DNA from: a virus | Taxonomy: Duplodnaviria; Heunggongvirae; Uroviricota; Caudoviricetes | DNA length: 39,194 nt | Virus record (IMG/VR): IMGVR_UViG_3300045391_007586 | Strand: one strand, 5' to 3' | Part shown: piece after piece, positions 1-39,194 of the stretch | How the letters are laid out: each line of letters opens with the position of its first letter | How positions within the stretch are numbered: position 1 is the stretch's first letter | Translations under genes and position numbers: made by a program | The notes under the pieces: generated by a model | What the model was told of the DNA's origin: nothing | Database searches by the model: none | The model's input: the letters and a program-made list of their open reading frames with translations, nothing else

Positions 1-216
1 TTACCAGTGGAGAAATGCTGCGAGAAATTGAACCCCGCCCCGCGATACGAGACGGCGCTGATTGCCCTTGCCGCGAAGTTGAATGCTCAGCTTCAGCGGC
101 GAACGCTCGCCCGACTGCACTTTGTTGATTTCCATGTCGTCGGGCAGATCGGCCAGGAGCTTTTTCAGCTCCCCGACCGTCTTTGGGGTATGGACTTCGT
201 GGAGCTTCATGGTCAT
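1..216 (-). CDS. Hypothetical protein (71 aa)
   Basis: ATG overlaps the ligase stop (ATGA at 213-216), typical translational coupling; TAA at 1-3. Confidence 0.65.
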   Translation of the reverse strand: MTMKLHEVHTPKTVGELKKLLADLPDDMEINKVQSGERSPLKLSIQLRGKGNQRRLVSRGGVQFLAAFLHW

Positions 217-1607
217 GCCGCCTTCACTGCCGCTTCGAATTGGTCCTGGATGCTTCGCAGGCTGTCGGCTGCGGACTTGTCCGTGCGATAGCCAGCCTCG
301 ACCATGCGCGGCAGGAAGAGCGAGTAGACGCCATCGTTTTCGGCGGGCTTCATGATCGAGTTGGCGCGCACCGCCCAGACCTTGCTCAGATACACGCTCG
401 GGTCGCGCTCGATTGCGTCGCGCAGCGCCTCGTTCTTGATCGTCACATCGACCACAAGCCGCCCGCAGGACGACTGCATCTTGATCGAGCCGGGACGGCC
501 TTCATTCTTCGTGCCGACCGTGCCCGGAACGATCTCGGTTGCTACGAGGTCCACGTCGACTTCGAGCTTCAGCTTCACCTGCTCCTTCGACGTGCCGTCC
601 TTCCAGATCGCTTTGGGCGACTTGATGATCGTGCCTTCCTTGCCCTGCGCCAGGAGTTCGCGGTAGTGCGCATAGGCTTCATCGAGCGAGTGAACGATGC
701 GCGTGTCGATCGGGATCACCGCGGCGCCTTTCTCTTTCATCCCCGCGAGTTGGTCGGCGAGCGCACCGAAGCGCTCCATATACGGGGTGTCACACTTACC
801 CTTCGGCACAGCCATCGAGAGCGGCACCTGATCCCATGCCACCATCATGGGGCGCTGGCCGGGTTCGAAGTCGCCGCCGCTGAGCACGCTGTTGAGAACA
901 CCGTTGCCCTGCTCGCGCGGGAGGATGTTGTCGTCCGGGCCAATCACGAGCATTTCGCCATGCAGCTCGTATCCGGGCTTCGTGTGGTGGCGGATGATGC
1001 TTGCCACACCGGGGAATTTCAACGGGTCGAACGGCGAGCCCTGACGGCTGCGGATGGCGATCGATCCGTCCTCGTAATGGTCGACGTTGACGAACATGCC
1101 GTCAGCCTTCTCCTGCGAGAAGACGCCGCGCGCCCAATCCCATTGATCGAGCTTCGCAGCCTTCGGCAGCGAGCATCGCATGTAGGGGAACTCGGGAATC
1201 AGACCGGGCTTGACCTTGTTGACGGTCGACTCGCCGAAGCCAGCACGCAGGTCCATGTTGAGCACGCGAGCGAAGAGCTGCGACGACTCGGCGTCGAGAC
1301 GGTTGATCTCCTTCTCGATCTCAGCTTGCGCGTCATTGCCAGTCAGTCGCCGGCTCGCGAGCCCGTTGATGACGTGCCAGGTCGTGTCGTCGAACTGCGC
1401 GCCCGCATCATCGTCGGTGCCCGTGATGTCGCGCCCCTTGATCCCGGTGACGCCATACGAGACAGTTGGGTCCAGCGCCGCCTTCAGCACTTGCTGCATC
1501 AGCGAGTCATGGATGTGCTCGCCCAGAATGGCGATCTTTTCGTTCTTGCTGGACGTGCTGGCGATTTGCTCGATCGCCTCGAAAACCTTCACGCTTGTAT
1601 AAGTCAT
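213..1607 (-). CDS. lig: ATP-dependent DNA ligase
   Basis: KxDG motif (EKADG), ELHGEM, EGTIIK and a C-terminal OB-like region (LFLPRMV). Start moved from 1664 to ATG 1607, which has AGAGGA upstream. Confidence 0.92.
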   Translation of the reverse strand: MTYTSVKVFEAIEQIASTSSKNEKIAILGEHIHDSLMQQVLKAALDPTVSYGVTGIKGRDITGTDDDAGAQFDDTTWHVINGLASRRLTGNDAQAEIEKEINRLDAESSQLFARVLNMDLRAGFGESTVNKVKPGLIPEFPYMRCSLPKAAKLDQWDWARGVFSQEKADGMFVNVDHYEDGSIAIRSRQGSPFDPLKFPGVASIIRHHTKPGYELHGEMLVIGPDDNILPREQGNGVLNSVLSGGDFEPGQRPMMVAWDQVPLSMAVPKGKCDTPYMERFGALADQLAGMKEKGAAVIPIDTRIVHSLDEAYAHYRELLAQGKEGTIIKSPKAIWKDGTSKEQVKLKLEVDVDLVATEIVPGTVGTKNEGRPGSIKMQSSCGRLVVDVTIKNEALRDAIERDPSVYLSKVWAVRANSIMKPAENDGVYSLFLPRMVEAGYRTDKSAADSLRSIQDQFEAAVKAA

Positions 1608-1617
1608 CTTTGACTGA
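1600..1617. promoter_or_regulatory. 18-bp operator-like site 1 (TAAGTCA-TCTT-TGACTGA)
   Basis: Overlaps the ligase RBS/start. Confidence 0.7.
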
Positions 1618-1632
1618 TTCCTCTGGTAAATG

Positions 1633-2133
1633 TCAAACCGCAATTCCCGCAACGCGACGGGCATATTCGAGCGGGGTTTCGTCTTTACGCATTGGCGGAC
1701 GCACCGCGACCGGCTTCTGCACCACTTCTTCCTGCACCTGGGTGACTACTGCCGGCCTGAGAACCGCTGGTGGAGTCGCCGACAGCGGGACGTTCTGCTT
1801 GATCCGCATATCGATGCCGCACTTCAGCATTTCCTGGTCGGAGTGCTCCAGTAACTTCAAGCGCGGGACGAAATACAGCGCCCGCCCCGCTTCTTTCTCT
1901 GCCCGTTGCATTGCCTGCGCGGGGCAGCACTTCTTGCCAATAGCGGCCGAACAATCAGCGAACTCGGTCGCAAGCCGGCCGCTCTTGCGATCCGCCACCC
2001 GCTTCAGACAGGCCGCGTATGACGGACGCGAATTCGTGACATTGCAGTGCTCCAGGTAGTAGGCGTTATCGCCCGCCGCCGAACGCTCGACCGGATAACG
2101 TTCCAGGTCGATGAACTGCGCTCTCTTTCTCAT
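1633..2133 (-). CDS. Hypothetical Cys-containing phage protein
   Basis: Internal ATG at 2133 has a GGGAGA RBS; the upstream part of the ORF-track ORF overlaps the next gene. Confidence 0.7.
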   Translation of the reverse strand: MRKRAQFIDLERYPVERSAAGDNAYYLEHCNVTNSRPSYAACLKRVADRKSGRLATEFADCSAAIGKKCCPAQAMQRAEKEAGRALYFVPRLKLLEHSDQEMLKCGIDMRIKQNVPLSATPPAVLRPAVVTQVQEEVVQKPVAVRPPMRKDETPLEYARRVAGIAV

Positions 2134-2155
2134 GACTCTCCCCACAAAAGGTCGT

Positions 2156-2359
2156 CTACCAGGCGCCCCAATCTGGACGCGCCTCCTGTCTTGCTGCCAA
2201 CGCTCGAAGCTGTCCCGCAAACGTCGCCCGAGCAATCAGCTTCTTCGACTCCTGCTCCAACACCTGCGTCAGAACGCTGTGCAGCCTGAACTTCGCGTCG
2301 TATTCGACGAGCTTTCGCACGTCTGGCGACATTCCGGCGAGCAATGCTTCAGCGCTCAC
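2156..2359 (-). CDS. Hypothetical protein ending in DWGAW
   Basis: GTG at 2359 overlaps the upstream stop (GTGA); fills the gap between two genes. Confidence 0.6.
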   Translation of the reverse strand: MSAEALLAGMSPDVRKLVEYDAKFRLHSVLTQVLEQESKKLIARATFAGQLRALAARQEARPDWGAW

Positions 2360-2868
2360 CACGCGCCCCACGCATCGCCACGCTCAATCTCGACCGGCTT
2401 CTTCGGCGCCGGCACGTCGTCAGCAGCTTCCAAGACCGCATTCGACAGGTCGATGTCTTCGAGGTCCGCCCACATCGACTTGATGTGCTCCGCGCGTGCC
2501 GCTCCGTAGTGGTCGACAAGTTTCGTCAAGAACTCGTCTGCCTCCAGGTCATACCCGGCATCGGTCATCGCACGATGGAACCCGTGCTTCACCGTTACCG
2601 TGTTGTATCCCTTGCTCGATTTGGTCTTCTCCGCAACGACCGCCTCAACCCCATTCCAGGCAGTTGTGCCGCCATTGAGCGTGTCAACCTTGATGTCTGG
2701 GCCGGCGTCGCGCTTCTTGAACACTTCCATCGGCCCCCATCGACGCACAACCCGCGTCACGCCGTTGAACTCGATGCCGATCGCTTCGTAAAACTTCGTG
2801 CCGCCCTTATGCTCCATGTAGCGAGGCACAACCCGCACGACAGGGAGCCCACTTGGTCCTGTTCGCAT
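2356..2868 (-). CDS. Hypothetical protein with a WGR-like N-terminal domain, ending in AWGAW
   Basis: GGGAGG RBS and its own promoter. MEHKGGTKFYE...VVRRWGP resembles the KFY...WG(R) pattern of WGR domains (pattern recognition only). Confidence 0.7.
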   Translation of the reverse strand: MRTGPSGLPVVRVVPRYMEHKGGTKFYEAIGIEFNGVTRVVRRWGPMEVFKKRDAGPDIKVDTLNGGTTAWNGVEAVVAEKTKSSKGYNTVTVKHGFHRAMTDAGYDLEADEFLTKLVDHYGAARAEHIKSMWADLEDIDLSNAVLEAADDVPAPKKPVEIERGDAWGAW

Positions 2869-2882
2869 AAAACCTCCCTCTG

Positions 2883-2930
2883 TATATCAGCTACGACTGA
2901 TATTATGCCCGCTCGATGCAGGCGCTACAA
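2883..2930 (-). promoter_or_regulatory. Promoter TTGTAG-N17-CATAAT with operator site 2 (2883-2900) just downstream
   Basis: -35 at 2925-2930, -10 at 2902-2907; site TATATCA-GCTA-CGACTGA. Confidence 0.72.
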
Positions 2931-2937
2931 GCGACCG

Positions 2938-4032
2938 TCACTTGTCCCGGTAGGCGATGTGTGCAAGCGCCTTCAGCTTCGCCGCAGACGCGAGAGACGT
3001 GACGGTCTCGGCCTTCCAGAAAGCCTGACGCACCACTTCGGCCGGAACCTCGTTCGGGTCTTTGTCTTTCGGTAGCATCGCAATGCGAGCCGTCAGTCCA
3101 ACACCCTTCACCTTCATTGCCGCATCCACCGCAGCTTCGATCGCCTTACCCTCTCCATCCCACATGAACGTCACGATGCGCAGCCCTTTATCCTTCAGCG
3201 AGACGAGCTTCGCAAGCTGGCTCTCTTCGTCGCCGTCCGACAGGTGTTTGCCGAAGCTCCCAATTGCGCCAACCTCGCGCAGTTCTGGCGCACCGTCGAG
3301 TGCGATTCGGATCGCTGCAACGTCGAACACGCCCTCCCCGACCACAACATGCGACGCGCCGAGCGCGTTGTGCCCGTTGTAAAGGTGCGCGCCGGTCGAC
3401 GCGAACCCTGGAGGGAACAGGTAGCGCTTGTCTGACGCCCCTGTGATGTCTCGCCCCTGAAACGAAACCATCGTCCCGTCGAGGTCAAAGACGGGGATGA
3501 TGATGCGCATCGAGTAGTCCTGAAACCGATTACGCCCGTCCGCGTCCGAATACCAGAACTTGCCCCGCTGACAGAACCGGAGCCCGAAATACTTCGCGTA
3601 GTCACCGTTGATGCCGCGGTTCTCCAGATACTTCAGGTTCCGGCCGCTGATCGGCAGCGCATACGACTCCGGTATCTTCAGCTTCGTCTCCTTGACTTCT
3701 ACCGCCTCCCGACGCAGTGGGCGCCAGCCCTGCTCCATCGCGAACTTCTTGATGTGGTCCACCGCGTCGCGCGCAGTGGCCGCGCCAATACCGTTCTTGA
3801 TGAACTTCCACTTGTTGAACTTCTCTTCGCACGAAAAGCAGTTCCCCAAGCCAGTCTCGGCATTCAGGTAGACCTTCCACGAGTCCTTGCCGCAGCAGGG
3901 GCAGGTCTTGACGTTGAGCTGCACGCCATGCGTGCCGCGCGTGCGCTTGTATCGGAAGCCCTCGGCGTCGAGCCACGACTCCAGGTCGATCTGCTCAAGG
4001 GCTTCCTCAAGCTCCCGATTGCGCTCCGTCAT
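2938..4032 (-). CDS. dnaG: DNA primase (Zn finger + TOPRIM)
   Basis: CPCC...CFSC zinc finger, FQGR, TOPRIM motifs VVGEGVFD and MWDGE. True start ATG 4032 overlaps the dnaB stop (ATGA). Confidence 0.88.
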   Translation of the reverse strand: MTERNRELEEALEQIDLESWLDAEGFRYKRTRGTHGVQLNVKTCPCCGKDSWKVYLNAETGLGNCFSCEEKFNKWKFIKNGIGAATARDAVDHIKKFAMEQGWRPLRREAVEVKETKLKIPESYALPISGRNLKYLENRGINGDYAKYFGLRFCQRGKFWYSDADGRNRFQDYSMRIIIPVFDLDGTMVSFQGRDITGASDKRYLFPPGFASTGAHLYNGHNALGASHVVVGEGVFDVAAIRIALDGAPELREVGAIGSFGKHLSDGDEESQLAKLVSLKDKGLRIVTFMWDGEGKAIEAAVDAAMKVKGVGLTARIAMLPKDKDPNEVPAEVVRQAFWKAETVTSLASAAKLKALAHIAYRDK

Positions 4033-5372
4033 TCCACACCCAGAACCGCTTGCAGGAACTTCATCTTGGCGAGGTCTTGCTTGATCCGCACCGTGAAGCC
4101 GCCCGCCTGGTTCCGCGACGCCGCGAAGTAAAGCCGGAGCTCGTTGTTGTCGCGCTCTTCGTCCGTGATGTTGAGCGAGATCACCAGGTCCGCGATCCGA
4201 ATCTTGTTGAAGTCTTCGGCGACGTGCTCGGCCTTCGCCACCACCGACTTGAACCCTTCCCGGTTGGTCTGCGTTGCGGTCAACACCGCCGCGTTTTCTT
4301 CGAACGCAATCGCACGCAGGCCCACGAAGATGCTCTTCGAGTTCTCGATCGGATCGTTCGTGCGGTAGTCGGGCGCCATGATGTCGCCGTAGTCGACAAC
4401 GATCATGTCGTATTTGATGCCGTTCGCCTTTTCCTTCTCGATCAGATGACGCAGCGCTTTCGGCGTCAGTGAGCCGGTCGGGTATTCGGCGATGTTCAGC
4501 AGACCCGCCTTCGCGCCGGCCGCTTCGATGCGTGCTTCGACTTCCTTGATGTGCTTGATCAGGTCGGTGATGGCCGTATCTGCTACGCACGCATCCAGGC
4601 GCTCGCTGATGATCTCCTTCGACACTTCGAGCGTGACATACAGCACCTTCAGGCCGGCGAGCGCGGCAGCTTGCGCGAAGTTGATCAGCGCGGTCGTTTT
4701 ACCGGCCTTCGCCCCGCCCATGAGGACAGTGAGCTCGCGCCGGCCCCAACCGCCGTGATAGAGCAACTTGTCGAGCTGCAACGAGCCAGTGGAGATACCG
4801 GTCGGTGGCAGCTTGCCCATCGCCTTGTCGTGCCGAACCTCCGAGCGCTGCTTGATGTTCTCGAAGTAGTTGTAGACATCGGTCGTCATGAGCATGCCGA
4901 CCTGATTCGCCTTCTTGATCAACTCTTCGACATCGTTGTAGCGCTTCTTCTCCAACATCGGGATCGAGTCGAGAATCGCCTTCGCAAGCGCCTGGTGCCG
5001 CACGAACTCCGCGACCTTCTCGGCCGCGTAAGCGCCGCCAGTGATGATGTTGTCGCGCGCCCGCTTGTATGCAGCCACGACCTCCGGCATGGTCTCGGGC
5101 CGGATGACGCCGCTCGCCTTCTTCTCCTTCAGCAGGTTCATCAACGTCGCCGAATCGGGCGTCGTGTTGTATTTGTTGAAGAAGTCGGTTGCGATGGCGA
5201 CCAGATGCGCCTCCCCCGCGTTCTCGAAGTAGTCGGGCTTCAACACGTGGCCCACTTGGCGCATGAAGTCCAGATCCTTCAACGCGTGAGTCGTCAGTTT
5301 CGACTGGAACTCCGCGTCAAACTCGAACTTCACAACCTCTTCCTTCTCTGCTACTGCTACCGCTTCCGTCAC
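4029..5372 (-). CDS. dnaB: Replicative DnaB-like (SF4) helicase
   Basis: Walker A GGAKAGKTT, YVTLE, Walker B IVVDY, TATQTNR; GTG start with GGGAG RBS. Confidence 0.93.
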   Translation of the reverse strand: MTEAVAVAEKEEVVKFEFDAEFQSKLTTHALKDLDFMRQVGHVLKPDYFENAGEAHLVAIATDFFNKYNTTPDSATLMNLLKEKKASGVIRPETMPEVVAAYKRARDNIITGGAYAAEKVAEFVRHQALAKAILDSIPMLEKKRYNDVEELIKKANQVGMLMTTDVYNYFENIKQRSEVRHDKAMGKLPPTGISTGSLQLDKLLYHGGWGRRELTVLMGGAKAGKTTALINFAQAAALAGLKVLYVTLEVSKEIISERLDACVADTAITDLIKHIKEVEARIEAAGAKAGLLNIAEYPTGSLTPKALRHLIEKEKANGIKYDMIVVDYGDIMAPDYRTNDPIENSKSIFVGLRAIAFEENAAVLTATQTNREGFKSVVAKAEHVAEDFNKIRIADLVISLNITDEERDNNELRLYFAASRNQAGGFTVRIKQDLAKMKFLQAVLGVE

Positions 5373-5417
5373 GTCACTCTCCCATGCAAACCATCATGGG
5401 CGCATCGCGCCCGCCTC

Positions 5418-5750
5418 TTAGTGAACTGTCTCGTCCGTTGCTTCGACAGTCGGCTCCTTGCTGCGCAAGTCGATCGGGTAGAAGCCCTTGATGGCGTGTT
5501 TGAAGAAAACGACATCCCGCGTGCCGTGATTGACGGTGCCGGTGCGAATGGTGATGGTGAATTTATCGCTGTGCGTGACCGTGCCATCGATCGGCACGTC
5601 GTCGTCCAGGAACGTCACGCGAATGCGCGCTTTCGACTTCTCCAGCTCTTTGAGAAAGAACTCGTGACCCTTGAGCTCCTGATTGTTGCGACCTGCGGAT
5701 TGAGACTTCCGCGGTCCCTTGCGATGCAGCGTGCCCTCGCTGCGTGCCAT
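5418..5750 (-). CDS. hfq: Hfq-like (Sm-fold) RNA-binding protein
   Basis: FFLKEL...IRVTF...IDGTVTHSDKFTITI...VFFKHAIKGFYP aligns by eye to Hfq FLNAL...LQGQIESFDQFVILL...VYKHAISTVVP. Start ATG 5750 has AGAGGGG RBS. Confidence 0.8.
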   Translation of the reverse strand: MARSEGTLHRKGPRKSQSAGRNNQELKGHEFFLKELEKSKARIRVTFLDDDVPIDGTVTHSDKFTITIRTGTVNHGTRDVVFFKHAIKGFYPIDLRSKEPTVEATDETVH

Positions 5751-5834
5751 ACGTTGCCCCTCTACTGCCTGCTCACGACGCACCGCGTCATAATTCTGGG
5801 AAAACAAGGTAATGCTCCTGTCCTGGTTTGAGTT

Positions 5835-5852
5835 GAAAAAGCCCGACCGGGC
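5835..5852 (-). terminator. Putative Rho-independent terminator
   Basis: Minus strand GCCC-GGTC-GGGC followed by TTTTTC; short stem. Confidence 0.5.
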
Positions 5853-5865
5853 GAGCTGCAAATAT

Positions 5866-5883
5866 ACCGTCAGTTACGACTGA
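5866..5883. promoter_or_regulatory. Operator-like site 3 (ACCGTCA-GTTA-CGACTGA)
   Basis: Intergenic, upstream of the Hfq-like gene; followed by TATATT on the minus strand. Confidence 0.7.
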
Positions 5884-5884
5884 T

Positions 5885-6601
5885 TCACGAGGCGCATTGA
5901 ATCGCGCCGAATACGATTGCCTGACCGAACTCCCGGATCGCGCGCTCAATACGCACTGCGCCCCGGAGATACATAGCCGTATGCAAGGCGAACTCCCTTA
6001 CCGGGGATCGTTTGACCATCTTGATCACGCGATCCTCATACTCCTGTTGGTCCGGCGCTCCGACGTAGTTCTCGACGCGGTAACGCGGGTGCGTCGCGAA
6101 CTGGAACTTGCCGCGCTGTTCCATCGCCCACGCGTCCAACAGATCGATCCAGAGGTCTGCGTCAGAGTAGATGTGTGCCGGTCGGGGCGGCTGCTTCCAG
6201 CCACGCCGCAGACACCACTCCATCGCATAGCGCATTGCGAAGTCGTAACGCACGCCGGCCTCGTCGCACTTCTGACGCAGCGTCCAGAACGCCGTCTTCT
6301 CGCGCGAGTCGATGAAATCCTTGCCCTTGAACCCTTTCGACCACATCATTCCCAAGTCTTTCGCTTGTGAAAGGAACTTGCCGTAGGCTCTGCTGTAGCA
6401 CTGCGCAAGGTAATATGTCGCTTTAGTAGGATGCCAGGGCCGGTAGTCAAACCACTTCTTGCCGAACAGCTCAGCTTCTCGACGTAGCGCCTGGAGCGGA
6501 ATGTGACTTATGGCAAGCAGTTCATAGAACTCCCGCCTGAACTCCCCGCCGAAAAATGAATCGTCGCGCATCGCGTAAGTTGGGGCCGCGCCCCTCTCCA
6601 T
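5885..6601 (-). CDS. Conserved-looking hypothetical phage protein (about 238 aa)
   Basis: Aromatic-rich globular ORF with its own promoter; start is ATG 6601 or GTG 6613. Confidence 0.75.
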   Translation of the reverse strand: MERGAAPTYAMRDDSFFGGEFRREFYELLAISHIPLQALRREAELFGKKWFDYRPWHPTKATYYLAQCYSRAYGKFLSQAKDLGMMWSKGFKGKDFIDSREKTAFWTLRQKCDEAGVRYDFAMRYAMEWCLRRGWKQPPRPAHIYSDADLWIDLLDAWAMEQRGKFQFATHPRYRVENYVGAPDQQEYEDRVIKMVKRSPVREFALHTAMYLRGAVRIERAIREFGQAIVFGAIQCAS

Positions 6602-6605
6602 GTAG

Positions 6606-6656
6606 TCTGTCACTTATGACTGATAGATTGTAGCTGTCTTTTATCTATAGAAGCAA
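6606..6656 (-). promoter_or_regulatory. Promoter TTGCTT-N18-TACAAT with operator site 4 (6606-6623) downstream
   Basis: -35 at 6651-6656, -10 at 6627-6632; site TCTGTCA-CTTA-TGACTGA. Confidence 0.68.
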
Positions 6657-6688
6657 CTACTCGGCCCCAAGAACCGTTCGGAGCAGCT

Positions 6689-7114
6689 ATGAATCTAATT
6701 TCCGTCGTAGCCCTCGTCATTATCGGCGTCGGCGTCTTGCTACTACTTCTGCTACAGATCACCCGACGCAACACTTTCGAGGAAGAGCGACTCATTTGGA
6801 AACAATTGAGCTCCACGAGCCCTCGGGAACTCCGCTACGCCCCCGAGCGCGCTGGCCCTCCCCGTAAGCCGGATGAAGATGATTTTGACTATGCATGCCG
6901 GAACCTCTCGTATTTACAATCGCATCTTCAAGACAACCTGAACAAAAACCGCGCCAAGGAGCGAGTCACGCTGATCATGCAGGCAGTGATCTCGCTTCTC
7001 GTGCTTTGCTCGGCCCTCTACATTATTGTCTTCCTCAAAGACGCCGAGACATCGGTAAAAGACTGGGCTTACGGCGGTGCCGGCACCGTTATTGGTTTCT
7101 GGTTGCGCTTCTGA
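6689..7114 (+). CDS. Hypothetical membrane protein; only credible plus-strand gene
   Basis: N-terminal hydrophobic helix plus two C-terminal ones; exactly fills the gap between two minus-strand genes; looks more AT-rich by eye. Confidence 0.75.
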   Translation: MNLISVVALVIIGVGVLLLLLLQITRRNTFEEERLIWKQLSSTSPRELRYAPERAGPPRKPDEDDFDYACRNLSYLQSHLQDNLNKNRAKERVTLIMQAVISLLVLCSALYIIVFLKDAETSVKDWAYGGAGTVIGFWLRF

Positions 7115-7115
7115 C

Positions 7116-7868
7116 CTAAGCGGCTTCCCTCTCGTATGCCTCGACGATTTCCTGAACCAGCCCGGAGCGCACCACGTCGCTGCGGCCGAACTCGACCACC
7201 TTCACGCTCGGGATGAAACTGACGCGCCTCACGGCGTCGACCAGACCCGATTCACCGCGGATGTCCTGCTGACGCACGTCCCCGTTGACGATCACCTTGC
7301 AGTCCTCGCCGATGCGTGTCAGGAACATCTTCATCTGGGTCGGCGTTGTGTTTTGCGCCTCATCCAGAATGACCCACGCGCTCTTGAACGTGCGCCCACG
7401 CATGTATGCGAGCGGCACCGCCTCGATGTTGCCGACACGCAAGTGGTATTCGAAGGCGCCCTTCCCCAACCGATGAATCAGCACGTCGCGGAACGGTTGC
7501 AGATACGGGTCAAACTTCTCTTCGAGCTCGCCGGGGAGAAAGCCCAGATTCTCGCCAGCTTCGATCGCCGGCCGGGTGATGATGATCCGCTCGGTCTCTT
7601 TCGCTTCGAGCGCCTGTGCAGCCAATGCCGCCGCGAGCCACGTCTTGCCCGTGCCGGCCGGGCCGGTAGCAAATGTCAGGGTGAAGTGTTTGATCGCCTG
7701 AATGTAGCGCTCTTGAGCGCCGGTCTTCGCGCGGATGGGCGAGTTGTCTCGCACAAAGCGGCGCGGTTCTGGCATGTCGTCGTAAAAAAGGGCGTCGTTG
7801 TCGGCTTCTCGCCGCGACGCCCTCGCTTGCTGCTTCAGTTGCTTCTTTGCCAAGCCGCGCTGTGCCAT
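7116..7868 (-). CDS. phoH: PhoH-family ATPase
   Basis: GPAGTGKT, ITRPA, LGFLPG, YMRGRTF, ILDEAQN, GDVRQQD, DVVRSGLV. Start ATG 7868 (TTG 7904 possible). Confidence 0.95.
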   Translation of the reverse strand: MAQRGLAKKQLKQQARASRREADNDALFYDDMPEPRRFVRDNSPIRAKTGAQERYIQAIKHFTLTFATGPAGTGKTWLAAALAAQALEAKETERIIITRPAIEAGENLGFLPGELEEKFDPYLQPFRDVLIHRLGKGAFEYHLRVGNIEAVPLAYMRGRTFKSAWVILDEAQNTTPTQMKMFLTRIGEDCKVIVNGDVRQQDIRGESGLVDAVRRVSFIPSVKVVEFGRSDVVRSGLVQEIVEAYEREAA

Positions 7869-7902
7869 GAGTGGATTGCCAAACGAGTTACAGGGAGCCT
7901 CC

Positions 7903-7931
7903 AATATAACTCAGCGTTGACTGACAAACAA
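7903..7931 (-). promoter_or_regulatory. Promoter TTGTTT-N17-TATATT with operator site 5 (7907-7924) in the spacer, upstream of phoH
   Basis: Site TAACTCA-GCGT-TGACTGA. Confidence 0.65.
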
Positions 7932-7949
7932 CGTAGATTCGCCAAATTT

Positions 7950-9146
7950 TCAGTGGATCGTCGCACCGCGCATCGCCGGGTCGATCTCGTCCTCGCTCCG
8001 GTAATACCACTTCCCGCCAGCGACGGCGTGATCGCGGACCTGGATGTAGTCGAACGTGACAGCCTTCGTGAACGTGTCGACGTTCGCGATGGCGAAGCCG
8101 TTGTGCCAGCGCTCCCCTTCGCAGTAGCTCGCGCTGCGCTTGTGGCCGCTGCCGAGCTGATGCCACTCGTATTCGCCGTAGACCGGGCTGAACTCGGCCC
8201 AGACGACATGCTTGTGATGGTGGCCGTTCACGCCGGGGAGGCCCATGTTCCGCGCGTGCGGGAAGTGGTGGATGAGGACCGTGTTGTAGAAAATCTTGTA
8301 GTTGTTCGCGAGCTCCTTGTCGAAGTCGCGTTTCGTCCAGGCCGCTAGGTCGGCTCTCGCCGTGTAGTTGATCTCGAACTGCTCAAGTCCAAGCAGCTTG
8401 CTCACCGTGAACCCGTGCAGGTCACTCAGGACGGCCCGTAGAGCCGGCGTCGCGTCTGCAAGGTGCTTCAGCAGACGCGCTTCGTGATTGCCCTCGATGA
8501 AGTCGTGCTGCGCATTCGGCGCGGCTTCACGCGTCGGCCCGAAGATGCGCTCGTGCGCGAACTTGATGCGGCCGACGACATCCCACTCGCGCGGGTCGAC
8601 GCCATACTTGCCGAACTCGGGCAGGTCGAAGATGTCGCCGCCATAGATCACGTTGTCCGGCTGGATGCGGCGAATCACATCCAACCAGACCCGCAGGAAG
8701 AATGGATCGATCTCCGTATCATGGAAGTCGGAGCCGATGACCATCGTCTTGAACCGGGCGCCGTTCTCCCGGATGTATCGATCACTCCAATTTCCTCGTT
8801 CCGCGTTCAGCTCGCGGTAGTTGTCCACCGAGGCGTGTTTGGCGATGGCGCGCTCGTGAGCGTGCTGCGCGCGGCTCAGTTTGATGCCTGCTTGGCGCTT
8901 GAACTCTTCGAAAGTGCCGAAGTGGCCGTTCCATACGGACTCGGCAATTCGCCCGTGGACGCGGAAGTAATTGCGTGTGACAACCTTGTCCTCGTCCAGC
9001 TTTGCCACGCGGCGAAGCTCTTCAATGCACTGGTCCGCAGTCCAATTGTCCGTGATTTTCAGGGCATTCTCGGACATTGGAATGTCGAACTTCTTGCCCT
9101 TCTTCTTCGCCGCCTGTTGCTGCATGTTGCTTCCAAGGTTACTCAA
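7950..9146 (-). CDS. Calcineurin-like metallophosphoesterase with N-terminal helical extension
   Basis: SDFH, GGDIFD, GNHE and GHHH motifs; start uncertain (TTG 9146 or ATG 9125). Confidence 0.85.
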   Translation of the reverse strand: MSNLGSNMQQQAAKKKGKKFDIPMSENALKITDNWTADQCIEELRRVAKLDEDKVVTRNYFRVHGRIAESVWNGHFGTFEEFKRQAGIKLSRAQHAHERAIAKHASVDNYRELNAERGNWSDRYIRENGARFKTMVIGSDFHDTEIDPFFLRVWLDVIRRIQPDNVIYGGDIFDLPEFGKYGVDPREWDVVGRIKFAHERIFGPTREAAPNAQHDFIEGNHEARLLKHLADATPALRAVLSDLHGFTVSKLLGLEQFEINYTARADLAAWTKRDFDKELANNYKIFYNTVLIHHFPHARNMGLPGVNGHHHKHVVWAEFSPVYGEYEWHQLGSGHKRSASYCEGERWHNGFAIANVDTFTKAVTFDYIQVRDHAVAGGKWYYRSEDEIDPAMRGATIH

Positions 9147-9189
9147 AGCTGACAGTTAAACTCCTTTAAAATCTGTCAGCTTTGATCGA

Positions 9190-9495
9190 TTATTGCGAGT
9201 TGGCTTGGTCTTTCAGGAAACGCTCTACCGCGTCCACGAGCTCGTTGTGTCGTTCCTCAAGTTGGTTGTATGTCTTGATGAGGTCGAAATTCGAGTCGAG
9301 GAAGTCGGCGATCGAGAGCGCCGGATCGGTGTCTTTCTTCGCGCTATTGGGCAGCGGAAGAGGCTGCAATGGCTGCGCTCGCACCATCGCTTCCTGTGGT
9401 GGAACGAACAGCTTTCCCTTCGCGGGCGGCGTTGAGCAAGCGGACAGTGCCAACATCGAGGTAAGCAGGACCGCACTCCAAAGCGTCTTTTTCAC
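9190..9495 (-). CDS. o-spanin (Rz1-like lipoprotein)
   Basis: GTG 9495 with AAGGAG RBS, signal peptide and lipobox LSAC, Pro-rich segment; overlaps the i-spanin 3' end in another frame. Confidence 0.8.
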   Translation of the reverse strand: MKKTLWSAVLLTSMLALSACSTPPAKGKLFVPPQEAMVRAQPLQPLPLPNSAKKDTDPALSIADFLDSNFDLIKTYNQLEERHNELVDAVERFLKDQANSQ

Positions 9496-9775
9496 TCGGT
9501 TTCTCCTTGTAGACATACCGGACCTGAGTGACCACACGCTCGTGTGCAGCCGCCTTGTCCGCATCGACGGCAGCGCCCACCGCCGCCACTTTGTCCGCAA
9601 TCGCCTGGCTGACCTGGGTCGATTGGACGATTTCGTTGGCTGTTTCCTTCTGCGCCTTCACTACCTGGCTCACCTGAGCCGCCTTATCGTGGTCGCCTCG
9701 GACGTAAATACCGATGCCACATCCAATGACGACGGCGATGAGGCTCGCCGCCAGGATTTCCGAAATGGTGTTCAC
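9344..9775 (-). CDS. i-spanin (Rz-like)
   Basis: GTG overlaps the endolysin stop (GTGA) with AAGGAG RBS; N-terminal TM then helical domain with a late Cys. Confidence 0.8.
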   Translation of the reverse strand: MNTISEILAASLIAVVIGCGIGIYVRGDHDKAAQVSQVVKAQKETANEIVQSTQVSQAIADKVAAVGAAVDADKAAAHERVVTQVRYVYKEKPSEKDALECGPAYLDVGTVRLLNAAREGKAVRSTTGSDGASAAIAASSAAQ

Positions 9776-10398
9776 TTCGTCTCCTTGTCCATGAAGAGAT
9801 ACTTCTCGCGCCGGCTTGTCGGAGGCACCACATTCGCCACGTAGCCGCGGTTGATCTGGAAGAACGACTGGCCGTAACCCGACACCGCCGTCTTGGCCCG
9901 GAAGCTCGTGCGCTCGACGTTGCCAAACCACACGTTCGGATTGCACCCGCTCGTGTGCTCGCAAAGCGCCCTGTCCTTCAGGACGCCTCCGAGCCCGCCG
10001 TTATATGCGGAGAACATGAAGGCCATCCGGTCGGTATCGGTCGCGCCGAAGTGGATCGAGTGGTAGAGATTCCGGTCGTAGGCGACAAGCGCGCCGAGCT
10101 GCATTTTTGGGTTGAATCGGTCGCTCCACTGCCAGTTGGCAAGGGACTTGTCCCACGTCTTTGCAGCTTCGAAGTTGTTGAACTTCTTCGTGACCGTGAG
10201 CTGGCCGAGACCAAACCCGTATTCGCGGGCAGTCTTGAGCTCAGCCCGCGGGTTCCAGCATTTCGAGGATTGGAGCGTGACGCACGTCTCCTGCTCAACC
10301 TGGGCGGCAAGCATCGACGGCGTAGACATCGTGGGCCAAAGCGCCGTCACCTGCGCGAGCAGGACGGGAATGTAGACGGTCGCGAGCTTAGGAAGCAT
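9772..10398 (-). CDS. Endolysin, lytic transglycosylase (SLT-like)
   Basis: AAQVEQE (candidate catalytic Glu), GFGLGQLT and AYNGGLG motifs; sits between membrane genes and spanins. Confidence 0.85.
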   Translation of the reverse strand: MLPKLATVYIPVLLAQVTALWPTMSTPSMLAAQVEQETCVTLQSSKCWNPRAELKTAREYGFGLGQLTVTKKFNNFEAAKTWDKSLANWQWSDRFNPKMQLGALVAYDRNLYHSIHFGATDTDRMAFMFSAYNGGLGGVLKDRALCEHTSGCNPNVWFGNVERTSFRAKTAVSGYGQSFFQINRGYVANVVPPTSRREKYLFMDKETK

Positions 10399-10407
10399 CG
10401 CTGCCCA

Positions 10408-10713
10408 TCAGTGCGTCATCCAGACGATCAGCGCGCCGACAAAGAACATCGTCGTCGTAGCCATCGTGCAGATGGTGATCGCCGCCGCGATCGGGTTCAG
10501 CTCAATGACATCAAACAGTCGGCGGGGATTGAAGTGGGGAAACAGAATCAGCCGCATCCAGTGCGCGACGCCGACAAGGGTGACGCAAAGCGCAAGCGCA
10601 TACGCGAGCGTCAGAAGCACGCTCATGTCCGTAGCAAGAATCAGCAGCGACGGCACCATCAGCACGAGCAGACGGTCGTCGATGATGGTGGTGAGCCATT
10701 TGAGAGCTTTCAT
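10408..10713 (-). CDS. Putative holin (multi-TM, 101 aa)
   Basis: About three hydrophobic segments, directly upstream of the endolysin. Confidence 0.65.
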   Translation of the reverse strand: MKALKWLTTIIDDRLLVLMVPSLLILATDMSVLLTLAYALALCVTLVGVAHWMRLILFPHFNPRRLFDVIELNPIAAAITICTMATTTMFFVGALIVWMTH

Positions 10714-10722
10714 CGCGACTCC

Positions 10723-11034
10723 TTAGTGCGGCAGCTTGCCGCCAAGCAGGTATCCAGCCGCGAGCGCGCCGACGCCGATCTTCCACACGGCATCGATGAT
10801 CTTGCTCCACAGGTTGTCGACCGTCTTGTCCATACGGTCCAGCACGTGCCCGATGCGGTTGTGCTGGACCGCGTGCTGCGTCGCCGTCATGTCACCGAAA
10901 TAGACGGCAAACTGCTCCTTGATCTGGTCCGAGATTTCGTCCCGCACCTTGTCAAGCATTTCGCGAACAGTCTCTTCTGCGACCGTCTTCGCCAACATCT
11001 TCATCAGCTCCAAATCCTGGTTGGTCTCACCCAT
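10723..11034 (-). CDS. Small membrane-anchored lysis-cassette protein (holin/antiholin-like)
   Basis: Coiled-coil-like N-terminus and one C-terminal TM; first gene after the 11072-11100 promoter. Confidence 0.6.
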   Translation of the reverse strand: MGETNQDLELMKMLAKTVAEETVREMLDKVRDEISDQIKEQFAVYFGDMTATQHAVQHNRIGHVLDRMDKTVDNLWSKIIDAVWKIGVGALAAGYLLGGKLPH

Positions 11035-11071
11035 TCCGACGCTCGCTCGCGGTTTAGATTTCGAAGAGCCA

Positions 11072-11114
11072 ATCCTATGTCAAAAGCCGACGAATGTCAA
11101 TCAGCGATGACTGA
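11072..11114 (-). promoter_or_regulatory. Lysis-cassette promoter TTGACA-N17-TAGGAT with operator site 6 (11097-11114) at/upstream of -35
   Basis: -35 at 11095-11100, -10 at 11072-11077; site TCAATCA-GCGA-TGACTGA. Confidence 0.78.
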
Positions 11115-11117
11115 TAC

Positions 11118-12413
11118 TTAGATCGCCTTTATAGGAATCGTCTTTCGCAGCTTGGGCCGGCGAATATCTCCATCGATATGCACCATGATCTTGCCGGTGA
11201 GCCAATACAAGGCGCCGGACATGACCGCAGTGTTGAACTGAAATTCGTTCTCGCACGCCACATCAAATGCAGCACCTTCCTGATACATGCAGGCGCCGCC
11301 GCAAAGCTGGAGCACCGGGCAATGAGCGCAGTTCGGACGCTTGGACCAATGCCATGAGGTATCCACTGCGACCGACTCGAAGTCGCTTACATGGCCGACG
11401 CCGTGCTTACCCTTCGCGCCGACGTTCTGACATGTCATGACGTTGCCCTTCAGGTCAACCGCGAGCTGATCGGGCCGATCCATGCCGCACTTCTGCCACA
11501 GGGCGGTCGACGGCCGCTTCTGGCGCAGCGAGTCGATGAAGTTCGCCGCCTTGGCCGCAATCGTGTTGTCGTAGCCGCCAGGCGTGCGATTCACGAGCGC
11601 GTTGATGATGTTCCACTGGAGCTGCGAGTATTGCGCCTGCGTCCAGGTAGCGTCGTCTGTCCGGCCGTCCGAGTGCGGGTGAACGATACCCTCGAACGAC
11701 GCCATCACCGTCTCGCCGATCTTTTCGCTCAACCACTGCCGGGGCGAATCGATGTCGAGGTTTGCCGGCGTGATGACGGTGTTGAACGACATCATCCCCT
11801 TGCGGCCGATGCGTTGCCACAGCTTGCGCAGCATCGCGGCCTTCTCCGGGTCGTCGAATGGGTCCGGCCCGCGCAGGTGTTGCGCCTTCGCGTCGTGCGA
11901 TACGACGATGTAGATGTTGTGCCTGTCGATGAAGTCGATCTTCTCGTCGTCGAGCACGCTACCGTTCGTCACAACCAGCATGTGCGCATCCGGGAAGCGC
12001 TCGCGCATCGCCGGAATCAACACCTGCATGTGCTTCCAGTAGGCGAATGGCTCACCGCCCCAGAATTCGATCTTGTTTGGCTTGCTTTTGAGCCATGAGT
12101 CAAGATTTGCGAGGAAATCTTCCGCGTCCTTGACGTTCGAGACCGTTGCGTCTGGAATCTCCGACGACTGAAGGCAATAGGAGCACGCGTAGTTGCATTG
12201 CAGTCCGAGCTGGATTTTCAGGCGAACCGGCGCCCCGTGCTTCTTGCCGGGGCTGTCAGGCGAGATCGCGGTTGCGACCGGCCAGTTTCTCGCCTTCTCG
12301 TCGTAATCGAGCGGGACCGGGTTCCCGGCCTCGTCCGTCAGCGTGCTCGTGTGCGGGTCGTATAGGAGATATGAAACCGACCCATCCCCGCCCTGCATTG
12401 TCAGGCGATACAT
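11118..12413 (-). CDS. Radical SAM enzyme with SPASM domain
   Basis: CxxxCxxC (CNYACSYC), GGEP, VTNG, and SPASM-type cysteines CG...GNVMTC...CAHCPVLQLCGGAC...C. Confidence 0.93.
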   Translation of the reverse strand: MYRLTMQGGDGSVSYLLYDPHTSTLTDEAGNPVPLDYDEKARNWPVATAISPDSPGKKHGAPVRLKIQLGLQCNYACSYCLQSSEIPDATVSNVKDAEDFLANLDSWLKSKPNKIEFWGGEPFAYWKHMQVLIPAMRERFPDAHMLVVTNGSVLDDEKIDFIDRHNIYIVVSHDAKAQHLRGPDPFDDPEKAAMLRKLWQRIGRKGMMSFNTVITPANLDIDSPRQWLSEKIGETVMASFEGIVHPHSDGRTDDATWTQAQYSQLQWNIINALVNRTPGGYDNTIAAKAANFIDSLRQKRPSTALWQKCGMDRPDQLAVDLKGNVMTCQNVGAKGKHGVGHVSDFESVAVDTSWHWSKRPNCAHCPVLQLCGGACMYQEGAAFDVACENEFQFNTAVMSGALYWLTGKIMVHIDGDIRRPKLRKTIPIKAI

Positions 12414-13120
12414 TACTGGACACCTACCGTAACCGCGCCGACGCCCGAGTAATACCGGTAGCCAGCCTTGACAGTGATCGAATCGCCCGCGCTCAGGAGG
12501 TCGGCGCGGACCTGAACGGAGCCCTGCCCCTTGTCGTCGAGCTGGAGACGACGCTTGTTGAGATAGCCTGCCGAGGCTTTGAGCTCCAGCGAGACAGGGA
12601 GCGCCAGCGGAGCGCCGTCTTTGTCCGTGAGCTGCACGTCAATCGTCGCGACGCCATCCGGGGCGACGGTGGCAGGGCCGGTCAATTTCAGACTCGTGAA
12701 CTGCTTGCGCCATGCGCCCGAGTTCGGCTCGATTTCCGTGAGCGTCACGTTCGAGTCCACTTCATGCGCTGCGGTGAACAGCACATGACACTCGTCGAAC
12801 GACTTGACGTTCCGGTGCGGGACGAAAACCTGGATCAACAGCGAAGTGTTCAGGTCGCGTGCCACTTCGCTCAAGCTGCGCTTGCCCACCTGGCTGTGTG
12901 CGAAGACGTTTGCCACACCGGGTAGCATGACTCGACCGGGATCAACGACCGGGTTGAACCGGACGGCATAGAGGGTGAAGTCCCAAAAGTCGGCACGCGC
13001 CGCGATCTCCGCAAACGTCAGGCTTGTGGATTCATCGCCGATCGACATTTCGATCTTGTCGCTTGCATAGTTGACCTTCGACGGCAGGTCATGAGGAAAC
13101 GCTTTTGTGACAAAGTTCAT
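12413..13120 (-). CDS. Hypothetical protein with C-terminal Ig-like (Big/invasin-type) domain
   Basis: ATG 13120 with GGAG RBS; C-terminal beta-rich region (ATIDVQLTDKDG...GQGSVQV...ITVKA); stop overlaps the rSAM start (TAATG). Confidence 0.7.
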   Translation of the reverse strand: MNFVTKAFPHDLPSKVNYASDKIEMSIGDESTSLTFAEIAARADFWDFTLYAVRFNPVVDPGRVMLPGVANVFAHSQVGKRSLSEVARDLNTSLLIQVFVPHRNVKSFDECHVLFTAAHEVDSNVTLTEIEPNSGAWRKQFTSLKLTGPATVAPDGVATIDVQLTDKDGAPLALPVSLELKASAGYLNKRRLQLDDKGQGSVQVRADLLSAGDSITVKAGYRYYSGVGAVTVGVQ

Positions 13121-13168
13121 TCGATACTCCGAAAGTTGATCAGATTCTAAAGCCAAGCCGCCGAAATA

Positions 13169-13186
13169 TCAATCAACGTTGACTGA
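13169..13186. promoter_or_regulatory. Operator-like site 7 (TCAATCA-ACGT-TGACTGA)
   Basis: Within the last codons of fibre 3, upstream of the Ig-like/rSAM pair. Confidence 0.65.
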
Positions 13187-14356
13187 TAGTCCGGCCCAGG
13201 CAATCGACTCGTAGTCGAACGCGAACTCGTTCACGCGCGCACCTACGACATATCCGTTGACGATGATCGGGCTTCCTTCTGTCACGGGAAGGTAGAGTTG
13301 CGTATCGGGACCGTAGGACGGGTCAGCGACCACCGCTTGCCCCTTCCAGCCGTCAATGTGCGCGTATTCGAAGCCGTCGCCCACGAACATGCTGTAGTTG
13401 TCGCGAAGGCCGGCAAGGTGCCCGATTCGCACTTCGAAGCGCCACTGATCCGGGTTCGCGCACCACCACCATTCGTCGCCGTCCTGATCGCGCGCCCAGA
13501 GCATGTGCTCTTCGCTCCAGCTCAGAGAGCCGTCCGCGAACGTCATCATGCGTCGCTCGCCGAGGACTGGCCGATCGATGTCGACGACTTGCACGGGGCC
13601 ATACACGCCCATCACCATGTCGCCAATCTGCACGTCCTCGATGTTCTTCCAAGACCCGTCACCCATGAGGACTTGCGATCCTGCCGGAAAGCACGAGCAC
13701 GGGCATTGGCAATTGCAGTTGCAGTTGATAGCGTTCGGCCCGCGAGGTCCGGGAGGTCCGGGAGGGCCTGGAGGCCCGTAACCGCCTCCCGGACCCGTAG
13801 CGCCCTGATAGCCCGTTGGTCCGGTCGGCCCTGGGGCGCCGGTCGCCCCGGTAGGCCCTGTGGGGCCGGTCGGCCCAGGCTTCCCGATCTTGATTGCGCC
13901 AAGGTCGGTGCCATTCGCGAGCTGATAGCCAGTGACCGTCGCTGTGCCGTTGGATTGCAGCCCGCCGTTCGCGACGAGTTGGCCCGACATTGTGCCGCCC
14001 GACTTCATGATTCGAAGCGCAATGACGGCCTGCGCAAAGGCGGTCGTCGCGAGCTGCGAGTTGTTTGTCCCCACCGGCGCGGTCGGCCCCTTCGGGACTC
14101 CTGTGAATGCGGGCGAGTCAAGGTAAGCGGCAACGCGATTCAGGTCAAACGCCAGCGTCCAGGTTGCAGGAGAAGCGCTGGTCAGTTGGTAGAGCTGGAG
14201 CAAGTCCGTGCGAAGACAGAACATACCGACCACGAGATTCGTTGTCGGAAATGCCGTGCCTGCACTGGCAGACAACGCCGTGCTGTCGTTGTTCACCAGC
14301 TCGCCAATACTACCTTCGAGCGTTTCCGCGCTCGACACCATTGTGAAGTTTTGCAT
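13169..14356 (-). CDS. Tail fibre paralogue 3: fibre N-domain + collagen + CxCxCxCxCxC + Hint domain
   Basis: [27 protein letters not shown] fibre repeat; 17 GXY triplets (13733-13885); [11 protein letters not shown]; [21 protein letters not shown] and SEEH Hint motifs. Confidence 0.85.
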
Positions 14357-14362
14357 GTGACC

Positions 14363-15052
14363 TTAGCTGCAATAGACCGCGAATCCTGAAAGGGCTCCAG
14401 GCGGGCCTGGAGGCCCAGGTGGACCCGGAGGCCCAGGCGGACCCGGAGGTCCATAAGGGCCGGGCGCACCCGTCGGGCCACGCGCCCCGGTAGTCCCTGT
14501 GGGGCCGGTCGGACCTGCGGGGCCGACTGGACCTGTAGGTCCAACGATGAGCGCGCCCAAATCCGTCCCGTTTGCGATCTGGAAGCCGGTGACGGTGCCA
14601 CTAACGCCGCTCGATGCGCGGAAATTGCCGGCGCTCGCGGGTGCCGAACTCGTGATCAACCCCGAAACTGTGTCGGTCGTATTGGAGACGAGCAGCGCGA
14701 ATAGAGCCTGAATGAAAGCGGTTGTCGCAAGCTGGTTCGAGCTGTCGAATCCGGCCAGGTTGGAACCCGTCGTTGCGGTCGGAGCCTGCGGCGTTCCCGT
14801 AAATTCGGGCGAGTCCAGGTAGGCCATCAAGCCGCTCATGTCGAACGCGAGCTTCCACGTCGGCGCCAGGTCCGTCAGCTCGAACAGTTGGTTCAGGTCC
14901 GTTCGAAAGCAGAACATGCCCACTTGCAGGTTCGCGGTGGGGAATGCCGTTCCGGCGTTGCACGACAAGACGGTCTGGTCATTCTGAAGGAACAACGCCA
15001 GCGAGTCCTTCAGCTTCATGTCCGCGGTGACGGGCGTGTATTGCTGCGTCAT
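14363..15052 (-). CDS. Tail fibre paralogue 2: fibre N-domain + collagen, no Hint
   Basis: Same N-domain ([22 protein letters not shown]); 17 GXY triplets (14390-14542); ends SGFAVYCS. Start overlaps the paralogue 1 stop (ATGA). Confidence 0.85.
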
Positions 15053-16224
15053 GCCAATCCCTTCCAGTCGATTTTGCTGTAGTCGAATCCGGCCTCATTC
15101 ACGGATGCGCCGACCAGGTAGCCATTGACGATAATTGGCGGGCCATCAGTCACAGGAAGGTAGAGCGGCGTCTCGGCGCCCCAACCTTGCTCCACCACTA
15201 CCTTGCGCTCGACGAAACCGCTGACGTTCGCAAACAATACGTCGTCGCCGGAAAGCACGCTGTAGTTGTCCCTCAAGCCGCCCACCTGCCCTACCGCAAC
15301 CTCATAGCGCCATTGGTCGGGATTCGCTGACCACCACCACTGCTGATCGCCACGCTTGGCCCAAAAGCAGTGCTCTTCGCTCCAGAGCAGCGAACGATCG
15401 GAGAAGCCCATCATGCGGCGAGGCCCCAACGAAGTAACGTAAAGGTGCTTCACGCGCGCAGGGCCATCAACACTCATCACGAGGTCGCCCGCGCAGACGC
15501 GCTCGACAGCCTTTGTAGTCCCATCCGCCATGAGAACGGTCGCACCTGCGGGGAAGCAGCAGCAAGGGCATTGGCAAACGCAGTTGCAGTTCGACAGGCC
15601 GGAGACGCCAGTAGGCCCCGGAGGTCCAGGTGGCCCCGGAGGTCCGTATGGACCGGCGTAGCCAGTCGGACCAGTTGCGCCGGGTGCGCCGGGTGCGCCG
15701 GGTGCGCCCGTAGGTCCGGCCGGACCCGCTGGACCGGTCGGGCCTACGAGGACCGTGCCAAGGTCAGCACCGCTCGCGATCTTGAATCCGGTGTTTGTGA
15801 CGGATGTGCCGGCCGACTTGAATGATTGAGCTGTCAGCAGCCCATACATTGCGCCGCCCGTGCGCAGCAGCCCGAATGCGGCGACCGCCTGCGCGAACGC
15901 CGTCGTCGCGAGCTGGTTCGTGTTGATGTTCGATGCCGGGGTGGGCGCTGTCGGAATGCCGGTGAACGTCGGCGAGTTCAGGTAGGCGCGCGTGCGGTTG
16001 AAGTCGACGAGAAGAATCCAGCTTGGAGTCAGCGAGCCGTTTTGCACGGCATACTGATAGAGCTGAAGCAGGTCCGTGCGAAAACAGAACATCCCGACCT
16101 GAAGATTTTTCGTCGGGAACGACGTGCCCGCGCTGTTGGACATCGCGGTAAGGTCGTTGTTGGTCAGTTCCACCAACCCGTTCGCGATTGAGTCGCTAAG
16201 TTGGATGTTCGTGAATTTTTGCAT
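15049..16224 (-). CDS. Tail fibre paralogue 1: fibre N-domain + collagen + CxCxCxCxCxC + Hint domain
   Basis: [12 protein letters not shown]...QLATTAF repeat; 17 GXY triplets (15592-15744); [11 protein letters not shown]; [24 protein letters not shown] and SEEH. Confidence 0.85.
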
Positions 16225-16233
16225 GATCTGTTG

Positions 16234-16259
16234 TCACTCAGTGGTGACTGATTGTATCA
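16234..16259 (-). promoter_or_regulatory. Extended -10 promoter (TGn-TACAAT) with operator site 8 (16234-16251) upstream of the collagen-fibre genes
   Basis: Site TCACTCA-GTGG-TGACTGA. Confidence 0.65.
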
Positions 16260-16274
16260 CGCAACGCCAACAGC

Positions 16275-17801
16275 TTAGTAGCCGTGCGCCGCCCAACTGA
16301 TCGTGCCGGCGACGTTCTGGCCCGTTGTCGGATCGACGAGGATGACTGTGAATCCGGTGTTCGTCGGGGAGCCAACAAAGCGAGGAACCGCCAGCAAGTC
16401 CGTGCCGCCCTTCAATTGCAGGGTGATCTCGGGCACTTTGTGATACTTGCGGTTGAAAGTGACCGTGACACCGCTCGCGGCGTTCGTGATCGTCGCCTCG
16501 CCGCTATCATTCACGTCTGGCACGTCAACCGTAATACTCATGTCGGTCAGCACGCCGCGGTCGAGCGTGAACGACTGCACGACGGCGCGGAAAAGCGCCT
16601 TCTGGTAGGTGTATGTGCCAGTGATGAAGGGCTTGAAGTTCGAGTAGCCCGGAGGCGACGACGCCTGAATGAGCGCACGGAATGCGTCGTCATCGAGCGA
16701 ATCGGTCGTAATGGAGAGATTCGAGACCACGCCGTTACCGTGGCGTCGATATTCCTCCAGCAGGTTAAACGCTTCCGCCTGTGGAAGCGTCGTCGCCTTC
16801 GCGAGCGCATCCTTCGTCTTGAAACCTTCGCTTAGCAGACGAAGGTATTCCACCGTGCGGCCGAACAGCTCCGCCGTGGCAATCGCTTCGTCGATGCCAA
16901 GCGAAGCGTTCTTGACGATGAAGTCCTCGGTCGAGAAATTCTCGGCGAATGGCAGCTTGGTTGCCTGCGCATACTTCTCCAGCACCGATACCGCCTCACT
17001 CAACCTGTGAATGATCGAACGGGCGAGCGATTCGCCAACTTTGACACTCTCGTGCGGCCGAAGGCCATAGTCCTTATCGAAACCAGACTCGACAGCCGCG
17101 AACGCTTCAGCAAGCGGCAGCGTGAAGCTGTTTCCCTGGAGCTCCTGCGCCTTGATATGCTCAACGACGTGCAGGATCGACGAGGCAATGTGAGTGTAGG
17201 CTTCGGCCGTTCGCCACGATTCGGGAATCCCCTTCCCGAACCGCTTCAGGTAGTCGTCTGAAGCCTGAAAAAACTCAGCGAGGGCCTTCGACAGGTCGTT
17301 CCCATACTGATCGGCAATGGAGAAGCCGTCATGCAGGTGAAAGTCCTGCGCACGCGCCAGCGACTCGCCGACGACAATCGGCTCGTGCGGATTCTTTACG
17401 AACGAGCGCGTGACACCAACCTCGGCAGCGCTGAAGCTCTCGGCGAATGGCAGAATTGGGTGGTTGCCGTAGCGCTCAAGCGTGGAAATCGCCTCCGCGA
17501 TCTGCCGCACCTGATTGCGCAAAAGACTATCACTGACATGGATAGCCTCATGCGGGCGCAAGCCATAGTTGCGAACAGCCGCCTCAGCCGTCGAGAATTG
17601 CTCTGCAACGGGCTTTGTTGTCGCCTTACCGAGGCGTTCGACGTTAGTCCACCCCTCGGTCGTGCTGACCGTGTAGTTCGAGTCGTAGGACGTGTTCCAC
17701 GACTTCTGCCCTCGATAATCCGTCCAGCCAAAACCACTCCCGGCCCACGTGTAGTAAGGGCCGGGAGTGTTCTGGACGCTGACTGTCGTTGGTGTAGTCA
17801 C
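16275..17801 (-). CDS. Putative tail-associated protein with internal repeats and C-terminal beta-sandwich
   Basis: Lies in the tail module; repeated PHExxxVx(D/E)SLxR units; C-terminus VTVTFNRKY..VPEI...TGFTV...ISWAAHGY resembles fibre-tip (H-type lectin-like) folds. Confidence 0.6.
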   Translation of the reverse strand: MTTPTTVSVQNTPGPYYTWAGSGFGWTDYRGQKSWNTSYDSNYTVSTTEGWTNVERLGKATTKPVAEQFSTAEAAVRNYGLRPHEAIHVSDSLLRNQVRQIAEAISTLERYGNHPILPFAESFSAAEVGVTRSFVKNPHEPIVVGESLARAQDFHLHDGFSIADQYGNDLSKALAEFFQASDDYLKRFGKGIPESWRTAEAYTHIASSILHVVEHIKAQELQGNSFTLPLAEAFAAVESGFDKDYGLRPHESVKVGESLARSIIHRLSEAVSVLEKYAQATKLPFAENFSTEDFIVKNASLGIDEAIATAELFGRTVEYLRLLSEGFKTKDALAKATTLPQAEAFNLLEEYRRHGNGVVSNLSITTDSLDDDAFRALIQASSPPGYSNFKPFITGTYTYQKALFRAVVQSFTLDRGVLTDMSITVDVPDVNDSGEATITNAASGVTVTFNRKYHKVPEITLQLKGGTDLLAVPRFVGSPTNTGFTVILVDPTTGQNVAGTISWAAHGY

Positions 17802-17808
17802 GCGCTGG

Positions 17809-17826
17809 TCAGTCAGTTACGACTGA
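17809..17826. promoter_or_regulatory. Operator-like site 9 (TCAGTCA-GTTA-CGACTGA)
   Basis: Intergenic, 8 bp upstream of the GTG of the 508-aa gene. Confidence 0.72.
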
Positions 17827-17829
17827 CTT

Positions 17830-18279
17830 TCAGGACAAAGTAAACGTGAAGACTGCCGTCAGGGTGTCGTTCGCGCCCTTGTTGACCACCGGAAAGCTCA
17901 CATGGTCGAACATCGTGCCGTTCGCTGCGGCATTGAACACGCCAGCTTCGGTGATTGCCGCGGTTGCCACGCCGGGGTTGAACGTTGCCGTGAACGAGAA
18001 CTGCTGCGTGCCCTGCGTGTGCGCATATGTTGCGGCCAGACGCGAAACCTCGGTTCCCAGGGCGGTGTCGCCGGCAACCGGAGTTGCGGTGCCCGTCCCG
18101 AGCGCGATGTAGCCCATGCACGCCGGCCGGCTCCCCGCGTTGCCGATCGCGTCGCAAATGAAGTCGAAGCCGTTCTGGACGATGATGTTGTCCTTGTGCA
18201 TGACTTCATTCGTGCCATCCTCCTTCTGGAGGATCAGGGTCAGTGCGCCGTGAACCTTGGCCTTGCTGTGTGCTTCCAT
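17830..18279 (-). CDS. Putative tail structural protein (fibre-anchor-like, 149 aa)
   Basis: AGGAGA RBS; IALGTG, ITEAGVF and D.LT..FTFT patterns typical of fibre N-terminal domains; follows the J-like gene. Confidence 0.65.
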   Translation of the reverse strand: MEAHSKAKVHGALTLILQKEDGTNEVMHKDNIIVQNGFDFICDAIGNAGSRPACMGYIALGTGTATPVAGDTALGTEVSRLAATYAHTQGTQQFSFTATFNPGVATAAITEAGVFNAAANGTMFDHVSFPVVNKGANDTLTAVFTFTLS

Positions 18280-18306
18280 TGAAAGAATCTCCTTTAGGAT
18301 GCGCGG

Positions 18307-18335
18307 ATTATCAATCAGCTACGACTGATTGTCAA
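18307..18335 (-). promoter_or_regulatory. Promoter TTGACA-N17-GATAAT with operator site 10 (18311-18328) in the spacer
   Basis: Site TCAATCA-GCTA-CGACTGA. Confidence 0.78.
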
Positions 18336-18336
18336 G

Positions 18337-21300
18337 TTAATAGAGAGCCACCGTTGTGAAGGCTCCCTGCGGCAGCAGGCTCTCGGTGTCCGAGTTGACC
18401 TGCTGGCCGTCCATCGAACCGACGAAGATGCTGCGCGTCGCTTGTCCTTGGTTGATCGCCACAAGGTATTGAATTCCGGTCGTCAGAACGAACGGCACAT
18501 ATTGGCGATACGCCTTCCCGTCTTCGAGATAGAACGCCTGCTTTTGAGCCGAGTAGCCAACACGCAGTAGCGCGCCATTAGCGCCGGTCAATGTCAGAAA
18601 GATGCAATCGGCAATCTCTTGCGGCGCAACCCAGAACGAGGTCGAGAAGACGGACGGCACGTTCACAGCCCACTTCACGAACGTCGTGTCGACGACATCG
18701 ACGCCCTGCCCGAAGCGGCCCTTTCCGTAGCTAACGCCGAGGGACTGCGTAGGCTGATCGCCCTGCAATCCCTGCAACGTTCCATTGAGCCCAAAACCGT
18801 CGACATCGTTCGGTTGAACGCCCTGGAACAAAGAAATCTGGGCGAACCCGTTCATGTTCGTCAGCGTCCCGGACGGGAGCCAACTTTGCCCCGCCTGCGC
18901 ATCGCCCCACGTGAAGTCGGCGCTATCCCATGTCAGCCCCGTCTTCACGGCGGCGTTCAAGCCGACCGAGACGGTGTTGTTCGCCGTGAACGTATCCCCG
19001 AGGTCCACCGCCATCATGTATTCGCCCTGCGTCACGCCGTCGTCCATGACGAGTTCGCCATCTTCGACCGTGAAGCCGAAGGCGGTGTCGGGGAAATTGT
19101 TCTGCGCCGCATCATCGACATAGACGACGTTGGTATTCGACGGCTGCGCGACGACGGCAGTCGAGAATACCGGCGTGTCACCATAGATGCCCGGTGATGC
19201 AACTGCCTTGATCCAGAATGTCGGCTGGCCGGAATACCCAGACGGCATCGTGTAGGTCGTCGCTTTGACCTGCGTTACTAGAATCGATGTGTTCCACGTC
19301 AACCCTTGGCGAATCTCGTAATACTCGATGTTGTCTTCCGGGTTCTTGTTCCAGACGAACACGAGGGATTGATACGACTGATTTACATCGAATCCCGTCA
19401 CCGCAACCGGCGCGTTCAGAGTGACGCCCACCTCCGCGGCACTCGTGGAATAAATCTTGGCGGTATTGATCGCCTTGATCCAATACTGCTTCTGCCCTGC
19501 GGTCGATTCGTGCGCCGAGAACGAAGTGCCCTGATAGTTCGTCACCAGAACTGTGCCGTCATCCCAATTGACCCCTTCCCGAATCTCGTAACCGGCAAGG
19601 TCGACTTCGGTGTTCGGCGACCACTGAAGCAGAATGTCCGACACGCGAACGGTCAAGGTGAAGTCCGCCACCTGAGCGGGCGGCAGCAGTTGCCCTTGAA
19701 CGGTATAGGTAATCTGCGGCGCGAGCCCGTATGGAGCTTTTGCCCCGACGACATCCTGCGCCTGCACCTTGAAAGTGACTACCTGGCCCTGGTTCAGGTC
19801 GATCGTGGCCCGGTCGTATGCCTTGTCGGTCAGCAGTTGCCACGCCCCGCCGTCCACACTCGTATAGACGGACGAGTTCGCGTAGGTGCTCTGCGCCGAC
19901 GAGAACGACACCGTGACATGGCTGCGGAAGTTGTTGCCCGTCCGGTAGAGCTCTTCGGTCACGCCGGCAATCGTCGCCTGCTTGACGGTCGGATCGAGCG
20001 CAGAATAGTCCGGCTCCGGGGCCGCGCTCGCGCCGGAAAGATCGTAGATCGACGGGTTGTATTCGATCGCCGTGATGTCGCGCCGGTAGTCGGTCGTGCC
20101 GCTGATTGCCGTGACGCGGAACGGCTTGCCATACTTCCCGACCGAGCCAAACATCCAGTTCTGGAACTGTGCGGGCGCGGCCGGCAGTGGCGACTGGAGC
20201 GTGAGCTGCGTGTTGCCGGTCTGCCCGTTGTTCACGACGCCGACCGTGATCATGCAGTCGGTGTCGTAGAGCTGGTAGGTATATCCGTTCTGGAATGGCG
20301 CGGTCGAATCGACCATGACGCCCCACAGGCCGGCATTGTTGTAATGCGTGCCCGTGACCTCGAAGTCCCCGATCAGCGCACCGCCTTGATATGCCCAGAT
20401 GCGGCGCACGCGCTGAACACCGTCGAACCCAGACAGCCAGAGCACGTTGCCCGACATGCCGACGATCGTCCCGGCGTAGCGTTGCAGGCTATCCCACAGA
20501 ACCATGAGCTGATATTGCAGCCCCGGCGTCATATCAACCGGGCGGTCGAGCTGCACGACAGTCTGCGTCGAGCCCGCAGCGAAACGACCGCCATAGCCCC
20601 AATCCGGCATGTCGTGCTGCACGAGAATCACATCGCCGACCGTGCAGGCGACTGCTTCGAGCGGCGCACCGAACTGGATCGTCTGAGTGACGTAGCGGTT
20701 CAGGTTGAGCTGGAACAGCGCTTCCTGATACGCGCGCTGATAGTCGACAATGCCGATCAACTGAATCTGCGCAGTCTTGGGCGCGCGGCCAGCGACGATC
20801 GCGGACGGGTCATAAACCCGAACACGATGCTCCTTGTAGTGGTCGGTCTGGTCGTAATATGCGACCTCGATCTCGTTTGCGCGGTCGGTGATGCTCGACC
20901 ACGACTCCTGGAAGGAGCCCTCGATGATGTTCGCCACCGAGAACATCATGACCGGATCGGCCGGCCCTTCGATCGCGATCGTGTAGCGGGTGCCAGCATT
21001 CACAAGCTGCCCATGCCCGACACGCAGCACAATCTGAAGCGCATCCCAGAGGCTCTGCTGCTGATCGATGACGCCGTTGAACGTCAGCCCTTCGGCGTTG
21101 CAGAAATCTGCCCACCGCTTGAACGCGTCCAGGTCGAGCCGCGACGGGTCCATGCCGCCGCCGTATCGCGTGTTCGTCATCATGTCCCAGACGATCCACG
21201 CGGGGTTATTCCAATTGCTGTAAACCCATTGCGGAACATCCGACCAGGACACGTCCACGTAGCCCCAAATCAGCTTGCCGTGGTTGAGGTAGGTGACGTT

Positions 21301-22830
21301 CGGGATCGATGAGAGCTGATTGGTAAGCAGCACTTGCACCGCCACGAGAGCGGTGTTGTTGTAGCCAACCGAGCCGTAGGTGATCTCGTTGATGTCCGAG
21401 ACCGACACGATGTCCATCGTGTATTGATCCGACAACGCGGCCACGTTCGACGTGCGTCGCATGCGGATGTTATACATCCCGGTCGGAACCTGCTGCGACC
21501 AGACAGACATGCGCACCGCCGAGCGGTTGTTGTCCGAAATCTGGATCACGCCCGAGTAGCGCGGAATCTGCATCGACGCGCGATTGCCCCACACGTTGAT
21601 GCCGACGTAGTTCCGATTGATCGTATCGAGGTCTTGCTGGCTCACCGGCCCGTAATTCGGGTTGCCCGTGGAGTCGCTGTAATACCAGTTGTAGGTCGGC
21701 GGAACTTCGGTGTATTGCCACCCCCAAGGGCCATTCGTTTCGACGACATACATATTCGACGTGTCGTCGTAATAAAGGTAGTTGGCCGGAGGCGTGATCG
21801 TTGCCCACACCCACTGCATCGTCTCGATGGTTGTCGTGGGCGTCACCGATTGCCAGGCGCCCGTCCCGAGCGGTGCGAACTGCATTTCCATTTGGACGGA
21901 AATGCCGCTGGAACTGCCACTGTTCTTGTCGACGTGGTAGAGACCGTCCGGCGCCACGACGTCCACGCGGAACGCATCAATCGGCCCCTGGGTCGTGTAG
22001 TAGACCCATTCCGTCGTCAGAGTCTCGTTGAAACTGAACGGCGCGATGTTCTGTGAGAATCCGGGCAGCGGTTGCTGCTGCGGATTTCCCGGCAACGTCC
22101 ACACGTTGACGTTCTGGTAGAGCGTGTAGTCGTTGAAGTCGAACTGAACGTCCGTAATGCCAGCGATCGGCCCCTCGCCGGCCGCAATCAGCATGTGCAG
22201 GATTTGTGTCGCGTAGCCCTGTGGATCGGTCGCGCCGTTATCCACATACATATCGATGATGTTGCCGGCCATGCGAACGGTCCCGTAAACAACCGGGACC
22301 GGCGTGTTTTCGAGCGACGTGTTCTTTGCGCCGTCGATACCGTAGGTTGGCGACGTTTTGCCCTGATCCGTGTTGGCTTTGGGCGCGGGAAGAAGCGCAT
22401 TAACGAGCAGCGTGCCCGCGATCGTCACGGCCATCGAGGCGGCAACGCCAGCAGCGGCGCCCGCTACAGTGCCGAAGCCGCCGTATGCCGCAGCAGCAGC
22501 GCCGCCCGTGTAGACGGACGCCACAGCAACCGCGATCATTGCGATGATGCGGAAAATCCCCTTGCCGCCGCCACCACCGCCTTGTGGGACGGGACAAAGC
22601 ACGATGTTGTCTGTCGGTGCCAGATACGTCACCGGGAAGTTATCCGGCTCGACGACCTTGCCATTGATCGAGACAACGTGCTCGATTGACCCTGCCGGAA
22701 AATAATCGGCAAGCGTGAAGTCGCCGACCCATTCAATCTCTTCGCGAACGTGCTCGCGAGGATTGAACGGGTTGACGATACGAATGACGGGAATCTTACT
22801 GGACGGCTTGAGCGCTACGAGGTCCGACAT
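18337..22830 (-). CDS. Central tail fibre / host-specificity protein (lambda J-like, I-like N-terminus)
   Basis: About 1500 aa; Gly/Ala-rich TM-like segment then PVPVVYG; FN3-like repeats (LQWSPN.E.DLAGYEIR, FVWNKN..NIEYYEIR). Start ATG 22830 (TTG 22845 possible). Confidence 0.88.
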   Translation of the reverse strand: MSDLVALKPSSKIPVIRIVNPFNPREHVREEIEWVGDFTLADYFPAGSIEHVVSINGKVVEPDNFPVTYLAPTDNIVLCPVPQGGGGGGKGIFRIIAMIAVAVASVYTGGAAAAAYGGFGTVAGAAAGVAASMAVTIAGTLLVNALLPAPKANTDQGKTSPTYGIDGAKNTSLENTPVPVVYGTVRMAGNIIDMYVDNGATDPQGYATQILHMLIAAGEGPIAGITDVQFDFNDYTLYQNVNVWTLPGNPQQQPLPGFSQNIAPFSFNETLTTEWVYYTTQGPIDAFRVDVVAPDGLYHVDKNSGSSSGISVQMEMQFAPLGTGAWQSVTPTTTIETMQWVWATITPPANYLYYDDTSNMYVVETNGPWGWQYTEVPPTYNWYYSDSTGNPNYGPVSQQDLDTINRNYVGINVWGNRASMQIPRYSGVIQISDNNRSAVRMSVWSQQVPTGMYNIRMRRTSNVAALSDQYTMDIVSVSDINEITYGSVGYNNTALVAVQVLLTNQLSSIPNVTYLNHGKLIWGYVDVSWSDVPQWVYSNWNNPAWIVWDMMTNTRYGGGMDPSRLDLDAFKRWADFCNAEGLTFNGVIDQQQSLWDALQIVLRVGHGQLVNAGTRYTIAIEGPADPVMMFSVANIIEGSFQESWSSITDRANEIEVAYYDQTDHYKEHRVRVYDPSAIVAGRAPKTAQIQLIGIVDYQRAYQEALFQLNLNRYVTQTIQFGAPLEAVACTVGDVILVQHDMPDWGYGGRFAAGSTQTVVQLDRPVDMTPGLQYQLMVLWDSLQRYAGTIVGMSGNVLWLSGFDGVQRVRRIWAYQGGALIGDFEVTGTHYNNAGLWGVMVDSTAPFQNGYTYQLYDTDCMITVGVVNNGQTGNTQLTLQSPLPAAPAQFQNWMFGSVGKYGKPFRVTAISGTTDYRRDITAIEYNPSIYDLSGASAAPEPDYSALDPTVKQATIAGVTEELYRTGNNFRSHVTVSFSSAQSTYANSSVYTSVDGGAWQLLTDKAYDRATIDLNQGQVVTFKVQAQDVVGAKAPYGLAPQITYTVQGQLLPPAQVADFTLTVRVSDILLQWSPNTEVDLAGYEIREGVNWDDGTVLVTNYQGTSFSAHESTAGQKQYWIKAINTAKIYSTSAAEVGVTLNAPVAVTGFDVNQSYQSLVFVWNKNPEDNIEYYEIRQGLTWNTSILVTQVKATTYTMPSGYSGQPTFWIKAVASPGIYGDTPVFSTAVVAQPSNTNVVYVDDAAQNNFPDTAFGFTVEDGELVMDDGVTQGEYMMAVDLGDTFTANNTVSVGLNAAVKTGLTWDSADFTWGDAQAGQSWLPSGTLTNMNGFAQISLFQGVQPNDVDGFGLNGTLQGLQGDQPTQSLGVSYGKGRFGQGVDVVDTTFVKWAVNVPSVFSTSFWVAPQEIADCIFLTLTGANGALLRVGYSAQKQAFYLEDGKAYRQYVPFVLTTGIQYLVAINQGQATRSIFVGSMDGQQVNSDTESLLPQGAFTTVALY

Positions 22831-23194
22831 ACTTATAGAATCCAACGAGACGAAGTTTCCAATTCGCGATCGGCTCGACGAGAACCCCGCCGCTGCGCTC
22901 CCATGAATGGATCATTCGGTATCGGTCAAGCATGTAGCCCACATGCGAGACATACCGGCCAATACGAAAAAGCGCGACAGCGCCGCGATCGCATTTCGTC
23001 TCTTCCCACTGAGGCAGGGCCTCGCCGACCAGCGCCGCAACAACTCCTTGATCGGAGTGCGCACCGAAGTCGGGAATCACAATGCCGTCACGCCTCGACA
23101 TTTCCATGACGAGCCCGTAACAGTCGAACGAGTCAGGACCACGCCCGCGCACCTTGAACGGAACGCCGATGAGGTCTACGTGGTTAGCCGGCAT
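22796..23194 (-). CDS. NlpC/P60 tail-tip protein (lambda K-like)
   Basis: GRGPDSFDCYGLV and SHVG catalytic motifs; true start ATG 23194. Confidence 0.88.
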   Translation of the reverse strand: MPANHVDLIGVPFKVRGRGPDSFDCYGLVMEMSRRDGIVIPDFGAHSDQGVVAALVGEALPQWEETKCDRGAVALFRIGRYVSHVGYMLDRYRMIHSWERSGGVLVEPIANWKLRLVGFYKYVGPRSAQAVQ

Positions 23195-23840
23195 ACTGGA
23201 GGTTGTTCTGGTTGATCGCCGGGAAACCGCCGAAGTTGATGGTGTTGTTGTGAGCTGCACACCCATTCGGACCCTTGAAAGAAAGGTCGCAAGACGGGTT
23301 CGGGCCGGTGTAGCCGCACTCGGCGCTCCTGTATCGCCATTGGCAGAAGTCACGCGTCTGCGTGCGGCGCGGGAATGTCTGCATGACGGTGTTCTCTGCG
23401 CCGAGCGTGAAGGTGCAGACGTATTGCTGCGCGGTGGCGCCGACCACTTCGAAATATTCGACGAGCTCCGGGCCTTGCCCCAGGTTGCCGGCGTTGATCA
23501 CGTAGACCGTGACCTTGAAGCCGATGCCGCCGCCGTAAGCCTGCATGCGCGCCTGAACCGCCCGCGAATAGTCGTTGATCGAGAGCTGGATTGTCGGCTG
23601 CGCGTTCGCCTGCTCTTTCAGTTCGATGTCAAACGACATCGCCTGGTATTCGTTGCCGTTGAAGTCGATCGGCTCATCATTGCGCACGACATACAACGTC
23701 TCCACCAGACTGCCCGACAGCGGATCGATTACCTGAATGTCGAGCGCGATCAGCCAGGGATTCCCCGACGAGAGCTTGTTCTTCTCGATGACCGATGCAA
23801 CAGACAGGGATTTTTGCGTCATGGCTTTTGCGGGCGGCAA
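23184..23840 (-). CDS. Minor tail protein (lambda L-like)
   Basis: C-terminal four-Cys pattern FCQWRYRSAECGY..SCD..C and FGGFP; start ATG 23840 or 23822. Confidence 0.82.
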   Translation of the reverse strand: MPPAKAMTQKSLSVASVIEKNKLSSGNPWLIALDIQVIDPLSGSLVETLYVVRNDEPIDFNGNEYQAMSFDIELKEQANAQPTIQLSINDYSRAVQARMQAYGGGIGFKVTVYVINAGNLGQGPELVEYFEVVGATAQQYVCTFTLGAENTVMQTFPRRTQTRDFCQWRYRSAECGYTGPNPSCDLSFKGPNGCAAHNNTINFGGFPAINQNNLQYAG

Positions 23841-23872
23841 CGCCGCCCTCGATGAAGGAACACTAACGCAGA

Positions 23873-23901
23873 ATCATATATCAGTCATCTGTGACTGACA
23901 A
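23873..23901 (-). promoter_or_regulatory. Promoter TTGTCA-N17-TATGAT with operator site 11 (23881-23898) in the spacer
   Basis: Site is the full palindrome TCAGTCA-TCTG-TGACTGA. Confidence 0.78.
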
Positions 23902-23906
23902 GACGA

Positions 23907-24302
23907 TCACGCTTCCTGAACCTGATAGCTGACATCCCATAGCTGCGTCGTGCCCACACCGACGTAGCGGAATTTCAGCGAGCCACCCACAAACCGAACC
24001 TGATACACCTGCTTGTCCTGCGGGCACGTCCAATCAAAGATGACCGAACCACCCATGACGGATTCGTAAAAATTCGCCAGCGTTTGCCGATCGGCGTCAG
24101 AGATCGACGTGTAGCCACTCGACCAGGTGCGGCGTGGCGGTCGCGTAAACTTCGCACGCGAGACCACGTAGCCGCCATCCATCTTCGTCTGTAGCGACGG
24201 GTCTTCATATTCGAGCGCGAACTTGGACGAGTCCTCGCCCGTCGACATCTTTGTCGTAACCGCCTCCGCGGTCACGATATTCGGAAATACCGGGTTAGCC
24301 AT
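23907..24302 (-). CDS. Distal tail protein (lambda M-like)
   Basis: Directly after the tape measure (TGATG overlap); MDGGY...R, FDWTCP pattern. Confidence 0.75.
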   Translation of the reverse strand: MANPVFPNIVTAEAVTTKMSTGEDSSKFALEYEDPSLQTKMDGGYVVSRAKFTRPPRRTWSSGYTSISDADRQTLANFYESVMGGSVIFDWTCPQDKQVYQVRFVGGSLKFRYVGVGTTQLWDVSYQVQEA

Positions 24303-27300
24303 CAGCTTACTGCTCCACGAAGGTTGTCACGGAAGGTGCCAGGCGTGGTCGCCGCATTCAGCACAACATCGAGGATTGCCTGACGGCCATCCCACCGGAC
24401 GTTGCCCTGCTGCGCGCTGACCTGCTGGCCGGTCTGATTGATCACGTTCACGTTCACATTCGGCGCGGCCCCGCCACTCTGCGAGGACGAACCGCCGCCC
24501 TTCATCGTGACAGGAATGCTGCGGCCGTCCGGCAGTGGCACATATGCCTCTGCCATCGAACCTTCGCCGAAAAGTGCGAGTTGCGGGCTGTCCGCGATGC
24601 CCCCGTTGGCATACTTGCGCAGCGAGACCTCGCCGAACTCGGTCATGATCCCGCCGTTCGCGAACGCTGTCAGGTCCATGCCGGCGCTCGTGCCGAACAG
24701 ACCGCCAGAGCCGCCAATATCAGCCATCGTCCCGGTTGTGGAAAAGCCGTAGTCACCGGCACTGCTGCCGCCGCCAAACAGGCCACCAAACAGGCCACCC
24801 AAACCGCCGCCGCCACCACCACCGCCACCCATCGATTGCAGCGCTGCCGCCGCTTCCTGCGCTGCCGAAGCCAGGGTTTGAAGGCCGGTCGTCGCCTCTG
24901 CGGATGCCGCCGTTTCAGTCGCGCTCTTCGCCGCCTGATCGCCAAGCGAAAACACGTTCTTGGCGACCTGTGAGCCGAACTGCGTCAGACTGCTCGTCGT
25001 CTGCTGCACCGCCGCAGTGATGCCGGACGCAGCAGTGCCACCGGGTCCGACCAGCGTGCTTCCGAACCCCATCAGCGCGGACGTGCCTTGCGTCGCCAGC
25101 GCGCCAACACCGGCCGGCAATGTGAACTGCGGGCCATTAGCGGCAGGAGTTGTGTCGCCCGTTACATAGTTCTTGACCAGATTACCGAGTCCGCCAAAGA
25201 GGCTCTTCATCGGGTCCGCGAGCGCCTTCTGCATGCTGTCCCGAAGCACATCCATGCCGATCGACTCAACGAACTGCTGCCATTGGAATTTGCCGGTCTT
25301 GACGAAGTTCATGAACGTGTCCATGAACTGATTCGACCAGGCAACTTCCTGCTGGTCGATTTCGTCGTCGGTGTCCTTCCACTTCTTCACCATTTCGTCG
25401 AGCGGCGTCTCCATATCCTTCTGGTATTGACGCCACAACGTCTTCATGTGGTCGGCGAACGCCTGCGCGTTTGCCTGACGGGTCGTGTAATACTCCTGCT
25501 CGATCTGGGCAAGGCGCGCTTGCTTCGCCTCGTCCGTCAGGTCGCTGTTCGACTGGATGTCGAACGACTCGGACGCGAACGTGGCATCGAGGTTGCTCTG
25601 ACGCGCCTCGTATTCCTTCTCCTGGGTATTGAGCGTGTTCTGATACTTGCGCTCCGTCTTGGCCCGCTTGGTATTTGCCTGCTCGTCGTCAAGCTGGTCG
25701 TTGGCGTCCTTGTCCTTGCTGCGCAGGTCGGCGCTGTAGGTGGACAGGTCAGTGCGCGCCTGTTCGAACAACGCAGCATCCTTCTGCATGCTCCAGTCGG
25801 CGAACGCCTTCGTGCCCGATTGCAGACGCTCTTCTGCACGGGCCATTTCCTTTTCGAGCGCCGTGAACGCCGCAGTCTGCTTCGTCAGGTTGCCGCTCGT
25901 CAGACGGCTGAGTGCGTCATTCGCGGTCGTTTCCGACGCCGCGACGCGTTCATTCGCGAAGGTCAGCGCCTTCTTCTGTTCAGCGTATTGCTCGACCGCC
26001 GCCTTGGCCTGCACCCAGGCTTGCACGTCCGGCGCCTGCTCGTTGAGCGTGCCGTCTGCATTCTTCCAACGACGCTTGCTCGGATCGTGCCCGATGTCGA
26101 AGTCGCCGCCAGCCCACTTGGCTTTGAACTCGTTCATGGCTTGCGTCAGGAACGAGTCTGAGTCCGGCGTGCGCGTGAGCAGCGACGCGAGACTGTCTAC
26201 GTCGTTGAGCTTCGCCGCCGTGAGCTCGGCGAGCGACTTCTTATACGGGTCTTCGTAAGCGGTTCGCTTCTTGCGACCGCCCGAGTCGTCGTCGAGAAGC
26301 GCCTGCATGCCCTTGCCAGGCAGCGAGCTAGAATCCGGCACTGTGGGCGTTTGCGTATGCGGCGCACCAATACCCATGCGGGCCATTTCCCGCGCGTCAG
26401 ACGTGGGGTCTTGCTGCGACGCCTGCTTGCCAAGGTAGAGCGCTTCGTCGCGCTGCCACTTCTTTTCGGCATCGGAGCGCTCTACCTTCGTCTGCGCCTG
26501 CGCGTTGGCGATGACGTTCGCGTCCGGGATGGGCACCATCGAGCCGTCCGCGCTTTGAACCCATTTCACGCCCTGTCCGGTGAACATTCCCTTCAGCGTG
26601 TCCTTGAACACCTGAACGAACGTCTTCGCCTTGTCGACGAGGCCGCTGAACCAATGGTCGAGCCATTCGTCGATGCTGTGACCGCCAACTTCAAGACTGC
26701 CGATCAGCTTCGTCAAGTCCCAAGCCAGCATCAGTTCGCCGACAAGCGGAATGGCGCGCAGGACGGCCTTGCCCATCAGGCCGAACGCTTCCACAACAGT
26801 GTTCGTCAGAGCTCCAAGCGAGCTGACGAGCAGTGGCGCAAACTTGTTTCCAAGTTGCAGAATCCATTCGCCAATCGAGGTCAGGATCGGCAACTTGAAG
26901 GCGCCAAAGAACGAGGCGACGCCGGTCGTCTCCGCGCCGAGCGCCGCCGCACCCTCTGCGGCAGTCTTGGTTGCGGTGCCAAACCCGGCCATTGCCGAAA
27001 TGAGCTTGCTGAAGCTGCCGAAAGCGCCAGTGACGCCCGCAATAGCGAGCTTGATGCCGCCCAATGCCGCGCCGACCGCGGTGATCTGCGTGATGAACGG
27101 ATGGTTGGCGGCAATCTCATTCATCGTCGCCAACAGCTTGTTCAGCTCGGTCAGGACGCCAGTGATGGCCGGCGCAAGATCGCCACCGACAGTCCGGGCG
27201 AGGTCGCCAAGCTGCTTCTGCGTTTGCGCCCACTGACCGTTCATCTGCTGCATCCGGTCAGCCTGCACCTGATCGGCGCCCGCCGCATCCGTAATCGTGC

Positions 27301-29545
27301 GCTGCTGAGCGTCAGCACGTGCGGCCATTGCCGGGTTCATGCCGACGCTAAGCGCCGTGACCGCCGTATTCCGAATGCCGAGCGGCATCAGGAACTTCAT
27401 CAAGGCGTTCTGCTGCGCGGTCGGGTCGTTGATGTCCGCGTTGCCGAAGTAGTGTGCGCGGTTCTTATCCTCCTGCATGTAAGCGAGGATCGTCGGCAGC
27501 ACCTTTTCGGCGAATGCAACAGGGTCGGACTGAGCGAGGTCTTGATGCTGGAAGCCGACCGTGCGCAGTTCCTTGAGGGTGCTCCTGGCACTCTTGCTTT
27601 TCAGGTCAAGCCCGTCAAGGTTCAGCACGCCGGCTTCCGCGAGCTGCTTGGCCGCATGGTCGCTCAGCGGCGCACCGGAGGCATACGAAGCGAGCGCGCG
27701 GAACGCCATACCCACCGTCGACGCACCGCCCGAAGCGCCACCGCTGCCACCACCGGCAGTCATCATCATGTCGATGACCGACGCAAGGTGTTCGATACCC
27801 TTGTCCGAGAGACCCTGGAAGAACGGCTGATCGCGACGCGCTGCCGATTCGATGTCATTGAGCTGAACCTTGCCGCCCGTCGCCGATACGATGCGCTGCA
27901 TGAGCTCCATCGTCTCGTTCGTGCGCTGCGGGTTGCCAATTGCACCGCGCGCTTCCGCAACGCCGTAGAGGTTCCGAATGGTCGTCTGAAGGTCGCCGTG
28001 AGCGAGACCCATCGCCTCAAGGTTCTGGGCGACTTCGATGGCCTTGCCTAGCGTCGCGTCGATCGCTTCCGTGTTGTTTTCGCCGATCGACGAAATGGCC
28101 GACATGCGCGCCTTAACGGCGTCGAGCGCGGTGATGAAGGGGTTGATCTTCGAGAGATCGAACGCCTTCTGCATGTATTCGGCTTGTGCGGCAGGCGACA
28201 GGTTGAGAGCCTTGAGTTGGAGCTGCTGCTGCTCCATCTGGCTTTCGGCGCTGATCGCCGACTTGAATCCGGCCTCGATCTTGAACGCCGCCCACGCCGC
28301 CCCGAGCGACTTGAGCATCTGGGCCTGCGCCTGCATTGCCGCGTTCTGCGCTTCAAGGTCGGCCTGGCGCTGCTTGGCCTGCTGTGCCGCAAGCCGAGCC
28401 GCTTCCGCTGCGCGCTCTTCCGCCGCAGCAAGGTTTTCAGCAGCCTTCGCGGCGCCCATTGCCGCGACCTGCTGCTTCACGAAGTCATCGCCAGCTTCGA
28501 GCGACGCGACAGCCGCGAGGTGCATCGCCTCTGCGGCCTTGTCGAGCTCCGCGCTGACCTCGTTCAGCGTAGCCATGATCGGCAGGCTCGCAAAGCGCTG
28601 CTCTGCCGCTGCCGCTTCGTTCGTTGCGGCCGTCAGAGTCGCGAGCGCTTCGGCGTCGCGCTGAATCGCGGCAATGCGGCTTGCGCGCTCCCCGTTCTCG
28701 CGGTTGATCTCCTGAATAAGCTCACCGATCGCGAGTGCTTCGAGCCGAGCGGCAGTCGCGTTCTGTTCGAGCCGGTTCGCTTCCTGCTGCGCCTGCTCGG
28801 CATTCGCCAGGTAGGGTGCCGAAGATGTGGTTGCACCCTTGACGTAAGAATCCTTGCCCGACGTTGCAGCGGCCTTGCGACCCTGCGCCAAGATGCGCTC
28901 TGCAATAGCCAGGTCTTCGTCGGCGCGCACGCGTGCGCCCAACGCGCGGTTTTCAAGCTCGGTCGCCAGTCGGTTGAGCTCGTCATACGTCGCACTACGC
29001 TCGGCGATGATGCGCTTGTTCAGCGCAATCTCGTTTTCCAGTTCCGAGACCTTCGCCGCGGTCGCGTCTTCAGCCGCCTTCTTCGCGGTCGCCGCGCCTC
29101 TCTTCTGCGCAGCGCCAAGCGCATCGATGCCCGAGATTGCCTGTGCGATCGACGGCTTGAGCTGCGCCATGCTGACGCCAATACCGTCGAGCGCGCTCTT
29201 CAGCTCGTTGTTCCGACCGATCGAGAAGCTGGAAGACAACTCCTTGATGTTCGAGCTGGCGTTCTTCGCCTTGCTCGCGACCGCGCCAATCTTGTCGACG
29301 GCGCTCGTGATGCTCTGGGTAAAACTGGCAAGCGACGACTCAAGGCCGGAGAACCGCGCTCCGAAGTCCTGCATGTCCTTCGACAGTGCGCCGATCGACT
29401 TCTCAAACTGATCGGCGAACTTGCCGGAATCCTGGAGCGCTGCATTCAGCGCCTTGATGAATGCACTGGCCTTTTCCGTCTTGGCGGAAAAACCATTGTC
29501 GTCCAGTGTAAGAGTGACCTTGATGTCGCCGCCAATACCGCTCAT
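24302..29545 (-). CDS. Tail tape measure protein (1747 aa)
   Basis: Very long Ala-rich helical ORF after the chaperones; C-terminal FANGG...YANGGIA..P..ALFGEG..AEAYVPL motif. Confidence 0.93.
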   Translation of the reverse strand: MSGIGGDIKVTLTLDDNGFSAKTEKASAFIKALNAALQDSGKFADQFEKSIGALSKDMQDFGARFSGLESSLASFTQSITSAVDKIGAVASKAKNASSNIKELSSSFSIGRNNELKSALDGIGVSMAQLKPSIAQAISGIDALGAAQKRGAATAKKAAEDATAAKVSELENEIALNKRIIAERSATYDELNRLATELENRALGARVRADEDLAIAERILAQGRKAAATSGKDSYVKGATTSSAPYLANAEQAQQEANRLEQNATAARLEALAIGELIQEINRENGERASRIAAIQRDAEALATLTAATNEAAAAEQRFASLPIMATLNEVSAELDKAAEAMHLAAVASLEAGDDFVKQQVAAMGAAKAAENLAAAEERAAEAARLAAQQAKQRQADLEAQNAAMQAQAQMLKSLGAAWAAFKIEAGFKSAISAESQMEQQQLQLKALNLSPAAQAEYMQKAFDLSKINPFITALDAVKARMSAISSIGENNTEAIDATLGKAIEVAQNLEAMGLAHGDLQTTIRNLYGVAEARGAIGNPQRTNETMELMQRIVSATGGKVQLNDIESAARRDQPFFQGLSDKGIEHLASVIDMMMTAGGGSGGASGGASTVGMAFRALASYASGAPLSDHAAKQLAEAGVLNLDGLDLKSKSARSTLKELRTVGFQHQDLAQSDPVAFAEKVLPTILAYMQEDKNRAHYFGNADINDPTAQQNALMKFLMPLGIRNTAVTALSVGMNPAMAARADAQQRTITDAAGADQVQADRMQQMNGQWAQTQKQLGDLARTVGGDLAPAITGVLTELNKLLATMNEIAANHPFITQITAVGAALGGIKLAIAGVTGAFGSFSKLISAMAGFGTATKTAAEGAAALGAETTGVASFFGAFKLPILTSIGEWILQLGNKFAPLLVSSLGALTNTVVEAFGLMGKAVLRAIPLVGELMLAWDLTKLIGSLEVGGHSIDEWLDHWFSGLVDKAKTFVQVFKDTLKGMFTGQGVKWVQSADGSMVPIPDANVIANAQAQTKVERSDAEKKWQRDEALYLGKQASQQDPTSDAREMARMGIGAPHTQTPTVPDSSSLPGKGMQALLDDDSGGRKKRTAYEDPYKKSLAELTAAKLNDVDSLASLLTRTPDSDSFLTQAMNEFKAKWAGGDFDIGHDPSKRRWKNADGTLNEQAPDVQAWVQAKAAVEQYAEQKKALTFANERVAASETTANDALSRLTSGNLTKQTAAFTALEKEMARAEERLQSGTKAFADWSMQKDAALFEQARTDLSTYSADLRSKDKDANDQLDDEQANTKRAKTERKYQNTLNTQEKEYEARQSNLDATFASESFDIQSNSDLTDEAKQARLAQIEQEYYTTRQANAQAFADHMKTLWRQYQKDMETPLDEMVKKWKDTDDEIDQQEVAWSNQFMDTFMNFVKTGKFQWQQFVESIGMDVLRDSMQKALADPMKSLFGGLGNLVKNYVTGDTTPAANGPQFTLPAGVGALATQGTSALMGFGSTLVGPGGTAASGITAAVQQTTSSLTQFGSQVAKNVFSLGDQAAKSATETAASAEATTGLQTLASAAQEAAAALQSMGGGGGGGGGLGGLFGGLFGGGSSAGDYGFSTTGTMADIGGSGGLFGTSAGMDLTAFANGGIMTEFGEVSLRKYANGGIADSPQLALFGEGSMAEAYVPLPDGRSIPVTMKGGGSSSQSGGAAPNVNVNVINQTGQQVSAQQGNVRWDGRQAILDVVLNAATTPGTFRDNLRGAVS

Positions 29546-29559
29546 GTTGCCAAATGCCT

Positions 29560-29901
29560 TTAAAGTTTGCCGCGAATCGGCTGTCTTGCCATCGCCCTCA
29601 GTTCTTCAAATCCAGCCCGGTCTCGAACCGGCGTATCCTCGTTGCGAGTGATCGTTCCGATCTCCAGCACGAGCTGCTTGCGATGCTCTGTTGCGAACGG
29701 CCCGCCTTGAGCGGCCAGGCCGGTCGTCAGCGCTCGCATATCCCTCTGGGCCATGATTCGTTCTATTTGCTCTGACATGAGCCAGAAGGTCTTCATGGGA
29801 AGCGCTCTGACTTCCCACGGCGTCATCGAGTAGAAGTGACAAACCCGACAAAACAGGAAACCGATGTCGATTTCAGTGATTCGCGGCTTCTTTACTTTCC
29901 C
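29560..29901 (-). CDS. Tail assembly chaperone C-terminal part (lambda T-like), reached by -1 frameshift
   Basis: The -1 frame from the slippery site is open (GKVKKPRITEIDIGFLFCRVCHFYS) and in frame with ORF 29560-29826. Confidence 0.8.
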   Translation of the reverse strand, partial: GKVKKPRITEIDIGFLFCRVCHFYSMTPWEVRALPMKTFWLMSEQIERIMAQRDMRALTTGLAAQGGPFATEHRKQLVLEIGTITRNEDTPVRDRAGFEELRAMARQPIRGKL

Positions 29902-30209
29902 GCCGCTTCACCCTCTTCGACGGCCTCGTGCTCGTCGTCACCACGAACGAACGCGGTGAGCACCTGGAGCTGCGCGAGCGGAATCTTGCGAAGCACTTCT
30001 TCCGGGCAGCTCGGCAGCGAGCGACGCAGCATTTGCACCGTGGCCGCGACCTGCTTCGGGATGCTCTTTTCGTCCTTGAGCGCTTCCGCTTCCGCGCTCG
30101 TGACGAGGAAGTTGTCGACCGTCATTTCTTCGATCGGATACTCCTTGCCGAAGAGCTTGACGGAACGACGCTCTGCCACGAGCTTGTCCAGGTTCAGAAT
30201 CTTTGCCAT
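29892..30209 (-). CDS. Tail assembly chaperone (lambda G-like)
   Basis: AAGGAG RBS; between tail tube and tape measure; ends in the slippery site. Confidence 0.85.
   Translation of the reverse strand: MAKILNLDKLVAERRSVKLFGKEYPIEEMTVDNFLVTSAEAEALKDEKSIPKQVAATVQMLRRSLPSCPEEVLRKIPLAQLQVLTAFVRGDDEHEAVEEGEAAGK
29895..29901 (-). other. Programmed -1 frameshift slippery heptamer G-GGA-AAG
   Basis: GGGAAAG immediately before the TAA of the chaperone gene, identical to the lambda G/T site. Confidence 0.85.
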
Positions 30210-30230
30210 TTGCTACTCCTTCTGCTGAAA

Positions 30231-30251
30231 GGCCCCGCTCATAGCGGGGCC
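30231..30251 (-). terminator. Putative terminator/attenuator after the tail tube gene
   Basis: 9-bp stem GGCCCCGCT/AGCGGGGCC followed by a short TTTC. Confidence 0.55.
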
Positions 30252-30273
30252 AGGTTGCTTGGTTAAACGACTA

Positions 30274-30291
30274 TCCGTCAATTACGACTGA
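30274..30291. promoter_or_regulatory. Operator-like site 12 (TCCGTCA-ATTA-CGACTGA)
   Basis: Immediately after the tail tube stop codon. Confidence 0.68.
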
Positions 30292-31161
30292 TTATTGACC
30301 CACAGTAAAAAGCAGGCCGGTGTTCGGGTCCGGGTAGCCCATGAAGTCCACATCGAAGATGCGCTCCTTCTCCAGGTCGTAGGAGAAGTTCAGGGCGCCC
30401 GACGTTGCGGCCAGCGGAACCACGAAGTCGTCCGACACGTCGCCGTCAGCCTTGTCCACCGGATGCAGGCGCAGCGAGCGCGCCAGGTCGAGCAGGTTCG
30501 TGCCGATGCCCGTATTCACCGTCACGCTCTTCTGTGTGGGGTCGACGCCGCCCGCCAGCGTTGCGCCGGATACCGTCACGTTCGAGCCCGACGTGCCATT
30601 CGACAGCGTGAACGAGTTGCCGAGCACGCCGGCCTCGCCCGTGGTGCCGTAGAGCGCCGGAGCGCCGTAGGTGATGTTCACCGCCGAGCCGTTGACCTGG
30701 TAGCTCGCGACCGTCAGGTTTGCGTCCTTGCTTGCGCTCAGCACGGCAGCGAGGTTCTGCGCCGTCGCTTGCGGAGTCGAGCCGATCTGCACGTCAGTCG
30801 GGTTGACCGCCGTCGTCTCGAACGTGAACGTCACGCCATTGACGACGATCGTCTCGCCCGAGGTCGGGACGGAGGCGACGTTGATCGAGCCGGTTGCCGG
30901 CGTGCCGCCATTCACCGACATCTTGGCGCCTGGCATGATCAGGCACAGGTTGTCGATGGTCGTTTCGGCGAGCGGCACCTTCACGTCGACCGTGCGGCCC
31001 ATGATGTATTCGTTGATCGGCGTCTTGCCGAACTGATCGACCGTGACCTGGTGGGTGTCGGTCTTCACCGTCACCTGAACGCCGCCCTGGGTGTAGCCAA
31101 GGTCAACGTTGTCATAGATCACCTTGCAAACGCCCAGGCGGACGTTCTTGGTGTTGCTCAT
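30292..31161 (-). CDS. Major tail (tube) protein
   Basis: ATG 31161 with AGGAGA RBS; DLGYTQGGVQV, DQFGKTPI, VPLAETT pattern; upstream of the chaperones. Confidence 0.85.
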   Translation of the reverse strand: MSNTKNVRLGVCKVIYDNVDLGYTQGGVQVTVKTDTHQVTVDQFGKTPINEYIMGRTVDVKVPLAETTIDNLCLIMPGAKMSVNGGTPATGSINVASVPTSGETIVVNGVTFTFETTAVNPTDVQIGSTPQATAQNLAAVLSASKDANLTVASYQVNGSAVNITYGAPALYGTTGEAGVLGNSFTLSNGTSGSNVTVSGATLAGGVDPTQKSVTVNTGIGTNLLDLARSLRLHPVDKADGDVSDDFVVPLAATSGALNFSYDLEKERIFDVDFMGYPDPNTGLLFTVGQ

Positions 31162-31184
31162 TGCTAAATCTCCTTGCAAGAAGT

Positions 31185-31249
31185 TCAGTCTGTTACGACT
31201 GACGGAGCATATCACACTTGCAGGAGTTTTTCCAGTCAGTTACGACTGA
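31185..31249. promoter_or_regulatory. Tandem operator-like sites 13 (31185-31202) and 14 (31232-31249) upstream of the tail tube gene
   Basis: TCAGTCT-GTTA-CGACTGA and CCAGTCA-GTTA-CGACTGA, 47 bp apart, flanking a possible TGn-TATGCT extended -10. Confidence 0.72.
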
Positions 31250-31258
31250 CATTAAATG

Positions 31259-31726
31259 TCAAGAGCTTGTTGCGGCGGCCACCTGATTCACGATCCGCTC
31301 CTTGAGTGCGTCGAGTGCGCGCTCCATAAAGCCGCCACCGACCACTACCGAACTGCCCTCCTGCTTCTCTTGCGAGCGCTCGCCGAGCTGCAATGGACCG
31401 ACCGGCGTCAGGTGTTCGTGCATTTCGTAGGCATAATCCCCTACCGTCTTTCCCGGCCGGTCTGGGACCGGCATCGACATATCGACGTAGACCGACACTT
31501 CCTTGCGCGTGAAGCGCCCCGTCGCTGCATCGCGCCCTGATCCGCCCTCGTCGATCTTGATCGCCTCTTCGAGGTTGCCCTTGTCGATTGGGGCCATCTT
31601 GATTGCGAGCTCCTGAATCTCTTTCGCGCCTTCAAGGATCGCCCCAAACGCCCGCCGCTTGGTATTCGAATCGATGTTCAGAAGCATTTCCTGCGCTTCG
31701 ATCGCGCCTGTTACCACGATACCCAT
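31259..31726 (-). CDS. HK97 gp10-like neck/tail completion protein
   Basis: APIDKGNLEEAI, YAYEMHE and FMERAL pattern. Confidence 0.75.
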   Translation of the reverse strand: MGIVVTGAIEAQEMLLNIDSNTKRRAFGAILEGAKEIQELAIKMAPIDKGNLEEAIKIDEGGSGRDAATGRFTRKEVSVYVDMSMPVPDRPGKTVGDYAYEMHEHLTPVGPLQLGERSQEKQEGSSVVVGGGFMERALDALKERIVNQVAAATSS

Positions 31727-31729
31727 TGC

Positions 31730-32110
31730 TCAGCTCTGCACGAAGTTGACATCGAAGAAGCACGTCCACTCGATAAAGTTGCCGCGCGAGAGCGGAAACG
31801 CTACCGGGTCGGCGTGCGGTCGGCAATAGTTGAAGAATTGATTCTCCACCTGGGTCGCCGTCATCGTGATCGAATCGACGACCTGCTGCATGAGCGCCTG
31901 CCCGTCCACATAGTCGTTCGAGCGCGTTGTGACCTGAAACTGGCCCTTGAAATAGCCGGGCAACTCGTAGTCGATTGCCGTGCCGGTGATTCGGTTGCGC
32001 AGCAGAATGCCGCGCGCACAGTCCGCGGGCATGAAATCAACGAACAGGGACGTTCCCTGCTCGCCAATGTTCTTGGTCTGGAGAAGGTTCGCAAGCGGCA
32101 TCAGGTTCAT
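31730..32110 (-). CDS. Putative tail terminator / minor virion protein
   Basis: Size, position and FQVTTR...F..NF pattern. Confidence 0.6.
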   Translation of the reverse strand: MNLMPLANLLQTKNIGEQGTSLFVDFMPADCARGILLRNRITGTAIDYELPGYFKGQFQVTTRSNDYVDGQALMQQVVDSITMTATQVENQFFNYCRPHADPVAFPLSRGNFIEWTCFFDVNFVQS

Positions 32111-32119
32111 GGCTTTGCC

Positions 32120-32470
32120 TCAGTTCGATTGCGGGTAGACGCTGGCATGAACTTCGTAGTGGTCGAGCCGGCCCGTCAGCGCGTGCTGCGGGAACATCGC
32201 CTCGATGCGGTAGCTCACGCCGTCGATCGCGAAGATGTCGTTGCGCACTGCGGCCGTCGTCGGAGCAAGCAGGATGACGGCATCTGCGACGAGTTCTTCA
32301 GCCGCCGACCGCGTTGCGGACGCATGCGTGCTCAGCGGCGTATGCGCTTGGGCTGGATTGAGTTTGACGATCGCGCACGGCTCGGAAACGCCGACGCCTG
32401 GCTTGCCTTGCCCAAACACCGTCTTTGGCCCCGCCTTGTAAAGGACGCACGTCGAGTTAGGGCGAAACAT
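32120..32470 (-). CDS. Putative head closure (stopper) protein
   Basis: True start ATG 32470; DIFAIDGVSYRIEAM...LDHYEV pattern; position in the head-tail block. Confidence 0.65.
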   Translation of the reverse strand: MFRPNSTCVLYKAGPKTVFGQGKPGVGVSEPCAIVKLNPAQAHTPLSTHASATRSAAEELVADAVILLAPTTAAVRNDIFAIDGVSYRIEAMFPQHALTGRLDHYEVHASVYPQSN

Positions 32471-33146
32471 AGCTGACAACCCTCGCAGTCGCATTAGGAT
32501 GGAAGATCGAGCCGCGGATCGACGCGAAGCTCGGGTAGCCGTCCGTCTTCCCACTGATCGAGAAAACGAGGCCGTTGTTCGTATGGTTCGGGTCCGCGTA
32601 TTGGACCATTGCCAGGTCGCCGTCCATATGCGCAAGATCGAACTCAATATCGTTCTGGTAGCCGAAGTCGCGCACCATCGTGCGCATGAGCACGGGCGCT
32701 TTCCACATGCGGCCGGACGCGTCCGCAACCTTGAACTCCGGCTTCTCCAGCTTGCGCTGAAGCAGGAGCCCGACGCCGCCCGTGGCCGTCTTGAGCATGC
32801 TCGCGAACTGCTGCGTCTTGCCCTTCAACCGGTCGACGAGCGAGCGCTGGTTCGCGCCCGCGATGCGCTCAATGTCGTCGAGAAGCCCTTCAGCGGCCGT
32901 CCGGGCATCCCTGAGAACGCGATGATCGGGAGCCGCATTCGGAGCGCTCAGAAACGCGTCGATCTCACCGCGCGTCTGTGCGATGAAGGTCTTCTTCAGC
33001 CGGTTCGTCACTGTCTCGAACTCGGTCAGCAGGCGTGGCGACACGTGCGCACCCGGCGCCTGCATCGAGAAGTAGACGCCCGTGATGCCGTAGAGATAGG
33101 CGTCATAGAGCGCCATGACGGCGCGGGTCAGCGCGTCGTAATCCAT
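32457..33146 (-). CDS. Putative minor capsid / head morphogenesis protein
   Basis: ATG 33146 coupled to the upstream stop (TGATG); DASGRMWK..LMRTMVR motif and terminal FHPNA. Confidence 0.6.
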   Translation of the reverse strand: MDYDALTRAVMALYDAYLYGITGVYFSMQAPGAHVSPRLLTEFETVTNRLKKTFIAQTRGEIDAFLSAPNAAPDHRVLRDARTAAEGLLDDIERIAGANQRSLVDRLKGKTQQFASMLKTATGGVGLLLQRKLEKPEFKVADASGRMWKAPVLMRTMVRDFGYQNDIEFDLAHMDGDLAMVQYADPNHTNNGLVFSISGKTDGYPSFASIRGSIFHPNATARVVSYVSP

Positions 33147-34030
33147 CACGCGCGCCCGATCATCTTCGTGTTCGTCAGGAAGTAGCTCAGATACGACATC
33201 GCCTTGCGGCACGCCGGTAGCTGAAGCGGCTTCGCTCCGCGGAACATCTGTTTCGTCTGGCCGATCGATTCAACCACGAGACCTTCCTGCCGGCGCTGCT
33301 CGATCGGGTCCGGTTGCAGGATGTAGTCGGCTTCCGCAACCTGCGCCTTCTGGAGTGCAATGATGAAGCGGTTCGGGAGCTGGCTGAACTGCTGCGGTGT
33401 GAGCAGCCCGAGCATCCCGTTGAACATGAATAGGCTGTTCGTTGCCGCGTATTGCGACACGTATTGCCCTTCCGGGATGTAGTTCAGACTGTCTTGGCCG
33501 AAATTGACGTTGGTGTTCAGCAGGTAATAGTTGAGTCGGACAAGGTGATCGCGGGCCTCGATCATTGCTGCGGTGCGCGCATCTTCGTCGGCGGCATCCC
33601 ACCCCGGACAGTTCGCGATGAAGCGTCGCGTGAGCTGCGCCTGCGCATAGGACTGAAACGAGTTGAGCCCCATCACAAGCACGTCTACCGGACGCAGCAC
33701 GTAGCTCGCCGAGAGCATGAACGTGTTGCCAAGCGCATCGACACACGTCAACTGGATCGTGCGCGAGCCGAACGTGCTCTGGTCGATGTCCGCGACATTG
33801 TTGTCGGTCGTGGAAAACGTCTGGATCGCATTGCTACCTGCCGGAACCGTGATCGAGACGGACGTTTGGCCCACCGTATAGCCAGGAACGGGCGTCGACG
33901 GAATGATCTCGGTGTCCGTCTGGTCAACCACGCGGTAGTTGACCGTTGCCGGCTGAACTGGATTGCCCGAGTCGTCGAGCAGCGGAATGTCGACCGTGAC
34001 GGCGGTCCCGGCGAGGTAACTTTGCATCAT
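33146..34030 (-). CDS. Putative head-tail adaptor with N-terminal beta domain
   Basis: SFQSYAQA...W......RTAAMIEARDHL and ESIGQTKQMF patterns; position after the capsid accessory genes. Confidence 0.6.
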   Translation of the reverse strand: MMQSYLAGTAVTVDIPLLDDSGNPVQPATVNYRVVDQTDTEIIPSTPVPGYTVGQTSVSITVPAGSNAIQTFSTTDNNVADIDQSTFGSRTIQLTCVDALGNTFMLSASYVLRPVDVLVMGLNSFQSYAQAQLTRRFIANCPGWDAADEDARTAAMIEARDHLVRLNYYLLNTNVNFGQDSLNYIPEGQYVSQYAATNSLFMFNGMLGLLTPQQFSQLPNRFIIALQKAQVAEADYILQPDPIEQRRQEGLVVESIGQTKQMFRGAKPLQLPACRKAMSYLSYFLTNTKMIGRA

Positions 34031-34041
34031 TGCGATACGCC

Positions 34042-34458
34042 TTACTCAGCAGCGGCGGCTTTCACGAGAGCATCGATCAGGCCGCGAATGGAATTGCTCT
34101 TGATGCCGAACGGTTCCGCCAGCTCGCGCAAGCCGGTGATGCCCTTCTCGTCGGCAACCTTTTCCAGCTCGGCTTCGGTGAACTTCGGCTTTTCCTTCTT
34201 CGGTTGAGCGGCAGCGGCTTTTTCCGCCTCTTTCTGCTTCAGCACTTCGAGGTCCGGTGCCGGCGTATCGGCTTCTTCGAGCAGCCGCCTAGTCACGCTC
34301 GACGTTGAACCGTCTTCCCATTCGCACAGCATGACTGCGGAGACGCGCACGGCGTCGATCTCCAGCACATCACCGACCGACACGCCGTCCTTGAACTGGA
34401 TCACGCCCATCTGGCCGCTATAGCTTTCCCAACCGGGTTGAGTGAGTCGGAGTTTCAT
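34042..34458 (-). CDS. Hypothetical head-associated protein with C-terminal small helical (Rho-N/SAP-like) domain
   Basis: N-terminus paralogous to 34512-34865; C-terminus TEAELEKVADEKGITGLRELAEPFGIK...LIDAL. Confidence 0.65.
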   Translation of the reverse strand: MKLRLTQPGWESYSGQMGVIQFKDGVSVGDVLEIDAVRVSAVMLCEWEDGSTSSVTRRLLEEADTPAPDLEVLKQKEAEKAAAAQPKKEKPKFTEAELEKVADEKGITGLRELAEPFGIKSNSIRGLIDALVKAAAAE

Positions 34459-34511
34459 TCTTCCCCATCAGTGGTTAATGCCGGACGAGCCAATCCCGTC
34501 CGGCGCCCGAA

Positions 34512-34865
34512 TCAATGCTCGGCGGTTTGGTCCTGCGTGAAGACCTTCGACTCGACGCCATCGACGCCGGTCGTCGACGCGGTTTCGGCAGCAACGCCGG
34601 CCGCTACGACTTGCGCAGACGTTTGACCCGCGCCGGCCGCGACAGCCGCCGACAGCGCATCTACGCCATTGCCGAGAAATTGGTTAGTGGGATCGGTTTG
34701 GTCCACGATCGCCCCGCCCTGCCACTCCACGGTGAAGAGAGCGGCGATGCCAGCGGCCGTGTTCGGGTCCATGTCCGAAACGGACACGCCACCCGAGAAC
34801 TCCACTGTGCCGAGGCGACCGGTGAAGCCCGTGTAACCGGCCTGAGTCAGTTGCAGTTTTGCCAT
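34512..34865 (-). CDS. Hypothetical head-associated protein
   Basis: AAGGAAAGGA RBS; first gene after the capsid terminator. Confidence 0.65.
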   Translation of the reverse strand: MAKLQLTQAGYTGFTGRLGTVEFSGGVSVSDMDPNTAAGIAALFTVEWQGGAIVDQTDPTNQFLGNGVDALSAAVAAGAGQTSAQVVAAGVAAETASTTGVDGVESKVFTQDQTAEH

Positions 34866-34882
34866 TTCCTTTCCTTGATGTG

Positions 34883-34907
34883 AAAAAGGCGGGATTGCTC
34901 CCGCCTT
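34883..34907 (-). terminator. Rho-independent terminator after the major capsid gene
   Basis: Stem AAGGCGGGA/TCCCGCCTT with a 4-nt loop and a T-run. Confidence 0.75.
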
Positions 34908-34909
34908 CT

Positions 34910-34938
34910 ATTATCAGTCATTTACGACTGATAACCAA
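34910..34938 (-). promoter_or_regulatory. Possible promoter TTGGTT-N17-GATAAT with operator site 15 (34914-34931) in the spacer
   Basis: Site TCAGTCA-TTTA-CGACTGA; same geometry as site 10, but upstream of the capsid terminator, so activity is uncertain. Confidence 0.6.
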
Positions 34939-34939
34939 C

Positions 34940-35851
34940 TTAAATGTTGGTGACGCCCGTGAGACGACCGATCGAGCGCGTCGACTTCAGCGCGAGACCG
35001 CAATACCACTTGACGCGGATGCGGGTTGCATCCTTGTTCTGCACCGTGCCGATGTTCTCGACAACGAAGCCGGCGTCGGGACCACCGAACAGGCCGTGCA
35101 GACCGTCCTGCTCGTTCAGGCGCAGCGCGTAGACCGAGCAGGTGTTCGCGTTCGTGCCAGCGGTTTCAGCGCCCGACAGGTATTCGTTCATGATGACCGG
35201 AATACCGTTGTGGGTCAGCATCGGGCGGCCGAAGTTTTCGAGCTGCTGCATCACAGCGTCCGTGCCGTAGGTGGCGCGGAGCAGTGCGCGGAAAGCGCGA
35301 ATCGTGCCGCGGCGCATCACGATCACGTCCGGGCCGTTCGGCACCGAGTCCACGAGCTCGTCGAGCATCGTCAGGGTCAGCGGGTTGCCGTTCGCGCCAG
35401 CCGAAATCGTCTGGGTGCCACCAGCTTGCGTTGCCAGCACCGGCAGACCGTCGAAGCCCTTCGCGTTCACCGAAGAGTCGCCCGTCGCCATTTGCTGACG
35501 GAAGGCCATCGCGATCGCCTTCGCCTTCTTGGCGATCTGGATCGCCATCTGGTCGTTGGTGTCGCTCTCGACCGTTTGCAGGAACTTGTCGATGTCGACA
35601 TCGCCTGCCAGGATACGGAGCACGGTCGTCACTTCCGTGAACGTTGCAGCGCTCTCGTTGGTCGTGTCGTTCGGCGACAGGAAATCCACACCGCCGAGCG
35701 TGTTTTCACGGTTGTAGACATACGCCTTGCCGTTGGTGCCGACGAACGGCAGCACGGCGAACAGGTCGTCGCGGAAGATGATCTCGTCGATGACGCCAGC
35801 AACGAGATCGTTGTTGCTCAGCATATCGGCGTATTGTTGCAGCAAAGGCAT
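34940..35851 (-). CDS. Major capsid protein
   Basis: After the scaffold, with own promoter and terminator; DVDIDKFLQ, FDGL, GIPVIMNEY, WYCGLALKS pattern consistent with an HK97-fold capsid protein. Confidence 0.88.
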   Translation of the reverse strand: MPLLQQYADMLSNNDLVAGVIDEIIFRDDLFAVLPFVGTNGKAYVYNRENTLGGVDFLSPNDTTNESAATFTEVTTVLRILAGDVDIDKFLQTVESDTNDQMAIQIAKKAKAIAMAFRQQMATGDSSVNAKGFDGLPVLATQAGGTQTISAGANGNPLTLTMLDELVDSVPNGPDVIVMRRGTIRAFRALLRATYGTDAVMQQLENFGRPMLTHNGIPVIMNEYLSGAETAGTNANTCSVYALRLNEQDGLHGLFGGPDAGFVVENIGTVQNKDATRIRVKWYCGLALKSTRSIGRLTGVTNI

Positions 35852-35927
35852 CTGCTCTAATCCTTTAACTCAAAACAAAAGAAGTTGAACTGTCGGCCTA
35901 AGTCGCTCTAGTCACCGATAGCTGCGG

Positions 35928-35970
35928 AATTTACCACGTTGCGGCGCGATTGTCAATCACCTATGACTGA
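35928..35970 (-). promoter_or_regulatory. Capsid promoter TTGACA-N17-TAAATT with operator site 16 (35953-35970) at/upstream of -35
   Basis: Site TCAATCA-CCTA-TGACTGA; same geometry as the lysis promoter. Confidence 0.76.
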
Positions 35971-35998
35971 TACTCGCGCCGCAAACGAGGGTCGGTCG

Positions 35999-36913
35999 TC
36001 AGCCGATCTTGCCCAACTTGCCCAGACCGGCAGCGATACGGCTCACGCCGGTCTTCGCCTGCTCCTGACGACGCTGCACAGCCTCGCGGGCTGCGCTCGC
36101 CGGGGCGCGGTTGTCCGAGCCAGCGCCCGACTTCACCTTCGCCTTGATCAGATGGTCGCGATCCGGGTCGGATTCGACGATCTTCTTCAGGGCGGCTTCG
36201 AACGCCACCGGCTCGCCCGACGCGTCGACGATCGCAGTGCGATTTGCGGCGCCACGCGGCTTGTCGTAGCCGATCACCTGACCATCCTTCACGTCGAAGT
36301 AATCGCCGTAGACCACGCGCGCCTTCGACGGCGTGAGCGTGAGTTCCTGCGCGATGAATTGCGACTGGCTGAACTGCGTGCCAATCGACAGTTCGACGAT
36401 CTGGCTATCCTTCGAGGCGAGCTGGTTGCGCAGGTCGGCAATCGTGTCCTCCAGACTCTTGACCGCCGTCTTGTGCTCGCCCGCCATGCGCTCCTTCAGA
36501 CGTTCCCACTCGCCCTTTGCTTCGAGCGCCTTGGTTTCGTCGTCCTTCTGCTTCTGCACCAGAGCCTTGATGGCGTCGAGACCGCCAAGCTCTTCGAGTT
36601 GCCCGAGCACGGACTTCGCCGCGTCCAGGTCTTTCCCGAGCTTTTCGATCTGCTCCTTCTTCTTCATGTTCTCCTTGAGAAGGCGGGCTTCCTCGTCGGA
36701 GGGCTTCTTCGCGGCGGGGTCGCCTTGACCACCCTGCCCACCTTCACCGCCCGACTTGCCCTTGCCGTCCCCGGCGCCGCCCTCACCGCCTGGAGCGCCA
36801 CCTGCCGGAGCACCGCTACCGCCACCACCTGCACCGCCGCCCGTGTCACCGCCTTCACCTGCGGCATCCATCAAGCGTGCCTGGCCCATCATTTGTCGCA
36901 AAAGCCAACTCAT
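35999..36913 (-). CDS. Capsid scaffolding protein
   Basis: Gly-rich low-complexity N-terminus then charged coiled coil; between portal and capsid; GAGG RBS. Confidence 0.82.
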   Translation of the reverse strand: MSWLLRQMMGQARLMDAAGEGGDTGGGAGGGGSGAPAGGAPGGEGGAGDGKGKSGGEGGQGGQGDPAAKKPSDEEARLLKENMKKKEQIEKLGKDLDAAKSVLGQLEELGGLDAIKALVQKQKDDETKALEAKGEWERLKERMAGEHKTAVKSLEDTIADLRNQLASKDSQIVELSIGTQFSQSQFIAQELTLTPSKARVVYGDYFDVKDGQVIGYDKPRGAANRTAIVDASGEPVAFEAALKKIVESDPDRDHLIKAKVKSGAGSDNRAPASAAREAVQRRQEQAKTGVSRIAAGLGKLGKIG

Positions 36914-36991
36914 ACGTTCCTCATTCGACCGTTCTCTTGGTCATTGGGGGTTGAAAAGTGGCCGGCGTTCTCTTGCCGGCCGGTTTTAAAA

Positions 36992-38617
36992 TCAGGTCGC
37001 GGCGACGACCTCTCGTGCAACGTCGCGCGACTGATACTTCGAATACTCCTGATTCGGGTTGTCCTGGTTTGGATCGACCGGCTCAGGAGGCCAGTTCTTC
37101 AGGTCCGCCAGCATCTTCGCCTTCAGGTCTTTCGCGAGCTGCGGGAAGAGCTTGTCGATCGTCAGCTTCATCTGCTCCTGACGAACCGAATCCGGCGCCT
37201 CGATCAGCATCAGGCGAGCCGCGATGTCGAACTCGTCGTAGAGACCGCGCGTGTCGAAGTTGCGCGGATACGAGACGAGCGGGTCAGTCACGCTCTTCTC
37301 TTCGCCATTCCAGAGCGCGACGAGCGCGACGATCCTGTTCTCGACAGACTCCAGACTCGACGCCTTGGCCGACAGCAGCGCGTTCACGCGCTCGAAGTCG
37401 TATGCCTTCGCAACGCCCGAGCTGTTGTCGATCCCGAGCGCGTTATCCTGCTTCGTGCGTTCGCCCGCCAGGCCGACCGTGTGGTAAATCTCATTGATGA
37501 TCTTATTGACGACCGCCAGGATGATCTGCGCCTGCTTCGGGTCTGGCGACAGATAGAACGGCTGCTGGCCGGACTCGCCGTCATAGAGGAACACGCGCTT
37601 GGTGCCCATGTCCATGAGGGTTGTGTAGTTGTCCGACCCAGGCAGCACGTTCTGGGCCGGCATCGCGAGCTGGCTGAACGTCTGGTCCTGAATGATGGCG
37701 TCGAGGTTCGAGAGGTAGTTTGCTGCCGCCCGGTCGAGATACACGATGTCCTCGATCAACGCCGGGACGGTGTATTGCTCGTCGGTGATCACGTTGTCGG
37801 CGAGGATTACCGGCACGACGCCGAGTTTGTGCATACCCTGCCCGACCTCCTTGATCACGACGCGACGACCCTCTCGCACCTCTTCGAACAGACGCCACTC
37901 GGTCTTCGTCCACAGCCGATACCGCGTCATCACGTCGCCTGTGGACGTGAGCGGGTCGCCGTCGTCGCGGTAGGCTTCGGCAATCAGAATCCAGTTGAGC
38001 TCGCCCTGATCGTCCCACGAGTAATCGAGCATCTGGTCCGGCGTGACGATGTAGGCATACGTCTGATAGCCGGTCTCTTTCAGGTCCGCGAGCGACATGG
38101 CTTCGCCGTTCGACGTGTTGTCGACAACGACGCCGATGCGCCCAAAGATCGATGCCTTCTTCGAAATCTGGCGCGAAAAGTCGTCGATGCCGAGCCCGTT
38201 GCGCGTCGCCCTGGACCAGAACGCCTTCACCGAGGCCGGCGCGTCGGTATCGTTGCGGGTGATGACCTGCTTGAACAGATACTTGTTCAGGAGGTCGACG
38301 ACTTCGCGGGAATGGTTGAAACGATACGCCCGCTGCACGCGGTCGGCGTATTCGCGCATCCCTTCCTTGATGTATTGGAAGATGTTCGCGCCATACCAGT
38401 CGCGCCCGCCCTCGTAGGTCTGCTCCAAGAGCTGCCAGTGCGCGAGACGGTCCTCGTATTCGGGGTGGCGACGCGAAATCAGCGCCTTCAGTTGCTTCTG
38501 AGTCGCATCGAGCGGAGCGAGGTCGATCGAGCTTTCCGCGTCACGCGGATCGACGACGATCGTCTGGCCTGGACTGAAGGCGAACTGGCTGTTCGCGGTG
38601 AACGTTTGGATGCCCAT
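36992..38617 (-). CDS. Portal protein
   Basis: 541 aa directly after the terminase; HPEY...W...Y.GG, FN, SSGVAKAYDF pattern. Confidence 0.88.
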   Translation of the reverse strand: MGIQTFTANSQFAFSPGQTIVVDPRDAESSIDLAPLDATQKQLKALISRRHPEYEDRLAHWQLLEQTYEGGRDWYGANIFQYIKEGMREYADRVQRAYRFNHSREVVDLLNKYLFKQVITRNDTDAPASVKAFWSRATRNGLGIDDFSRQISKKASIFGRIGVVVDNTSNGEAMSLADLKETGYQTYAYIVTPDQMLDYSWDDQGELNWILIAEAYRDDGDPLTSTGDVMTRYRLWTKTEWRLFEEVREGRRVVIKEVGQGMHKLGVVPVILADNVITDEQYTVPALIEDIVYLDRAAANYLSNLDAIIQDQTFSQLAMPAQNVLPGSDNYTTLMDMGTKRVFLYDGESGQQPFYLSPDPKQAQIILAVVNKIINEIYHTVGLAGERTKQDNALGIDNSSGVAKAYDFERVNALLSAKASSLESVENRIVALVALWNGEEKSVTDPLVSYPRNFDTRGLYDEFDIAARLMLIEAPDSVRQEQMKLTIDKLFPQLAKDLKAKMLADLKNWPPEPVDPNQDNPNQEYSKYQSRDVAREVVAAT

Positions 38618-38627
38618 AATCTTTCCA

Positions 38628-38656
38628 ATTCTCAGTCACCTTTGACTGATTGTCAA
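38628..38656 (-). promoter_or_regulatory. Portal promoter TTGACA-N17-GAGAAT with operator site 17 (38632-38649) in the spacer
   Basis: Site is the full palindrome TCAGTCA-CCTT-TGACTGA. Confidence 0.72.
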
Positions 38657-38657
38657 G

Positions 38658-39194
38658 TTAAACGGAAATGCCCCCGATCTCGATCTTGCGCACCGGGAAC
38701 TCGATCTCAATCGCGTAGCCCGCGGCGTCAGCCGAGTGCTCAGTGCCGGCGTCCTTGTCGATGTCGCGAGAGCCAGGCTTGTAGATCGTCTGTTCGAGCG
38801 AGTTGATGAAGTGCTTGCACCGCTCGTCGATGCGCAGCTTGACCGTGCCATCGGCCGCGCGCAGCAGTCGGTTCACGGCGTTCACGCGATCGGCGACAAA
38901 CGGGTGTTTGCGGCGATACTTGATCTTGCGGAAGCCCTTCTCCCGCAGAATGTCGAGGTCCGTCTCGCCCCGCGCGTGCTGGCGCTGCCCGCCTGCCGGG
39001 TCGGGATAGACCGTGATGTTGTTCTGATGCTTCCAATAGCGCTTGTCCAGCTCGTCGCACACTTCCTCGGTGTTCGAGCCGAACAGCACCACTTCGTCCA
39101 CTGCCCACACTTCGCCGTTCTTCTGCGGCTGAAACACGACCGTCGACATCGGATCGATGTTGAAGTCCATGCCAACCCAGATCGGGAGGTTCGG
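38658..39194 (-). CDS. terL: Terminase large subunit, C-terminal nuclease domain (5'-truncated by the window)
   Basis: Frame is open to the window edge (PNLPIWVGMDFNIDPM); DEV, YPDPAG and EHSADAAGY RNase H-like motifs. Confidence 0.9.
   Translation of the reverse strand, partial: PNLPIWVGMDFNIDPMSTVVFQPQKNGEVWAVDEVVLFGSNTEEVCDELDKRYWKHQNNITVYPDPAGGQRQHARGETDLDILREKGFRKIKYRRKHPFVADRVNAVNRLLRAADGTVKLRIDERCKHFINSLEQTIYKPGSRDIDKDAGTEHSADAAGYAIEIEFPVRKIEIGGISV

Follow-up and report, generated by a model that had tools for sequence, protein, structure and literature searches.

The closest precedents for the system described here are QhpD/QhpC and CrpC/CrpA. In the first, which serves the maturation of quinohemoprotein amine dehydrogenase, a radical SAM (rSAM) enzyme of the SPASM type introduces Cys-to-Asp and Cys-to-Glu thioethers into a protein subunit (PMC13692751). 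In the second, from Methanococcus voltae, a SPASM rSAM enzyme that also has seven cysteines (CrpC) adjoins a Cys-rich, full-length protein (CrpA), on which it has been shown to install ranthionine crosslinks; the modification is like that of RiPPs but falls on a protein instead of a peptide (PMC13692751). SPASM domains are defined by the motif Cx9-15Gx4C ... Cx2Cx5Cx3C ... C and hold two auxiliary clusters; auxiliary cluster I (Aux I) is fully ligated in anSME, by C255, C261, C276, and C330, whereas in CteB it has an open site that binds a cysteine of the substrate (PMC6231123).

The locus studied here lies in a stretch of 39,194 nucleotides (the window) from a provirus, which also contains a second cassette of the same kind. 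An earlier reading made from the letters alone (the sequence-only reading) had described five consecutive, co-oriented genes, i.e., three fibre paralogues, an Ig-like partner and an rSAM/SPASM enzyme, and the ORFs confirmed this arrangement on the minus strand. Direct inspection also showed the two gene overlaps that it had reported, ATGA at the junction of fibres 1 and 2 and TAATG at that of the partner and the rSAM gene. Its placement of the genes inside the tail module agrees with their neighbours, which are a tape measure protein (24302-29545) and the central fibre J (18337-22845) on one side and an endolysin (9772-10398) on the other. The features are as follows:

11097..11115, no strand assigned: palindrome copy, ATCAGTCA-N4-TGAnTGA, just beyond the rSAM stop codon
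11118-12413, minus strand: rSAM/SPASM enzyme, 431 aa (Pfam, NCBIfam and PHROG scans)
12413-13120, minus strand: partner, 235 aa from the ATG at 13120 (listed TTG start, 13156)
13169..13187, no strand assigned: second palindrome copy, overlapping the fibre 3 stop codon
13169-14356, minus strand: fibre 3, 395 aa (ORF)
13172..13693, minus strand: Hint module of fibre 3 (alignment A3, profile search of solved structures)
13694..13726, minus strand: Cys run of fibre 3, residues 211-221, immediately before Hint Cys1 at residue 222 (translation, alignment)
14363-15052, minus strand: fibre 2, 229 aa (ORF)
15049-16224, minus strand: fibre 1, 391 aa (ORF)
15052..15558, minus strand: Hint module of fibre 1, Cys1...SEEH (alignment A3, intein profile matches)
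15559..15591, minus strand: Cys run of fibre 1, residues 212-222, immediately before Hint Cys1 at residue 223 (translation, alignment)
16234..16252, no strand assigned: third palindrome copy, 9 nt upstream of the fibre 1 start codon

For the partner, the ATG at 13120, which has GGAG upstream, is the more likely start. The three palindromes had been taken for operator sites. They are present, but copies of this element are spread over 14 sites in the window (27 strand-matches, where 0.25 would be expected) and about 30 in the whole 109-kb record; because it is found genome-wide, it is not specific to the fibre operon, and no support for the proposed operator role was found.

All three fibres contain collagen triple-helix repeats, scoring 38.3 (fibre 1), 37.0 (fibre 2) and 31.9 bits (fibre 3) against a PF01391 cut-off of 27.2. 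In fibres 1 and 3 an N-terminal anchor domain and the collagen repeats are followed by a Cys run and a C-terminal Hint module, just as the sequence-only reading had it. Fibre 2 has the same anchor and collagen repeats without the Cys run or the Hint module, and this counts against the explanation that we favour below. Fibre 1 is 53-56% identical to fibres 2 and 3, and its anchor is common to fibres of phages JWF and 2-1 (alignment A6); in the PHROG scan the fibres matched tail-fibre families. Both Cys runs are of the N-C-x-C type, 11 residues long, and lead directly into Cys1-FPAG.

The Hint family PF05203 (cut-off 32.1) was matched above threshold by fibre 3 (35.3) and below it by fibre 1 (27.3), where Hint families cover residues 222-270. 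Alignment A3 showed C1, F2, G5, D12 and H63 (the block-B His) to be invariant; in the block-B TxxH motif the Thr is replaced by Ser in the window fibres, at a position that varies among relatives. A profile of the module aligned Cys1 with residue 1 of the PI-SceI intein (E 1.6e-7), and searches of the PDB matched the PI-SceI, Prp8 and gp41-1 inteins, all aligned at Cys1. On these comparisons, the modules can be assigned to the Hint/intein superfamily. A true intein, i.e., one capable of protein splicing, was rejected, since the protein ends with the Hint module; with no C-extein, only N-terminal cleavage should be possible. The anatomy is that of Hedgehog-type Hint and bacterial intein-like (BIL) domains, with a C-terminal Hint, Cys1 and the block-B His and no C-terminal extein or homing endonuclease, and thus predicts cleavage of the bond before Cys1. 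We think that self-cleavage is likely: an N-to-S acyl shift at Cys1 and subsequent hydrolysis would free the Hint domain of fibres 1 and 3, so that the mature proteins would end with the Cys tail, as most relatives already do. The thioester at this junction might instead be captured by a nucleophile, such as a tail cysteine, an amine of the partner or a neighbouring chain, so that the tail became cyclised or ligated at its C-terminus. This is improbable; if true, rSAM crosslinking and Hedgehog-like acyl transfer would together give a covalently locked fibre end, a virion chemistry without precedent.

The fifth gene product, a member of phrog_1802, proved to be the rSAM/SPASM enzyme that had been proposed. 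It exceeded the cut-offs of both PF04055 (37.8 vs 29.5) and TIGR04085, the SPASM model (33.7 vs 27); its CxxxCxxC motif (C73-x3-C77-x2-C80) was invariant in alignments A1 and A5, and its seven SPASM cysteines (C309, C328, C362, C365, C371, C375 and C387) were invariant in 31 sequences. The first SPASM spacing is 18 residues, slightly above the canonical range. The best full-length NCBIfam match was the PapB ranthipeptide maturase (NF047865), with enzyme residues 65-378 aligned to profile positions 5-319 of 330; at 66.2 bits against an equivalog cut-off of 340, PapB is the closest family, yet the enzyme lies outside it. The QhpD model (TIGR03906) matched the N-terminal half only (E 5e-12; score 45 vs a cut-off of 453), and anSME (TIGR03942) gave 38 bits against 349. 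All curated maturase models thus scored far under their cut-offs, and the chemistry is therefore not transferable by family membership. Both anSME and CteB aligned over the full length of the enzyme, about equally well. The seven-cysteine pattern of the clade is like that of the thioether-forming CteB, with its open Aux I, and unlike that of anSME (PMC6231123); no Cys was aligned at the position of anSME Cys261. Membership of the anSME family was rejected on this ground, on the low score, and because no sulfatase gene or motif was found nearby.

The sequence-only reading had supposed that this rSAM clade would co-occur with Cys-tipped fibre genes, rather than being found mostly without them, and the association was seen in both directions. 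Among 132 loci with a full-length rSAM relative, 96 had an upstream, co-oriented ORF with a (C-x)>=3-C run, the background being 10 such runs per 1.14 million aa of all other ORF space. After removal of near-duplicates, an upstream co-oriented (Asn/Asp-Cys)n gene was present at no fewer than 62 of the 74 loci with enough upstream DNA, and several of those remaining negative have variant tails. About 10% of loci with enough flanking DNA had no tail gene, and two bacterial rSAM relatives had no fibre whatsoever. Conversely, when we took real ORFs ending in NCNCNCNC from viral contigs with at least 3.5 kb of downstream DNA, the rSAM gene lay downstream of about 22 of 23. The cassette occurs in unrelated phage types, including the siphoviruses JWF and 2-1 and the 168-kb Ackermannviridae phage RSP15, as well as in a 608-kb contig and in prophages from several phyla. 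The bodies of the substrates vary while the tail is constant: only 29 loci have the anchor domain, and tail proteins reach about 700 aa in relatives.

The overall best explanation, to which we assign a probability of roughly 60%, is that this is a phage cassette for the maturation of tail-fibre proteins. Its target would be a short C-terminal (N/D-C)n tail, with n = 3-10, on proteins of the tail-fibre or receptor-binding type, and its enzyme the dedicated rSAM/SPASM protein encoded just downstream. We regard it as very likely, given the coupling in the sequences, that the Cys-rich tail is the rSAM substrate. In the mechanism that we favour, a tail cysteine would be bound at the open iron site of Aux I, a hydrogen atom would be abstracted from the neighbouring Asn or Asp, and the Cys sulfur would then be joined to that carbon, giving a ranthionine-type thioether like those formed by PapB, NxxcB, QhpD and CrpC. 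Carried out at one cysteine after another, the reaction would make the tail a rigid covalent ladder, resistant to reduction and to proteolysis. We give even odds to a thioether as the product.

Support for it is indirect, from the seven-cysteine pattern, from PapB being the best match and from the residues next to the cysteines. In addition, the nearest bacterial relatives are encoded behind a nitroreductase-YcaO fusion, which belongs to peptide-modification machinery. In the (XC)n tails, X is Asn in 56%, Asp in 12%, Ala in 12% and Gln in 4%. NxxcB, PapB and QhpD are reported to use Asn and Asp as acceptors, and the strong preference beside each Cys fits these known thioether acceptors. NCNC can also be read as a repeated NxxC, the NxxcB motif. 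Less probably, the enzyme would act on the same tail by chemistry other than intrachain thioether formation, e.g., anSME-type oxidation that yields formylglycine from Cys, epimerisation, formation of C-C or C-O bonds, or crosslinking of the three chains of the trimer, the last being an enzymatic counterpart of the collagen cystine knot formed in a reducing cytoplasm. The full-length anSME alignment (E 8e-18 with profile A5) and the depositors' naming of the JWF protein after anSME point this way, and SPASM enzymes do catalyze many reaction types, with sequence similarity a poor predictor of function within the subfamily (PMC6231123). The collagen repeats of the window fibres run straight into the tail, a sensible place for a trimer staple, but most tail proteins are without collagen. 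In addition to the acceptor preference, the seven-cysteine pattern lacking the Cys261 ligand argues against these alternatives, as does the absence from the tails of any sulfatase-type C/S-x-P/A-x-R motif. On balance we consider these other reactions unlikely.

A very unlikely reading is that the tail is a metal-binding, iron-sulfur-binding or disulfide-forming fibre element, to which the rSAM enzyme is linked only indirectly, modifying the partner or a host surface molecule or serving cluster handling. There are HxH iron sites in T4 gp37, and cysteines alternating along a β-strand would present all their thiols on one face, an arrangement suited to binding metal within a trimer. In Pam3, disulfides anchor the fibres (PMC9942802), and modified CrpA is itself suspected of binding metal (PMC13692751). 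However, this reading leaves unexplained why, whether the analysis starts from the enzyme or from the tail, the two go together in phages of unrelated types and on unrelated fibre bodies. In addition, some cassettes have the tail and the rSAM gene but no partner. Metal binding and enzymatic modification of the tail are mutually compatible.

The Cys run formed the natural C-terminus in 85 of 115 non-redundant tail proteins, with 37 ending exactly on Cys, and only seven of the 115 matched the Hint filter. That the tail is naturally C-terminal in most relatives supports Hint cleavage exposing the run in the window fibres. That the tail is also the distal or receptor-contacting end of the fibre we suggest only tentatively. 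One provirus fibre with the same N-terminal anchor carries an end like that of Peptidase S74 instead (L166:6216-7403).

Could the cassette be non-virion cargo, making a Cys-rich peptide or protein that is secreted or stays in the cell, for instance a signalling or bacteriocin-like RiPP, with the fibre features incidental? A few loci do encode small Cys-tailed proteins of about 80 aa, at times two or three in a row, and the bacterial relatives L084 and L085 are found in a YcaO cluster. However, the window substrates share their tail-fibre anchor with the JWF, 2-1 and S74-capped fibres and have collagen and PHROG tail-fibre matches, in both the window and JWF the cassette has central fibre J on one side and the lysis genes on the other, and no transporter or leader protease was found nearby. 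We consider this alternative highly improbable. Membership of a RiPP system was rejected: the substrates are fibre proteins of 229-395 aa, and no RiPP recognition element (RRE) or other PqqD/RRE family match was detected in the rSAM enzyme or the partner. Since the substrate would be a whole structural protein, the fibre-maturation cassette is best termed RiPP-like rather than RiPP, and on its sequence features this likeness would be in enzymology only.

The partner had no match in the Pfam, NCBIfam or PHROG scans, but its AlphaFold2 model (pLDDT 87) upheld the earlier suggestion of an Ig-like fold. Residues 142-235 superposed on Ig domains of GH2 enzymes, intimin and invasin (Z 11-12.5, rmsd 1.9-2.3 Å, about 90 residues) and are predicted to form a bacterial Ig-like domain of the intimin/invasin type. 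The N-domain was compared with the 'shoulder' of receptor-binding proteins and the SPP1 gp22-like fold; its best match, SPP1 gp22 (2xc8; Z 5.4, rmsd 3.7 Å, 95 residues), and the next, phage 1358 and p2 receptor-binding proteins and TssK (Z 2.6-3.6), were all too weak to trust. Members of the partner family occur in 100 of the 132 loci, nearly always upstream of the rSAM gene; the second cassette of the same provirus has none, and in JWF an unrelated protein occupies its position. As a third component the partner is common but not required, and it more probably belongs to the virion or the fibre end than serves as a subunit or helper of the enzyme.

We found no publication describing an rSAM enzyme paired with Cys-tipped phage fibres, a pairing that recurs in hundreds of phages and suggests chemical modification of tail-fibre ends in many of them. 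Among known fibre caps, Peptidase S74 chaperone domains resemble the window Hint modules in being self-removing and C-terminal on a trimeric fibre, but they have another fold and another catalytic mechanism, and we know of no modifying enzyme associated with them. Unlike Hedgehog and BIL domains, the window Hint modules sit on a phage fibre directly after a Cys-rich tail, and they have no sterol-recognition region. PapB, NxxcB and CteB modify short peptides that bear a leader and leave the cell as natural products, whereas the putative substrates here are structural proteins of 200-700 aa and the enzyme is far from PapB (66 vs 340). QhpD makes three defined crosslinks in one enzyme subunit, which it recognizes via a leader and an RRE. 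CrpC/CrpA is archaeal and cellular, with an RRE in CrpC, other motifs in CrpA and no link to a virion or a Hint domain; in the window system the enzyme has no detectable RRE, and the candidate motif for modification is the (N/D-C)n tail with which tail fibres end.

The five genes described by the sequence-only reading lie consecutively and in one orientation among the ORFs of the window, all on the minus strand, and the ATGA and TAATG overlaps that it placed at two junctions are both real in the sequence. The genes of the block are as follows:

15049-16224, minus strand: fibre 1, with anchor, collagen, Cys run and Hint module
14363-15052, minus strand: fibre 2, with anchor and collagen, ending shortly past the collagen
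13169-14356, minus strand: fibre 3, with anchor, collagen, Cys run and Hint module
12413-13156 as listed (TTG start at 13156), minus strand: Ig-like partner, the fourth gene of the block
11118-12413, minus strand: rSAM/SPASM enzyme, 431 residues, the fifth gene of the block

The block is flanked upstream by a tape measure protein and central fibre J and downstream by holin-like genes and an endolysin, which agrees with the claim that it lies inside the tail module. The gene layout around the cassette is the same in Achromobacter phage JWF, and the nearest named homologues belong to Burkholderiales (e.g., Herbaspirillum, Ramlibacter and Polaromonas). Between a small fibre-like gene and fibre 1 there is a 508-aa protein (16275-17801, minus strand) that had no PHROG match and has visible internal repeats of ~45 residues (LPFAExFSxxE…GLRPHE…).

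Fibres 1, 2 and 3 are mutually 53-56% identical, i.e., paralogues, and all three have collagen repeats above the Pfam cut-off and many PHROG tail-fibre matches. They share an N-terminal domain of ~75 residues with the fibres of JWF and of a second Achromobacter phage, 2-1, and with another fibre of the same provirus; the domain behaves like an anchor fixing exchangeable fibres to the tail. A product of the cassette that resides outside the virion appears very improbable. The expected endings of two of the fibres were borne out for fibres 1 and 3, in which the collagen is followed by a Cys run, then by Cys-FPAG..VLM.DG, and then by ~170 more residues. Fibre 2, whose gene overlaps that of fibre 1 at the ATGA, has neither a Cys run nor a Hint module. 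The paralogues may assemble as three separate homotrimers or as a single heterotrimeric collagen-like fibre. The other fibre of the provirus that has this anchor (L166:6216-7403) combines the window-type N-terminal domain with a C-terminus like the self-cleaving S74 intramolecular chaperone (…DPRLKEDVEPI…), so that one anchor occurs with two different self-removing caps.

The Hint module matches PI-SceI, Prp8 and gp41-1 inteins by profile, with Cys1, the first Hint residue directly after the run, falling on intein residue 1 (E 1.6e-7); PF05203 was over its cut-off in fibre 3 and slightly under it in fibre 1. Eight tails with a Hint cap, taken from the window and from other loci, show no variation in Cys1, in an F..G...M.D block and in one His; this His lies within SEEH, TGGH or AGAH, the equivalent of the block B TxxH. 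Because the protein ends where the Hint module ends, splicing is impossible, but by analogy with Hedgehog and bacterial intein-like domains the module can support cleavage of the bond before Cys1.

A megablast search of the phage collection with the 5.1-kb region gave no match, and relatives were found solely by protein-level searches. Using tblastn, full-length relatives of the enzyme were found in JWF, 2-1 and Ralstonia phage RSP15. In JWF and 2-1, a fibre with the window-type anchor and no collagen is encoded two genes upstream of the enzyme, and ends ...NCNCDCNCNCS followed by Cys1-FPAGT and a Hint module. RSP15 is an unrelated 168-kb Ackermannviridae phage, in which the "side tail fiber" encoded upstream has the ending ...NTNCQCGN and lacks a Hint module, and the gene after it encodes a homologue of the Ig-like partner.

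An alignment scan of the collections for the enzyme yielded 403 viral contigs, of which 80 matches were inspected, and ~50 bacterial genomes; the clade comprises at least 2,173 protein clusters. At 96 of 132 loci with a full-length relative, three or more C-x repeats were present in an ORF lying upstream in the same orientation, ORFs being taken from stop codon to stop codon with no gene calling. The background was 10 such runs in 1.14 million residues of the remaining ORF space of the same loci, most of them on the opposite strand of the same DNA. The sequence-only reading had suggested searching for co-occurrence of this rSAM clade with Cys-run fibre genes; the two are coupled, with a tail gene at 62 of the 74 loci that remained after removal of near-duplicates and had at least 2.5 kb of upstream sequence. 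Some loci that failed the filter carry variant tails, which are Hint-capped (L005 and L029), interrupted (L037, L042 and L099) or located downstream of the rSAM (L130). In the reverse direction, viral contigs were scanned for DNA encoding NCNCNCNC, restricted to ORFs of at least 60 residues with at least 3.5 kb downstream, and 80 of at least 120 matches were inspected. The enzyme lay downstream in ~22 of 23 real ORFs ending in NCNCNCNC; the matches lacking an enzyme were tiny simple-repeat ORFs. A second cassette also occurs in the same provirus, outside the window (L166:7400-9780; G000:C1, ~33.4-35.8 kb). Its 331-aa protein is extremely Asn/Cys-rich and ends NCNCNCDCACCC, then F-VAGS and a Hint module; an rSAM/SPASM protein 36% identical to the window's directly follows it, with no Ig-like partner between.

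The bodies of the tail proteins vary, with the anchor in 29 loci and lengths from ~80 to ~700 residues, and the tail is constant. This is the pattern expected if tail and enzyme form a functional pair moving between fibre scaffolds. That the tail is instead a metal-binding or disulfide element, to which the enzyme is linked indirectly, seems improbable.

Three further sets of loci were observed. L026:3643-7329 is a multi-substrate cassette encoding, in this order, an Ig-like partner, a Hint-capped 275-aa Cys-rich protein, two ~80-aa proteins ending NCHCNCNCQC and NCNCNCNCNCNG, and an rSAM; its three tail proteins have a common N-terminal motif, MAxKxxGxVVxDDxGxI, that could be an attachment or recognition element. 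At L176, L184, L228 and L244, ORFs of 67-82 aa end …HTHIFYDDYST-ACNCNCNCNC-SRGIL, with a far more distant rSAM (25% identity) 5-7 kb downstream; these could represent a distinct branch of this theme. L085:3357-5696 and L084:2496-4511, from a Variovorax and a proteobacterial MAG, encode an rSAM 46-48% identical to the window's in a non-phage chromosomal setting, behind a nitroreductase-YcaO fusion (PF02624, ~137 bits), with GroEL nearby in L084. They are probably cellular peptide-modification clusters related to the phage clade, which would thus have kin in classical clusters of that kind.

In 115 non-redundant tail proteins the repeat number was 3 to 10, and the positions preceding each Cys were occupied by Asn (56%), Asp (12%), Ala (12%) and Gln (4%). 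The run lay no more than 8 residues from the natural C-terminus in 85 of the 115, and Cys was the final residue in 37. A Hint filter matched seven of these proteins, and inspection revealed further Hint-capped variants. Hint-capped tails are a scattered minority, and their rSAMs are only 34-46% identical to that of the window. Because the run normally is the C-terminus, the simplest reading of the sequences is that Hint self-cleavage would return it to that position.

The identification of the fifth gene as rSAM/SPASM was upheld: PF04055 and the SPASM model TIGR04085 were both over their cut-offs, and the CxxxCxxC motif and seven C-terminal cysteines of the SPASM pattern are invariant in 31 diverse relatives. 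The enzyme falls into phrog_1802 (E 1.7e-51), a phage family whose sole annotation is "radical SAM domain protein", and clade proteins carry only generic names in the source databases. It reached none of the curated maturase families; the best full-length family match was PapB (66 bits, versus a cut-off of 340), and the anSME model gave 38 bits versus 349. The solved structures aligning over its full length are anSME and CteB. In anSME the Aux I ligands are C255, C261, C276 and C330, and the sactisynthase CteB is a seven-cysteine enzyme in which a substrate cysteine is bound at an open site of Aux I (PMC6231123). CrpC, the SPASM enzyme recently shown to crosslink a whole protein, CrpA, is likewise a seven-cysteine enzyme (PMC13692751). 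In the alignment to anSME and CteB, no cysteine of the clade falls on anSME Cys261. Having seven cysteines as in CteB and CrpC and no equivalent of Cys261, the window's enzyme follows the pattern of thioether formers, which is suggestive, not decisive.

From the genomic coupling, we infer that the enzyme modifies the (N/D-C)n tail. The likeliest product would be a series of Cys-to-Asn or Cys-to-Asp thioethers (ranthionines), given that Asn and Asp are preferred before Cys, that PapB is the nearest family and that the enzyme has the seven-cysteine pattern; some other reaction on this tail is less likely. In the window's fibres, Hint cleavage would leave the modified tail as the C-terminus, as suggested by the catalytic residues of the Hint module and by where the tail lies in relatives. 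Both the chemistry and the cleavage are inferred. Modification may precede or follow cleavage, the links may lie within or between chains, and the tail may be the receptor-contacting tip.

The partner had no family match in Pfam, NCBIfam or PHROG. Its start is probably the ATG at 13120 and not the listed TTG at 13156, because there is a GGAG 7 nt upstream and homologue alignments begin there. In an AlphaFold2 model built with 41 homologues (pLDDT 87), residues 142-235 are predicted to form an Ig-like sandwich that superposes on Ig domains of intimin, invasin and GH2 at Z 11-12.5, in keeping with its earlier description as Ig-like. The N-domain folded alone (pLDDT 79) gave weak matches to SPP1 gp22, lactococcal phage receptor-binding proteins, TssK and tail fibres (Z no higher than 5.4), which hint at a virion protein but are too weak to rely on. 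With this domain, a protein atlas search gave weak unnamed phage clusters (best score 0.82, within the chance range), and BFVD gave uncharacterised phage proteins only. A predicted complex of rSAM and partner scored 0.12 versus a mark of 0.32, which counts neither for nor against binding. The partner family occurs in 100 of the 132 loci, almost always upstream of the enzyme. JWF gp029, encoded where the partner would be expected, was rejected as a member (hhalign probability 0.4%). In RSP15 an extra 276-aa protein of unassigned family (ORF046, L001:8159-8989), with relatives in 8 examined loci, lies between partner and rSAM.

Operator sites had been proposed at 16234, 13169 and 11097. Palindromes are present there, but they are genome-wide and so not specific to the operon:

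Window 1600, 6606, 7907, 9171, 11097, 13169 and 16234: palindrome ATCAGTCA-N4-TGAnTGA, ~19 nt each
Window 17809, 18311, 23881, 30274, 34914, 35953 and 38632: further copies of the same palindrome

Lying at gene boundaries and having a 4-nt spacer, they gave 27 strand-matches in the window versus 0.25 expected, and ~30 sites in the 109-kb record. Two of the copies overlap hexamers that resemble -35/-10 elements. A promoter with overlapping operator was rejected as a general explanation, since other copies end 9-14 nt ahead of a start codon; the palindrome could be an intercistronic RNA hairpin or a site for a phage regulator.

The range of hosts to which a phage attaches is decided by its tail-fibre ends, which are usually regarded as plain folded protein that in some cases gains stability from metal ions or from self-cleaving chaperone domains. 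If our reading is correct, a large, widely distributed group of phages (over 400 viral contigs and at least 2,173 protein clusters, with cultured Achromobacter and Ralstonia phages among them) rewrites the chemistry of the fibre terminus with a natural-product-type radical enzyme. This would be the first case of a viral structural protein crosslinked enzymatically in RiPP-like fashion, and would build on the very recent result that SPASM enzymes can act on whole proteins. A function would be gained for phrog_1802, a common phage protein of unassigned role, and Hint domains would have a further, novel use. The reading would also bear on prediction and engineering of receptor-binding proteins, because a fibre transferred to a new phage without its enzyme might not mature. 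Searches of open-access papers and bioRxiv gave no account of an rSAM paired with Cys-tailed fibres of phages, and the CrpC paper (PMC13692751) does not mention phages; within the open-access literature, the pairing thus appears undescribed. The enzyme class and protein thioether crosslinking are already known; what is new is the virion fibre as substrate, its C-terminal (N/D-C)n tail, the cap formed by Hint and the distribution across phages.

The description of the system as RiPP-like stands as regards enzymology. Strictly speaking it falls outside the RiPP systems, because the substrates would be structural proteins and we detected no RRE in enzyme or partner and no leader protease or exporter in the surroundings of the cassette. 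Closest in enzymology are CrpC/CrpA and QhpD/QhpC, in which SPASM enzymes crosslink whole proteins; PapB, NxxcB and CteB are also close, but act on peptides. The window's enzyme is a member of none of the curated CrpC, QhpD, PapB, NxxcB or CteB families. As a self-removing cap, the Hint module is similar in logic to the S74 chaperone domains of other fibres but differs from them in fold.

Follow-up and report, generated by a model that had tools for sequence, protein, structure and literature searches.

Complete, apparently non-splicing C-terminal Hint domains in two collagen-like tail-fibre proteins of a Burkholderia-type prophage

To our knowledge, the self-cleaving ends of phage fibres described so far are S74-type chaperone domains, and Peptidase_S74 is a trimeric helical domain with a Ser-Lys dyad. 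Hint domains are usually monomers. The Hint of Hedgehog contains an Asp46/Cys143 pair, and the sterol-recognition region of Hedgehog is approximately 60-70 residues long. BIL2 of Tetrahymena BUBL forms isopeptide conjugates to lysines (PMC8616854). A literature search found nothing relevant, either on tail fibres that carry Hint or intein-like domains or on the Achromobacter phage JWF protein discussed below.

The 39,194 nucleotides analysed here (the window; IMG/VR record IMGVR_UViG_3300045391_007586) belong to a Burkholderia-type prophage with two collagen-like tail-fibre genes that each include a complete C-terminal Hint domain of the Hedgehog/intein type. All features given with coordinates are on the reverse strand. 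Paralogue 1 (391 aa; 15049-16224) is composed of an N-terminal anchor, 17 Gly-X-Y triplets, an alternating Cys ladder, the Hint and a short tail, and its translation matches Pfam Collagen (E 1.1e-9), Hom_end_hint (4.4e-6) and PHROGs tail-fibre families. Paralogue 3 (395 aa; 13169-14356) has the same arrangement and likewise matches Collagen and Hom_end_hint (35.3 bits; cut-off, 32.1). Paralogue 2 (229 aa; 14363-15052) has the same anchor and 17 triplets but is Hint-less, terminating in ...VYCS before the stop codon. Four or more fibres of the element share the anchor. Immediately N-terminal to Cys1, the first residue of the Hint, paralogue 1 has its Cys ladder (11 residues; 15559-15591) and paralogue 3 a linker with a Cys ladder (13 residues; 13694-13732).

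The Hint extends from Cys223 to Ala373 in paralogue 1 (15106-15558), where the residue at -1 is Cys222, and from Cys222 to Ala373 in paralogue 3 (13238-13693), where the junction is between Ser221 and Cys222. The two copies were aligned with the family and share 55.6% identity. The tails that follow, recognised by their conservation, are residues 374-391 (15052-15105) and 374-395 (13172-13237), respectively, and Hint and tail together make up roughly the final 170 residues of each protein. Cys1 codons start at 15558 and 13693 and the open reading frames stop at 15049 and 13169, and the Hint regions of the original prediction (13169-13693 and 15049-15558) are exact, each running from the Cys1 codon to the stop. 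The predicted motifs were also all present in both copies, namely CFPAG, SEEH (Ser281-Glu-Glu-His284 in paralogue 3), a block-F/G-like motif, Gly-Ala at the positions of the intein His-Asn, and the conserved tail VNE..FDY...W.

An AlphaFold (AF2) model of the Hint region of paralogue 3 has a pLDDT of 92.8, and Foldseek returned BIL2, Hedgehog Hh-C and inteins with a probability of 1.0. In VIA-align comparisons, Z ranged from 12 to 16.7 with an rmsd of 2.1-2.9 Å over 120-140 residues, the top match being Tetrahymena BIL2 (Z 16.7), and model residues 13-164/166 correspond to a full Hint. Model residue 164 (Ala373) is aligned with the final residue of the inteins, and Gly372-Ala373 therefore occupy the His-Asn positions. 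None of the alignments to PDB Hint structures extends past model residue 169, placing the tail outside the Hint fold, although model confidence stays high within the tail up to approximately residue 180. Matches to Pfam Hom_end_hint (PF05203; E 1.6e-8, 35.3 bits for paralogue 3, and 4.4e-6, 27.3 bits for paralogue 1, with a gathering threshold of 32.1) cover only profile positions 1-40, which is block A. Hint_2 (E 0.01, one copy) and PT-HINT were below threshold. The Hom_end_hint matches and the structure prediction bear out the assignment made from motifs, and with the whole-domain beta-fold in the model, and the Cys1 nucleophile and the block-B (S/T)xxH in both copies, the two regions are genuine members of the Hint superfamily.

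The family to which these domains belong includes 328 clusters at E<=1e-10, and residue conservation was counted over 174 full-length relatives. Cys1 is found in all 174, Phe2 in 171, the block-B Ser/Thr (position 60) in 171 and the block-B His (position 63) in 172, and this His is preceded by Glu/Asp in 169. The positions of the intein His-Asn are always occupied by small residues (G/S/T and A/G/S), and Gly predominates at +1. The tail Tyr and Trp are retained in 157/174 and 165/174, respectively. The distance from Cys1 to the protein end is 165-248 residues, with no C-extein in any member. An identity as inteins was rejected, as there is no Asn and no C-extein. This residue set would equip the Hint for an N-to-S acyl shift only, as had been proposed for these non-splicing Hints that terminate proteins of tail-fibre type. 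The original description requires small amendments. The tails are 22 residues in paralogue 3 and 18 in paralogue 1, and the second copy carries Ser at +1; splicing still cannot be completed there because Asn is missing. A Hedgehog-like Asp-Arg after block A was also considered and dismissed, the Asp being in the minority (74/174) and missing from the second copy in the window, and no clear equivalent of the Hedgehog Asp46/Cys143 pair was found in the phage family.

Gene neighbourhoods were compared using IMG/VR loci, phages in GenBank and the record of the window itself. Family Hints are fused to unrelated fibre bodies via Pro- or Gly-rich linkers or Cys ladders, and Hints on fibres whose bodies are unrelated, in phages of Achromobacter and Providencia and in Paraburkholderia-type elements, share 45-60% identity. 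At least three cultured phages carry the module, namely Achromobacter phages JWF and 2-1 and Providencia phage PSTNGR1, and in the JWF homologue the part upstream of the Hint matches genuine tail fibres, one of them annotated with an endosialidase chaperone. Nearly all matches in a scan of genome contigs were unrelated Hint proteins matching at block A, with a single full-length relative (L031).

Another fibre of the same element, located outside the window, has the same anchor (E 2e-24) and ends in a C-terminal Peptidase_S74 (PF13884, 4e-11), a domain for which a Pfam search of the two Hint fibres gave no match. Combinations of collagen and S74 are common among the relatives of paralogue 2. 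P0208, a relative that is 77% identical to paralogue 2, likewise ends in ...VYCS. This shared ...YCS end resembles the Cys at -2 and Ser at -1 of the Hint junction, and paralogue 2 stops at the would-be cleavage site of the Hint fibres.

The reading that we favour, to which we give roughly an even chance, is that the Hint is a self-removing C-terminal maturation cap and the positional counterpart of the Peptidase_S74 chaperone. After folding or assembly of the precursor, Cys222 of paralogue 3, or Cys223 of paralogue 1, would attack the preceding peptide bond, assisted by Ser281 and His284 of block B. We infer this N-to-S acyl shift from the conserved residues, and standard intein chemistry would predict that the thioester is resolved by water or cytoplasmic thiols. 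The Hint and tail would then depart, leaving a mature fibre that ends at the -1 Ser or Cys directly after the Cys ladder. Cleavage, its timing and hydrolysis as its outcome are all steps that we infer. The complete Hint fold, the invariance of the acyl-shift residues, the fusion of a large family to unrelated fibre bodies, the tail-fibre matches of the JWF homologue, the sister S74 fibre with the same anchor, the collagen and S74 combinations among relatives of paralogue 2, the Hint-less paralogue ending at the junction and the lack of a conserved partner gene (see below) together suggest such a cap. A chaperone-like, self-removing Hint had been raised as an alternative in the original prediction, and this alternative gains contextual support from the S74 fibre and the Hint-less paralogue; the chaperone side extends to positional equivalence only. 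A trimerisation-chaperone role like that of S74 would be hypothetical, given that Hints are usually monomeric.

Other features sit less easily with a self-removing cap. Cleaved fibres would consist of a collagen stalk and a 13-residue Cys tip with no globular distal domain, which is odd for a receptor-binding fibre. Both collagen fibres would keep a globular tip if the Hint stayed on the virion fibre as a distal knob, either uncleaved or non-covalently held and possibly binding a receptor, or, in a variant, with a thioester that stays latent until the host is contacted. The Hint also has a family-specific conserved Trp-rich insert (EWWW.ANP..W), which, like the conserved tail, has no role in the cap model and which could form a binding surface with the tail Trp. 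However, identity of 45-60% across unrelated fibre bodies is unlike host-specific tips, it is exactly the acyl-shift residues that are invariant, which points to catalysis, and a Hint-less paralogue exists. A retained knob is accordingly judged improbable.

The residues preceding Cys1 are also constrained. Among 175 members, -1 is Ser in 76, Thr in 64, Cys in 23 and Gly in only 3, such that Ser/Thr/Cys account for 163/175 (93%), and -2 is Cys in 45. Simple hydrolysis would not call for such a preference, which hints at additional chemistry. The Hint thioester could be captured by a specific nucleophile instead of water, in the manner of Hedgehog or BUBL, leading to ligation or cross-linking, which could account for the residues favoured at -1. 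Candidates would be the -1 Ser/Thr/Cys or a ladder Cys of a neighbouring chain of the trimer, forming a covalent knot in the reducing cytoplasm, or a partner protein, a small molecule or a group on the host surface. The closest structural match, BIL2 of BUBL (Z 16.7), is a conjugating domain (PMC8616854), and Hedgehog Hh-C is also among the top matches. The conserved tail is located where a C-extein or the Hedgehog sterol-recognition region would start, the Glu/Asp before the block-B His (169/174) could activate a nucleophile, and mature fibres would otherwise have no distal domain. Nevertheless, the tail spans only some 20 residues, the Hint-less paralogue with a plain ...YCS carboxylate is conserved, and the general chemistry of inteins suggests that an exposed thioester would tend to be cleaved by the millimolar thiols of the cytoplasm. 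With so short a tail, recruitment of an adduct by the tail in Hedgehog fashion would be speculative. Capture by a specific nucleophile is possible but somewhat unlikely. We rate as rather unlikely, too, two particular forms of covalent bond, an inter-chain ester or thioester knot via the -1 Ser/Thr/Cys, or transfer of the tip to a nucleophile on a partner or the host surface as in Hedgehog cholesteroylation and BUBL conjugation. If such a knot were formed, two Hints would suffice to tie a heterotrimer of three chains, the third of which ends in ...CS.

It also counts against ligation that no partner gene conserved beside the Hint was found across the family loci. Because no gene is conserved next to it, the module looks self-sufficient. 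The gene downstream of paralogue 3 (235-247 aa; 12413-13156) predicts a protein with a C-terminal beta-sandwich, the AF2 model being confident for residues 142-235 only and unreliable for residues 1-141, and has no Pfam or PHROG match. It has only 4 homologues, one from Paraburkholderia nemoris, is missing from other loci and is unrelated to the JWF gp029 family at the same position, and it was rejected as a conserved ligation partner.

The next gene (11118-12413) predicts a radical SAM/SPASM peptide-maturase-like enzyme (Pfam Radical_SAM, 2.8e-9). The NCBIfam SPASM domain is above its cut-off, while the best equivalog, PapB (2.9e-18), is below the PapB cut-off. A radical SAM gene adjoins every Cys-rich pre-Hint locus examined, 11 being close homologues of the enzyme in the window and one (in L024) a different radical SAM. 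Approximately half of the Hint loci have neither a Cys ladder nor a radical SAM gene (a close homologue in 0/11, with one distant homologue 5 kb away). The enzyme tracks the Cys ladder, not the Hint, and a requirement of the Hint for it was rejected, as about half of the loci are without one. It is conceivable that the Hint serves mainly for docking, as a "follower" that presents the Cys ladder to the enzyme before cutting itself off, much as leaders or followers are removed in RiPP biosynthesis. The constant presence of the gene beside Cys-rich loci would fit, and modification of an entire Cys-rich protein by a SPASM enzyme has precedent (PMC13692751). However, since about half of the Hint loci lack both ladder and radical SAM, docking would be at most an added role in the Cys-ladder subset, and as an explanation of the Hint it is quite improbable. 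Under the self-removing cap, any action of the enzyme would be on the Cys ladder, and the Hint would not depend on it.

A thioester-forming Hint would represent a second, chemically different solution for the fibre end beside S74, spread over hundreds of sequence clusters. If it is a self-removing cap, it would add a new type of module for fibre maturation, as well as a natural, portable self-cleaving tag. If ligation occurs instead, we know of no earlier case of Hedgehog-like protein-adduct chemistry in a virion, and it would also be a route to covalent fibre knots in the reducing cytoplasm.

The phage Hints share the fold and the first catalytic step of inteins, but differ in having no His-Asn, conserved +1 nucleophile, C-extein or homing endonuclease, and they are never found inside a host protein. 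Peptidase_S74 (PF13884), known from endosialidases and tail fibres, is similarly a C-terminal self-cleaving module following a fibre body, including collagen-like fibres, though its fold is unrelated to Hint. The BIL domains are the best structural matches (BIL2, PDB 6y75 and 6tmm, and C. thermocellum BIL, 2lwy; Z 16.7 and 13.8) and are also Hints that process or conjugate flanking polypeptides with no canonical splicing (PMC8616854). However, sequence identity to the phage Hint is approximately 15%, and BIL2 has a ubiquitin-like domain on either side and makes use of a lysine in its C-terminal flank, whereas the phage Hint has no C-terminal domain. Hedgehog Hh-C (PDB 1at0, 6tyy) shares the Hint fold (VIA-align Z ~13, model residues 13-166 on Hedgehog residues 258-402), Cys1-Phe2, the block-B (S/T)xxH, the C-terminal location and a conserved extension after the Hint, and, with no C-terminal Asn, it too would permit only the N-to-S acyl shift. 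The junction in Hedgehog is Gly-Cys-Phe, whereas the phage family retains Cys-Phe with mostly Ser/Thr/Cys at -1. The extension in the phage fibres is about 20 residues rather than a sterol-recognition region of ~60-70, and the context is a phage virion.

The fibre region of the window is encoded entirely on the minus strand, and its genes overlap or are closely packed. A gene for a gpJ-like tip protein (18337-22845; Pfam Phage-tail_3) heads the region. After it are two small genes for structural proteins and then three fibre paralogues of 391 aa (15049-16224), 229 aa (14363-15052) and 395 aa (13169-14356); behind these lie the gene for a 247-aa protein of unknown function (12413-13156) and that for a radical SAM/SPASM enzyme (11118-12413). 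An N-terminal anchor of ~120 residues that matches PHROG tail-fibre families is common to the three fibres, and each contains exactly 17 uninterrupted Gly-X-Y triplets by count (Pfam Collagen; 15592-15744, 14392-14544 and 13733-13885, respectively). In the 391-aa and 395-aa fibres, an alternating Cys ladder of 11 residues leads directly into a domain beginning CFPAG; the 229-aa paralogue has no such domain and ends in GFAVYCS. Equal triplet stretches would permit a heterotrimeric collagen stalk, and a heterotrimer of two Hint chains and one Hint-less chain would bear on the idea of cross-linking. The C-terminal ~160 residues of a 508-aa protein (16275-17801, minus strand) are homologous to a small gene that immediately precedes the Hint fibre gene in Achromobacter phage JWF and in two other compared loci (L017 and L023). 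The 508-aa protein, encoded between the gpJ-like protein and the fibres, is by this homology a conserved neighbour and may be where the fibres attach.

The original prediction placed a Hint domain at the end of both long fibres, and its coordinates proved exact, with Cys222 starting at 13693 and Cys223 at 15558. Pfam Hom_end_hint scored 35.3 and 27.3 bits for the two copies against a cut-off of 32.1 and, because the Pfam Hint models match only block A, most of the domain is left unassigned by sequence profiles alone. The structure predicted for residues 210-395 of the 395-aa fibre, using an alignment of 46 relatives, has a mean pLDDT of 92.8 and a pTM of 0.89. Top Foldseek matches in the PDB were exclusively Hint proteins, each with a probability of 1.0: BIL2 from the BUBL locus of Tetrahymena, Hedgehog Hh-C and numerous inteins. 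VIA-align superimposed the model on BIL2 with Z 16.7 (2.2 A over 139 residues), on Hh-C with Z about 13 (model residues 13..166 on Hedgehog 258..402), and on inteins with Z 12-14, the first to last intein residues falling on model residues 13..164. These intein and Hedgehog alignments identify Cys222 as Cys1 and Ala373 as the end of the fold. The Gly-Ala reported in place of the intein His-Asn is likewise correct, as Gly372-Ala373 occupy those positions. The fold does not include residues 374-395, which occupy the place at which a C-extein or the Hedgehog sterol-recognition region would begin. We assign the domain to the Hint superfamily; it is neither an intein nor an S74 domain, and it is not demonstrably a member of the Hog or BIL families.

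An exhaustive HMMER search with the Hint domain returned 1197 cluster representatives at E<=1e-3, 328 at <=1e-10 and 95 at <=1e-30. The domain is always terminal, since only 165-248 residues separate Cys1 from the protein end in the 175 proteins that match over its full length. Aligned with MAFFT, 174 of these proteins show near-invariance of Cys1 (174/174), Phe2 (171/174), the block-B Ser/Thr (171/174) and His (172/174), the Glu/Asp preceding that His (169/174), Arg at +47 (169/174) and Trp66 (170/174), and the post-Hint tail retains a Tyr in 157 and a Trp in 165 of the 174. The His-Asn positions are occupied by G/S/T and A/G/S, with mostly Gly at +1, and a Trp-rich insert, EWWW.ANP..W, is specific to the family. 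The conserved residues are those needed for an N-to-S acyl shift alone, and the domain is incapable of splicing. Sequences upstream of the Hint are mutually unrelated, including poly-Pro, poly-Gly, Cys ladders and other fibre bodies. Position -1 is Ser, Thr or Cys in 163 of the 175 proteins, and position -2 is Cys in 45.

Cultured carriers are Achromobacter phages JWF and 2-1 and Providencia phage PSTNGR1. Some family members are already labelled Hint-containing by automated annotation: the JWF protein is a 'Hom_end-associated Hint family protein', and BFVD includes additional 'Hint domain containing' proteins from uncultured Caudovirales, among them one with the annotation collagen repeat protein. 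No paper on a fibre-terminal Hint domain was found in the literature searched. In PSTNGR1, an unannotated 631-aa gene and then a 317-aa Hint protein gene precede the large terminase gene, which we take to be the expected tail-fibre place in a T7-like phage. Four loci (L012, L014, L020 and L021; about 80-7600) have three or four tandem fibre-like genes with a Hint only on the last, and the DUF7941 gene following the L012 array clusters by sequence with the same-position ORFs of the other three. In a 281-kb viral contig, the Hint-terminated fibre gene is directly followed by an aspartate decarboxylase gene (L010:7534-7911; PanD-type, PF02261, 7e-34); PanD-type decarboxylases are self-processing pyruvoyl enzymes.

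The window is part of a 109-kb IMG/VR provirus record, which carries a second fibre module ~60 kb away (L091; G000:C1:32022-35882). This includes a third Hint-terminated gene of 331 aa (L091:1378-2373), with an Asn/Cys-rich middle and Cys at -1, translationally coupled to a second radical SAM/SPASM paralogue (2337-3758; 33% identity to the window enzyme). Directly upstream of the Hint gene, and coupled to it, is a 395-aa fibre (194-1381) with the window-fibre anchor (E 2e-24) and a Peptidase_S74 end (PF13884, 4e-11), the classical self-cleaving intramolecular chaperone. The same anchor thus bears either S74 or Hint distally within one element. In L023, too, a Hint fibre is accompanied by another fibre that shares its anchor, collagen plus S74 architectures are frequent among relatives of the 229-aa paralogue, and the JWF Hint protein body matches real tail fibres, one annotated with an endosialidase chaperone. 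The alternation of S74 and Hint on one anchor is the strongest argument, albeit one from context, for reading the Hint as a maturation module that can be removed. The short Hint proteins of PSTNGR1 (L092:4551-5504) and the second module share an N-terminal motif, LP.SG.I....I..EIG, duplicated in PSTNGR1; the motif region has no PHROG match and is possibly an adaptor docking them on the preceding fibre.

The Hint-less paralogue (end at 14363-14374, minus strand) and a 77%-identical relative both terminate in VYCS, resembling the Cys at -2 and Ser at -1 of many junctions, for example QYCS|CFPAG. The paralogue looks as if cut off exactly at the Hint cleavage site, which suggests that a fibre ending at -1 in a plain carboxylate is functional. 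By general intein chemistry, an exposed thioester in a thiol-rich cytoplasm would be cleaved by default. The most probable reading, to which we give about an even chance, is that the fibre Hint works as a self-removing C-terminal cap. The Hint domains of the original prediction are upheld, and its interpretation of them as a cleavage/ligation module or chaperone is borne out in part. Retention of the Hint on the fibre as a distal knob is less likely, given the 45-60% identity of the domain between fibres of phages with different hosts and the fact that its invariant residues are exactly the catalytic ones.

The radical SAM gene was compared across 23 dereplicated loci, comprising IMG/VR loci, JWF, the window and the second module of its own element. 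A C-x-C ladder precedes the Hint in 11 of them, and in every one of these a close homologue of the window enzyme is encoded within 0.05-2 kb. None of the 11 loci lacking any Cys-rich stretch has one, though a distant radical SAM gene lies 5 kb off in one of them. The remaining locus (L024) has a C-S/T-G type Cys-rich repeat and no close homologue; its Hint gene is overlapped at the end by a radical SAM gene from another family, which tblastn with the window enzyme missed (L024:5492-6379). Fisher's p for the association is about 9e-6, with the 23 loci not being independent. It is thus the Cys-rich stretch that the enzyme accompanies, and the Hint is equally found without the enzyme. A SPASM enzyme that installs ranthionine cross-links on a whole Cys-rich protein provides a precedent (PMC13692751). 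The gene between fibre and radical SAM gene is not conserved: in JWF-like loci an unrelated family takes that position (hhalign probability 0.1), and the window 247-aa protein has only four homologues. Genes downstream of enzyme-less Hint fibres are heterogeneous. That no partner gene is conserved is consistent with the Hint reacting on its own.

A self-removing cap leaves several features unexplained, namely the near-universal Ser/Thr/Cys at -1, the conserved post-Hint tail, the acidic residue beside the block-B His and the Trp-rich insert, and it would reduce the processed window fibres to collagen stalks that carry nothing but a Cys tip of 13 residues. Because of these features the main rival stays alive, thioester-based ligation or cross-linking, which we consider rather improbable. 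Known Hint proteins offer parallels: Hedgehog passes its own N-terminal domain to cholesterol, and its sterol-recognition region would start at the position of residues 374-395 of the fibre. BIL2, the closest structure to the fibre Hint, conjugates its N-terminal flank to lysines (PMC8616854).

Follow-up and report, generated by a model that had tools for sequence, protein, structure and literature searches.

Introduction

Prokaryotic collagens are homotrimers according to a review of the field (PMC8968730), which agrees with what an earlier note on the DNA studied here said of phage and bacterial collagens in general. For bacteria, heterotrimeric collagen has been no more than a suggestion, made for Pasteuria (PMC7743900), and hetero-oligomeric phage fibres built of paralogues are described for phiKZ, without collagen (PMC13250141). 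A literature search, which mostly did not extend to subscription journals, found no natural collagen heterotrimer outside animals. For 1:1:1 collagen trimers there are 27 possible competing arrangements of the chains (PMC12562938).

Here we analyse three paralogous fibre genes, A, B and C, in a 39,194-nucleotide stretch (the window) of a 109-kb IMG/VR provirus with a GC content of 60%. Their products probably form an ABC collagen heterotrimer, with one copy of each chain per helix.

The fibre trio and its gene neighbourhood

The coordinates of the trio and its neighbours are collected in Table 1. Genes for the tape measure, minor tail protein L and a J-like tip protein lie upstream of the trio, and the chains match PHROG tail-fibre families at aa 56-142, which together argues that the trio encodes the side-fibre chains of a siphophage. 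The 508-aa protein encoded between the J-like gene and the trio consists of repeated acidic and hydrophobic units and has no match in Pfam or PHROG; its relatives precede the fibre in nearly every locus of the family (343 aa in locus L086, 395 aa in L004). Sigma-70-like promoter matches on the minus strand lie at 13144-13172, just upstream of the partner and radical SAM genes, and at 18307-18335, just downstream of the J-like gene; with four matches against 2.0 expected the signal is weak.

Table 1. Features of the fibre locus, in coordinates of the window.
Feature	Position	Strand	Remarks
Radical SAM/SPASM enzyme, phrog_1802	11118..12413	minus	candidate maturase of the Cys-rich tips
Uncharacterised partner protein, ~235-247 aa	12413..13156	minus	Ig-like C-terminal half by inspection
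Fibre chain C, 395 aa	13169..14356	minus	N-terminal part, collagen, Cys-rich tip, Hint
Hint domain of C	13172..13693	minus	AlphaFold2 pLDDT 96.9; best Foldseek match 1at0, E 5e-6
Alternating-Cys tip of C, aa 212-222	13691..13723	minus	
Collagen stalk of C, 17 triplets	13733-13885	minus	triplet 9 GYQ = 13805-13813
Fibre chain B, 229 aa	14363..15052	minus	A-like N-terminal part with B-specific inserts, collagen, YCS end, without head domain
Collagen stalk of B, 17 triplets	14390-14542	minus	Arg at Y of triplet 7 = 14480-14488
Fibre chain A, 391 aa	15049..16224	minus	N-terminal attachment domain and tail-repeat segment, collagen, Cys-rich tip, Hint
Hint domain of A	15052..15558	minus	Cys1, block-B SEEH, without terminal His-Asn
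Alternating-Cys tip of A, aa 213-223	15556..15588	minus	last Cys = Hint Cys1
Collagen stalk of A, 17 triplets	15592-15744	minus	Tyr at X of triplet 10 = 15655-15663
508-aa repeat protein, upstream of the trio	16275..17801	minus	candidate attachment adaptor
Lambda-J-like central tail-tip protein	18337..22845	minus	upstream of the fibre trio

Three collagen stalks of equal length

Each of the three genes encodes exactly 17 uninterrupted Gly-X-Y triplets (17/17/17), starting four residues past a G-x-D-L-G motif; both observations had been made by hand in the earlier note and hold at the positions of Table 1. The same is true of its division of the trio into two Cys-rich, Hint-bearing chains (A and C) and one short chain ending in YCS (B). 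Beyond these three, neither the coding strand of the window nor the whole 109-kb genome has a run of more than six triplets. The three chains score 38.3, 37.0 and 31.9 bits against the collagen repeat model PF01391, all above the Pfam gathering score of 27.2. Each stalk closes with one or two cap-like triplets (GVS GLS, GAL, GPN), and the exact count is therefore soft by about one. Three random picks among the retrieved collagen-bearing proteins share an equal length in 0.1-1.3% of cases, although the proper null for paralogues is shared ancestry and not a random draw.

A Gly-X-Tyr triplet, with Tyr at Y, falls at position 11 in A, 10 in B and 12 in C and is followed by GPP, as the earlier note reported for the window. 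As a conserved register mark this ladder was rejected: it is missing from the B orthologue of L005 and L087 and from GPQ-type relatives. The informative tyrosines appear to be those at X, in triplet 10 of A and triplet 9 of C. Whether triplets are of the GPP or the GPQ kind tracks the lineage and not the gene. A PF13640 2OG-Fe(II) oxygenase gene of PKHD-like type lies elsewhere in the same genome (C1 27249-27848), and L122 has another member of this family three genes after its GPP-rich single-gene collagen fibre; the oxygenase is a possible prolyl hydroxylase for GPP runs.

Stalk lengths in related loci

We searched for further trios in IMG/VR, GTDB genomes, JGI metagenomes, phages and plasmids and with a profile against 1.8 billion sequences, all limited by the motifs used. 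Trios were few in these collections: at least three are complete (the window, L004 and L086), and they form two full-length classes, of 17 and 15 triplets. The 1.8-billion-sequence search was swamped by tail-repeat proteins and gained only P0319, and a search of sequencing-run reads gave low-depth fragments only, which are uninformative on length variation.

The long-short-long trio recurs, with a partner gene and a radical SAM gene, in a prophage of Herbaspirillum huttiense (L004; GCA_031583705.1), where the stalks count 15/15/15. The complete trio of L086 counts 15/14/16 strictly and 15/15/15 by homologous landmarks: chain B has lost the Gly of its fifteenth unit, and the distance from helix start to first Cys is 46 residues in A and 48 in C, matching Herbaspirillum; the corresponding distances in the window are 52 and 54. 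The offset of the first Cys after the helix is conserved for each chain type. All three complete loci thus have three distinct chains with length-matched collagen, L086 by landmarks only. Among partial loci, the Logan contig L005 has 17 triplets in both B and C (x/17/17), L087 has 17 in B, and L109 (run DRR343893; 1-1339), where both neighbouring genes are cut, has a B with 16 triplets and Asp at X of triplet 3. The family also includes single-gene fibres, L122 (6001-7383) and L124 (728-2110), with the N-domain of the trio, 8-9 GPP-rich triplets and a Hint domain; they lack a Cys ladder, and their surroundings contain no radical SAM gene.

The earlier note had raised the question of whether triplet counts co-vary among paralogues of related phages. 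They do, with 17/17/17 and x/17/17 in one class and 15/15/15 and, by landmarks, 15/15/15 in the other, although a permutation test on lengths alone is not significant (p 0.056), the pattern amounting to about one coordinated event. Between close orthologues the triplets turn over (~55% identity at X and Y) while length is kept. Equal length could be a leftover of an inherited triplication without structural meaning, since paralogues are equal at duplication and few loci were found; we give this reading very little credence. Lengths differ by lineage (17, 15, and 16 in B of L109) and agree within a locus, stalk sequence turns over without change of length, and the pair signal described below is non-random.

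The paralogues are old

A tree of the N-domain groups the genes by position, with clade support of 81/82 for A, 98/98 for B and 83/84 for C. An origin by genome-specific triplication is rejected both for Herbaspirillum (p-AU 0.0014) and for L086 (p-AU 0.0005); monophyly of the window-lineage genes falls short of formal rejection (p-AU 0.096). Because the tree groups genes by position, the change between 15 and 17 triplets is taken to have hit three already distinct genes. In the window, synonymous sites between the paralogues are saturated, third-codon-position identity in the stalks is 0.23-0.29 with no shared tract longer than 18 nt, and the Hint domains of A and C are distant from each other. 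The saturation and the short tract rule out that recent gene conversion made the stalks of the window equal. The position-wise clades and saturated sites argue against recent copying as the source of the matched lengths, and the low third-position identity, short tract and distant Hint domains indicate that length has been maintained.

Conversion between paralogues does occur in this fibre family, as the two Herbaspirillum Hint domains (L004 8001-10988) are sisters (support 97/96). Old conversion across the repeats, or a ruler-type constraint, would keep the lengths equal if A, B and C formed three separate homotrimeric fibres (A3, B3 and C3) in equivalent tail-tip sockets. Such an arrangement follows the stated rule for prokaryotic collagens (PMC8968730) and is in line with the lineage-wise triplet composition and the converted Hint domains of one lineage; the single-gene short-collagen fibres of L122 and L124 mean that the family can make homotrimeric collagen, and a further fibre with the same N-domain in the genome means that several fibre types can coexist. 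We nevertheless regard separate homotrimers as unlikely. The synonymous sites of the window are saturated, chain B lacks a head domain in every locus, which would make a B homotrimer a headless stub, and the axial contacts of the next section point from each gene to another.

Axial pairs favour one chain order

In a collagen helix the stabilising axial contact links the Y residue of triplet n with the X residue of triplet n+1 in the strand that follows (PMC12533406), and the n+1 pair from the trailing to the leading strand is lateral (PMC9599227). From the latter we infer, by helical symmetry, that the axial pair from trailing to leading strand is n+2. All 27 chain arrangements were scored over six loci anchored at the invariant motif; the A chain of L087 is truncated, and its position was set by its C-terminal end. 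Under our first rule, which counts charge, cation-pi and amide-pi pairs and was framed post hoc, after inspection of the sequences, the arrangement C (leading)-A (middle)-B (trailing) has 11 pairs against 7 for the next, with p 0.0002 when shuffled chains are each allowed their best of the 27 orders. With terminal triplets and a redundant locus removed, p is 0.0013 for this rule, 0.0007 with Lys/Arg only and 0.0003 with all pairs.

An offset scan that assumes no chain order peaks at +1 from C to A, +1 from A to B and +2 from B to C, and the reverse directions have no comparable peak. The combination +1/+1/+2 is the closure required by a triple helix. Three Lys-Asn pairs that fall outside the first rule all lie on the same offsets. 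Taken together, every testable Asp, Asn, Phe or Tyr at an X position (14/14, six loci) has a Lys, Arg or Gln axial partner in the C-A-B order. The pairs are Q9-Y10, K3-N4, Q14-Y15 and R14-F15 from C to A; K4-N5, R9-Y10, K6-N7, K5-D6 and R7-F8 from A to B; and R7-Y9, Q9-Y11, K1-D3 (two loci) and K2-D4 from B to C. Their positions differ between loci, and a C-to-A contact is found in 3/3 complete trios. Several Lys/Arg at Y positions have no axial partner. The window itself contributes only two pairs, B Arg7-C Tyr9 and C Gln9-A Tyr10, both made by triplet 9 of C; taken alone it gives p 0.006 for the fixed order and 0.08 for any order.

Under the same post hoc rule the determinants favour this one order over homotrimers. 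Homotrimeric orders yield no favourable axial pairs in the window, and C3 yields none in any locus; with Lys/Arg donors only, the axial offsets give A-A 0, C-C 0 and B-B 1, although A3 scores well in GPQ-rich chains through terminal Gln-aromatic pairs. The partners sit on another gene and shift together between loci, which is difficult to reconcile with A3, B3 and C3 assembling separately.

The pair counts also bear on two-chain or variable mixes (A2B plus C2B, or ABB), in which B would be a filler and A and C alternative tips, as their shared architecture in the window might suggest. In L086 the orders AAB and ABB score as high as C-A-B, and in a conservative count CBB is only just behind (7 vs 8). 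We consider such mixes very unlikely, since all 14 targets are met only by C-A-B, which is best or tied in 5/6 loci, and the C-to-A contact recurs in the complete trios; C-A-B ranks second in Herbaspirillum under the first rule, and the summed counts are 11 vs 7, or 6 vs 3 with Lys/Arg only. The co-varying lengths and the one favoured order lend support to the proposal of the earlier note that the three chains co-assemble in register.

Structure prediction lends weak support to a complex and adds little on chain composition. ESMFold2 gave the three mature chains a complex score of 0.40 against 0.11 for the best control (at least 84% agreement between runs, partner pLDDT of 71 or more); with paralogous chains, such a score does not distinguish a heterotrimer from a homotrimer. 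Its mark was reached by 58/80 solved complexes and 2/110 mismatches, in the range at or below 0.60 by seven of the solved complexes and both mismatches. The AlphaFold2 monomer of chain C (pLDDT 32) is uninformative.

Cysteine-rich tips, Hint domains and the radical SAM enzyme

Between the tip cysteines, Asn (69) and Asp (20) predominate. Radical SAM genes occur in 39/39 loci with a Cys-rich tip, in the fibre or in a neighbouring gene, and in 0/11 without one, as counted over non-duplicate loci (L014-L113 set) with enough downstream DNA, many of them related. The partner protein is present in 32/36 loci that have both a Cys-tipped fibre and a radical SAM gene. The NCBIfam model nearest to the enzyme is PapB, at 66 bits well under its cut-off of 340. 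From this co-occurrence, radical SAM modification of the Cys-rich tips is likely.

The Hint domains are of the hedgehog/BIL type by fold, Cys1 and block-B His, the two residues being invariant in 40 homologues; the Foldseek match 1at0 is the hedgehog autoprocessing domain. Intein-type splicing is ruled out, as the terminal His-Asn is absent from the 40-sequence consensus. The Hint domains probably trim the Cys-rich tips. Many relatives without Hint end in Cys ladders, like the predicted cleaved chains. Chain A has no Hint domain in L086 and L109, and the domain is optional on this chain; its absence there and the Hint sisterhood in L004 reflect either domain gain or conversion between paralogues.

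A second fibre cassette lies outside the window in the same genome (C1 32179-35779). It has a fibre with the N-domain of the trio and a C-terminal S74 chaperone, followed by a very Cys-rich tip protein with Hint and then by a second radical SAM gene.

A model for the fibre

We propose that a temperate siphophage builds a single side tail fibre from A, B and C, each supplying a different chain. The N-terminal region would co-trimerise one copy of each chain, and the stalks would then wind into an ABC triple helix with C leading, A in the middle and B trailing. Collagen rises by ~0.29 nm per residue, which for 51 residues gives a helix of ~15 nm. Sparse axial contacts of Lys, Arg or Gln with Asp, Asn, Tyr or Phe would favour the C-A-B register over its competitors. 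The resulting tip would be asymmetric, with two Cys-rich tails and one short tail. Less certainly, Hint self-cleavage at Cys1 would leave chains of 222 (A), 229 (B) and 221 aa (C), and the radical SAM/SPASM enzyme with its Ig-like partner would modify the Cys-rich tips, probably by cross-linking them. The fibre would presumably serve in host contact.

On balance we lean towards the fuller statement that this is a natural single-register ABC collagen outside animals, its chains chosen by the axial pair code that designers use, and that it holds an asymmetric Cys-ladder tip. The locus is a small candidate (~220 aa per chain, 51-residue stalks) with a specific predicted chain order. If the model is true, phages arrived independently at chain selection and at control of the stagger, and the trio offers a natural scaffold, a bacterially expressible heterotrimerisation module for defined heterotrimers in E. 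coli. The tip would then consist of two Hint-released, radical SAM-cross-linked Cys ladders and a short chain, held at a fixed stagger.

Comparison with known systems

Among prokaryotic systems, Scl1/Scl2, BclA, Lcl and FibU (gp68) of phage 80alpha (PMC7048315) have, like the trio, a Gly-X-Y stalk between an anchor and a tip. They are described as homotrimers (PMC8968730), whereas in the phage trio three genes appear to contribute to one helix, and its chains score far below the cut-offs of the NCBIfam Scl and Lcl models. Collagen-free relatives occur in Achromobacter phages JWF (PJWF_00028) and 2-1 (gp27). They have the N-domain of the trio, a Cys-rich tip and a Hint domain and are located after J; next come, as in the window, a ~240-aa hypothetical gene and a radical SAM gene. 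They differ in having a single fibre gene.

The Hint domains share their fold with hedgehog and bacterial intein-like domains, and since the terminal His-Asn is absent no splicing is expected. The ranthipeptide maturases PapB and CteB are likewise radical SAM/SPASM enzymes encoded beside a stretch rich in Cys and Asn/Asp. The phage enzyme is far below the cut-offs of these families, and its putative substrate is a virion fibre tip and not a peptide.

Animal ABC collagens (IX, VI) are made, like the trio, of three paralogous length-matched chains in one staggered helix of fixed order, this order being a prediction in the case of the trio. Complement C1q is another heterotrimeric animal collagen of ABC type. 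The homology of the trio with animal collagens is limited to the repeat: outside it the chains match no NC domain in Pfam or PDB, which places them apart from the animal collagens. A tail-fibre N-domain takes the place of NC domains, the helix has 17 triplets only, and the ends are Cys ladders and Hint domains.

In designed ABC peptides (SCEPTTr/GRACE, PMC12533406; Gln-Phe axial pairs, PMC9599227) composition and register are set by pairs of the types that appear to set them in the trio. The phage fibre is natural, has only two to four such pairs, and is probably pre-aligned by its N-terminal trimeric domain. In its predicted behaviour it resembles animal ABC collagens and designed ABC peptides, yet it stands outside the animal collagen families.
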